Shown here piece by piece: positions 1 through 64,000 of a DNA stretch of 64,000 nucleotides. The notes beneath the pieces were generated by a model. It made no database searches, was not told the DNA's origin, and worked only from the letters and a program-made list of their open reading frames with translations. Position 1 is the first letter of the stretch; every line of letters starts with the position of its first letter. This stretch comes from Lingula anatina (Eukaryota; Animalia; Brachiopoda), in the NCBI GenBank assembly GCA_051362555.1, contig CM120643.1, forward strand, positions 1,364,001-1,428,000, written 5' to 3'. Both the position numbers and the translations under genes were made by a program.

Positions 1-497
1 GGTCGGCAAAGGTTACATGCGCAGAGTAGCCCGGGCTGAAGGAAATCACACCCACATGCCTTCCATTAAGAAAATATTTAGTGACATTTAAGAACTTGAC
101 TGCATCATTTAACAAGAATAAGGCAAATCATATTTTTGAATTAACCGCCAGAAGACGTCCGCACAACCGTTGGGAAACGTCTATGTCGAGTCAGATGGCA
201 TACCAGAAGTTTAGCATAGGCACTAGCCAGCAATGATATTGTTATCAGATTAAGGAAGCTTCGTCAGAAGGGATGGACACTTAATGGTTTGGAGAACAGC
301 TTGGAAGTGGCATCTTCCCAATTGTCTGCCTCCGGTCGACAGGACGCGCCCCATTTAAGACGTGAAACAGTGGAGAAGGCAAATTGGCGGTGGCCAACGG
401 AAAGCTTAAAGAATAATCCATCCAACTACTGGAAAGATACTTAAAAGATTCCGTCGAGAATATCTTTGTGGACCGTGACCACCCAGTTATGTTTCAG

Positions 498-567
<70 letters not shown>

Positions 568-1497
568 AGCTGAATACAGCGGTTTTGTTATGATTTGTGG
601 TTATATTCATTTTGACTAAATATCCCAACCAAGAAGTATTTTGATTTAGCCAACTCTATTCACAACAAAATTTCAAATTTGGCAAAGCTGTAAATCGTCT
701 TCAATAGATGAGTGCCCATGCCCCTCTTTAGAGATACAGCATCTGTCAGTCGTATCGTGGAAGTGAAGGTTAAACTTTCTATGTCGGTTAATTTCGCAGA
801 TCTACGTGGGATTTCTGATATGAATTGCCTAAAATAAACCTTCCTACTTTTTTGGAAGCATTTCGTAACAGCATTCACACCAGCCACGAAGGAGTATTTT
901 TGTCACAAAAGTGGGGGAGGGGCGAAAATTTCCTTGGGACCACATGTAACAATATAAATACAAAGGGAATCTCCCTCCACTAAAGGCAAAATAAACGTTA
1001 TATATTCCAAGCCATTTACCTTTTAATACATGCAATTAACAGAACATTTCCAATATAATTTCTCTAAACGACACCAGAAAGCAAATTTTAAAAATTAAAT
1101 CAACCAGCCTAGATCATAATCCCGTTGAGAATGTGTCGGGTTTTCTATGTAAAGCTGAGAGGTAGCCCCGAAAAATCTCTTTGCACCGTCTGTGGAACGC
1201 CATCACTCTGACAACGTTATTAATCTACATGTATTTAATCCCAGGCACAGATGCGTGAGGAGCGCCCTTCAACCCGGAGAAATTAAACTGCAAAGTATTA
1301 AACACGATGCGTTTTTAAACTACATGTATGGCTGTCTTATTCATTTTTGTACAGGTAGTAAAGTGTTGTGGCTAATTATTTTTAGAAGTTACATAATTAA
1401 CATTGGTTAATGTAATGTATTTTGTATCATTTTTTGCGCATTGCATAAGGGTGATTTTTTTTTGGTAGGGAGTATAGTAAGGCTGAATGCCTGACTT

Positions 1498-2037
1498 AGA
1501 GCGGATTCTCAACGAATTGAGCCAGGCTTTACAAAGCCGGTGACCTAAAAATGCCGGACGTACATGAAAGAAAACCGCCTAATCTTTTAATAGTCTCTCC
1601 GCCTCCCCACACGTCGTCCCTGCGGGATACAGTAATTAAATCTCGGCTCCGTTCGCCATGCGGAAGCTACCTGAGAAATATTAAGTGCGCATGCTCATCA
1701 GTTAAACTCGTGGTGAAGAAAGCATGGCGGCTGAAGGCGTTCGAAGGAAAAAAGCTCTTCTGTTTTATTATCTGTCAAAACAATGACGAAAAAGGAATGA
1801 ATTGGCCCGTAGAGCAGCAACGAATCGACTATCTACGGAGATAATATCACCAGAGATATTCACAGAACTACCCAGCCCGGAACGGAGCCGAGATTTAATT
1901 ACTGTACCCCGCAGGGATGACGTGTGGGGAGGCGGAGAGACTATTAAAAGATTAGGCGGTTTTTCTTTCATGTACGTCCGCCATTTTTAGGTCACCGGCT
2001 TTGTAAAGCCTGGCTCAATTCGTTGAGAATCCGCTCT
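1498..2037. mobile_element. MITE with ~155-bp terminal inverted repeats (PIF/Harbinger-like)
   Basis: 1498-1653 is the near-perfect reverse complement of 1880-2037. A related arm lies at ~35189-35365. Confidence 0.85.
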
Positions 2038-2136
2038 CAAGTTGAACAGTTCAACTTCGTAAAATAAGTTTCTTAAATTAACAACTACTTTTATTTTTTG
2101 TCAGTGAACGCTGTTTTTAACATTAAAATTAATTAC

Positions 2137-2725
2137 CTTTAGCCTCCAGTGGCACAGTCAGAATTTTGTCGTAGTCATCGCTGGAATACATTGATGACAG
2201 TGACAGCAGGACGTGCTTGAGGGCATCAAAATCTTTCTGAAAGTCTGTGTCAGTGATGGCAAACGGTATTTCATGCAACAGCTGATTGCGGTAGGTCTTC
2301 ACTCTACCAATGTTTGCCTCTATGGAGGTGTCGGAAGCTGGTGGGTTTTCCCATTTAGCATGAGGGTTCAGGTTGGTGATGTTTCTTAATAAAACAACTG
2401 CAAGTGTAATATCTAAATTCTGCGTTGTCACAGTTGTTGAAGGGGTCCCAGAGGGGTAAAGAAGTTTCCTTTCTGTCCAGTTCATTACCTTTCCCGTTCT
2501 CAACAGAGTAAAGGTATCTTTGACTTGTTGATTGTCAAGTACGTCAAAAAGTTTGTCAGTTTTACTGGGATCAAACAGTCCCGGATAAGCTGCTTGTAGC
2601 TGAGTCCTGAGAACTTCTTGAAGCACGTTAGTTGCACGGTCTAAGAGCAGCTGCATGCGGAAATAATTTTCTTTTTCATTTCTTGGGATTTCAGAGAGCA
2701 TTCCCACTGCCGTTGCCATGGTCAT
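2137..2725 (-). CDS. Exon encoding a DZIP3/hRUL138-like HEPN domain; the gene probably continues leftwards
   Basis: ENYFRMQLLL, LLYPS, LDITLAVVLLRNI, PPASDTSIEANIGRVKTYRNQLLH (RxxxxH). TAG acceptor immediately before the ATG at 2725 and a phase-1 GTAATT donor after 2137. Confidence 0.8.
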
Positions 2726-2801
2726 CTACCGATTCAAATAAAAAACAAATGATGTGTTTGTTATTCTAGTAGTTTACTCAATGTATACCTTGACGGTAAG
2801 C

Positions 2802-2849
<48 letters not shown>

Positions 2850-3336
2850 TATTATTATTATTATTACAGTACTAATAAAAAAAGATTGGTCTTCTTATGT
2901 ACCAAAGACGTTTTGAAGTTTCAAAATGCATCTCAATGTATACTATCTTATACATCAGGTTATAAAAGGGTCGTTGGACCTACATGTAGGAAATAATTAC
3001 TTTTCATTAAAATGGTTAAAAATAAAGGGTGTGTGGCTGAGGTTAAATGGAAGTTTAATACCATGGAGGAAGCTTTTCCAATTTTTTATATAACAGGCAC
3101 AGTTCCCTATGCATTAAAATGCATTAGAAAGCGAACTAAGCAGAATGCAGTAATAACGAATCACTCATCTTCGAGTATGGACAGTTCCTTCACTGGGAAT
3201 ACAAGAATAACGAGGGCATCGGGTCAATTGCAAATACTACATACCAACTTGCAGTGACAAAACCTGACTTTGTACCATTTAACCACATGCAGTGCACCAT
3301 ACGATTTGACTGCCTTGAATACAACCAATTATTTCA

Positions 3337-3403
<67 letters not shown>

Positions 3404-3441
3404 ATTAAAATAAATAAATAAATAAATAAACAAAAGACATG

Positions 3442-3509
3442 CAATAACCCCGACTCCGAGTTTCACGGGCATACCCAGAAGGTATGCCCGATCGTCAGGA
3501 TGTTTATTT
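3442..3509 (-). ncRNA. Second hammerhead ribozyme, in the inverted PLE arm
   Basis: The reverse complement reads ACATC-CTGACGA-TCGGGCATACC-TTCT-GGGTATGCCCG-T-GAAA-CTCGGAG-TC-GGGGT. Confidence 0.85.
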
Positions 3510-5213
3510 GAAAATGGTTATATTAGCCGTTTTACATACACAGCGTGACGTCACTTACGTCGCACGGCGTGTTAGTTACGTCACTTTATGCCGACACATG
3601 GTAATTATCTCAGTTCTTTTATTCAGAGTATCTGGTGTTATCATTATCAACAGTTTTTCGTCTAAGCAAAGATTGCATAGGTGCTGATTTCTCCTTTGCG
3701 GCGTTGATTTCTTTATGATGTCCCATCTAATGTCATACTGGGTTTTATTTTCTGTTAATTTCCAAATGTATTTGGATAACTCAGTATCTGCATCATATTT
3801 CTTGTCTCTAAATGACTTGGTGTGATTATTGTATCTCAACTTAAATTGGCCACCACAAAGCCCTATATATTTCATGCATTTGTCCTTAGTAGTGACTGAT
3901 GCTTGGTACACAATGTTGCTAGACAAGCATTCCCCTCTCAAAGGACACTTACTAGGAGCTCTACAATTACATTTCTTATCTTGAGTGTTAACTAACATGT
4001 TTTTGAGAATTTTTTTATTGTGACCGTGAATGATTTGCTGTATGTTTTTCATACAACAGTAACTTACTTTTACAGTCGATCTGTTGAATAATCGGTAAAG
4101 CTTGCTTCCGAGAGGGAAATGCTTGTCTAGGAACTGTAGGAATATATGCCCGATTTTCGTTCTTACATTTTTCGAGTATGGTGGGTTGAACCAAATAAGT
4201 TTCCTGTTTCGTTTTTTCTTTTCTCTGGGACGAGAGCTGCTTGCTTTAGAGTTATTACCCAACGACATTATGGTATAGCCCGGTTTGAAGCGCCGTCGTA
4301 TATACGTTATCTGATCCTTCTGCTACCACTCCGTCAGACGAAAGGGATTGCAATCTTTCGCCGATAGCTTTAGGAATGTTCCTTATTATTGCCGGTGGGC
4401 GGGGGGGGGGGGGGGGGGGGGGGGGGGAGGGTGATTTGAGTGTTTGTGAACATAGATCGGCTGGGCGTTCGGTTTTACGAACGGCCTGTGTTTCCCGGAT
4501 TCTAAGTCTAGGTTAACATCAAGGAAGTTAACTGCTCTATCGTTGGTGGATACAGTGATGTTAAGGTCATAACTTTTGAAGAGCTTGACTAGATCCTTTC
4601 TAATGCTGTCAGCTTCGCTTCCACCACAAGATTTCATCACGGCTTAGCCGTCGTCCCTGTATAGTCCTACCGATGTGACGCACGCTTCTCTTCCGGGCTT
4701 CTTCGTCGGTACACATATTTCTTCCTGTATCCTATATAGCAGGAATAATCCGACTAATTCGCAAATTTTAGCGCCATCATAGGCTCCCATAGACACGTCA
4801 AACTGTGAATCCCTATCTTTCCTCTCCCAAATTTTACCACTGAGATCCTTTGATAATGTACGCCTGGAGTACCGTATAATCTGGGTATCGGTCAACGTTA
4901 TTCGTGTGGATTTTTTTCCCCACTCCAAGCTGTTCATAAGTAGATCTTCCGATCCTTGCTAACTTTCCCCATTTCTGGTTTTGTCGGATTTATAAGTCTG
5001 CATTTAATATCACTGGGGAAATTTTCTTTATGATCCTTGACTAGATCCGTTCTAATGCTGTCAGCTTCGCTTCCACCACAAAATTTCATCACGGCTATTA
5101 ATGCTCCGTACTGTTGGGCACTCTGTTCCACATTCACGCTTGTTATATTACGCTCCTGAAATTGTTGAGCGCTCTAAAAGTGGACTTTTATCTGAAGACA
5201 TGTTGATTCTACA

Positions 5214-7008
5214 ATGAAAATGGAGTATTTCAACCTAGGATATTCGACAAAAAACATACCTTTACCATCTAAAAAGGAATATCTTAAAAAACATATTACA
5301 GATGAAATTAGCAGAGAGTCCATGGAATTGTCTAATCGTTTACATATTAGCGATAGAATAGATAGAACGCAGGCTAAAGACGCTTTCATAACACTGAAGG
5401 ATCATAAAGAAAATTTCCCCAATGATATTAAATGCAGACTTATAAATCCGACAAAACCAGAAATGGGGAAAGTAAGCAAGGTTATCCTTGACAGGATAAA
5501 TAGGGACGTTAGATCAAAGACAGGTTTGATACAATGGAGAAGCACAAATGAAGTATTAGAATGGTTTAACAACCTTCATAACAAAAAAAAAAAAAAAAAA
5601 AAAAAAACACTGAAGTTCATTTCGTTCGACGTCGTGGATTTTTATCCCTCTATATCGGAAGATCTACTTAGGAACAGCTTGGAGTGGGCAAAAAAATTCA
5701 CCCGAATAACGTTGACCGATACCCAGATTATACGGTACTCCAGGCGTACATTATTAAAGGATCTCAGTGGTAAAATTTGGGAGAGGAAAGATAGGGATTC
5801 ACAGTTTGACGTGTCTATGGGAGCCTATTATGGCGCTGAAATTTGCGAATTAGTCGGATTATTCCTGCTAGATAGGATACAGGAAGAAATATGTGTACCG
5901 ACGAAGAAGCCCGGAAGAGCAGCGTGCGTCACATCGGTAGGACTATACAGGGACGACGGCTAAGCCGTGATGAAATCTTGTGGTGGAAGCGAAGCTGACA
6001 GCATTAGAAAGGATCTAGTTAAGCTCTTCAAAAGTTATGGCCTTAACATCACTGTATCCACCAACGATAGAGCAGTTAACTTCCTTGATGTTAACCTAGA
6101 CTTAGAATCCGGGAAACACAGGCCGTTCGTAAAACCGAACGCCCAGCCGATCTATGTTCACAAACACTCAAATCACCCCCCCCCCACCGGCAATAATAAG
6201 GAACATTCCTAAAGCCATCGGCGAAAGATTGCAATCCCTTTCGTCTGACGGAGTGGTAGCAGAAGGATCAGATAAGGTATATACGACTGCGCTTCAAACC
6301 GCGGGCTATACCGTAATGTCGTTGGGTAATAACTCTAAAGCAAGCAGCTCTCGTCCCAGAGAAAAGAAAAAACGAAACAGGAAACTTATTTGGTTCAACC
6401 CACCATACTCGAAAAATGTAAGAACGAAAATCGGGCATATATTCCTACAGTTCCTAGACAAGCATTTCCCTCGCGGAAGCAAGCTTTACCGATTATTCAA
6501 CAGATCGACTGTAAAAGTAAGTTACTGTTGTATGAAAAACATACAGCAAATCATTCACGGTCACAATAAAAAAATTCTCAAAAACATGTTAGTTAACACT
6601 CAAGATAAGAAATGTAATTGTAGAGCTCCTAGTAAGTGTCCTTTGAGAGGGGAATGCTTGTCTAGCAACATTGTGTACCAAGCATCAGTCACTACTAAGG
6701 ACAAATGCATGAAATATATAGGGCTTTGTGGTGGCCAATTTAAGTTGAGATACAATAATCACACCAAGTCATTTAGAGACAAGAAATATGATGCAGATAC
6801 TGAATTATCCAAATACATTTGGAAATTAACAGAAAATAAAACCCAGTATGACATTAGATGGGACATCATAAAGAAATCAACGCCGCAAAGGAGAAATCAG
6901 CACCTATGCAATCTTTGCTTAGACGAAAAACTGTTGATAATGATAACACCAGATACTCTGAATAAAAGAACTGAGATAATTACCATGTGTCGGCATAAAG
7001 TGACGTAA
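5214..7008 (+). pseudogene. Disrupted PLE ORF (RT-GIY-YIG)
   Basis: TAA directly after YRDDG (5961-5963), a frameshift in the poly-C run near 6180, a poly-A run at 5583-5608 and an apparently shortened N-terminus. Confidence 0.85.
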
Positions 7009-7074
7009 CTAACACGGCGTGCGACGTAAGTGACGTCACGCTGTGTATGTAAAACGGCTAATATAACCATTTTC

Positions 7075-7142
7075 AAATAAACCTCCTGACGATCGGGCAT
7101 ACCTTCTGGGTATGCACGTGAAACTCGGAGTCGGGGTTATTG
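7075..7142 (+). ncRNA. Type I minimal hammerhead ribozyme in the PLE pseudo-LTR
   Basis: Stem I ACCTC/GGGGT, core CTGACGA 7086-7092, stem II CGGGCATACC..GGTATGCACG, GAAA 7120-7123, quasi-palindromic stem III CTCGGAG, cleavage triplet GTC ending at 7132. Confidence 0.85.
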
Positions 7143-7231
7143 CATGTCTTTTGTTTATTTATTTATTTATTAATTTTAATTGTGTACAAATGCTCCGTAC
7201 TGTTGAGCACTCTGTTCCACATTCACGCTTG

Positions 7232-7277
<46 letters not shown>

Positions 7278-7504
7278 GAACTCCATTCCTAGGACTACCA
7301 TTTCTGTCACACCGGCTAAATTTAACCTCTACTAATTATAAGGGACCCACACTTCCTTTACTAGTCATTAACCTGTACTGCACTCATCATAATGATTTCC
7401 AGGCGTCCATTTTCTAGACTATGATTTTCTTTTTAACCAGGATGGTAGTTACATTTTGCACAGTCATGTAATTTAGACCCAAAATATACCAGAACGCCGC
7501 TGCC

Positions 7505-7659
7505 ACACCAGGCCCCTGCTTCAGCCCCTTACTGCTGATTGCCAAGCGGGAAGACAGCAAGTACCGTTTATAAAGGACTGATATGTCCCAGGACGGGTGT
7601 GAACCCACGTCCTCCCGCTCCGGAGGAGGGCACTCTAACCACAAGGCCATCCAGTCGGT
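7505..7659 (-). mobile_element. tRNA-derived SINE (copy 1)
   Basis: Minus-strand A box TGGCCTTGTGGTTAG and B box GGTTCACACCC, followed by a non-tRNA body. Confidence 0.65.
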
Positions 7660-9599
7660 TTATATACATATATATAATACACAGGTAATTATCATGTTAT
7701 TTAAACTGAATATGGATGATACATGTAACTGCTCTTTCACTGGCTTGAGGTTATTTTTCTACTTTTCCTTTTGCCTTGTACACTCCATGTATTTCTAGAA
7801 GAGGGTCATCATCCACCCATCGCCTTATACAGTGTACCTTCTACGGGATTAATGGTTGGTATCCGCTAGGTATTCACAAATATACTATGATATCTATCTA
7901 TACTAGAATCAGCCAGGGCATACCTGTGGATATCTAGGGAAAACAATATGTGATCGTGGTAGAGGGTTACATGACACTTCTAAAACACTCTTCCTAAAGG
8001 AATCACGCCTGTAATTCAGTTAATGGACACATTAATGTATAACCGCCCTTGATCAACTTACCGAAATGTCTTCTTGTGTAACATGTCGGCACAATTCCGA
8101 TATCGAAAACCTCAGATAATTTGGAATTTATTTCCCCCTCTTCCTAATGCTGTCTCTCTTAGATTTGACGGGCTCGTTAACTGCGCAACTTGTCGTAACA
8201 GCTAAGTTAAAAGCAAAGTTAAAAATAACTAACAAAACCGTACATTGGACTGCAAGCGTTTTATTGTTTCTCGAAAAACACAAACACAAAGAAGTACTGG
8301 TACGTATGCTCTGTGCTTTGCGGAGCGTGTAATGGAAACAGCCTTTAGATAAAAACCAAGTTTGTGTAAAGACGCAGTTCGATGAAAGGGGGTTCTCTGT
8401 TTTTACCTCTTCGATTCATTTACTGGTAGCTGCCGTCGCGTACTGGTATATTAAAATGTTTGTTTGACTCTTTGTCCCACGGATCTTTAGAAAACACCAT
8501 CTTAGCGGTGGTAAAATCACAATTAAAGCACACTTTCATGTCATTCATATAGGCACAATATACTCATACATTCTGTATTTCCTTGCTTACTTAAAAGAAC
8601 AATGATAACTGCAGAGAATAAATGATAGTATACATAGGCTGGCTACTCACTAGATCGAACTTGTCAATAGCCTCTTGATCTTGTAACAGTTTACATAAAC
8701 TTGTGGCCTCTTACATAGGCTTGTAAATACTTCACACTGATAACTTATAATTTTGCTGATTTTGTGTTTTTGTTGGTACTGTGATGATTTTAAAGCAGAA
8801 CTGCATGTAATGATATTGCTAACTGAGACTAGTATACTGAATAATTAAGAAGGTGAAAATAAAGTTAAACTAATGGGCTTGAGAAAGCTTGTTCGTCGTG
8901 AAACACGCCTAAAGTTTAATGCACTAAAACACGTGTTCTTATAAGAATTAATTTAACAAAGGACCGGGCAAATATGTGTTGCAATTAATTGTCGTTATCC
9001 GATCTTTTCTTCATACATGCGATAGCCCCGTGTAGCGTCCTCTGTGAATCTGTAGGGCAGAATACACCATAATAGACGTCACCATGCATTCACGGACTGC
9101 TATAGACGACTGTTTAGTGCTGAGATAAAAAATATTGTTTTTCAATTTTCCGGTTATTTTTTGTAAGTTGCTAGGGTTATAATGGTGTCAACTAGCAGGC
9201 TAGGATGTAAACTACTGCCTATTTTTTTCAGAACCAGGCACAGGTGTCTAGCAGTGTGAGACCTCTGGCAGCGGGAGCTACTGATTGTGAGGGATGCAGC
9301 AGTTTGTTTACAAACCAGAGGAGTGCACGTGTTTAAGTACTGTTGGTAAAAAAACAAGCAATTTGTTTAAAATTAAAAAACGAGAAAAAGTACTTGTTTT
9401 ATCCGAAAAATTATGTTATGAAAAAAAAAAAAAAAAAAAAAAACATCCTCTTACATGATTAAAGTACGATTTCATATCAAAATTAAAATTGATCAGTTAA
9501 ACTTAACCGAAAATATATTCAATATACAGCCGACTAAATATTCACTTGACCTAACTATATCAAAATCAGTTGGCCTTTTAACCGATCCAAGCGGTTAAC

Positions 9600-9983
9600 T
9601 GTAGCCGTATGAATGTATTTTCTTCACTCGTGTTCGTCTTTTGTTTTGTCACGTGGGCGTCATCTTACTCTCTCATTCCCATTGGTCATCTTTCCCGCCT
9701 TTCGTCGCTTATAAATATCGTCGCCGCCTTTTTCTGTCATTCTTCTATTGTCTCATCGCTCTTTATATATTTACAGGTACGTGGTCAATAGTTTAATTCT
9801 TTTATGAATATTATCATTATTATTATTATTATACTTATTATATATTAAGATTATAGCTATTAATAACATTATTATGATGATCGCACATTCTTCTATTGTC
9901 TCATCGCTCTTTATATATTTACAGCAAGATGGTATGGAATAAATAAGAACAAAGAGAAATAGACTTTGTTGTGAACCGTTGCA
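9600..9983 (+). repeat. 5' LTR
   Basis: TGTAGCCG...CCGTTGCA; appears identical to 17391-17774. Confidence 0.95.
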
Positions 9984-9985
9984 TA

Positions 9986-10002
9986 TGGCGCTGCGAGCAG
10001 GG
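9986..10002 (+). promoter_or_regulatory. Primer binding site, probably tRNA-Ser
   Basis: TGGCGCTGCGAGCAGGG lies 2 nt after the 5' LTR and is complementary to a tRNA 3' end (...CCTGCTCGCAGCGCCA) resembling tRNA-Ser(TGA/CGA). Confidence 0.75.
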
Positions 10003-12168
10003 TATTCTAACCAATTCACTAATGTTCAACCTTGTGTATCCACATCCTAAGAGAGCGTGAGCCAGAGCGTATCGATTGAAGTTGTTAGTTCATAACGCAA
10101 GAAACGTTAGGTCTACTCTTATATGGATGCTACCACTATAACTGATATGTGTGAGGCCATTACACCCGAATGAGTGATGTTTTCATGCAGAACACCATGA
10201 AATCAAGCCACGCTGGCCATGATCTAGCCACTCATCATTTATGAGGATAAGATCAGTGTTTTTTTTTTTACACATTTTACTCACTCATCCTACGCCATCT
10301 AAGCCTACTGCCGCTACTTTATATAGTGGTCGCTGATCAGTAAATCATGTAATACATTTGAGGATATGACAACATCAAGGACCTAACTATACAATGTCTG
10401 GAAAAACAACACACAAACTGTGCGATCGGTGTGTTGTACATGTCCGTATCTGGTGGAAGCGAATATCATCCAGGAGTATTGGTAGCCTTTGTTTGAGACT
10501 TTTTGATTTAATAACTTTTTCATGGATTCAGAAATGAAATGTTGGATCGACATGGGACAATCCATTCGCTATGTTATGGAATTCGCACCGGAGAAGCAGT
10601 CTTGATAATTGAGGCACCAACCTTGTATCCCAGGACAATATATACGTGAGTAAAAAGGCTTACAGAATCTAACATTCTAACTAGACTGTCTTAGTTCTTT
10701 GTGTGCATTGTTCACATGTTGCGCTTGTGCTCACCCCGCTTATATGTAGCATGTATAACAAATAACAAGACAAGGTGACGTCGGTATTATGTACAACTGA
10801 ACGTTATCAGTGTTCATATATATTGCAATACTTTTGCCAATTGTCCTGTTTGTTTATGAGCTATGTGGAATTAAACAATAACATGTATTAATAACGATCC
10901 TATCAGTCATATTTATGTGGTGTTGACATTTATGTTTGTGTGTTTGTAGATATTTTGTTTTCTATCAATTCAAACTTAAATTCAAATTCAAACGCAATTC
11001 ATTCAGTTTCCTGGCATTTGTTTATACGTTTACCTGCTTATAGTATTACCTTTAGCCATTTGTGTTGTTGCTGTAAACTAATTTGTCTCTGTTATCTATA
11101 AGTATATTGGTTGAGAACGCATCTCTGTATTTGTCATATAGTTGGTGTTTTAACAAAAACATTACTTCATTGCTGTATCATAAGTTTTCTTTGTTATAGA
11201 AGTAACTTGGATACTCATTTGTCGTATTAAATCGCATATTATAGTAACATGTTCGGGACATTTATCAATTTTGGTGTCATTTAATAAATTCTAGATCCAG
11301 TCATCATATTTATTTTGATTAGGTGTACAGGTATGTAGATAATTTACTTTGAACTTGCAAATTTGTTTAGTTTTCACATTTTAGTGAAATTCCCTTGTCA
11401 TAACAATTGTTTGTGGTGTTCATGTACATTAATTGAAGTGTGTGGTGTCATGTATGTTTTTGGAATGTCATAACTAACACCAAACCTTATACTTCTATAT
11501 TTGTTGCATTGGGGAATAGAGACAGACATTGAATATTGTGCTCATTTATTTATTTAATTTTCATCTGATATCACTGAGTTATAGATTATCATTATTAATT
11601 TTTTTTCGGATTTCTATAGTATTAAAATATCTTAGTATTAATATCACTTACCTATTTTTGCAAATAACTTCATTTAATTTTTTATTAATTACAGTAAGTA
11701 AAGTGATTATAATTCTTATTGTTTCAATATAATTGGGGTTAAAGAGTTAAATATTTTCCCCACGTAAAATAAGATCAGAGTCATCTGTTTTTTTTTATCT
11801 TCACTATTTTTCTTATTTCATTTTCCATTTTATCATTTATCTCATATAGTGCTCATATCATATCTCATATTTTCAGAAAGTCGGGTGTTACGTAATTGAT
11901 TAAAATTAATTTTCATTCTTTCTCTAATTTTGATATTCAATCTATCGGTTTAAGCTTCATCATTTATCAATCTATCATTTGTCATATTTCATATTTTTCG
12001 AAGTTTGGGCTTTAAGTTATTAATTTTTTTTTACATTGCAATCACTGTCATAATTTTATGTATCATCTGGCCTCATCTTATTTCATTTTTCTTGCTCGAG
12101 GCATTTTGCACTCACTTGATTTAACCTTTGATATATACCATTTTTAGTATCTCAAAGATAACGTTATA

Positions 12169-13557
12169 ATGGCTTCTCTGTGTGGAAGGACTGTGTGGTT
12201 GAAAGGGTTAAACAAGAAGTGTGCAAGGAAAGATATTGAAAGGATGTTATACAAAGAAGGTTTTGAGTATGACCACATTGCATTTCAGGGAAGATGTGCT
12301 GCTTTAGTGTTATTTAAAGAGTGCATTTCCGCGGAACAATTCATTGACCACGCTGACGCGGGACTGTACATAAAAGGTACTAAAGTTAAGGCATCGTCTC
12401 CAGCGCCGACAGAGGAGATGTTTATGGTGAGATTATTCGGGTTTACAGGTGACGAAGAATTAACCAAAGCGCAGGAAGCTCCAAAGGCCTCGCAAAGGGG
12501 TACGCGACCTAAAATTTCGAGTACTTGTTTACATGGTCCCAGATCGATATCTTCCGAGGATGACGGAGAAGTCGCGGTCTCAGATAAAATTTCGAATCTT
12601 CCGTATACATGCACTGAAAAGACTGATGTTTCTATTCATTCTGTTGGACCTCCTAGAATTACCTTGTTTTCGGGAGAAAGCGGCAAGGGCGAAGTCACAT
12701 ATAATCAGTGGAGGTTTGAAGTGATAGCATTACTAGGTGATCGTGTTTTTTCCGAACCGATTATTTTACAAGCAATCCGTAAGTCAGTTCGAGGATCAGC
12801 AGCCGATGCTTTAATGCATTGCGGGGAAGGAGCTTCTGTCAATACAATATTGCAGAAGTTTGACAGTATTTTTGGAGACGTGGTACCCGTAGATGTTGCA
12901 TGGGAAAAGTTTTACTCAGCAAGCCAATACTCTAATGAAAAAGTTGTTAATTGGGCTTCTCGTTTAGAAGCATATTTTGATACAATTAGTAGAGTAGATC
13001 CGGAAGTTAGGGAAGGAAAAAAACGTGATAGAATTTTACGGTCGAAATTTTTCTCTGGATTGTTTTCAGTCAACGTTAAGCATGCATTGAGGCATCATTA
13101 CCATTCCGGAGAAACTTTTCAGGAATTGATGGTAAGTGCACGTGTGGCAGAATTAGAATTTTCAGGCTCCCGTGAAACTTCCTCATACCAAGGTAAGCCT
13201 CAGTCTGATGTTTCCGTAGACTTGATGAAAAAAGTAGATATGTTAGATTCTCGCATATCAGATTTAGAGCACTCTGATCCAAATGACAGTTCTCAACGGA
13301 AAAATCGTGTTTATGAAGACAAAGATGAAAATTTCTCTGTCTTAGAAATGAATAGGAAATTAGATTTGTTGGTGTCGGGCATGGAAAAAATCGGCCGTCG
13401 GGTAAGTGATTTGGAGGAAAAAATGAGTGAGTCACGGAACAGAAATGCAAAGCCAGTTGTTTGCTTTAAGTGTAATCAGGAAGGACATATTTCTTCCAGG
13501 TGCCCTTTAAACGCACAAGGGTCGTCGATTCCGGGGCCCAGACCCTCGACCCAGTAA
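12169..13557 (+). CDS. gag: Gag (PNMA-like capsid, N-terminal RRM-like region, CCHC knuckle), 462 aa
   Basis: LFSG..TYNQWRFEV, IRKSVRGSAAD, KFDSIFG, CFKCNQEGHISSRC. Confidence 0.92.
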   Translation: MASLCGRTVWLKGLNKKCARKDIERMLYKEGFEYDHIAFQGRCAALVLFKECISAEQFIDHADAGLYIKGTKVKASSPAPTEEMFMVRLFGFTGDEELTKAQEAPKASQRGTRPKISSTCLHGPRSISSEDDGEVAVSDKISNLPYTCTEKTDVSIHSVGPPRITLFSGESGKGEVTYNQWRFEVIALLGDRVFSEPIILQAIRKSVRGSAADALMHCGEGASVNTILQKFDSIFGDVVPVDVAWEKFYSASQYSNEKVVNWASRLEAYFDTISRVDPEVREGKKRDRILRSKFFSGLFSVNVKHALRHHYHSGETFQELMVSARVAELEFSGSRETSSYQGKPQSDVSVDLMKKVDMLDSRISDLEHSDPNDSSQRKNRVYEDKDENFSVLEMNRKLDLLVSGMEKIGRRVSDLEEKMSESRNRNAKPVVCFKCNQEGHISSRCPLNAQGSSIPGPRPSTQ

Positions 13558-16500
13558 AGCGGGCCACGATTATTGGTAAAGCAAATGAAACAAAGGTGTG
13601 TGTTGATGGTATAGCATGTAATGCGTTGATAGATACCGGTTCAATGGTTTCAACTGTATCAGAACATTTCGTGAAAGAGTGGTTAGGGAGAGAAATTATC
13701 CCTTTAAAAGATGTGTTGAATGTAGAATCGGCAGGGGGACAGATAGTACCTTATTTAGGATCTGTTGAAGCAACTGTGAGTTTGCCAACTTATCACGGCG
13801 TAAAAGAAATCCCGTGTATTTTACTAGTAGTCCCGAATAGTGGTGCTTACATACAAAAGGTGCCAGTGTGCATAGGCACTAATATTTTGTGTTATGGAAA
13901 GGGTCTGGATAATGAAAGAAAGAAAAGAGAGTTCCTTCCAGATTGTTGGGAATTGGCATACAAATCAATGGATGTTGGTAAAGTTGAAAGTAAGCTTTCA
14001 ATTACAATCAATGCAGGCGAAACTAAAATAATCGATGGGATATGCAAAAGGGCAATTATAACGAACAGTACAAACGCAGTCTTGGAACCAAATGATCTTA
14101 GTCCATTGCCTGGGGGTTTGATAATGCGCCCTTCTTTAGTAAGTGTGAAAGGTAGGTCAAATGAAATACCTGTAGTTATTACAAATTTCTCAAAGAAGGC
14201 TGTTACAATACCAAAAAAGTACATTTTGTGTAATGTCAATAGAGCGTGCAACGTTTCGTCCATGCTAAATGAAAGTGGAGATTCTACTAGTAGTTGTGAC
14301 CATCTTCGTGTTCAAAATCAGTCATTGGGCGGAGATGACATGTTGGAGAGAACGCATTTAACTGATGCAGAACAAAGGCAAGTAGACCAATTGCTTTATG
14401 AATATAATGACATTTTTGCAAAGGGCGATACTGACATTGGTTCAACAAATTTGGTCAAACATAAAATTCGACTAACAGACCATACCCCATTCAAAGACAA
14501 GTACAGGAGGATTCCAGCAGGTATGTATGATGAAATTCGAAATCATTTGAGGGACATGTTAGATGCTGGCGTGATAGAAGAGTCTGAAAGTCCTTGGTCG
14601 TCAAATATAGTCACGGTAAGAAAGCCAGATGGCTCTTTAAGAATATGTGTTGACTACCGTAGATTAAATAGCAGAACTATCAAAGATGCATATGCCATGC
14701 CGCGGATAGAAGAAACATTGGATAATTTAGCTGGCTCATGTTGGTTTTCCTCACTTGATTTAAAATCGGGATATTGGCAAGTTCCCATGGAAGAAGAAGA
14801 TAAAGAAAAAACAGCATTTACAGTTGGAAATCTAGGTTTGTTTCAATTCACAAAAATGGCGTTCGGTTTAACAAATGCACCTGCAACGTTTCAACGTCTG
14901 ATGGAAAAGTGTTTGGGTGAGTTGACTCCATGGGATTGTTGTATATATCTCGATGACGTTATAGTTTTTTCAAAAACAGTAGAAGAACACCTGGAAAAAC
15001 TTAAAAAGATATTTGAAAAATTACGAAAAGCTGGGTTGAAGTTGCATGGATCAAAATGCCGACTATTTCGAAAAAAATTAAAATTTTTAGGACACATAAT
15101 ATCAGAAAATGGTATTGAAGCTGATAATTCTAAATTGTCAGTTTTAGAGCAATGGCCCTTACCACAAACGTTACTTCAACTTCGTCAGTTTGTGGGATTT
15201 ACGGGGTACTACAGAAATTTCATAAAAGGGTATAGTATGATAGCTAAACCTTTGACAGACATGTTAAGAGGTCATGATTTAAAAAGGGACAAGAAGGGGA
15301 GGTTTGTGAAGTTGAGTTGGGGGGAAAAAGAAAAAAAATCTTTTGAGCAGTTAAAAAAATGTGTGATGTCCCCACCAGTATTAGGTTATGCTGATTACTC
15401 TCTTCCCTTTCAGTTACACACTGATGCCAGTAAAATTGGGCTTGGCGCAGTTCTGTATCAGAAACAGAATGATAAACTGAGACCTATAGCATTTGCCAGT
15501 AGGAGTCTTAAAAAATCGGAAACTAATTATCCAGCACACAAACTTGAATTTTTGGCATTAAAATGGGCCGTATCGGAAAAATTTTTCGATTATTTGTACG
15601 GTCACCAGTTCCAAGTTGTCACAGATAACAATCCACTTACATACGTATTGGGCAAAGCAAAGTTGGACGCTACAAGTCACAGGTGGGTTGCTGAACTAAG
15701 CAATTTTGATTTCTCAATCAAATATCAATGTGGCAGTAGAAATGTAGATGCAGATGCCTTGTCTAGAATCCAATGGCCTGATAAAGGTGAGTGCATTAGC
15801 TCAGATAGTGTTCACGCCATTTTGGAAAGTCCTGGGCAGGAAGGTTTTATCGAAACTATTTCAATGTCGCAAAAGGTAGTTGATGTGATACAGGGATATG
15901 ATGTTGAGCGTTCTTTAGATTGGATTAAGGAGCAGTCAGAAGATGAAGAAATAACGAACGTTATTTCTTGTTTAAAAGGTGAGTTGCAGGTTTCAGACGT
16001 GACTAGTGAATATAGAAAACAGTGGAAGAATTTGATTATAAGAAATGGTGTTTTGTACAGAGAAAGAAAGTTAGAAGGAAAGACAAGTTGGCAACTTGTA
16101 TTACCGAAGCATCGGCGGAATGAAGCTATAAAGATGTGTCATGATGATATGGCGCATGTTGGTAGAGACAGAACGATAGAGTTGATCAGAGATCGATTTT
16201 TTTGGAATAAAATGTATTCCGATGTTGCAAATTATGTGGCTACTTGTGACAGATGTGTACAAAGAAAATCAATTTCAGATAAGGCACCTTTAGTCAGTAT
16301 GAGTTCATCACAGCCAATGGAAATGTTATGTATTGACTATTTGACCGTAGAAGATAATAAAGGTGGTATTGCCAATGTGTTAGTTGTGACAGACCATTTT
16401 TCCAGGTATGCATTGGCATATCCTGCTAAAAATCAGACTGCGTACACTACGGCAAAGTTGTTGTATGAAAACGTGATTGTTCATTATGGTTTTCCGGCAA

Positions 16501-17267
16501 AAATACATAGCGATCAAGGAAGAAATTTTGAGAGTAGCACAATTAAACATTTGTGCGAAATAGGAGGAGTGACTAAAACTAGAACCACGCCTTACCGGCC
16601 CCAGGGTAATGGTACGTGTGAACGATTTAATCGAACATTGCTAAATATGATTGGTACTTTAGGTCAAGATAAAAAATCGGACTGGAAAAAGTACATTCAA
16701 AGTTTAGTTCACGCGTACAATTGTACAAAGAATGATGCAACCGGATATTCTCCGTATTTTCTAATGTTTGGTAGAAACCCTAGACTGCCTGTAGATTTGA
16801 CTTTTGGTCTAGATGAACAGAGTGGGAATACAGAGCACTCAGATTACATTAGAAAATTAAAAAGACGATTGCAATATGCTTATGAATTAGCTTTTAAGAA
16901 TTCTGTAGATCTTAAAAGGAATAACAAAGAACGGTTTGATAAAATGACGAGAGGAGCTGTCGTCCAGCAAGGAGATAGAGTATTGATCAGAAACTTGGGG
17001 TTAAAAGGAAAGAATAAGTTGGCCGATAGATGGAAACCTGAAGTATATGTGGTTGTAGAACAACCAAATAAAGATATACCGGTATACAAAATTAAAGAAG
17101 AAGGAGTCAAAAGTGGAACATTGAAAGTTGTTCACAGAAATCACTTACTTCCTTTACCTGTCGGAGGATTGAGGAAGAGTAATGAGACAAAAGCGCAAGT
17201 TGAAGATCCCTCCATTCCAAGGAGGTCTAAAAGGGAGAAGAGGATTCCAGAAAAATATCAAGGCTAA
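13500..17267 (+). CDS. pol: Pol polyprotein (protease, RT, RNase H, integrase) in the -1 frame relative to gag
   Basis: ALIDTGS; LDLKSGYWQ, YLDD; TDAS; HHCC zinc finger; D-D-E integrase (IDY, HSDQGRNFES, GTCERFN). Uninterrupted 1255-codon ORF. Confidence 0.96.
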   Translation: MPFKRTRVVDSGAQTLDPVKRATIIGKANETKVCVDGIACNALIDTGSMVSTVSEHFVKEWLGREIIPLKDVLNVESAGGQIVPYLGSVEATVSLPTYHGVKEIPCILLVVPNSGAYIQKVPVCIGTNILCYGKGLDNERKKREFLPDCWELAYKSMDVGKVESKLSITINAGETKIIDGICKRAIITNSTNAVLEPNDLSPLPGGLIMRPSLVSVKGRSNEIPVVITNFSKKAVTIPKKYILCNVNRACNVSSMLNESGDSTSSCDHLRVQNQSLGGDDMLERTHLTDAEQRQVDQLLYEYNDIFAKGDTDIGSTNLVKHKIRLTDHTPFKDKYRRIPAGMYDEIRNHLRDMLDAGVIEESESPWSSNIVTVRKPDGSLRICVDYRRLNSRTIKDAYAMPRIEETLDNLAGSCWFSSLDLKSGYWQVPMEEEDKEKTAFTVGNLGLFQFTKMAFGLTNAPATFQRLMEKCLGELTPWDCCIYLDDVIVFSKTVEEHLEKLKKIFEKLRKAGLKLHGSKCRLFRKKLKFLGHIISENGIEADNSKLSVLEQWPLPQTLLQLRQFVGFTGYYRNFIKGYSMIAKPLTDMLRGHDLKRDKKGRFVKLSWGEKEKKSFEQLKKCVMSPPVLGYADYSLPFQLHTDASKIGLGAVLYQKQNDKLRPIAFASRSLKKSETNYPAHKLEFLALKWAVSEKFFDYLYGHQFQVVTDNNPLTYVLGKAKLDATSHRWVAELSNFDFSIKYQCGSRNVDADALSRIQWPDKGECISSDSVHAILESPGQEGFIETISMSQKVVDVIQGYDVERSLDWIKEQSEDEEITNVISCLKGELQVSDVTSEYRKQWKNLIIRNGVLYRERKLEGKTSWQLVLPKHRRNEAIKMCHDDMAHVGRDRTIELIRDRFFWNKMYSDVANYVATCDRCVQRKSISDKAPLVSMSSSQPMEMLCIDYLTVEDNKGGIANVLVVTDHFSRYALAYPAKNQTAYTTAKLLYENVIVHYGFPAKIHSDQGRNFESSTIKHLCEIGGVTKTRTTPYRPQGNGTCERFNRTLLNMIGTLGQDKKSDWKKYIQSLVHAYNCTKNDATGYSPYFLMFGRNPRLPVDLTFGLDEQSGNTEHSDYIRKLKRRLQYAYELAFKNSVDLKRNNKERFDKMTRGAVVQQGDRVLIRNLGLKGKNKLADRWKPEVYVVVEQPNKDIPVYKIKEEGVKSGTLKVVHRNHLLPLPVGGLRKSNETKAQVEDPSIPRRSKREKRIPEKYQG
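13506..13566 (+). promoter_or_regulatory. -1 ribosomal frameshift signal
   Basis: Slippery heptamer T TTA AAC (13506-13512) in the gag frame, a 6-nt spacer, stem GGGTCG/CGACCC, and a loop GGCCC able to pair with GGGCC at 13561-13565. Confidence 0.8.
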
Positions 17268-17390
17268 CTTAAAGCTTTGATTAATTTAGTGTCATATTTT
17301 AATAAAAACTAGATCATTGTTGTATAGTGTTATTATTATTTGTGGAGTGAATGAAATGTACGGAGACATTTCTTTGAGAAGGGGGGTGAA

Positions 17391-17774
17391 TGTAGCCGTA
17401 TGAATGTATTTTCTTCACTCGTGTTCGTCTTTTGTTTTGTCACGTGGGCGTCATCTTACTCTCTCATTCCCATTGGTCATCTTTCCCGCCTTTCGTCGCT
17501 TATAAATATCGTCGCCGCCTTTTTCTGTCATTCTTCTATTGTCTCATCGCTCTTTATATATTTACAGGTACGTGGTCAATAGTTTAATTCTTTTATGAAT
17601 ATTATCATTATTATTATTATTATACTTATTATATATTAAGATTATAGCTATTAATAACATTATTATGATGATCGCACATTCTTCTATTGTCTCATCGCTC
17701 TTTATATATTTACAGCAAGATGGTATGGAATAAATAAGAACAAAGAGAAATAGACTTTGTTGTGAACCGTTGCA
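17391..17774 (+). repeat. 3' LTR
   Basis: Direct repeat of 9600-9983, preceded by the polypurine tract GAGAAGGGGGGTGAA (17376-17390). Confidence 0.95.
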
Positions 17775-19409
17775 TAACATTTCGGTTACTTTTAAGCAAT
17801 GCATGCAGTTACATAAAACCATTTCAATTATAACCATTTATATACGGTTGCCTCCAATCAGTGACTGGTAACTCACCAAAACGGTTAATCTTAACTAAAT
17901 TGATTGGTTTTAAACAATCTACTGCATTCAGTTATATTCCAATTCGATTACCCTTAAACGTATATAAATTATTGGTCGTCTAATACCTCTCAACAAACAA
18001 AATCACTTCATCTCCAAACATCAAATCATTTATTTATAAATAGGAAGTAGTCGATGTGCCTCTGTCTTTGTGCAGACGATACAATATTACATACAAACGT
18101 TTGCTCCGTCACCAGTTAGATCTCCCGCATAGCCCAATTCCAATTCTGGTACAGTTTGTACTTATATAAATCTGATGATTTTGCATCGCATAAGAAAAAC
18201 TCTCACTTTATACAAATGTTTTATACAAAAAACTTTGGAATAAACTGGAATGTCCGTACAGCAGCGTAGGTCGACTTCGAATGATCATTTCCCTTCCTCA
18301 CGTGATCTGCTCACCTTTTGAATACAGCGGCCCCTGTATCTCCTAAGGACATTCCTCCTAAGACACGTCATCATTGACCCGTTAAAGGACAATAAATACA
18401 TTTATAATCTACCTATTCATGTTGAGTGATGGGAATGTGTTCAAAGCAACTGAATTTACGAATAGTCATGTCAACTGTTTGGATAGTTTAACTTTCAACC
18501 ATATATCCAGTCGGAATTACCCTTGTAAACAGGTTTTATTTCAAATGTAAAAATGCCACAAATGTTAGAGCCATTCTATATAGTCTAGACGACTGGTGCA
18601 AAAAGCTAATTGGACATTTCTTGTTCAGTTTAAATAATTAAAAAGGCTTTTAATTATGTTTCAAACCACCAGAAATATCACCATGTAAAACCCATGTAAA
18701 CCATCGCAACAGTTGCTAGGCAGCACATTACCCTAGCAACAAGTATTTAACATTATATATTTATATATAATATATATTTAATAATATATTCACAGATATC
18801 TCTGTAGCATTTTACATACCCTCGAGTTCCTTCCCATCTTTCTGTTCCCATTCTACATATACTAACTTGTTTCTTAATTATTAAGATAGATACATAAATA
18901 GTGTATGCTTGCACAAACCCAAATAAAAATATCTCTGGAGATATATCAATGTCCACACCTAAATTATCTTTAGCGGGGCAAATGATGCACATCCAAAACT
19001 TTTTTACATATGGACAATCCCAAAAAACGTACAGAATATTTTCTCTAGCAGTATTGCAAATTTGTTAATTTCATAAGTTAAGCATAAGTATTGAATATTT
19101 TATTATTTATTCTGAAATGGAGCAACTTCATTTTCTTGTGATCCGTTTCTTTAATGTTTGTTCCCAATTATCAGTACTCAAGTTTTTTTTTTTTTTAATA
19201 TGTCTGCCATTCACCTACACTTTTATCTGGTATTATATGGCTTTGGAGGATTTTTGGCGAAAAAATATCTTGATGGTTTGGTTACTTGTTTAATTGAGTC
19301 CATTATTTCTTGGAATGCTATGAGTAATTTCCTTCCATGGGAAGAGATAGCCATTCAGATGGTAAGCTCTTTAGGATGCTGATTTAGCCAAGAAAGTTAG
19401 TGGTGACTG

Positions 19410-22020
19410 TGACTGAGGTTAAATGGAAGTTAAATACCATGGAGAAAGCTTTTCCAATTTTTCATAGAACAGGCACAGTTCCCTATGCATTAAAATGCAG
19501 TAGAAAGGGAACTAAGCAGGAATCACTTATCTTACAGTATGGAATGCAAGAAAAACGATCGCATCGGGTAAATTGCAAATACTATATACCAACTTGCAGT
19601 GACAAAACCTGACTTTCAACCATTTAACCACATGAAGTGAACCATAAAATCCAAATTGAAGTAGCAAATATCATATTTGCCTACACTGAATAGAGCCAGT
19701 GTTAACAATAACGGGACCAACATCCATTTTGTGGCCGCTACCCCCAATATGCAGTCATGACATGGGGACTCCATTCCTAGGACTACCATTTCTGTCACAC
19801 CGGCTAAATTTAACCAATTTCAAGGTCACATTTAGATTGCCAGTGTATGACTTCCTATTCAAGTTCAATAGTAACTATGGACCTATCTCTGCCAGTTATA
19901 AGGGACCCACACTTCCTTTACTAGTCATTAACCTGTACTGCACTCATCATTATGATTTCCGGACGTCTATTTTCTAGACTATGATTTTATTTTTAACCAG
20001 GATGCTAGTTACATTTTGCACAGTCATATAATATAGGACCAAAATTAGCGACAAATATATACCACAGCGTCACTGCCACACCAGGCCTGCCACCCTGCTT
20101 CAACCCCTTACTGCTGAGTGCCAAGCAGAGTGTCAGCAGGTACCGCTTATAAAGGATTGATATGTCCCAGGACGGGTTTGAACCCACGTCTTCCTGCTCC
20201 GGAGGCGGACACTCTAACCACAAGGCCATCCAGTCGGTTTATGTACAGTAATGAAATACACAGGTAAATGTCATATTATTAAAACTGAATATGGATAATA
20301 CATGTAACTGCACTTTCACTGGCTTGAGGTTATTTTTCTACTTTTCCTTTTGCCTTGTACACTCCATGTATTTCTAGAAGAGGGTCATCATCCACCCATC
20401 GCCTTATACAGTGTACCTTCTACGGGATTAATGGTTGGTATCCGCTAGGTATTCACAAATATACTATGATATCTATCTATATTAGAATCAGCCAGGGCAT
20501 ACCTGTAGATATCTAGTCATAAGCAATATGGGGTCCTGGTAGAGAGTTACATGACACTTCTAAAACACTCTTCCTAATATAAAGGAATCACGCCTGTAAT
20601 CCAGTTAATGGACACATTAATGTATAACCGCCCTTGATCAACTTACCGAAATGTCTTCTTGTGCAATTTGTCGGTACAGTTCCGATATCGAAAACCTCAG
20701 ATAATTTGGAATTTATTTCCCCCTCTTCCTAATGCTGTCTCTCTTAGATTTGACGGGCTCGTTAACTGCGCAACTTGTAGTAACAGCTAAGTTAAAAGCA
20801 AAGTTAAAAATAACTAACAAAACCGTACATTGGACTGCAAGCGTTTTATTGCTTCTCGAAAAACACAAACACAAAGAAGTACTGGTACGTATGCTCTGTG
20901 CTTAGCGGAGCACGTAATGGAAACAGCCTTTTAATAAAAACCAAGTTTATGTACAGACGCAGTTCGATGAAAGGGGGTTCTCTGTTTTTACCTGTTTGAT
21001 TCATTTACTGGTAGCTGCCGTCGCGTACTGGTATATTAAAATTGTTTGTTTGACTCTTTGTCCCACGGATCTTTAGAAAACACCATCTCAGCGGTGGTAA
21101 AATCACAATGAAAGCACACTTTCATGTCATTCATATAGGCACAATGTACTCATACATTCTATATTTGCTTGCTTACTTAAAAGAACAATGAAAACTGCAG
21201 AGAATGAATGATAGTATACATAGGCTAGCTACTCACTCTAGATCGAACTTGCCAAAAGCCTATTGATCTTGTAACAGTTTACATAAACTTGTGGCCTCTT
21301 ACATAGACTTGTAAATACTTCACACTGATAACTTATAATTTTACTGATTTTGTGCTTTTGCTGGTACTGTGATGATTTTAAAGCAGAACTGCATGTAATG
21401 ATATTGCTAACTGAGACTAGCATACTGAATAATTAAGAATGTGAAAATAAAGTTAAACTAATGGGCTTGAGAAGGCTTGTTCGTCGTGACACACGCCTAA
21501 AGTTTAATGCGCTAAAAACACGTGTTCTTATAAAAATTAATTTAACAAAGGACCGGGCAAATATGTGTGGCAATTATTTGTCGTTATACCGTCTTTTCTT
21601 TAAACATACGGGAGCCCCGTGTAGCGTCCTCCGTGAATCTGTAGGGCAGAATACACCATAATAGACGTCACCATGCATTCACGGACTGTTACAGACGACT
21701 GTATAATGCTGAGATAAAAAAAGTGTTTTATTTTTTTCAATTTTCCCGGTATTCTTTGTAAGTTGCTAAGGTTATAATGGTGTCAACTAGCTGGCTAGGA
21801 TGTAAACTACTGCCTATTTTTTCAGGACCAGGCACAGGTGTCGAGCAGTGCGAGACCTCTGACGGCGGGAGCTACTGACTATGAGCGGTGCAGCGGTTTG
21901 TTTACAAACAAGAGGGGGTGCACGTGTTCAAGAACTGTTGGTAAGAAAACAAGCAATTCGTTTAAAATTTAAAAAAAAATGAGAAAATGTCCCAAAAAGT
22001 ACTTGTTTTATCCGAATTAT
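19410..22020 (+). repeat. Segmental duplication: copy of ~3035-3300 plus ~7273-9420
   Basis: Long collinear, highly similar direct match seen by eye. The first copy is interrupted by the PLE. Confidence 0.92.
20075..20238 (-). mobile_element. tRNA-derived SINE (copy 2, inside the duplicated segment)
   Basis: A box TGGCCTTGTGGTTAG and B box GGTTCAAACCC; homologous to 7505-7659. Confidence 0.65.
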
Positions 22021-22997
22021 TATGTATATTATTGGACGACCAAAATTTGGCTAGCAAATTTATACGATTTTTAATCTATTGATTCATTTTAATTGTATAG
22101 TTAACCTCAGTAAGTGATATCAGGAGGAAGGAAACATAACTCACAGCAGCTATTTGTTATCAGCTCTACGGGGCTAAATTTGGTAGACTGCTTCATATGC
22201 AATTGATTCAGATTTAGAAATAATTATATAATAGCAATGCCCATCTCACATTAAAACTGCATTTAGACCCCTTAGTGAAAAAGATATGTTAACTTTCTTT
22301 GTGATTATTCAACTTGTCAATTAGTTGACATGGTCCAGCCATATCAAGATATTGTGTTAACTTAGCTGATACACATAATATACAAATAAACTTGCTAGAA
22401 CACCACAGTAATGATGGAGACATTAAATAACACGTGTTCACAGCTGAGACTATGATTTAATCCTAAATTAATGGAGCGATCATAGGATGTAGCTTAAATG
22501 CTACAGAAAATCAAAATTAGATATGCAGCTATGCAAGTCTACATGCAATAAAGACTAAGTTTATACAAAAATTATAATTCAGTAGTAAGTAATAATAATA
22601 TTGTAAAAATGACATAATAAGCCTATTTATCTGTTAAAAGACAGCTTGGATTTGGACATTTTTGTGATTGAAAATCCATTACCTAATCAAAACACATTTT
22701 TCTTGTTTTTATAGAGTAATCTGCCGTTTTCCATAGCTTGTAAATATACAATATCATGTATAAATGTAATATACTTGACAAGGAATTATCACAAAAAGAG
22801 AAAGAGTGACAGTACACAGGTACGTATCTGAAACCAATATAATGAATGGTATTCTCACATGTATATCCTGTCACAATAGGAAGAAATAAATGAACATGCA
22901 TTTAATCATCTAGATTTGTCAAGCGTCTCAATATGAAAAGACAAATTGGCGAAGGAGGACAACTTGTCTGATAGGATTGTATACATATCCATTGTGT

Positions 22998-25900
22998 TCA
23001 CCCAGGAAACTTCTTAGTTTCTCCATCTTTTACGTAGAAGCCTGGCCAGAAATACACGTACTTCGTTAGCGTGCATCTTGTTATTTCTGAAACCTGTCGG
23101 CAGCCGTCTTGAGTTGTCATCTGGGACACACTCCCGTTCACCTTGAAGATAAACAATTACTAGGTAACATATCAACACGGAGAACATGTATATGAAAATC
23201 AATATATTTGTTCAAAATATGACATTTTTAAGATTTGTATTTTTGCCCTCTTTTAGAGGCAATATGTGAATTGAGAAACATTGGCAGATTACTGGTAGAT
23301 TAAAAACTCCCTTCCCTTTATATTCAACACGCACGAGATGATCATTTCTCTCTCCACAAGGAGTCCTCTCTCTGAACAAAGACATCAGAGGAGTCTACTA
23401 GTGGTATATACAATCTTATGGGCAAAGCTTTACGTAAGTTTACCGCGTCAATGACAGTCGTGTATAAAGCTGTCTAGCTGTTATGGTTTCTTACAAGGAC
23501 ATGTCACTTAAACCTTTTCCAGATCTAGCGGTACACTTGCCTGGACCGGTACAATTAGATATTGACGGTTTTAATAGACTGGCTGAAATGTAAGAGAGTC
23601 CCCGCGCGACATGGTCACTAACAGAACAGCTATATAAATTCATTCATTTATGATATATATTGTCATGCTATGTAGTGACAATGCTTGGCAAAGCACATTT
23701 AGGCTTATGACACTCTGTGTAAAAACCCTCTTTAGATAAATGTTATGATAATAAATTTTACCAGTTATCTTATATTTTTTCATAACTTACATGTATACCC
23801 CAGAATTTTTTCATTTATATGAAGACCTTACTTATGTTGATGTTCATGCTCTGTTTCCTATATAACCAGTGCACAGAACAAGGAATTGATGTGCCATCTT
23901 CTCTTTCATGTTGAAACATTTCATTAACTAATGTTTTTATTTTTCTTTCGATTTCTACATGTACATATAAAGGAACAATCCCCATTTCCCATTCAAAAAT
24001 TTTTTTTCGGTTTTTGTTCTTTCTGAAATGCTACGCATGTTCTGAGTTTAAGATAAAAACATTTTATTCGCAATTTTCCACATTCACTGTTTTCAGTATC
24101 AACATTTTGATTGGTTCAGAAAGTTGCTCTATTAATAAAAAAGCTGAGCAATTTTTGAAACTTAGAATCACCACATTTTCTCTTATATCAAATCTACAAA
24201 AATGTTTAATTCTCCTATCAAAGCATCTAATAAAGTTACCTAAACATGTTTAGCCATCAGCCATATTTCAGCGGAATACATCTTGTTTCAGCATTTATTA
24301 TTAAGACTTTATTTTGGACCAAATCAATGATACCCTAGACAATACAAATATCCTTTTAAGAGTCGTAATTATAAATATATCCCTAAAATTTAGAACCGCT
24401 CAAATTGGATCAATCCAGTTAAGCATTCCGCTATTTAATAGACCTGACCAAGTTTTGTTATTCGTGCCGGGAATTTAAGTCAAACGTCGCTGGTGTTCTT
24501 GCAGATTCGGCAGGTAGACAGCAATGTATGGGAAGCCTGATTGCGTCGGTGTTGAAACGCAATCTGATTGCATCCTGCATCATGCACATCTTTGATTTCT
24601 AAACTGCCTAAAATCTCCGATACACCCGGATGTGATGTTGATAGAGACGGCGGTCACCCTTTGTTTTTATTTTTGATTCCCCTGTTTACAAATCAACAAC
24701 AGATAAATCTCTATTCTCTACTCTTATAAAATGATATACTGTTGTAATGCGTGATTACCTGTGTCAATATATCAAGTAGATGGGTGTCACATGCTCTTTC
24801 CGAGAGCTCTCTCACCAGACTCTGAATGAACCACGTGCCATGTGTAGGAGATCGCCAAGACTTGTCACCTGAAACGTCAATTCAGCAAACCTCAGTTTGA
24901 CGACCGGATATCAAACCGTTAAAGATGTTGGTGCTTTAACAGAAGATTGACTGTTATACCTTTCCAGTTATACTTATTTCACATGTCTTTTGTGATGGAT
25001 TCTTGTCGACCAAGAGAAAGTATCAATAGTGGAAACCGCTGAAAAAGAACAAGCAGACTTCACAATCTTACCTGTGGTCGTTGAAGTAACTAATATCATA
25101 TCGGCCTTTTCTGCTATTTTGCTGTCTTCGGTATTTGAGGAAGTATTTTGTGGCTTTGTTGTCATTTGCTTGGGTTTCGTTTTTACATCTGACGCACTTT
25201 CATCCTCACCTTCGGTGAAATAAAGGATAATTGTTAAAACTTAGACAATGACATGTCAATGAAGTATAAAGCAGCGATTCCCAAGTTGTAATTGAAAAAA
25301 ATATTTTTACTTTATAACGGCCAAAATTGAACAACACATCGCATGAAATACACAAACGAGCTATATTTTGACAGAGCAGTATCAACCAACTATATATGTA
25401 AAAATAATAATAGAAACGCCCTCCGTTCGTATAAGAGGACAAAGTACAGTATCTATTACTATACAGCATTATAGCTTAAAACATCAGAGCAGAAAACAGG
25501 GAATCAATTTAACCTCTCACTCTTTACTCATGAAATTAAAACTTGTTTCACAAAGTGTGGTTCACACCAATGCCCCATGTGGAAGATGGACACTTACGAC
25601 TGGGACTCTGACACGCAGATATGAAGAACATCTTGGGGCAACCTTTCAGCGCAGGACACTTGGAGGCCTCAAAGTGTGCCAGCATTTGGTCATACCCTAT
25701 ATGATAACCATCAGTGCCTATCACCGTGTTCTCTCCACCATGACTCAGGATCACCATGATGAAGGAAGAGTAAGCACTGTGATCAGTTCTAGCTTCACGT
25801 TCGGCTAGTTGATTGATACCCTGTATAATGCAATGTTTGATCAATTCAGGTTAACGACAGTACACTTTGATACTATTATAATGTCGAAAAGAAATTCATT

Positions 25901-26707
25901 TTTCTGATCTCATCAGCGAGATCAGCGTTTGTAATTCTCTGAGGGAAGAGTCCTGTCATCATAATGAATTAGGAACAGCCGGCGTCTTGGGATTTTTTAA
26001 ACATAATCAAAGCATAAATTATTCAAATAATTTCACCCTTAACCCATAACCACAGATGAAATTGCGCGAGTTATCATATATTTAATGGCAGAAAGAGTTA
26101 ATATGTTACCATCACATAGTTTATAGCTGATATATTACCGACTCTATCTGTTAAAATATGCTCTATCTTTTAAAATATGCGACAGACTAAGTGAACATTT
26201 AAATTCGATCAACAAACCCCAGCAGTCATGTTGTCATGCCTGGACACCAGGTAATGTAGCTGCTGAAATAAACTTTCCAGACGTTTAACATCAATCTCTG
26301 TGCCTTCTCTGTCGGGGTGATAGTTATTGTCAAAGCTGACATTGTTGATGATCACAGCTCTACCTCTCCACTCTGTGTAGTTTTTGTAGACCTGCAATAT
26401 TCAAAAGGGTTGTTGACAATTTAAGTGTAATCTTGCACTGCTATTGCCTCAGTACATGCTTCTCTTGGTTTGGTGCACTAACAAGATAAAGTGTGAAACA
26501 TTCAGTTCGTGTTGCAATAAATGTCTTTTTCATGACAAAGCTACTGTATTATTGAACATTATATACGGTAACAGATACACCTGCATATAAAAATAAAACA
26601 GAATAAAACGGGACCACTAACATTTTTATGATCGAATGCCTTCTTCTGGAAGAGGTCAACTGAGCAAGGTTGGACTTTGACCTCGGCCAAATCCTCAGTG
26701 CTTGAGC
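22998..26707 (-). CDS. Caspase (peptidase C14A) domain exons, p20 + linker + p10
   Basis: p20: RGRAVIINN, DREGTEIDVKRLESLF, FIMVILSHG, CPALKGCPKMFFISACQS. p10: ADMILVTSTTTG, SWRSPTHGTWFIQSL, HLLDILTQ/VNGSVS, RQVSEITRCTLTKYVYFWPG. The last two exons are absent from the ORF track and were translated by hand. Confidence 0.92.
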
Positions 26708-29700
26708 CTACAATTATAAAGTATCCTCCAATGAGAAGGTTGGTGAGTTATTATGTGCCATGATTAGTTGCGCCTAATGTTAGACCAGTGTTAAGAATTT
26801 GGTAAAAGTGTTTCATGAACCAAAAAAACTAGTTTTCCTTGACTGCCTATAGCATTCTGGAAGAACTGTTAAGATTAAAGATCAAACTAAGTGGACCATA
26901 CCATAATACATAAAGACCCGATCTACAGGGGGTGGGGTGGGGGTGACAAAATTATTGCACCACCTGCATGAATAGGGAGCTATGTGACTGGTAGGACCCG
27001 TTCGTAAAAAGTGCTTTGCGGTTTATTGGTCACGTAACAAGGGATGGATTTTCATCCATGCGCACAATAAGAGGTGACATCGTAGGTTTAACGCCCTTCT
27101 GGATGTCAAGTTTCTATCATGGTGAAAAAACAGGAGCTCAAAAAATGAAGATAACAAAGAAATTGTTTCCCTGAGACTGGAGGGTTTAGCTGTATCCCAG
27201 AAAGCCGCCATATGTGGTATGTTTGGTCAACTTGTATACAGGGTTTGCAGAAGGATGGGGGACACTGGTGATGTCCATAAAACAACAAAAAGCAGACTAC
27301 TGGCGTCTTTTTATGCTCCCAAGGTTCTGGAAATTTGAACCGTGCTGTGAATTAGCTTTACGGTGTTTGAGTTAAAGGTACATATGAACCAAGTGTCGGT
27401 GAAGCGTGGATTTCCAGTAGTGTATATAAACCACTTCTACTAGTTTCTTATACAACTTAGACATACCAAAATTAGACATACCAAGGAATAAACCAAATAA
27501 AACGTTCTATCAACCATAAAAGAGCTTTAAACTGCTCCTTTCTTTAAACTTTTGGTCGTAAATTTAACCTACTTACCTGACCTACTTATCTGCCCCATAG
27601 ATATACAGCATAGAAAGCTAGCAGGAAAATCCGTTCAAATATAGTTTTGTGGTAATATTAAACGATGTCTTTTGGTATTTCTCTATATTTACTATCTTAA
27701 ACTATATAATGGCATTTGGTCGGCTTTTGTGGGAAAAATTGACTTCGTATGCATCTTTAAGCAAAATTAACGTTTAAAGAAGGCTCCATGCTACAGGAAT
27801 TATCACCATTATTGGGATCACGTGGCCATCCTACAAAATATTAATACTGACATAATAAATAAGCACTGGTCTGTTAACTGGTCGTGAATATACTAACTTG
27901 ACATTACCAGAAACTATTGGAAAAACCTTACAAATCCAGCTGTTCTTCACCTTATAGCAAACGGATACAGTACTCTTGTCAACCCCTGTACTTTGTTCAA
28001 TTATTAATGGTGCATTTTTTTAACCAACATATTATGACTGTAGTTAAAATATTCCAATGTCAGTGACCACGATCAATACCAGATCAGTACGTACTTGATG
28101 TTTGGGCAGAAGCAGTTTCTAGTGACTGAATTTGGGGCAGCCCTTTTTCTTTTTCTTCTGTCCTACCTGGTTTGTAAATGCGAGATAATCACACTTAATA
28201 GGCGTAAAATAATACTTTTATATCATTGACACTAAACTCTTGGAAACACACTTACACATACAAATGAAACAATTGAACAATTGATTTCGAGCTCATATAT
28301 ATTTAGCAATATCATCGATGTATAAATGTAAAATCACAATTTCATTAACTCGTGGAAAAGGTGAACCTTATGTGTTGTGTAATAGAATTAAACGCTGTTT
28401 TATTGTAGTGACTAAACGCAAGTTGGGATGAATTATCTTGACTTGTGTTACCTGTAACATATAATCTTAATTTTAATCTTGCTTATTAACAACGCCAGAG
28501 TTCAGCACACAACCTTACCTTGCTCATGAATGAGAATGTTGCTTTCTGAAAGACGCATTTGAGCCACGAGTGGGAAATTCTCCACTGCTTCTTCTCCTAA
28601 AATTATTGACATCCATATTCTTTCATTTGTGTATGTTGCAGAGTGTATAACAGTCGATATTTCAAGGTAAAAAAAGCTAGCTACATCTAGTTAAGTTTAA
28701 TGTCACATATCACCAAAATTTAAACTTTTATTTTGTCCACTTACGGCAACAGCAGGTGTTATGTTTTTGAACTGCTTACCTGAGAACCAAACACGGTATG
28801 GCCTCAAATCAATCGGTACTTCCGCATTCTCTACAAATACACAGATGACATCCCTTTCTAAAACGGTTTCTCTTTTAATATGAATCTTGTGCCTGCCATC
28901 GTTTACCCTGATATAGTAGCCAAAGTGCATTCTAGGGCAGTATGTCTTCTGTAGATAGGACAACTCGTCTTCAACTGTTTGTCGTGCTTTAAAGTATATG
29001 TGAGGCTTTGGTGGGCCGGCAGCGTTCGTTATCACCAGTTCAATATCCTTTTCTGCAGTAAAGAGATAGAGCACAGATGTTTTGTCTTCCAGGCGGAAGG
29101 AGGCGCGGTCAAACCCAACAACTGGGATGTCATTCTCAACCGTTTGAGCTTCGTATGACCCTAAAAGACGGATGATCAAACGGTGAAATAACCCGGGGGG
29201 AAAGAAACCGTGAGGGAATGAGATAAGCAGAGGTATTTGACGATCTGTCTCAGAGAACGCAACATTGGTCCTGGCAATGGATTTTAGCATGCTAGGCACG
29301 ACGAATGTCCTTTTACTTTCCTTTGCATATGGTAGCACTAGCTTTTCAACAGACTGAGGTATTTCTCTCATCAAGTCGAATTTTTCCATAAGAAGAATGA
29401 TATACTCTTTCATCCAGGACAAGTTGACGTTTTCCAAATATTCATCAAACACCTCCTCGTTTAGCAACCCTCTTCGGAGATCGTCCTTCAGGTGATCCAG
29501 GCGATCCTTTCCTGATTTACTGATGGGCGGGGTCATGATGGCAGAAAACAGATCTGCTAACCAATGTGGATTCAGTATGACGACATTTTCAAGTCTATCC
29601 ACTTTAAAGTGAAGGAAGTCTCCCAGACGGTGATGGTAAGGAATGAACATTTCATCTAACTCAGCGTCAGGGATTCCAACTAAGCGCGCCATTTCACGCA

Positions 29701-30046
29701 GTTCTTTAACATCTATGATTGGTCTTTCCTCACTCTTCTTTGCCAAATCCATTTCTAGCTGAATCCAGCTCACTGGATGCATTTGAAAGGCAGCCTCATT
29801 GTCTCTGCTAAAACCACAAAGATGCTCGATCGTTTCTTTTATTTCACAAAACTCCCCATCTTCGGCCAAGTTGCTTATTGCAAAGTAGCGGTAGACGTGG
29901 TCTTTGAGTTCCTGCTTATCGTTGAGATAATTCCTGAGATCACCAAAGATCTCCTCAGCATCGTCCTAGAAAGATTATTGAGTACGGTTCAAGCTTTTGT
30001 TATGTAGCCTGTATGTATTCTTTTTTTTTTTTTGTGAATAAAACGG

Positions 30047-30140
<94 letters not shown>

Positions 30141-33100
30141 CTTCTTTTTTTATGGTCAGTTCAATATATTAATTTGGGCCATTACACGACGGGTTTCAGA
30201 AACTTTTGTTGACATTTTTTCCACTTGGAGTCTGGTTGGATTAAACGCCTTGTGCCGTGATATGCAGTGAGCATGCAATAATGCAGTTAAAATGTATGTT
30301 CTTAATGGGAATAAAATAACTGTGATCAGAAAAAAACCTACCTGCGAATCCAGTTTGTCCTTATGAGTTCCAATAATCAAAACGTGTGGTATTGTTTTCT
30401 TGCCTTCTTCCTTCAAGTTTACAGCTGTGTGCATATGGATAGAGTTCAACCAAAATATTATAAGCTCTGAAACACATAAAAGAGGCTTTGGTAAAATGAT
30501 GTCTGTTTATCACAAAATATTTTTCCCTCATTTTGGGTAACAAATACAGTATAAACAATAACATACTTCCTTTGGCTTATTATATGATAGAGCACATAGG
30601 TTACAGACAATATTTGAACAGGCACAGTTAGAAATGATTATCGTCACTCTTTGCACAAAACTCTTTATCTATTCCTTTACATGCGTTCTTTTGGGTAACA
30701 GATCAATCTTCAGAATTCAGTTGAGAAATTAATGAACATTTACATATATGCCATCTTACGAATGACGTCGTAATTTGGGGTAAAAACTGAAAATCGGTGT
30801 CTTAAATTTCTCCATTACCTGAGCACCAAAGATCATCGTTTCAGCGCCTTTATAATGACACTATTTAGTACTCCAAAACCCCACCAGCATTTTTTCTTAT
30901 ATGTCCTAGTTCAGAATTTATCTTTGAGATGCAAAAAATGTCTTTGTTTAATGGCAATCTGTAATTAGGAGCCCATAACTCCATCGCAAAAATATTTAAA
31001 CCAAAATAACGGCACGGGATTGTAGCCCTAACACTACATTCTGCCAATTTTTGTGATAAAATCTTGTTTAGGGATGAAGTTAAGCCCCATACGGATTGCT
31101 AACTAATCTAAAAAAGAAAGGTGTTAAATTGACGATTAAAGCTTTGAGCTGCCTATGCTTATATATTGCAACGAGAAATATAAACGCCGGTATTTTATAT
31201 TTCCGAGGGTTATATTATCGTTTTAAATCAGCTCAAAGATACATGGATTATTGAATAATTAGATGTAGGGAAAACGTTTTTTATATCTGGACGATAATAA
31301 AGGGTTACAATACCCATAAACATGCATATACGTAAATGTAAACTACATCATACCTTTCACCGTCTTCTCTCCTCTGTATACGGGAATTTTGGTTTCGAGG
31401 TTTACATCAAGTCGGAACACCAACAAGTAGATGTTCTGCTCTGAGAGGAACGTCTGGTGCGTGGAGTAATAGACATCTTGACCAGCAAAATCCCAAATTG
31501 TAATCTGTTTCTCAGGTTTGACAGGTTCTCCTTGAGCAAGTGACTGTATTTTATCCAGAAGTCGCCGATCGATATGCTGGCTAAGGATTCCTTCTGCAAA
31601 GAATAAACTCAGGTTAATTCTGAAAGTAGCGGGATTATAAATACTACGCATTTTATGCATCTAGACATTGAAGATTATATCACGTTGGCAGTTTGAATCA
31701 AAAGTTGACACTCACGTCTTTTTTTCATAGTTTATATTTGTAGTTTACAACATCCCTACATTGGATCATACTAATAAGATTAGACGCAACAGTTGTCAAC
31801 TTTTTATTTGCAGTATTGGATTAAAAACATTTTATTTGAAGCACGGCTAGATGAGCAACATGTGCATACATAATATATCGTGCGATGTGAATGATACACA
31901 TAAACTAAACGTGGACTACTTACCTGATGCTCTGTCAGGTGAGGGATGATGCACACTGCCACCAGGAGGAGCTGCTGTAGAACAAAGAGCACGGTTCAAA
32001 CGAAACTTATTAATAAAGCGTTAAGTAAAATCAAAAGCATTAAAGTTAACAAATAGTATGACCATGTGGTTTGACAGTACGCCTCCGCATCAGGACAAAG
32101 AATCCGGGGATATACCTGTCCTTTACATAGGTTGCTTTAGGTTGTTCTGGGGGAGTAAGGAAGAGTTTCGTCTGGTTTTAGTTGCATTGTAATCAGCTGT
32201 TAAGGATGGACATGTGTACCTTTTTCTGCTTCCACTGTGCGGCTATAAATAGTCTCTCCAAATTCTGGTCGGGAGGCCATCGATGGCGTTTGGTCCGTTT
32301 GGTCTGGATTGCGGAATGTCTCAAGTCTCTGTATTCCTATGACCATATGTTGTACAAACTGGTCTTCTGGGTCATCTGAGGATCGTGAAAACAAAAACGT
32401 ATTCCAATATAGACTTGTCTGAGTAAGAACATGCTGTATCAAGCTACTTTTTTTTAAATTTTGCAACGTTTATAGTATAATCAGTCTGAAATTTACAGTA
32501 ACAGTTTTAGAAAATAGAATATTCATAGTTGTACATTATTTTTGTCTGCATGTCTGTTGTTAAGCCTGATGCATGTCACTGATTATCACACATACACGCA
32601 TCATTCACTGTGAGAATATACCGGTACTTTTGCTGATTTATCCCAAACAGGCGAAAATGTATTTTAAGACCCATGCCTGGGGTTTGCCGAATGGCAGATT
32701 TAGTATTTTTTTTCACATTCAGTTTTTTTTATGTTAGTGATCCACCTAAGTACCATATCTTGTTTACCTTTTCCTTTGACCCAGCAGGATTGACCGGCTT
32801 TGTGGACGATGCACCTATGACGATATATCTTCACGCCACGTGTACACGCGTCTGTTTCCTCGTCATATTCCTCCTGGATGAGGCGCTTGGCAAGATGAGT
32901 CTTCCCCACACCGTAAGGTCCAACGATAGACACTCGCTTTCTGTACACTGGAATCGCACCATTCGCACACAAGCGGAGAAACCCTTTATTAAGTCCTGGT
33001 TATAAACAGTACTAGTAATTAATGATGTTGTTATTTAGTTATAGCATACAAGGGTAAACGTCCGCCACCTACGTAACTTAGATTTTTTTTTTACATTTGA

Positions 33101-34071
33101 ATTTGAACGTCTGCTGTTAGGTCGGATAAGATGATGAGATTTGGTGCAAAATTACATCTTTAAAGCATTTCGCTACTTGTCTTTGTTTAAAAAAGCCAAA
33201 AATAGAAACAATTATGACAGAGGGCCAGAATCGTTTAGGGGTTGCTAAAACCAAACATTTGTCTGGCTAATATGTAGTTGGAAACATGGATTTGTTTTAG
33301 TATGAAATTTTCATGATGTTGAAATATCAAACACTTGAAAATTAACTTTATTTTGGGTAATTTATAGATATAAAAGCTCGACAACATTGCAAGTCCGTTA
33401 TACCTGTTCTGTTTTATCATATTTCATTATCGATTCCCTTTCTTTTTGATATCATTGTATAACACAAACGACAGTGCTTTACACGTTACAATTCATTATG
33501 TCAACAACGTTTGACTTGAAACATCATATTGTTGTAACATGTTTATATCTTATCCATCCCATGGCTTCGAACTTTGCACAAAGGGTTAATAATACGCCTT
33601 AATAATTACCATCTTGGCTGTTGCACACAAGGGATGTTTCGTAATGTACCTATAGTACATAACAAACTTACCAGCTTCGAGAACACCAATCAGTATACTG
33701 CAGACCTTGGTGGCGTCAGAGTATGTGACCCCTTTTATAGATGTAAGTGGAGAAGGGATATTTCGTGTTTGGACGTCTAAATAGATAGGGATGACGTATG
33801 GACTTCGACGGGTTTCTTGGGCCTCGCGCACCACAATGTTCATTACATAACGACACAACTCAGATCTGAAAAAATCATTCGATATGAACAACATAGAGAA
33901 TTCTGATTCTGCCACTGCCTCGTGTATTAAACTGAACAAAGGAGTCCCGAGAGTGAAATCCCGCATTGGCAAGCAGCACCGATACCCTTTGCTTTCTAAA
34001 GCTTGTGTTACTTCCAGTGCAACTGCTTCATCTTCCTCAGAACTGTACATAAACGCATCGTACTTGTACAT
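22998..34071 (-). CDS. Multi-exon TIR-ROC-COR-caspase gene (~1136 aa from the ATG of MYKYDAF)
   Basis: Exons on the minus strand: 34071-33672, 32995-32768, 32375-32220, 31974-31924, 31593-31354, 30466-30342, 29965-28780, 28596-28519, 28166-28095, 26707-26622, 26391-26218, 25820-25598, 25209-25072, 24868-24759, 23141-22998. All introns are GT..AG with matching phases. The total is 3411 nt = 1137 codons ending in TGA. The small linker exons and the true 5' end are less certain. Confidence 0.82.
28780..29965 (-). CDS. End of ROC plus COR domain exon (1186 nt)
   Basis: PVSWIQLE, YHHRLGDFLHF, VVILNPHWL, LLMEKFDL, FVVPSML and FFPPGLFHRLI are characteristic COR motifs. TTCTAG acceptor and GTAAGC donor. 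Confidence 0.9.
30049..30126. repeat. (TA)n microsatellite in the intron before the COR exon
   Basis: Direct inspection. Other (TA)n runs lie at 501-563, 3338-3398 and 7233-7273. Confidence 0.95.
30342..32995 (-). CDS. ROC (Ras of complex proteins) GTPase exons
   Basis: G1 GPYGVGKT, G2 TRGVKI, G3 ITIWDFAGQDVYYSTHQTFL, then IYLLVF, WLNSI and G4 LIIGTHKD. G5 FAISN lies at the start of the next exon. These are typical Roco motifs. Confidence 0.92.
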
Positions 34072-34087
34072 GTCTAATGGTTGTTTA
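33672..34087 (-). CDS. TIR domain exon
   Basis: YDAFMYSSEED (box 1), GYRCCLPMRDFTLG (box 2/BB loop), FISNDFFRSELC, VIPIYL, IPSPL. Polypyrimidine-CAG acceptor at 34088-34090 and GTAAGT donor after 33672. Confidence 0.9.
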
Positions 34088-34970
34088 CTGAAAATAAAAA
34101 AAAAATGAAATAAAAAATCACCAACGATAACAAAGCTGTAGAGAACAATTTGCAATCGAACGTATTTTGATATTGCATCCGCATTTTTCAATTAAACAAA
34201 AACAGTACTACGCATTTTTCAATGACAAGATATTATACAACCAAAACAATTTTCTGTCACTTAAAAGTGAAAATAGACAAAAAATGTACACTGTAACCTT
34301 GGCTGCTCCTTGTTTAGATTTCTGAGGTCCCTCAAGCCAAAGTCAAAATCGTTTATTTCAATGCAGCAAGTTTGCAACAAACATATGTAGTGACGTCATT
34401 TTATTGTAAAGAATAATGAACAACAGACCCCCTTACGTGATCAAAGTATGATTTCAAATATTACACTCTTAAAACTGATCAGTTAAACTTAACCGAAATT
34501 TGACCGAACTGTATGAAAATCAGTTGGCCTTTTAACTAATCCAAACGGTTTACATTTCGGTTACCTTTAATCAATACATTCATTTAGATATATTTACTTC
34601 AGTTGTAACCATTGATATACAGTTGTTTTCAATCAGTCACTGCAGTAACTGACCAAAACAATCTACTGGATTCAGTAATAATCTATACTTATTCATGTTG
34701 AGTGTTGGTAATGTGTAGTTCAAAACAACTGGATTTTAGAATTTGTCATGTCAACTGGTTTGATCGTTTAACTTTCAACCATATCCTCAGTCAGAATTAA
34801 CCTTGTAAACATGTACGTTGTATTTCAACTGCACAAATGCCAGAAATGTTAGAGTCATTCTCTAACGTCTTCTGAATGTTCTGTTGAGCGTGCGGTGAGG
34901 CCACTAAGACGTAGAGAGGATGATACCGCTCCAACCCATTGGGGATGAGAGGCAGGGTATGAACGCCTTA

Positions 34971-35185
34971 GACTGCATTCCCACAGATTTTAAATCGATC
35001 TATCCCCCTGGGGAGTCTCACTAGATCGGTGTCAGCTTAATCGGCTTAAATGTCTGTCCCGCCTACTATAAGCTGCAAGGGGGTAATTAACTATACTGCG
35101 CGCTCGGCTGACAGCAATTTACCGTGACCCCCCAGGGAGTTAGGTCGATCCAGATGGATCGATATAAATCTGTGGGAATGCAGTC
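34971..35185. mobile_element. Harbinger-type MITE
   Basis: TIR GACTGCATTCCCACAGATTT / AAATCTGTGGGAATGCAGTC with TTA on both sides. Confidence 0.8.
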
Positions 35186-36089
35186 TTAGACCGCATTCAC
35201 AACGATTTGAGCCAGGCTTTACAAATCCTGAGACTAAATATGGCGGACGTACATGAAAGGAAAACCGCCTAATCTTTTAATAGTCCGCCTCTCACACGCC
35301 TCCCCACACATCGTCCCTGCGGGGTACAGCCATTTAATCTCGGCTCCGTTCGCCATGCGGAAGCTATAGTGTGTGTCAGATCGCATTACACAGTATCATA
35401 CCCTGAACAAATTTTGAGTGGTGATGCAATGCTTTTCAACACCCGCTGAGAATCGTCACTATCACATCGCGTACTAGGCAAGAGTGGTGTCGCGTCTGAT
35501 ACTGTGTAATGCGATCTGATACACCTTGAAAACGGGTAGTGTGGTCTGATCTACCGGTGAATTCAGGGTCCTTAGGTGCCGAGTCTGTAGTTGGGTAGGC
35601 CTGAGACTGTCTAGGGCAGTCCTGCGCGCGCAGAAACCTTTGTCAAAGATTCACGCTCAACAGCAACTGAGAAATTGGTTACTTAGTGCGATCGACACAA
35701 TGCAGAATAGTTAAATAACCGAGTAACAAGGTCATTCTCCGCTTGTAGAAAGGCAAAATAGTTATAAATAATCAATATTCAACAAGTTTGTAGAATTACA
35801 TTACATGCTTTCTATATTCTTGTCAATTGTCCTCCCTTAGCAAAATTTAAGGCTTCTTGCAAACAGTTGCTGCAAATTTGCAACATATTTGCAAGAGGAA
35901 ATTTACCATGTAAATTAAGTCTCTTGCAAATTTGCTGCAAACTCCCCACAAACTTAATCAGCATGACAAAAGGGAATCTGTCACAGGTTTCTTGCAAATT
36001 TGCTGCAAACTCTCAAGAACCATTCATGCGAATTTGCTGCAAACTCTCCACTACAGTTCTTGCGAATTTGCTGCAAACTCTCCAGAACT

Positions 36090-38124
36090 CAGGGTTCTCC
36101 CCAGGCCTTTATAGCGTATCGGCCCCGATACGCTATTTTTTTTGCCGATACGCTTCTTTCTTTGCCGATACGCTTCTTTGAACCCCGATACCCTTTAAGA
36201 GTGTGTGTGTGACCAATGCCTTTAATGCCTTTATTCCTGACAGTCGCGACGTAAACCGTAAAATAAAAACGACTGTGTGCGTACTTGGATCTCTTGTGTG
36301 CGCGTTAAGTTGTTTATTTTTATTCTGCCTGGCGCAGTAATACAAGTACAACATCTTATGTTGAGGGCGCGGGATCTGCGTACTGACAAGTTTCGAATAT
36401 CAACATCCGCTTATTAGTTTCGTCATCAATGTAATTCTGTGAGATTTGTTTGCTTTGTCTATATTTTTGAAAAATATAATAAAAAGTCAATCCTTCATGT
36501 TATTTTGACTGAAGAATAGTAGCAGTCGTGATCATTTATAAATAAATGTATCCATGCGGCAAGAGAAAATGTCAGAAAAGATGCAACGCTATTTAATACA
36601 TTAGCGCCTGTCCGGGACAGGTAAAAATTCAGCTCGGACAGGTGAAGTTGCAGGGTTGGCTGTCCGACAGACAGGTCATGGTTTATGAGAAATTTGGAGC
36701 AAAAATCTTTTAAAAAATCATTTTTAATGCATACTAACGTCTTTTTGTCTCCTCCTACACGGTACTGAAAAGAATGACCTACTTTTGGCACAAAACACGT
36801 GCAGTCACAAAACGAAGTCTGAGCAAACTTACCGCCAAGTTATGAAAGTGAACACCCTCCAGAACTTCATCAGACAAAATTTATTCACATAACAGGCTCA
36901 CTACTGAATATTTATTTGGTTAAAAATCTACGTGCTCTAGAGAGAAAGACCGTTACAGAAACGACACAAGTACTATGCTGGTTACAAAGCCAGATTGAAC
37001 TAGATGAACTGGCTATATCTAGTTCGTTGTCCAGGCAACATACTGCCTGTCAATCAAATACGTTGTATGCTATCTACTCACTACAGAACGTGAAATCTTT
37101 GGGACTGAAGATCTTGTTGAAATATTGTTTATTGGCCAAAATATAACCTGAAATTTTGTATGATGTTTTCTTTAATGACTTTATCATCACCTATATTATT
37201 TACAGTTAAAAATTTAGTGCTGGAATATGATAAATTAACATTGCTGTTATATACCAGTGTGGTATTGATGTAAGGAAGAAATTAGTAATAACAAATATGA
37301 GAATTTAAATAAAAAGGGGAACTTTTTTATACTGATTTTATTTAACTCATATATTTAAGAAAATCAAACACAAGATAACCTCTAAAAAGTTAAATTGTTA
37401 ACATAAATATAAGTAAAGTATTATAAGATGAATATTCTTTAATTTTTCATTGAACTTTTGAATATTTTAATAAAATTAATCTAACAGTACCCCCTCCCCA
37501 CCTGCCACTCAGGGTATTTATATTTTGCTTTGGTTAAACTTCATGTGAATTTGTTATCAAATTGCAGATTTACAATTAGCAGACCCTGTACCCAAAATCC
37601 TAGGAGAAGCCCTGATTGAAACTTTATAATGTTAAATCAGACTTAAATGCAAGATTAAATCTTCAGGAGTTTACAAGTATGAAAAAACAACTTTTTATCT
37701 GAAAATAAATCCACTTTAAGGTGCATTTTCCGGCTCATTTAATTTAATGTCTTGGCAATAAATGCATTAAATGTATGACTACACATATTTATTTACAAAG
37801 TTCAATGGTATGAATAGAAAAAATATTAGTTTTGTTGGACAGGTTGGATTGAAATTCGGACAGGTACTCATAAAAGTTAGTGTCTAGCCCTGATTTTCCC
37901 CGCAAAATTTGGTCCTGCAAGTGGGCTATGTCGTAACGATTTAATGACAGCTTCAGATTGCATGGGATTGCACCCTTTTTGCATGAAATAATGAAAGTTT
38001 TTCCTCCGGAGGGCACATCCCCGGACTCCCCCCCCCCCCCCCCCTTTGTGCCTCGCTTCGCGAGCTTCGGTACTCTCGCGTAAAAAAAAATAAGGGCTAT
38101 TTTCAAATCCTGGGGAGAACCCTG
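36090..38124. mobile_element. Non-autonomous hAT-like element nested in the EnSpm subterminal repeats
   Basis: 16-bp TIR CAGGGTTCTCCCCAGG / CCTGGGGAGAACCCTG and a 5-bp duplication GAACT that interrupts the host unit CTCCAGAACTGTTCTTGCG. Confidence 0.8.
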
Positions 38125-40295
38125 GAACTGTTCTTGCGAATTTTCTGCAAATTCACTAGAAGATCTTGCAAATTTGCTGCAAACCCTCCAGAACTGTTCT
38201 TGCGAACACTCTGCAAACTCTTAAGAAATCCTTCTTGCAAATTTGCTGCAAACTCTCCAGAACTGTTCTCGCGAATTTTTCCGGAAACCCCCCCCCCCCA
38301 AAAAAAAAAAAAAAAAAAAAACAAATAAAAAAAAAAAAAAACATTCTTCTGCAGTACCACTATTGCAGTAGACTGACAACTAATATTTAACCCAGTGATT
38401 ATGCTTTTATTTATGCCAGTTCTTTTTTTTAATTAAATCATGTATGCCATATTTGAAATCATGGAGTAGCAAAATTTTATTACTGTATTTTAGCCATATA
38501 GTACAGCTGGCAGAACACATACAGAAAATTATCAAATGAATGAAAAAATAGCACACACACAGAATATCAGTAAGAAACACCATAAACATTTTTCAATATT
38601 TTATTTTAGAAACTTGCACATTTTAATCAAATTAAATCAACATTTGGTAAAGATTGTTCAGATGTCTCTGATATAATGATACAACGTGAATCTGCTTCTG
38701 CATTTTATTCATTGGAAAGAACAGTAACCAAGCTATAAAGGATGCTTTAATTTTTAAGAGGGTTCAACAACTTTATTTACATCCAAGTTTAAAGAAGTCC
38801 GAGTTTAATTATCGAGTCCTTAGTAATATGTCTTAATTCTGTTAACTGGCTTCAATATCTCAATCCTGTTAATGATTCACTGTAATGTATTTTGTGTGTA
38901 TAAGTATATAAGGAGTAGAACTTAGTATAAGAGCTCAGAGTGAGTTTGATCAGTTGAACCGATAGCTAGATAGTCCCTGCTGTCCTAGGAGACTCCAAAT
39001 CTGTCAGCCAGAGAAATAAACATAGAGATCAGGCAGGTTGTAGTTGAACTCTGGAAAACATATCACTGCTGTTGTTTCACCCGCTAGAGAAGTCAGACCA
39101 AATTTCGACTGGGATACAAGCACCATATCACATCTGAAAGACGAGAAAAATAAAACTTGACATTTCTTGTAAAATTTGTTGCACTCACAGGTAGTTTGTC
39201 AAGTAAGCTTCTAGTAGATTCCCTTAATAAATACACCTATATATATATATATATACATATATATGATTTATGTTGTTAAGTAAAACAAAAATAAATTTAG
39301 CAGGCATGGTATAATCTAATCACAGTTAAAAATACTTTTCCTACCTTTTTTAAGGCCCTCTTTGCAGTGTGAATTTTTGCACTCATAGTGTGCTTAATTG
39401 CTGGCCCATCCATTTTCAAGTTGTTAATAACATACACTGAAAGAAAGAGAATTTAAACAATAAATAAAGAAAGCACGACTTCATTTAAAAAACTAAATGA
39501 GACAGATGGGGGGGGGGGGGGGATGGATATGGAGGGCACAGGGTATGCGTGGGGAGATATAGAGGGCACAGGGTTGGATATGGTATGGGTGTGGGGAGAT
39601 ATATAGAGGGCACAGAGTTGGAGATGGTGGGAGTAAGACGGGGAACAGATGATGCACGAGGCACTGAAACACTTTCTTCAACTGCTGCATTACAAGCTGG
39701 CTCTGATTTTTTTCCTTGAATAACATAGGGAAAGCTTTATTAAATTTGAATTTAAGTGCACTGTGTAAAATGTACTTATTATTTGAAAGAGGAAATTACA
39801 ATTTTTTCACCATTTAGTGGAAAAGATATGCAACAGCAATTGCAGGACAATTAACAATATACTTACACTACTACCATTGCTCTGGTTGTCCTTTTTATCT
39901 AAAAAAGTTAAAACATAAAATGTTATTCTACCAAAAAAGTGATGCATTAAGAATATATAGTTATATATATATGAACAGTTCATCATAGGTTGCATGGTTG
40001 TTTGAACTAAAACAAAAAGTGGGGTTCCTGTTATTCAGAAGCAAGGCAACACTGAAACATTTTGGATTCTGTGTTACTATTTAAAAAAAACCCAACAATA
40101 ATTATGGAATTATCAGACATATTAGTTTCACAAAGAAGAGGTAAGTCAGTATGAGGGCGATACACTTAAATTCTTATATTTGTTCAGAAGTCTTTGACAC
40201 TCACTGAAAATACATTTACTCACCTTTCACATATGCCTTCTTTTCCTTCTGACATGCATTTCTGTAATCTAAAATAAAAGGAGAATAGCTTTTAA

Positions 40296-43200
40296 GTGTG
40301 TGTCCACGAGAAAACCAAACCAAATGTAGAAAATGCGGCAAGGTGGGGGTGAACGGATTTACATCATATTTGGTGTGTTTGAACCTTTATATGAACAATA
40401 TCTGAGGCTGCAATATTTCCTGAAAAAAATCCCTACTTACAGAGATATGGCCAGTGACAATTTGGGGGGTTTATCAACCAAAAATTCTTCTGAAAAACAG
40501 GGTTATATTGATTGGCCTTAAAGTTTATACTGGTGTCACCAAATGATTTAGTTTGGTGATATATTATAACCTAAAGATAGGGGATTAAAATGATATACAC
40601 TTTTTCCACTCTCTTTGTTTCCATGGTAACAAACCAAGCGTTTTTCTCAGGCCTACAAACCACATGCTTTGAACACCCCCCTTCTATTTTTGACAATATC
40701 TTCATCTTCACAGGTCTTTGGGATAAAGCGTGTTCAGGACTAACAGATAACTCATTAATCTATTTATACATGAAATCAAAACTTACTGCTGTTCTACAAC
40801 TTGTCCGTTGTAACAGATAGAACATGACCTAATTTCTTCATTTTTCGTAAATATATGCGGACACGTATATCGGTGCACTGAACTTCAGCCATCTCTTTCA
40901 AGTCAACGAATGGTTTAAAACACTGTTAGTTGAACTTTTTATTTTCATTTTACCTATTCTAATTTTTTTCTGGTTAAAACAAGCATCTAACACATTTTAA
41001 AACCATGTGAAACTAATGTACTAACGTCAGAACAACACAACGTCATTATCCAACATGGCGGAAATCGCAGACTGTTTGTTTACAAATCTTCCTCAACGAA
41101 GTCGTATATCATGTGGTTTATACTCTGTCTACAGATATAAAAAAACATGTAGTGTATTGAAAAATTGCAACAGAGATATTAACAGTCATCTTCGTCGCGT
41201 TTACCTGAAGCAAAACAGCGTGAGTTACGAAAGCACACTGATTCTTGTCAGGTGTGAATTCTTTTGTATCCGATGACAGCAATTGGACTTTTTCAAGTAT
41301 CTTTGGGAGAATAAATGGGTTACACCATGTGACCAGCACTGGGATATGGGCTTGGTTTGTGCTGGAAACCATCCACACAGGGGAAAACGAGCCTATAACG
41401 AAATATGTCATGGGATTAACTTGCAGATGTCAGTGTAGACAAAAAGCCATTTGAATATACTGATGCCACTTGGTTCAGGTAAGAAACGGGTTTGTTTGTA
41501 TTTTAATACAGGCTAAAATCCAGAAAAAAAGTTCACTCAGAAAAATGATCTAGGTGTAATTTTTTAATGGTAAACGCTCCATTTTTTTAAAAAGAAAAAT
41601 GCCCCCTTTCAAATAATGAAATTGCATCCTAAGGACCTGTGATAATTTTATCTTTTAAGCTATATTTGTGTGGGTATTTATGTAGGTTTAATGGTACTTG
41701 GGTAAAATAAATTTAAGGGTAACAATTGAAATTAGATTGAAGCTAGGGCTGGTCTTGGCAAAATTGCTAGGCTCATCATAATTAATATTCGAAACCATGC
41801 CTTACTTATAAAACATGGACAAATGGGATAATAATTTATTTTTCATCAATGTATCAATTAACTTTCAGATAAGTGTTTTCGTGTGTCTATAGTAAGCTAT
41901 ATTTATATTTCAGGCATATTTGAGAAGTGTTATTTGACACACAGTGATCTTATGGTCAGCAAAAGAGTCCAAAGTCTTGCAGAAACTGAAACTAGTGTGG
42001 AAATGATGGCTGTTGTAGAAAGGCATGTATGTAAATGAAAGCCACAATATAACAAATGCTGAGGAGATGCATGAGGCCCTAGTTTCTGCAGTTGGAGCCA
42101 TTTTCTACATCCAGCTAGACAGACATCTTCCAAACCTGCGTGGACTGGAGTGTCCAATTACAACAATTTAGCTTTCTTGATTCCTACAACATGAGAAAAG
42201 GTGTCTTCCTTCCTTGAGCAGTTTTAACGAGTGATACTGATGTTAAAGTTAATTTGGGTTTTTCTGAGGCAAATATGCCAACTGGGACTATACCAAGCAA
42301 GATCACAAACAGGGAAATTTTTTCTTGTCCAGAGAAGATTTCTCTGAAATCTTTTGCTACTAAGACTGAAGAGTATTTGTAAGGTCCTTTTTTAGACCAC
42401 AGTTATGAAATGTGCCAAAAAAACAGCTTTTGATCAAATTAAAGTCTAGTGGGCCAACAATCTGACTAAAGAAAAACTTAAAGCACATCAGCTGTGAGAG
42501 CTGTGAGAAAACTCCACCCTCTTGAATATCTCACTGAGTTACACAATGGATGAGCTTTAAAGTCATCTAAACCTTTGAAACTATATTCAAATAAAGTAAA
42601 GGAGTTTTTACTGAAGGAGTTTAGAAGGGCACAAGAAACAGGCCAGCAGAACCTAGCATTTGTGAGCATGAAGATGAGATTGAAATGTCAGTAAGGAGGG
42701 TTACAGACTATTCAGGAAGAAAAAATCGGCAGTTATTTTTGAATGTATTAAAAACTTTGATGTTATGAGCTGTAATGTTTGATACAAAACTGCAAAGATG
42801 TTTCATAACACCAGGATATATTTTGCGGTTGTGTTAGTTTTGCTTTTTGAATAGAAAATTATCTTGTTTTGCTACATTATGATATAGTTTGTAATGATCA
42901 CAACTAATGTTGCACTGCTTTGCATGTATTGCTATATTATAATTTGGTGATTTTTTTTATAATTTGTAATTATTCATCTGAGACAACAATAAACTAAATT
43001 GAATAATTTTTTAGTTACTGTATGCTCATAAATAGTCACCAAAAAGTGGTGTGGATGATGAAAAAAAACTCTTGATAATTAAAAAAGATTTGTTCTGGCT
43101 TTGCTATCATAAATACTATGGCATATCCTAATCTCTATATGATAAATATTGCACCAAAAAGAAATCGCTACTAAACTAAGATTTTAATTTGTATTCACCA

Positions 43201-44077
43201 AATTGATGATATTAAAAAAATATATATATATATTAAAATTATCTTGTAAACTCTCAAGTTAATTGCCAGTGCCTATCCAAAGTAACAGAATCTATGATTT
43301 ATTTCCTCTAAATGTTTTGTCCATATAAATTAAGAAGTCCATATATGGCAATTTACAAATATGAAGCCCAGTGACCTTGACCTACTGACCTGATATTCAT
43401 TAGTACACACCCACTTTCCATGTTCACCAGCCCTATTAATTTAGTAACATCATTGTAGAGCAAAATGGTTTAATAAATTAATCAAACCTATCGTCTACAT
43501 AGACTTGAATGAATCCACCACGATTTTTTGCCTTAAAAATGGCCAACTTTGGAGGTATTTTTCAGTACCTGTTTTAATACAGCAGTAACTTTTGAAACTT
43601 GATTTGGAATGACCCATATCTGCCTAAAATATTCATGCAGTTTTATAGCTGTAAACCCTGTGAAGATAGAGATATATGCAATTAAAGATGGTAGTATCAA
43701 AATTGGACTTTGGGGGGAGGGGTGTTATAAATGGGTGTGGCTCGCCCAAGCAGGGTCTTATCTGAATTCTACATATATCTGTGGCAAGCCAAATGATTGT
43801 TTTCAATGATTGTAAGGTCTAATATTTTTTAGTTTTCTCCATTTTTGTTTAATTTACACAAAATATATCATTATTTTTTCAAGGTAAAAATGGAGTCTCA
43901 AAGAGGCTACATAAGCCATGACTTATAATAGGCTATAATTCTCTGAAGAAAGGATATTTTTGTGATTCCTTCCTAACTCATGAATAACTTCCTTATATGC
44001 CTCCATACAACAAATTTGGTTGAAATCCGCTGACCCCCACCTTGCCACCCTGGGCTGGTTCTCTCGTGGACAAGCTC
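40296..44077 (+). mobile_element. Sola3-like DNA transposon remnant
   Basis: TTAA on both sides and imperfect TIRs (GTGTGTGTCCACGAGAAAACC / GGTTCTCTCGTGGACAAGCTC, plus GGCAAGGTGGGGG). Decayed coding pieces include NCNRDINSHL..LILVR, WTGVSNYNN and G*ALK..FSNKVKEFLLKEF..ETG. The superfamily call is from recall of terminal features. Confidence 0.65.
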
Positions 44078-44386
44078 TTAAAGCATTCTTTTAAAACACA
44101 TGTATTTGCACTTTGATATTTCTCCTTTCTGTGGAAATGACCAAAACTGACTTTTAAAACCATCAAGACTATTAAAACTATACTAGTAAATTTTTCCTGT
44201 GGCAGATATGATTGAATGTGCAAGTTTTTTTTTTCAAGATTAAAAGTAATTTCAAGGGGCTAAGTTTAAAGGTGCATATGAAGTAAATTTTGGCCATGCA
44301 CATAAGCCAACAAAATGCCAGCATATAGTTTCAAGTAGTATAACTTAGAGGATTACCAAAAGGCATAGTTTAATTAACCCCCCCCC

Positions 44387-44424
<38 letters not shown>

Positions 44425-44995
44425 TTGAACAGATTTTTCTTCTAGCACTCTATGCTGTATATCAATGGGCAAAAAAAAAAAAATAATAATAAATAAAAAC
44501 AATAATAATAATAATAGGTCATAAAAATAGGCTAAATTTCTGGCCAAAAATTTAAAGAAAGGAGCAGTCTAAAGCTCTTTAATGACCAATCTGGTGACTT
44601 ATTCAGTTTACCCCTTGTCATGTTAAATTTATTTGAGTAATTAGGAAATTTGAAGAAGTAGTTTATATGTGTTACTGGAAACCCATGTTACAGCGATGCT
44701 CTGTTACCTTAAGTGCTGTATGAACCCTTCTGCCCTTTGAATTTATTTCACCTAAGCAAACTATACTAATTGAGAATACACTTACCACTAAATGTAAATC
44801 ACTTTTGCCAAATACAAGCAACCATCCCAAGGAGCCATGAGTGTCTCTCCAACAGTAGGGACTTCCCCTTCTTACTCTTCCTCCCTCTCAAACTTCGAAA
44901 CGTCTTCCACTGATACAACTCCATCCTTGTCAAAACCAATAGTAATCCACGTCTCTATAATTTAAAAAGAATATAGTTACACACTTATTCCACAG

Positions 44996-44997
<2 letters not shown>

Positions 44998-45040
<43 letters not shown>

Positions 45041-45042
45041 GA

Positions 45043-45094
<52 letters not shown>

Positions 45095-45096
45095 GA

Positions 45097-45149
<53 letters not shown>

Positions 45150-45157
45150 GAAAAAAA

Positions 45158-45203
<46 letters not shown>

Positions 45204-45232
45204 AAAATAAGAAGAGAAAGAGAGAGAGAGAG
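44998..45232. repeat. (GA)n compound microsatellite
   Basis: Direct inspection. Confidence 0.95.
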
Positions 45233-46035
45233 AACGAGATGGCCTTCCCAACAAGTACCATACTAGCGCCCCCATACTAGAACTGTATTTAGAATCGGTT
45301 TACTTTCTACCTTCTACTCGCAGGCATGATGAGAATTCTCTGAGTGTAGTAAAATCCTATCTTGAATCAAACGTTCTGATTAATCTTTGCACTCACCTGG
45401 CTTTGCAATCAACGCATCATAATTTCTAACTGGTTACACCAACTTAAAATCAGCTGCCGGTAAATCTCAAACCGTCTTCTTCTTCCAAATTTCCCGTGAT
45501 GCATCAGATCGCGCATCAACCTATCACGATTAATCGTTTTCATGACCATTTCCGGTTGTCAGATAATCGCTGTTCATGAGAGCTCCCCCGTGACCAAGAA
45601 TTTGATCTATCGATTAGAAAAGGTAGATTCTGCCAACACCACTACAGATCTGCTCCTGCATCCAGACCAACTAATGTTTACTGGGGTGGAATTGTTGAAA
45701 AGTCGTCAAGGCTGCGCGTGTCTTTATTTCGCGGAAGATGAATCCCAGCAACACTAGCAAACCATGCAGTGAAAGGTACGTAGCAGCTTATCTAGCAAGA
45801 TAGTTATCAGATGATTGAAAATTATCATCTCAATATTTGAGTGGGTGTCAACAGAGACTTGAATGTAGGTCTCTCAGGTGTCTCTTCAGAAAAAAAAAAA
45901 TAGCACGAAACAGTTTGATACATTGTTTAAATAGTGAGTGTTAGTAAATATTACTGTTTTTCTTTCCATTCCTAAGTTACCATCAGATTTATATTATCTT
46001 TACATTGTTTTATTAAAAGGACCATTTGGTTTGTG

Positions 46036-46600
46036 TATTTTTATGTACAGACACAGATGTGTCTGTACATATAGCCATCATCTGCGTCTGTCGTCGCCGT
46101 CGTCGCCGCCGTCGCCGTGCACTTTTACCGATAACACAATAAGTGGAAAACCATTTTGCCTTTTGATTTGAAACTTGCAGAACTGATGAATATTCATAAT
46201 ACGCAGGTCAAGTTCGAAAATCGGCATGATTGGGCCATTTTTAGGGAATTTATGCTGTTTTTTCACTTTTTCAGCATATATGCAGCACCGATAACACAGT
46301 AAGTGGAAAACCATTTTACCTTTTGGCTTGAAACTTACAGAACTGATGAAAATTCTTAATACGCATGTCAAGTTCGAAAATCAGCATGATTGGGCCATTT
46401 TTAGGGAATTTATGCTGTTTTTTCACTTTTCAATATAAATGCAACACTGATAACACAATATAAGAAAAACGGATTGGCCAATTGGCATTATATTCACAGG
46501 AGTGGTCAATCTTACTAAAATGCAGGTTGAGTTCGAAAATCAGCATAAGCGGGCCATTATTTTAGAAGTTATACTGTTTTTTCACATTTCCTCAGATTCA
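46036..46600 (+). mobile_element. Helentron/DINE-1-like non-autonomous element (3' limit uncertain)
   Basis: T-rich start, hairpin TGTACAGACAC-AGAT-GTGTCTGTACA, (GTC/GCC)n microsatellite, then ~165-bp tandem core repeats with GAAACTT..GTCAAGTTCGAAAATC. Confidence 0.6.
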
Positions 46601-49600
46601 ATTATTAGGCATGTTAACAGTCTCATTATTGAACTAATTAGATGCGTAAAAGTGTTTGTTTGATATTTCCTGCATCTTTACAACATTGTTAGTTGATTAT
46701 GTAAAAAAAACATGGTAAACTTGTTATCATGTATTGTGTAATAAAGTGTCAAAAATGGAAATAAACTCATATCATTGCAGTTTGTCAGATTCAATCATCC
46801 ACTATGTTCAGAATCTCAGAATGGAGGAAATTGGACATTTAACACTGTTCTATTGATACTTTTCCCATCTCATCAATTTTCTTAGTTGGTCATATAAAAA
46901 TGGCAGTAAAATGTTTATTTTGTTTTATGTTAAAAAAGTGTTAAAAATGGAAATAAACCCATTTCAGGACAGTGCTGTCTTGTTCACATTTTGGCATTTT
47001 CAAGATGTGACTTTGAAGTTCCATGGGCCTGAAGACCTTTGCTTGTCATGTTTTCTGAATGTCCATGTTACTAATATTTTATTAATAACATTTGATGGTT
47101 ATTATGCTGTTAAACATTATGTAACGTTGCATCAAAATTTGAAGAAACCCCTATTTAGGGCACTGCTCCTATGATGACCATTTAAGGGAAAACATGTCAC
47201 TTGCTGTTCTCAAACTTACAAGAAAGAAACATGGGTCTAACATACAGCCTCAGTAGGCAATGCAGTCTGTTTGGTAAATTTTTCTGGCAATTTAACAGTT
47301 TTTGTGAAAATTTAATTTTTCACTTATTGACATTTTCAAGGTGCGACTTAGAACCTCCACGGGCTTGAAGACCCTTGCTAGTCACATTTTCTGAAAATCC
47401 ATGACACGTATATTTTATCATTTAAAATTGATGGTCATTATGCTGTTAAGCATTATGTAATGTTGCATCAAAATAGAAGAAAACACAATATTTGGTGCTG
47501 CTGCCATGATGACCATTATGGGAAAACGGTGTTACTTATTACTGTCAAACTTTCAAAAAAGAAACACAGGACTAAAATGCAGCCCGAGTTGGAAAAGCAG
47601 TCTAATTGGCTTCTTTTTCTGGAAGTTATACACTTAGTGAAATATTCATTATCTTTTTGGCATATTCATTGTGGGACTCAGAGCTCCCATGGACATGAAG
47701 CCTAATGGTAATCAAATTTTCTACATGTCCATGCTATTTATAGTCAATAATCAAAAATTGGTGATAATTATTCTATAATTTATTATGTAATGTTACATCA
47801 AAATTGACAATAATCTTTTTGCACTGCTACTGCAAACATTATGAAAAGAAAACTGTGTTACTTATTATTATATTTGACTTATAAGTACGATTTTTAGGAT
47901 TGGCATGCAGTTCAAATTAGAAAGCCAGGTCAATTGGGTCATCATTTTTATTAAATTTATGCATTTTTTGTGAAATTTTCATTTTTCTCATTCTGGCACT
48001 TTCTTATTGAAAACTTGAACTCTGATGGGCCTGGAGCCTTATGCTTTTACTTTCATCAGCGTTACCTGTTGTGCATAATTAAAATTTTATGTTGACTGTG
48101 CAGTTAAACATAATGTATTATTGCATCAGAATTGGGCAGTCTCCTGTTTTTGTGCATTATTGTTTTCTGCTTTTCTTAAGGTGTGACTTATGGGCCTGAA
48201 GACCTTTGATAGACAAATTTGTGTGGTCAGTCTGTTAATTCCCCTTGGGTATTCACAAGGCTAATTTCAGTGCTATAAACTCATTTACCTAATTAAGTAG
48301 CCATTAATTGAAATTTCATAAAGCACACTTGTTGATATTTCCCTGTTAAGCTCTCTGCTAGATAACATAGTGTCCATAATAAGGAAGCAGTGAATAACAG
48401 CTTCATTAGAATTATATTTTTGTTGTTTCTATTTAATTTTTTCTCCAACACTGGCATTTTTAAGATGTGATTTTTAACTCCCATCCACCTGAGGCTGTGC
48501 ACATTTTCAGTATTTCCACATAAGCAGCTGTATTGGTATTTATGTCTTTAAACACGATGTAATATTATTTTATGCACTGTCATCATTTATCATATATAGG
48601 GACTTTCATCATGTGAATTTTAACTCTCATGGTCCTGACATTGTAATCTTATTGAAAGGGTGGATTAAGACCATCTTCTGGGTCTCCTGGAAGACAGTCA
48701 GATTTTACAGTTTATATTAACGGGTTTCTGTTGGAAGACTTTCAAAATGGAGGATGGATCAACAAAGATACTTTGGAATACTGTCAGAAAATATCTCTGA
48801 ATCTGCTCCTGTTATTGACCATGTTACCTGTTGTGCATGATTAAAAATCAGTGTTGACTGACTGTGCTATTATAAGCATTTATTATTGCATCAAAATTGA
48901 CATAATGACCTATTTTGCATCTTTTTTTTTTCTGTTTTTTGTCTGTACATTTGACAGCTTTGCTGCCTTGTTTATGAATTGACATTGATAAAAGTTAAAT
49001 AATTTTAATGTCTTAAAACTGATAAATGCCATATAAAATGCATTTTTACATTAAAAGCATCTTTTCTGCTTACATTTTAGCTTGTGTCAAATAATGATGA
49101 CATTTTAAATCAAGTCTATAACAATCCAGTGAAGTTAAATAGCCCAAATGTACTTATATGTCAGGTTACATTAAATTTTTGAGGTACAGTTAGATTAGGC
49201 TCTGATGTGCTGTATTCTTCAAAGTGGAATTGTTTAGGAAAGCTTATTAAGAGACAGTTTGAGTCTTAGGAGATGGGGACTTGCTTGTCCTAAACAACAA
49301 ATAATTATTCACTTTACAATACTCCCCGAATCTTTGATACAGATCAGTGCTATAGTAATTTACAGTCAGGTGTGAATAGGGCTCTTCCTTGCTAGCAGCA
49401 CATCTTGTGGGCTGAGCATTTCAGATAGTTGTCGGCCAATTGAAAATTGTCCTTATTTTAAATTTTGGCTGAAAATTTAACATACAAGTACATATCTTAC
49501 TTATCTGCCTGGATTATATCAGCATAGCAAGCTAGCAGAAAATATTGTTCAAATATCATTTTTCGGGCAGTATTAAATGATGTCTTGTGGTAATTACAGT

Positions 49601-50741
49601 ACCTTAGTACTATTTAAAATTTTACAGGCAATTGGTGAGCTTTTGTGGCAAAAAATTACCATTTATGCATCCTAAAATTGATAAAATTTTGATGTCTCTA
49701 GGTATATACATAACAAAATGCAATTTTCCATTATTAGAACCCCTTCCACAGTCATTTGGGTTATTTGTCAGGAGGTGAAATGCTTTTAACTGAATCCATT
49801 TATAATCCAGTGAAGCTAAATAGCTTAGGTAGTCCTAAAATATCTGTCAGATAATATAGAATTTGATGACCTGTAAATACTCTTAGAAGTGGAATTGTTC
49901 AGCTAAGCTTGTTGAAAGACAGTATGTACCTTAAGGGATAGATACTTGTTTGTTGTTAAATGCTTCTCTAATTAGCAAGTAGGAATTTTAAGGTCCATGA
50001 TCTTTACCTAGATACAGATCAGTTATTAACAGTCAGGTGTGAACAGGTTTCATCCTTTCTCTCAGCATCTTGCAAGATGAGCATGTCAGAGACTTGAATG
50101 GGGGGGATGGTGGGGGAATCTGGCAGGTGTCTCTTAAAAAATAAGTTTAATACATTGCAAAAATTTGAAGGTTATTAGGTCAAAAGTGAAAAAAAAACTA
50201 CAAGAAAAGATTCAGAATATAATAACAAGTGCCAAGGAAAATATAATTTTCTAGCATTGAGGACTATCAACATTTACTTGATAATTTTACAGTGCAATTC
50301 TATTCGAACAAGCCAATACCACAGACATAAGGAATATATACATGTATTGCTATATGAAGACTATCAATGTACAAACTAGCAGAAGAAATTTAAAGGTATT
50401 CAGGCACTCATTAGAGTTTAAGAGCCTGTGAATTACATGATTTGAGTGACATCTAGGGTTTTATTCTTAAATGTCCATTCCACAGCATGCTTAAGCAGAA
50501 ATACATTTTTACTATTAAGAATGTCGGATTGGGGAGGGGGGGTGTCTTAAAGTCGAGGAAAATTAAATAATCAATGCACAAATAACTGTAAATAAAACTT
50601 TATTCATACTTCACTAGTAATGTAAACTGAAAACCGAGGATCCAAGTATAATGATTACTTTTCAAGAAGGACAAATAATTGAAAAAAGGAATATATGCAA
50701 CTGAACTTAATAAGCATGGGTTTGCTGTTTTGTTTTTTTTT

Positions 50742-50772
<31 letters not shown>

Positions 50773-52254
50773 TTGTTTTTTTTTTTTTTTTGTTAAGTTT
50801 TAATAATTTGCATTTAATTCTTTCATTGTTTCATTCTGATGAACCACAGGGCTTAGAGATTTAACAAATTGAATTGAAAGACCTCTCAGATAAGAATCAG
50901 TGTGTAATATGTTGGTCTGCTTAGTTAATTATCTCTCAGGTGTGTAGTTTCCATAAAAGAACCAAAGAGCCATTCTGCTGCACTGTAATTATCCATGAAA
51001 ATTTGAAAGACCAGATGTGTCAAGGACACTGAATTTGAAGTTCCACCCTTACTAGTATGCATTTCAATTGAAGGACCACTGTTCTTTGCTTAGATAGAAA
51101 TCAGTTTGCTTATGTAGGTGCTATATAATGAAATGAGAATCTTTCTGCTTTGAATACAATGCTACTTAGTAATCTATAGTAAATGGGGACTGAAAATATA
51201 CATCTTTTTTTAATCATGAGACCTGTTATAATAAATTTGATCAATCTAGGCTTATTGTGACATATATTTTTCATAATTCTTTTTTTCTTATTTATTTTAG
51301 ACAAGATGGCTGACCAACTTGGTAGAGTGAGACCCAAAAGATAAAGACCTTATCCTGAGAATGCCAAAGAGTTGGATGTACAGAATATTAAAGCAACAGC
51401 TATATGTGACATATCTGACACAATAACACAACTAAAAGAAGTTTGTGAAAATGACAATGGCAAAGAAAACTGTGGTCCTAACTTCTCTTATAGCGAAGAA
51501 GAGTTGAGTAATGAAGTCCACTGTGATGGTGATTATAGTTACAGTGATGATGATCCGATGGAGATACCTGTGATGACCCATGTGACAAACCAATTTACCC
51601 TGATCATAACTTGACAGTGCACCTTAGTATTTTGCTCATTTTTCTGTATGCCGTGGTCTGCCCATGCAATTACTGGGAGTCAATTAAGTGATCTTCACAT
51701 GCTCATCAGTATACACTGGTTTGCAAACTCACCCTGGGCTAAAGAGTTTATTTGTTTTTAAGAAGTACTTCTCAGGAATGTCATCCCCTGATTTTTATGT
51801 TCATTGATAGTTGGTGGGTTACATCATAATTCAGTATTGCTCCAAATCTGCCTAAATCACGAAAACCCTATGAAATCTTAACATCATCCTGGTTACTCGG
51901 TTTTATAAGCAGTAAATCAAAGTATTAATTTGATAATAATACATAAGAACTTAAATTATATCAAGTACAAATGTTGTAATAAATAAATAATCATTTATAT
52001 AAGCCTTTGGAACTATTTTTTTTTATGTGGGGTTATGTAAATAAATAAATTTGGCCAAAAAGTGGGCAAAATCCATAACTGTACATGAATTGTTTGTTTG
52101 TTTTTTTTTTAGTACAATTTTGTTAGTTTGAGTAAGGATGGATTCGAAAATGGAAAAGAAGTTTTCAAATGCCTATATCTTGATTATTTCAAAAAAAAAA
52201 AAGTTAATTTCTATTTTTATAAGTTTTTTGCAAACTGTAAGCAAATAGCCCTTT

Positions 52255-52740
52255 TTTTTTTTTTTGCAAACTTCTTGTGAACTGTAAGTTGATTTCTAAG
52301 TTTCTTGCAAACTTATCGCGAACTGTAAGTAATTGTCTAAGTTTCTTGCAAACTTATCGCGAACTGTAAGTAATTGTCTAAGTTTCTTGCAAACTTATCG
52401 CGAACTGTAAGTAATTGTCTAAGTTTCTTGCAAACTTGTCGCGAACTGTAAGTAAATGTCTAAGTTTCTTGCAAACTTCTTGTGAATTGTAAGTTGATGT
52501 CTAAGTTTCTTGCAAACTTATGGCGAACTGTAAGTAATTGACTAAGTTTCTTGCAAACTTTTCGCAAACTGTAAGTAATTGTTTAAGTTTCTTGCAAACT
52601 TATGGCGAACTGTAAGTAATTGACTAAGTTTCTCGCAAACTTTTCGCAAACTGTAAGTAATTGTTTAAGTTTCTTGCAAACTTCTTGTGAATTGTAAGTT
52701 TATGTCCAAGTTTCTTGCAAACATATCGCAAACTGTAAGT
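52255..52740. repeat. 41-bp minisatellite (~11 copies) near the right end of the EnSpm element
   Basis: Unit CTAAGTTTCTTGCAAACTTATCGCGAACTGTAAGTAATTGT, head-to-tail with no unique spacers. Confidence 0.9.
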
Positions 52741-54335
52741 AGACTGCTGAGTATCTCGCAAATTTTATGCAAACTAAGTAAATGTCATCTTGCAAACTTC
52801 TCCCAAACTATTAACAAATGTCCAAGTGTCTTCAGGTGTCTTCAGACTTCTCATAAGCTAAAGTTTATAAATTTCTTAGTTTCGTGCAAAAATCTCATAA
52901 GCTGTTAGTTAACTTGGTCTTTTTTTTTCTTCTTTTTTTAAACTTAATACTAATATTTTGGCTTGAACATGGCACTTCCTGACACCCATGTTCAGTGCAA
53001 ACATCATTAATTTAACTGTATGTTAGTAAAAAAAGGTATGGACTTTCTTGCAAAACTCAGGCAAACTTTTATATGAAAAAGAATTTGCAAATTTGCTGCA
53101 AACATGAAACAATTTTTTGCAATTTCTTGCAAACGAATTAACTTGGTGTGTATAAAAGCTGAGTTTCTTGCAAACCTTTATGTAAATGAGGAGTTTATTG
53201 CAAATTTACTGCATTTGCAACAATGTTAGTCTTTCTTGCAAACTTCCTGCAAAATGTTATGTAAATGAAGGTTTTCTTGCAAATTTTCTGCAAATTTGCA
53301 ACAGGGTATATTTATCCTTGCAAACTTTCTTCAGGCTTTTATGTAAATGAGCAGTTTCTTGCAAATTTGCTGCAAATTTGCAACAGTGTATAGTCTTTCT
53401 TGCAAACTTCCAGCAAACTTTTATGTAAATGAGGGTCTTCTTGCAAATTTTCTGCAAATTTGCAAGAAAATAGAAGCTTTCTTGCAAATTTGCTGCGAAT
53501 TCGCTAGAAAATGATAGTTTTCTTGCGAACTACCTGCAAACTTTTAATCTTCCTACAAATTTGCAGCAAATTTGCAACAACTGTGATTTTTCTTGCAACA
53601 ACCTGCAAACAGTTTCTTGCAAACTATTTGGTTTGCGGCAAATTTGCTGCAAATTTTTTGCAAGTTTGCTGCAAACTTTTCATTTTGCTAAGGGCTAAGA
53701 TTAGTTATTCAAAGACCGATCCACACGGTTACCATGATGACCAATCAACTGGTTGACCAATGGCTGAATAAACTGTTGTTTATTACTGATTTCAAGTCAA
53801 ACGATTTTATCGGTAGGGCCAATAGTGAGAAGAGCCGAGTGCTAGCTGGTCTAGGAACTAAATATAGCGGACCTACATGCAAGGAATATCGATTAATCCT
53901 GTAATGGTCTCTCCGTCTCTCACACGCCCCCTACGCGTCGTCCCTCGCATTGGGACGAGATTTAATTACTGTGCCCCTGCAGTAGTAGACTTAGAACAAT
54001 ATTAATTCAATGGAAGTAATGCAGTTAACTATAACGAAACATACGCACAGAAGTTAGCTTATCAATATTATCAATACAGTGAATATAGCACGTATTCAAG
54101 AACATGGTACTGGGTAGTTTTAGTTTAATCACGGAATATTTTGCCAGCTTCTCAACATACCTTGCACGACGCAGATTGAACGTCCTTTAGCGCCTTTGTT
54201 ATAACAGGAGCACACGCTGTAGACCTACTTAAGTACGACACGACATATGTTGTTCACTGTAGCTAATGAAAATCAAAATGGCGATCGCAAAGAAAGCTCA
54301 ATGGTGAAACTATGGGATTGGCGAGAGGACGCAGA

Positions 54336-57300
54336 CTCGCTTTAGGAGAAACCGGCAATCCAGGTCAGAAAATGGCGGAAACGGCAAATCAGGACACAGG
54401 CAAATCAGGACAGTAATAGATGGCGCAGCAGTAGAACATCATCAATACTAGAATTAGCAAGGAGAGGGATTTTGCTTTTAATTAAATAATACGTGAACCT
54501 TTTCTAGAACTTGATTCACTTTAGTATTAAGTATCTTATTATGATACACCCAATATAGGCCCTACCAATTAAATTTAAGCGTTATTATATCCAAGATTTT
54601 TAAGTTACTAAGCTTCAATTGTGACTTTTAAGCAACAGTACGTGGCATATGGGTAGGCCTACCCTCTACCAGGGCGACAGATTGATTTTCCACAGATATT
54701 CACAGATATATCTAAAGATAAATAGACTGTCATTTTGGCTCTCAGCAAAAAATGTCCACAATAATAACTGCGGCCCTGGTAGAGAGTAGCATATGAGTAT
54801 GTACGGTACGTGGTTTTAAGTTCACGCCCATCACTCAATCAAATAATATATATAGAGAGCAACAACGAAAAAAGGTTTAGTTAAAAGAAAATTCACTTTT
54901 GCATTGTTAATGTATAGGCCTACTATATAATGCATGCATGTATGAAGAAGTTGTTATATAGAAAAAAACAGTAGGCCTTATATTTACCCGGACCCTGGAC
55001 TCGTGTTAATTCAAAATATATTACCATCATCAACATCAAAAAGGCAATAATTTTCAGAACAAAATTTAACAATGTTGAACAGATAGGCCTATAACAGAGA
55101 AGGGGACAAATTTGCATTTGTAAAACAAATAAAAAATAAACGTTAATAATTTCTTAAACCGCCGTACATCTAGCCCACCAGATGTGCAGAGATAAGAGGT
55201 CATTTTAGAGGCGATATCAAAAAGTTATTTACGTATCTCCCCCCTTCTCTCTCTCTCTCTGATCTTTCAATGGGTTATCTGATATCATAGATAATTATTT
55301 TTATCCATTTCTTTATAAGATTAGATCTATACAAATTTTAAAAAGTAACAAAGAAATGTAGTGGGATATTTAACAGATATGTCAAGGAGACAGTTATTTT
55401 TACAAATCGTTGTAAAATGTGGAAAAAAAAGGAAATAACAATAATTTTAACGTAAAAGATTTACTGTCCTGATTTGCCGTTTTCTCCCAAATGTAACTGA
55501 TACCACATGAGTGGTGAAGTCATTAGAGAAAGCAAACGCAGGAGTTGAAAGGCATTTAACGCCCCCCTCCTGCTTCTTTACACAGTTCTCTTTCTCTTCC
55601 TTTCTCACACATTTTCTCTCTCTAATCCTTCAATAGGTTTTCTGCTTTATTTCCTTTATTTATTTTTCCTTCCTCTACGAGATTATATATATTTTTTAGA
55701 AGAAAAAAATTGTGGGACATTTAACAGATACACTGTATGTCTAGGAGACACTTTTTTTTTACAAATCATTGTAAAATGTGAAGAAAAAAAGGAAGTAACA
55801 ATAACATTAACGTAAAAGATTTACTGTCCTGATTTGCCGTTTACTCCCAAATGTAACTGATACCACATAAGTGGAGAAGTCATTAGAGAAAGCGAACGCA
55901 GGAGTTCATCTGGCAAAGGTATGGCATGCCAGATGTGGACCAGAAGTGGGCCAGATTAGGGCGGGACATGGACCACATATGGCCCAGATTGTTTTTTTTT
56001 CTTTTTTTTTTTAAATTATTTTTAATTATTCAATAAGATTACTATAAAAAAAGACATACAAGATTCAAGATTCAAGTATTTATTCTGTGCTAAAACCCTA
56101 AACAAAATTATTACACATTATATAACCTTGCTGGCAACTAACATGTAACACATTAAGGGCCACTCCTTGTCTTTTTGTACAAAACAATGTTTGAAAAAAA
56201 AAAAACTACACTGCAAAAAGGCAAATATACAGACACTTGACAGGAGGAAATGTCACTTACATACATGTAAAGAAAACAGTTATAACAACTTTTTTTTTTT
56301 CAACACAAAGCTGCTCATCGAATCTGAATTAACACAAATTACAAAAATTGTAATTAATCATGCATGGGGGGGGGGTTGAGGGGGAAATATTTTTGCACAC
56401 CTCAACCTAAATAATATTATACAGTCATTTTTAAACTAATTCAAACATATCATTAATAATAATAATCACTAATGAATATAGTTTTGTAATAAATAAATCT
56501 TGAATAATGAATGAAAAAACATTGTTTTTTAGATGATGGAGAGTTATAACAAAATTATAAATAACCATGCAGTAACTGTTTCAATTCAACTTGCATGCTG
56601 GCTACAGTACTGTACATACATGTAAATTCTGAAAAAAAAATATGTATACTCCAGCACAGATATAGATGTACAATTAAAAGAGAATTACATGTGCACAAAA
56701 ACAAACCCCAGTATCAATGCTTTTGAATTAAATCACATCACGAATCAAATCACTCAATGAATTGAACCAGTTTGCAATGCTTGCGCTTTTTTCAAATCCA
56801 TAACACTAGGAAATGATACATCCGGCTCCTTGACAAGCTTATAAAAGGAATCAACAATGGGACAAGTAACTCTACCAAGTTAACAACAGTTCACTCAAAT
56901 GTCAAGTCAAAACACAACATCCCTTCCTTTCTTGGAGAGAAACGATCCTTTCGAAACATGTTAATTGACAGTTCAGTCTTTAAAATGTCTTTTCAAACAT
57001 TTGCAGAATAGCATATGAACTCCAACTTTTATTCCTTAAACCACACTGAAAATTCTCAAAACTATAATCAACTCGTATCAAATCCCATGTCCTTTCACTA
57101 CTACTGGTCTCTTCCTTTACGTCACATTCAAATGTTCCCTTCACTTTTAAAGGTTTCTCAGACGTGTATGAATAATACTGTTTGTTTTCTGGTCCTCCAC
57201 AAGAGCCACATTTATTTTTCTTGGATTTCAGCATTCTCCATGTATTTTCATCAATGATATTACAATATGCACCTGAATCTGGTAATACACTGAGATTAAC

Positions 57301-58653
57301 ACCTCCTCTATTTCCTCCATGTCTTCTGTGTATATTGCATTAGCTCCCACACCAAATGTATATGCACTCCTGGATTATCATGTTCAAAGCTGTCATTTAC
57401 ATGAATAATAGTTTCAGTTTTGCAGACTTTTGCAGAGTGATCCAACGTTCCATGTTTTCTCAGTAGGGGAGTTTCTACTTCGTTTTTCATGTCTAAACTC
57501 GTTATGTTTAGACTGGCTTGGTTTGTCAAATGACTTCGGTTTCATCATACTCACAGTTTCTGGTGTTCCAATTTCATTCAAAGCGTTAACTGTCTTATGT
57601 ATATTCATGTTTCTAACCTGTGTTTGGGAGAGTCCTGAAAATATATTGTACACCTGTCCCTGCTGAATACAACATAAGCGCGCGTCTCCTCTGTCATGTA
57701 TTTTTAATTTTCTCTCTTTGTTCATTATTCATGCCGTCCGTTGGTTTTGAAAAGATCAATCTTTTCCGTCAGCGAAGAGGTTAAAACTGTCTAGCCATCG
57801 CGTCGAGCGTGACCCTAATGTCTCCGGACTTCTGTACTGTTCGAATTCCGTAATTTCACATTTTTCCTCCATTTTTTCAAAGAAAGTTGGCTCACAGTTT
57901 TGCACTAGTGTTAATCCTCGTCGCCAGTGTTGATGCCTTTGAAATAAATCGCATCACGAATCAAATCACTCAACGAATTGTATCAGTTTGATACGCTTGC
58001 AGTGCTTTTTTCATATCCATAACTCTAAGAAACGCTACATCCGGGTCCTTGAGCGGCTTAGCATAAAAAGCGGAATCTTACAACAGCGGAACGAGTAGTT
58101 CAAAAAAGTTTTAGAACAGTGAATTCATTCAAATGTCAAGTCAAATTAAACAAATAGCACACTTATGAGGGGACTTTGAAGAAAAGAGAGAGAGATAAAT
58201 TAAATCAAAATTTATCAAATGACGTCAGTTCAATGCATTCAGCTCACTGGTCAATAAAAAATAAATAAATAGAAAATAAAAATTGAAAATGAAAGTACCA
58301 TATCTGGCCCAATTCTGGGCAGCATCTGGCAAAATGTGGCATAAATGCCAGACTTTGCCAGACTTGGCCCAGATCTGGCAAGTGTCTGGCAAAATGTGGC
58401 ATAAATGCCATGCAGACTTTGCCAGACTTGGCCCAGATCTGGCAAGTGTCTGGCAAAATCTGGCCCAGATATTGCCAGACGTTGCCAGATCTGGGCCAGA
58501 CGTGGGCCAGATTACTGAGGCTGTCTGGGGTGTATCTGTTAAATGTCCCACATCTTTTATTTCCCATTTTAAAATGTAGAATCTTGTATAGAAATTAAAA
58601 AAAAATAAGTAAAGGAACTAAAGCAGAAAACATATTGAAAGATCAGAGAGAAA

Positions 58654-58727
<74 letters not shown>

Positions 58728-59114
58728 TGGGAAAAAGCATTATTTTTATATTTAAAAAGAGTCTGAAAACACATATTTATAGATTTAAACCCTTGCAACA
58801 ATTCAAGATAACATTTCTTTTTTTCCAAAATCGCTTTAATATATATCTTTATAATAACTATATAAGCCGATATAAACAAGGAGCAAAATATTTCCAAACT
58901 GTGTAGGTACAAAAGAAAAATGTAGGCCTAAATAGATTTAATCCATAATAATGCAATTGTTGGCCCCGACGAAGGCGATCTTTCTTCATTTGCCCCCGAA
59001 AAGCACAATGTCCTCTATATTCTACTGCTACGCCATCTATTAACAACTGTCCTGATTTGCCTGTGTCCTGATTTGCCGTTTCTGACCTAGATTGCCGGTT
59101 TCTCCTAAAGCGAG
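54336..59114. mobile_element. Foldback-type element with ~100-bp terminal inverted repeats and internal repeats
   Basis: CTCGCTTTAGGAGAAACCGGCAATC..AAATCAGGACAG..TAGATGGCG at 54336-54440 is inverted at 59015-59114. There is an internal tandem duplication (~55240-55545 / ~55610-55905). The TSD is unclear. Confidence 0.65.
58295..58529. repeat. Subterminal GCCAGA/TCTGGC repeat array ending in GCTGTCTGGG (EnSpm-like terminus)
   Basis: Many short direct and inverted copies of TCTGGC/GCCAGA. A partner array lies at ~55908-55990. Confidence 0.55.
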
Positions 59115-60226
59115 GCAGCATCATATGGAGTGTATCACTGGTCAGTCCGGCGTTCATTTCTGCTGAGGTGTGGTCAGACAGCAACGCTGTCCAGATGTGG
59201 CGTGATAATGACGCCAAACGTGCCCAATAACCTCTGGTTTGTCTTCAGTGTCATACCATATGGACGCGACAGGACACCTTAATGCTATTGTAACACAATT
59301 ACCCTGGTAACTTGAGCAACTGTGAGCTCCTCTGGGTGGCTGGAGTAACGTGGATCTGTTTTCTTTTGTCTGGTCTTTTATCTCATTAGAAGAAACGTTT
59401 TTGTATTCTGTAATTGTGTTCGTCTCCGAGACGCACCTGGGGCTGTTGTTCACAAAGAAAGGTCATTTCTGTATTTGTGATGCCTACGTGAAGTTCTTTT
59501 ATTTGCCAGGGGTCCTTTGTCTAAAGCTAGTAAGAGGTTTTTCAATAGCTTCTGTCCTTTTAAGCTGTTTCTCGTTTTAACACTAAACTTGAGTTTTTAT
59601 TGTCTGTTTAAAACAGTTTTTTTGAATTACTGAGTGTGTGTGTGTGTGTGTGTGTGTGAACTTTATCAGCTGAATGAATTGTTTGCATTTTTATCAATGT
59701 GCCAAGAAATAATAGCTTATATGACATTTTTAAAGTATCTTTAAATCGATTAAAACAATATTCTTTTACATTTTTACACCGGATAGCGATCCACGGTACA
59801 AACGCCAGAAACAGCAAATGCGCTGGAGTACATCACGTGCCATTATTGTTTACCACATATATAAATAAGAACATAAATATGATGTTCCGTTTAAAAAAAT
59901 CCTTACTGAAGTTTTTCAAACTGACATTTTCATGATTGTAATCGCTTGAAGACGTTTCGTTTCCTGTTATCGATGCGTCCTTCATATTCAGTTTTGTAAT
60001 GTTCAAGTTAACTCGCAAGAAAATCTGCTGATGAAATATTTGTCAGTATACCGGTATATCCCAGTGTTGTTAGAGTGTGTCTCTGCGTTGTCAGTGTGCG
60101 TGTCTCAGTGCACAAGAAAATCCCATTTGAATGAGCACAGCCAGGTCATTGAACATAATATATTGAACACAAGTACCAATCTGATCAATATATTTAAAGT
60201 AGTTTTTTTAGCCAAAATACAGAACT

Positions 60227-60425
60227 GCAGGGGCGGATCAGGGAGAGGACCTGTTTTTTTAAGGCATTTGGTACGGTTTAGAACTATGATTCAGCAAATC
60301 AATTTTCCAATCTCAAAAGGGGAATACTAGTTTTTAATATTAGATAAAATTTTGGATTTTTTGCAGAAACCGAAGGGGGGGTTCAGGACCCCCCTCACCC
60401 CCCCCCCCCATCAAATCCGCTAATG
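60227..60425. mobile_element. Short hAT-like MITE remnant
   Basis: CAGGGGCGGATC at the left and a degenerate AATCCGCTAATG at the right, with an internal GGGGGGTTC..ACCCCCC hairpin. Confidence 0.45.
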
Positions 60426-62010
60426 GAACAGGGAACAGAGAAAAAGTTTTGAAGGAATGGACATAAAAGCATTAATATCATTGTGAATGTGTCTGCGTTT
60501 TAAATCCTGTATTCTACTAGGGTCAAATGTTACAATTGACTTCAATTTAATTTTTCTATTAAGCTGTTATCAGTGAAACCAGCGCGGACCCAAGTTATGG
60601 GATGCTGCTAATCCATCCGCAGCTGCCTCCAAATCGCGGTTTGGGCATGGATGTTTAAATTTTTTTTTTGTGTGTGTGACGCGGATGACTGCATATGCAC
60701 AACGACAGCATTTATTGCTGTATCTGTTCCGAGATAGCTCCATTGCGGACAGGGTTAAATTTGTTAGGGTTAACTTCTAAAATTTGTTAGCATCAATTTG
60801 TTAAATTATTCACGAGCAATGTGCACTGCTACTCAGGTAACGGCCTGGCCTGAGGTCGATTAGATCAATTAAATACCATCGTTCGAGGTTTACTCTCTAT
60901 TACAGGTTTTAGACCTCTTAAGGTATGTGTTGCCACCAAGTAACTCGTGTCTCAACAATCACCACGGCGTATGTTATGGCTCTATTCTGCTCCTCAGGTC
61001 AAATTCGGTCCCTTAGTTCTAAATTGTTTAGTATACATAGCATTACCTCCTAGAAGTTCAAACGAGAATATTTTAACACGTGTACAGGTTGCAGACATGT
61101 ACTAGTATAATCAGAGTTATCTTGCTTTGGTAGTGGAGACAAGAGGAAAAACAATACGAAAACTAATACTAGTCACGAGGTTATGGATAATATTAACCGC
61201 TCGAGGTCTCACAACCCTGACATCGGCGTTTGATTTCCACTATAAACTCCCTTACTGCGTTAATAAGGCCGTTCACTAGCTTTAATGTTACCTCAGCGTC
61301 AGTTAACTCGTCTGTGGCGAGGTTTTACCCCGGTCAATTAAATTACAGTGTGGACGGAAAGTGCTCACCGCCGAGGACAACCCGTTAATTTATATGCGCT
61401 CAGTGGTTTCACTTATTTTACAAGAATGTGAACAGTTCAGCACAGCAGTTCTTTTGTTTGCTAAAATGTATTATAGTCCTTGACTGGATAATCTATTAAA
61501 ATCGTTCGCTGTTCGACCTGGGCCGTCTGAGACGTAACACTCAGATTATTAAGCTTTGTGAAAGAAACGATAATCCCACAAAACACTTCTTTAATGCCCG
61601 GATGTCGATATTACCTTGCGTCGATCATGAATATGAACTGCTGGCGAGGAGAACCGTAAGGAAGACGGTTGTCAGCACATCGGGTAAATCTGCACTGTGC
61701 GGCACAGTCTGTACATTGTGTTAGTTGCGACTGTACATGTAGATTGCGTTTTGAAGGGCCCAACATTTGCAACAGTATATTTCATTTGCACAACGAAGGG
61801 AAAACGCTGTATCTTGCCAGAACATTCATTTGTGAAATAAGGCTGTATTAACAAACTTATTCACTCTCTCTATAAAAACTACAAATCGCTCGCTAACTGA
61901 AAAATTATTAAAGACTAAATAAAAGTAAGCAAGGATTTTTATTTAGTTTTTCGTTAGTTTTTCAAAGTAGACCTATTCGTTGAATATGTTATCATCATCA
62001 TCATCATCAC

Positions 62011-62047
<37 letters not shown>

Positions 62048-62058
62048 TTGTTTTTCAG

Positions 62059-63546
62059 TCTCAATCAAGACGAGTACAAACCTTGGCAACATACATTCCC
62101 GGCGTGCAGCCGCCTCAGATTCTGGTGCAGAAGATAGACATCAAGGGGCCCAGTTTCCAGAGGGTCGTCATGCCTCAAATATCGCACTTCAAGATGGCGG
62201 ACCAGGACAAGGAAAGTCGTCTGCGGGGCCTTCTTTTCACCACATCCACCGCGCAGTGCCCTGATGACGTCACATTCCCGACACCTCCGGTTGGATGGCG
62301 TGTACAGGAGAACACGACACAGTATCTGAAGGTCAGTGAGGGTCAGTGCTTTTACCCTCCCGTCACAATCCCCATCCCCAATAGAGACGATAAGGTGATT
62401 GTTTTGCTAGATAAGGGGCGAAATTGTTCAATGGCTGATGACGGAGAGATTTTTGGAGGGGTTTATGACACGAAGAGTTGTCGTTTGGACAGTGTCACAT
62501 TTATCGCAACCGGTGTCACGCGCAGAAGCAGCGTTGTAGCAATCAGTACCACCACCACAGGGACCACTAGCGTCATTATCGCTGGTTGTGCAGAGAACAA
62601 CGGGCCAACTCAGGGGTGTTTCAGGACAATTTCTATACAAACTATCCAAAGCAAAGAAAGTGGGAAGGAGCTATCAGTGGCCTTCGCTGTGTCCAAACCG
62701 ACTTACTTTGATAAAATGTCTCTTGTTCAGGGACTACCATTCAACTCCACCCTGTCTCAATCCTACATTTTTCTTACTCTAGACACGGAATTCGGCAAAC
62801 TGGGGTTTTCAGACCAAAGAAAAACAATGCTGGATATCAGGGAATCAGAAGTATCACTTGAAGTCCTTAAAGGCCTGGACATTCCAGACGGGGACCGGTT
62901 CCCCGTGGCGATATCTCCTGATGACAACTACGTCGCCGTCATAGGAGAACAGCGGGAAAAGAATCAAAACGCCAGCATCGTGTTACTGATATTCAGAAGG
63001 AATGATGACGGTTTTGTTCTCTGTGGCCACAGGGTCCTCGTATCAAGGGCCTCTGCGCGCGAGTTAAAGCCAACAGACGACTTCCCTACCCGTCACTGTG
63101 TGCTGGAGTTCAGAAAGGATTCAAAGTTGTTAGCTGTGAGCGCCGTTCGTGAGGAAGACCGCCGCCACTGCTTGAGCCTGATTGACCCACAGGGCGGCCA
63201 TGATGTCCAGTGTCTGCATGGAGAGGGAGAGGCTATACTTGGAGGAGCGTGGGTTGGTGCAGACTTCTGGACTGTCCATCAAGCTGTTGAAAAAGACGGT
63301 CAAATAAAAAGTCCAACAAAACTGACAAAATGGCACTCGCCAGCAGCAGGAGACAGTGAGCACACGGCCGATACTCAAGAACTTCAGGACTGTGATAGCG
63401 GACTGAAACTGGCGGATATGTTTTCACAAATCAAAGTAGCAGACGACGGGAAGATCGCTGCCATTACGTGTACTACTGTGAAAGGAAACGGAATCCATGT
63501 TGTGTCCATTCATAGCAATGGCAAGAAGACTGAGAATGAACAATAG
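62059..63546 (+). CDS. Large single exon, probable beta-propeller (WD40-like) protein; likely start MADQDK at 62194 (450 aa)
   Basis: Long open frame, TTTTTCAG acceptor before 62059, strong Kozak AAGATGG, and blade-like motifs VAISPDDNYVAV, LEFRKDSKLLAVS, IKVADDGKIAAI. Confidence 0.7.
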   Translation, partial: SQSRRVQTLATYIPGVQPPQILVQKIDIKGPSFQRVVMPQISHFKMADQDKESRLRGLLFTTSTAQCPDDVTFPTPPVGWRVQENTTQYLKVSEGQCFYPPVTIPIPNRDDKVIVLLDKGRNCSMADDGEIFGGVYDTKSCRLDSVTFIATGVTRRSSVVAISTTTTGTTSVIIAGCAENNGPTQGCFRTISIQTIQSKESGKELSVAFAVSKPTYFDKMSLVQGLPFNSTLSQSYIFLTLDTEFGKLGFSDQRKTMLDIRESEVSLEVLKGLDIPDGDRFPVAISPDDNYVAVIGEQREKNQNASIVLLIFRRNDDGFVLCGHRVLVSRASARELKPTDDFPTRHCVLEFRKDSKLLAVSAVREEDRRHCLSLIDPQGGHDVQCLHGEGEAILGGAWVGADFWTVHQAVEKDGQIKSPTKLTKWHSPAAGDSEHTADTQELQDCDSGLKLADMFSQIKVADDGKIAAITCTTVKGNGIHVVSIHSNGKKTENEQ

Positions 63547-63699
63547 TGAATGGTTTCATTCTGAACGTCTTAGATATTGGTGTGTTTTTATGGTAATCAT
63601 GCCTTTTTGTGATACACCTCTTTCTACTCACATGTACACTGTCGGAATTATTTGAATTAGGAAGACTGTGCCAATCTCGGTAAAATTGAACTTAAATTA

Positions 63700-64000
63700 A
63701 TTTGTTTAAAATTAAAAACGAGAAAATGACCCAATAAAGTAGTTGTTTAATTTAAATTATTATGCATAATAATGGACGACCAAAATTTGGCTAGCTAATT
63801 TAGACGATCTTTATTTTATTGATTCATTTTAATTGTATAGTTAACCTCAGTATGTGATTTCAGGAGAAAGGAAACATAACTCACAGCAGCCATGTGTTAT
63901 CAGCTCTACGGAGCTAACTTTGGTGGACTGTTTCAAATGTAATTTATTCAGCTTTAGAAATAATTATCTAATAGCAATGCCCATCTCACATTAAAACTGC
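63700..64000 (+). repeat. Copy of ~21955-22260 running off the window end
   Basis: Shared text such as TGGACGACCAAAATTTGGCTAGC..GGAAACATAACTCACAGCAGC..CCCATCTCACATTAAAACTGC. Confidence 0.9.

Follow-up and report, generated by a model that had tools for sequence, protein, structure and literature searches.

A Lingula anatina gene predicted to join TIR, ROC-COR and caspase domains in one protein

Caspases in which a ROC or TIR domain replaces CARD or DED are described, in the cited passages of Horkan et al. (2024, PMC11463336), for Owenia fusiformis (CAH1787638.1, ROC pro-domain) and the earthworm Metaphire vulgaris (TIR-caspases). They are presented there as isolated peculiarities of one species each, no mechanism being given, and neither combines TIR with ROC-COR. 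The same passages place them in a caspase-Y group together with a Lingula PARP-caspase, and report APAF-1 as missing in molluscs, annelids and brachiopods. Bacterial LRR-AP-GTPase(Roc)-COR counter-invader proteins attach variable effectors, including caspase-like and TIR domains, to a Roc-COR core; in the parts of that catalogue drawn on here they carry an LRR sensor in front, and the listed proteases are CHAT-type rather than animal C14A caspases (Kaur et al., 2021, PMC8195603). One of them, a Runella Roc-COR-CHAT protease, cuts a gasdermin, and the cited portion of that account does not describe GTP control (Johnson et al., 10.1101/2021.06.07.447441). Animal ROC-COR-TIR proteins with a proposed role in immune signalling are reported, in the excerpts used, from Aplysia (PMC9334734) and Trichoplax (PMC4104024). 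The initial annotation knew of no characterised protein with this architecture. As far as these passages go, the novelty is smaller than that suggests: ROC-caspase, TIR-caspase and ROC-COR-TIR are each published, and bacterial Roc-COR-caspase-like proteases are catalogued, one of them characterised. No activity of an animal Roco-caspase was found in print.

Within the window (the whole 64,000-nucleotide stretch of Lingula anatina DNA analysed), 15 minus-strand exons between 34087 and 22998 join into a single stop-free TIR-ROC-COR-caspase frame (Table 1). All 14 introns (183-1617 nt) are GT-AG and phase-matched. Counted from the first acceptor the chain holds 1141 codons with no internal stop, and the predicted protein, from the ATG at 34071 to the stop at 22998, has 1136 amino acids. 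This confirms the ~1136-aa frame through 14 introns proposed by the initial annotation, with every exon where it had been placed and the TIR, ROC-COR and caspase parts each recognised by Pfam. Since exon 1 begins at a splice acceptor, an upstream exon, probably non-coding, is missing from the model. No upstream coding exon for the TIR was found, and 34100-38500 holds just two consensus-like donors. At 38.5-40.3 kb a minus-strand spliced transcript reaches high depth in RNA runs where the gene does not, and was taken to be a separate gene. Rfam returned no matches in the window.

Table 1. Exons of the gene model and a neighbouring HEPN exon, in window coordinates
Feature	Position	Strand	Content
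Exon 1	33672..34087	-	TIR; ATG 34071; Leu41 at BB-loop Pro position, Val76 at catalytic Glu position; phase-1 donor GTAAGT
Exon 2	32768..32995	-	ROC N-terminal helix; G1 GPYGVGKT, Lys165 at 32903-32901; G2 region CTRGV (presumed)
Exon 3	32220..32375	-	Start of variable G2-G3 insert; Met at which three RefSeq paralogue models start
Exon 4	31924..31974	-	17 codons, phase 1/1, within variable insert
Exon 5	31354..31593	-	ROC G3 WDFAGQ
Exon 6	30342..30466	-	ROC G4 GTHKD
Exon 7	28780..29965	-	ROC end (presumed G5 region AISN) and entire COR; ends WFS at phase-1 donor
Exon 8	28519..28596	-	COR-caspase linker; 19/26 identical to XP_013395173.1
Exon 9	28095..28166	-	Linker; donor read-through gives STY-stop, the C terminus of paralogue XP_013395173.1
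Exon 10	26622..26707	-	Linker and approach to caspase
Exon 11	26218..26391	-	Caspase large subunit; S1 Arg902 (caspase-1 Arg179 equivalent)
Exon 12	25598..25820	-	Catalytic His959 (SHG, 25742-25740) and Cys1002 (SACQS, 25613-25611); Ser1000 in place of S1 Gln
Exon 13	25072..25209	-	Inter-subunit linker; Asp1009, Asp1014, Asp1035, candidate self-cleavage sites
Exon 14	24759..24868	-	Small subunit; S1 Arg1058 (SWRS; caspase-1 Arg341 equivalent)
Exon 15	22998..23141	-	Small-subunit end and stop codon; 32/47 identical to XP_013401300.1
HEPN_DZIP3 first coding exon, other gene	2137..2725	-	Acceptor, ATG, phase-1 donor; 78% identical to HEPN of XP_013395173.1

Pfam was run on nine single exons (1, 2, 5-7, 11, 12, 14 and 15), the linker exons 3, 4, 8-10 and 13 having 17-52 codons. 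It assigned TIR_2 to exon 1 (E 9.8e-16, 58.8 bits), Roc to exons 2 (E 4.7e-6) and 5 (E 7.9e-9), COR-A to exon 7 (E 2.2e-21) and Peptidase_C14 to exons 11, 12 and 14 (E 1.2e-8, 2.4e-14 and 1.3e-6), with no match on exons 6 and 15. XP_013395173.1, an independent RefSeq model, can be aligned over exons 2-9 (identical residues 59/76 in exon 2, 287/395 in exon 7 and 22/24 in exon 9, with just 2/17 in exon 4), and XP_013401300.1 over exons 5-7 and 11-15 (45/58 in exon 11, 62/74 in exon 12). The exon chain is therefore not a product of chance.

The closest relatives are other Lingula anatina proteins. XP_013401300.1, XP_013412607.1 and XP_013407220.1 are ROC-COR-caspase models and XP_013395173.1 is HEPN-ROC-COR; all four share the core and its junction points with this gene, the COR exon being 62-73% identical in the two nearest and the caspase carrying SACQS in two. 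No TIR occurs in any of the four, which are uncharacterised gene predictions, and XP_013401300.1 lacks G1 as annotated. The three ROC-COR-caspase accessions are absent from the PMC11463336 supplement, and an Atlas look-up of the paralogue returned only leads below 0.9. Comparison of these predicted genes outlines a Lingula Roco subfamily in which phase-1 end exons are exchanged around a constant ROC-COR core, the front position being taken by TIR or HEPN and the rear by a caspase or HEPN, or left empty. The TIR and HEPN first exons are built alike, each running from an acceptor through the ATG to a phase-1 donor where the domain ends, and they join ROC at one common point; the paralogues diverge at the end of exon 7. 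The HEPN exon 20 kb downstream probably belongs to a tandem Roco paralogue, which would run off the window.

The TIR exon stands apart from this shared core. Its predicted model (pLDDT 66) has a flavodoxin-like TIR fold, and its top Foldseek matches are all TIRs. The catalytic Glu of helix C, which is required for NAD+-cleaving activity, is absent: where oyster TIR-STING and TLR15 carry it, this protein has Val76, and NADase activity was rejected on this ground. The BB-loop Pro-Gly is also missing (RDFTLG, where the solved TIRs of the alignment read RDFLPG, RDFKPG or RDATPG). With Leu and Val at these two positions, the earlier proposal that the TIR acts as a recruiter is not supported as first put. 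The exon had no match at E<=0.001 among 261 candidate proteins of 243-2000 aa and no close relative among the proteins compared with the exons of this gene. The TIR-ROC junction consequently rests on splice signals and phase, with neither a homologous model nor a junction read: donor 1 matches GTAAGT perfectly and has the phase needed by exon 2, which itself contains no Met, and the 676-nt intron 1 holds no other candidate exon. The TIR was probably grafted onto ROC-COR-caspase recently.

A TIR degenerate at both positions could instead be bait, an integrated decoy: a pathogen protein aimed at host TIRs would bind or modify it, ROC-COR would trip and the caspase would fire. A repeat sensor is absent, turnover of first exons is seen inside one subfamily, and the N-terminal slot of related invertebrate Rocos is occupied by an unusual assortment of host-protein domains (SH2, Med25, TAZ, Creb-binding, EH, Macro, PARP14-type RRM, OTU and Bcl-2). 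We nevertheless consider this reading unlikely. The variety of domains by itself is no demonstration of decoy function, no ligand is known, a literature search for Roco decoys found nothing relevant, and MAL, which functions as an adaptor, also lacks the Glu in the TIR alignment.

The central part of the protein is a Roco module, with ROC followed directly by COR (Pfam Roc and COR-A, and predicted fold). The G1, G3 and G4 motifs (GPYGVGKT, WDFAGQ, THKD) match those of the caspase-bearing relatives; we take CTRGV and AISN to be G2 and G5. Exon 7 encodes a full COR fold, its first subdomain assigned by Pfam and its second by fold: the AF2 model (pLDDT 88.6) finds the COR of C. tepidum Roco as its best Foldseek match (E 5.8e-15) and superposes on 3dpt, 3dpu and 6hlu with TM 0.54-0.60, at a sequence identity of only ~14%. 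These results support the G1, G3 and G4 set and the COR of the Roco GTPase module described earlier. The ROC-COR tandem and COR fold are common to LRRK2, DAPK1 and C. tepidum Roco; in contrast to these, the Lingula protein lacks a kinase and LRRs and has ~100 extra residues between G2 and G3. No LRR or ANK repeats, kinase or CHAT domain appeared among the Pfam matches of the nine exons scanned, the rest being of 17-52 codons. An NLR/STAND identity was rejected, the NACHT and AAA matches on exon 2 lying below cut-offs and representing P-loop cross-matches. The idea of a COR dimer brought about by GTP probably has the polarity reversed, because C. tepidum Roco, the best-studied member, is reported to be monomeric when GTP is bound and dimeric in the nucleotide-free state.

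The initial annotation had called the caspase complete. The catalytic dyad (His959, Cys1002) and both S1 arginines (Arg902 in DREGT, Arg1058 in SWRS) are indeed retained, but the active-site pentapeptide is SACQS rather than QACxG, with Ser at the S1 Gln (Gln283) and at the Gly after the catalytic motif, making this a caspase-like variant and not a canonical caspase. The change takes away one of three S1-pocket residues, so the enzyme could be weak or shifted in specificity and the protein a regulator, a cFLIP-like partner or scaffold, instead of a killer. We regard this as very improbable given the retained His, Cys and arginines. SACQS is also common to XP_013412607.1, whose exon-7 region is just 103/395 identical, which suggests long retention under selection and not decay, and other caspases of the tree set have Ser at the same position (SACRG). 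Among solved structures, the paralogue caspase best matches caspase-8 (E 1.9e-37) and caspase-7. The fused caspases of Lingula and Owenia form one group (SH-aLRT 94), and this caspase groups with the Lingula PARP-caspase cluster (SH-aLRT 86) in a tree that held one published caspase-Y member, through a 90% cluster.

In 9 of the 171 relatives scanned a caspase comes after COR, among them three other Lingula genes and models from Owenia, Exaiptasia and Branchiostoma (amphioxus), which bears out the COR-caspase link seen earlier. None of the 171 has the triple fusion. In all 11 TIR-bearing relatives the TIR lies after COR, and none has a caspase. TIR-ROC-COR-caspase is thus a new combination in a little-studied marine-invertebrate family that swaps end domains. 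The ROC-COR tree (FastTree only, with long-branch warnings and no topology test) requires six changes, at least five of them forced by starred branches, and so does not favour one common origin for every Roco-caspase fusion. Within lophotrochozoans, ROC-COR-caspase, the C-terminal part of the protein, probably has a long history.

Of four RNA runs, one covers the ROC-to-caspase exons, though hardly the TIR exon. This run, X17, reaches a depth of ~6-13 per exonic base over the bins of exons 6-15, linker exons 8-10 included, against 0.03-0.08 in two intron bins; exons 2-4 stand at 2-4 and the TIR exon at 0-0.4. Reads on caspase exons are almost nil in the other three runs. At exon 5 the X17 reads differ by several percent and the X11 and X14 reads match a paralogue, so the depth cannot stand as expression of exactly this locus, and a paralogue with a different first exon may be the source of the reads. 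No junction of the model is among the 15 of 82 joints listed for 21801-41800, a listing dominated by repeats at 34.5-35.8 kb. An end between COR and caspase, which had been named earlier as a sign of separate genes, is partly matched by the paralogue model XP_013395173.1, which stops through read-through of the exon 9 donor; this STY-stop is available here too.

The nearly uncovered TIR exon raises the question of whether the locus yields mainly shorter products (TIR-only, TIR-ROC-COR, or a ROC-COR-caspase that begins in exon 3 and so lacks the P-loop), with full fusion being rare or absent. Read-through of donor 1 would append 28 aa before a stop, and a poly(A)-like hexamer lies at +319; the model of XP_013395173.1 finishes with exon 9, and in three paralogue models the start is the exon 3 Met. 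Such hexamers carry little information, however, since 9 of the 14 introns contain one, and 5' ends are lost in oligo-dT libraries. The even X17 depth over exons 6-15, the possible paralogue origin of the reads, and the first donor, first intron and Met-less exon 2 described above likewise leave this account quite unlikely.

Considered together, these observations lead us to favour, with a probability of about 0.55, one Lingula gene whose TIR-ROC-COR-caspase product serves as a self-contained immune or cell-death trigger, the Roco switch replacing a CARD/DED pro-domain. The resting protein would be a GTP-bound monomer with its tethered caspase inactive. The non-enzymatic TIR would dock on an activated TIR assembly or self-associate, raising the local concentration. 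COR-COR dimerisation, promoted once GTP has been hydrolysed by analogy with C. tepidum Roco, would then pair the caspases through the 91-residue linker, and the caspase dimer would cut its own inter-subunit linker at Asp and subsequently Asp-containing targets, for example executioner caspases. The trigger model is favoured by the frame and its domains, the matching G1, G3 and G4, the retained His, Cys and Arg residues, the COR-caspase relatives, the grouping of the Lingula and Owenia fused caspases, the common layout of the TIR and HEPN exons, the X17 depth, the reported absence of APAF-1 and the Runella precedent. It is weakened by the BB-loop Leu, the S1 Gln and Gly changed to Ser, the low COR identity, the absent repeat sensor, the sparse TIR-exon RNA, the near-empty caspase exons in three runs, the divergent or paralogue-matching reads at exon 5 and the absence of model junctions among the joints listed.

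A broader reading, which we hold to be speculative and rather doubtful, is that initiator caspases which need no apoptosome and are controlled by an LRRK2-type GTPase form a widespread, overlooked animal class, conserved from annelids to brachiopods and including the Bcl-2-ROC-COR-caspase that Owenia has in common with Lingula. Exchangeable first exons, with TIR, HEPN and Bcl-2 among their host-like domains, would then be baits, and lineages that lost APAF-1 would possess a GTPase-based equivalent of the plant NLRs that carry integrated decoys. A Roco-fused caspase would offer a one-protein test of scaffold-free initiator-caspase activation in lineages reported to lack APAF-1, and its self-cleavage a simple read-out for Roco biochemistry, in which it is disputed whether dimers form in the GTP or the GDP state. 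Through the TIR version, Toll-type signalling would be connected directly to a protease, and the ROC-COR-caspase family stands even if the TIR junction fails.

The gene model comprises 15 minus-strand exons, chained by coordinate and separated by 14 GT-AG introns of 183–1617 nt each, and encodes 1136 aa in one frame without internal stops. Pfam was searched with nine of these exons. Exon 1 matches TIR_2 (E 9.8e-16), exons 2 and 5 match Roc, exons 11, 12 and 14 match Peptidase_C14, and there is a COR-A match (E 2.2e-21); among the nine scanned, exons 6 and 15 had no match. The AF2 model of exon 7 (pLDDT 88.6) resembles the whole COR of the C. tepidum Roco (E 5.8e-15, TM 0.60), with LRRK1/2 also among its structural matches, and the predicted structure of exon 1 (pLDDT 66) matches TIR structures. 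Frame, splice sites, Pfam and models bear out the initial annotation of a single TIR-ROC-COR-caspase frame, and the gene is real. Introns 1–5 and 7–9 are all phase 1, a layout that would allow exon swapping.

The ROC carries the motifs GPYGVGKT, WDFAGQ and THKD; G1 and G3 lie 153 residues apart (135–373 in relatives). Between G2 and G3, exons 3–4 add an insert that varies in length and repeats among the Lingula paralogues and is possibly a regulatory or bait loop. The COR-caspase linker spans 91 aa (39–96 in five relatives). The caspase, described initially as complete, is so in retaining His959, Cys1002, Arg902 and Arg1058, but not in its substrate pocket: the pentapeptide SACQS places Ser at the equivalent of Gln283, one of three S1 residues of caspases (PMC2064784, excerpt), as in two other Lingula genes. 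Weighing this Ser against the four retained residues, we regard a weak or regulatory caspase as very improbable. In alignment, the TIR has Leu at the BB-loop Pro position and Val at the catalytic Glu position of oyster TIR-STING and TLR15. Animal TIR activity needs this Glu (bioRxiv 10.64898/2026.04.20.719644, excerpt), so on the alignment an NADase is ruled out.

Four RNA runs with the same species label were mapped at 88% likeness. In X17, depth per exonic base is ~6–13 in bins of exons 6–15, linker exons included, 2–4 in exons 2–4, 0–0.4 in the TIR exon and 0.03–0.08 in two intron bins; the caspase exons are nearly bare in X11, X12 and X14. Exon 5 reads of X11 and X14 carry changes as in the paralogue XP_023933246.1, and those of X17 lie several percent off the window sequence. 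A ROC-COR-linker-caspase transcript, from this gene or a close relative, is therefore likely. Spliced reads were proposed initially as a check on the model; none of its junctions is among the joints listed (15 of 82). The predicted TIR-ROC junction rests on splice signal, phase and intron size, with a perfect phase-1 donor at the TIR end, an exon 2 lacking Met and an intron of 676 nt. Because read-through of donor 9 yields STY-stop, the same end as XP_013395173.1, an isoform without the caspase is plausible. A locus making mainly shorter transcripts is judged quite unlikely.

Five of the nine matches to the COR exon, the best longer relatives, are Lingula anatina RefSeq proteins (56–73% identity), which assigns the window to Lingula. 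These relatives share the ROC-COR core and vary in end domains: HEPN-ROC-COR (XP_013395173.1), ROC-COR-caspase (XP_013401300.1), ROC-COR-HEPN (two genes) and ROC-COR alone. All diverge directly after WFS, the end of exon 7 at a phase-1 donor, and the HEPN-to-ROC joint of XP_013395173.1 falls at the same point as the TIR-to-ROC joint here. A second first coding exon in the window, encoding HEPN_DZIP3, has the layout of the TIR exon (acceptor, ATG, phase-1 donor) and is the probable start of a tandem Roco paralogue; within the window, no ROC exon lies below it. In a FastTree ROC-COR tree (141 rows, five redundant or concatenated models omitted), the window protein falls among seven rows that form a Lingula subfamily of its own (support 100).

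At E<=0.001, a profile built from three Lingula proteins matched 18,303 representatives; the best 150 were taken, and Pfam was run on 91 of them. Local profiles for TIR, COR, caspase and HEPN, some of whose seeds came from the same proteins, were run against a set of 171 proteins. COR precedes caspase in nine, and in a longer Exaiptasia locus model and one concatenated amphioxus model; carriers include three Lingula genes, Owenia fusiformis CAH1786849.1 (N-terminal Bcl-2 domain), Exaiptasia KXJ13106.1/XP_020902336.1 and Branchiostoma XP_035660786.1. Caspase precedes COR in three (two freshwater mussels, amphioxus) and in one older Lingula model, and COR precedes TIR in 11. All three occur together in the window model only; since this covers only the best 150 of 18,303 matches, it is weak evidence that the triple fusion is unique.

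The caspase label changes six times on the ROC-COR tree, at least five of them forced, so the fusion probably arose several times. In a caspase tree of 42 rows, the fused Lingula and Owenia caspases group together (SH-aLRT 94), and they join the Lingula PARP-caspase (SH-aLRT 86), whose cluster holds a sequence put in caspase-Y by Horkan et al. (PMC11463336, excerpt). CAH1786849.1 and Lingula XP_013407220.1, encoded outside the window, are 40% identical over 1351 columns, full length, and at least one fusion therefore probably predates the annelid-brachiopod split. Both read Bcl-2-ROC-COR-caspase with a canonical QACQG, although the Bcl-2 part of XP_013407220.1, which aligns to Owenia's, has no Pfam match; they may combine an apoptosis regulator, a switch and a protease in a single, conserved chain.

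Among the profile-search relatives, Pfam places SH2, Med25, TAZ, Creb-binding, EH, Macro, RRM, OTU, Neuralized, NHL, GT4, ANK, LRR and DED at invertebrate Roco N-termini; C-terminal effectors are Death, CARD, DED, TIR, HEPN, OTU, trypsin, GT4 and caspase. Because host-like domains (the first six, OTU and Bcl-2) occupy the same slot in relatives, the window TIR could be a bait, which we consider unlikely. Initiator caspases are activated by dimerisation. We favour, at roughly 55%, a four-step scheme in which the protein would rest as a GTP-bound monomer, TIR would drive clustering, COR would dimerise following GTP hydrolysis, and the caspases would pair and then cleave themselves. The resting GTP monomer is favoured because the C. 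tepidum Roco is monomeric when GTP-bound and dimeric when nucleotide-free (10.1101/2023.11.13.566844, excerpt).

Features of the window, in window coordinates
Feature	Position	Strand	Remarks
HEPN_DZIP3 first coding exon	2725–2137	-	78% identical to XP_013395173.1 HEPN
Large inverted duplication	3393–7191		arms 97–99% complementary; fragmented retroelement-like sequence
Direct duplication, ~2 kb	7327–9380 and 19887–21975		89–97% identical, 12.6 kb apart
LTR retrotransposon	9593–17683	+	terminal repeats 99% identical over >=300 nt
gag-like ORF of LTR retrotransposon	12169–13554	+	
Open pol ORF of LTR retrotransposon	13476–17264	+	protease, RT, RNase H, integrase
TIR-ROC-COR-caspase frame	34071–22998	-	ATG to stop
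Insert of exons 3–4	31924–32375	-	
Spliced, expressed transcript	~38500–40270	-	joints 39133/39345, 39436/39867, 39898/40224
520-codon open frame	61984–63543	+	no Pfam match

The LTR retrotransposon, on its sequence, is a recent insertion. The inverted duplication is presumably Penelope-like; two fragments tested had no Pfam match. The direct duplication sits between the 3' end of the caspase gene and the HEPN exon. The spliced transcript, head-to-head with a plus-strand gene from near 41055, has no obvious protein product and no Rfam match, and is possibly non-coding.

In their accessible parts, earlier papers describe a ROC-caspase of Owenia, a pair of TIR-caspases from Metaphire and the absence of APAF-1, as a loss, from these lineages (Horkan et al., 2024; PMC11463336), LRR-AP-GTPase-COR proteins of bacteria whose effector is a caspase or a TIR (Kaur et al., 2021; PMC8195603), a Runella gasdermin protease named Roc-COR-CHAT (Johnson et al.; 10.1101/2021.06.07.447441), ROC-COR with TIR in Aplysia (PMC9334734) and, as a figure-legend entry, Trichoplax (PMC4104024), and exon shuffling in brown-algal ROCO genes (PMC11378527). 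The supplement of Horkan et al. lists none of the three Lingula ROC-COR-caspase accessions. These animal fusions are pairwise, whereas the window protein has all three parts, for which a literature search, mostly outside subscription journals, found no paper. The novelty first suspected thus narrows to a predicted three-part combination, new as far as searched, of known pairwise fusions in a family that shuffles its ends. The animal Roco-caspase family at large is a more valuable lead than the window gene alone.
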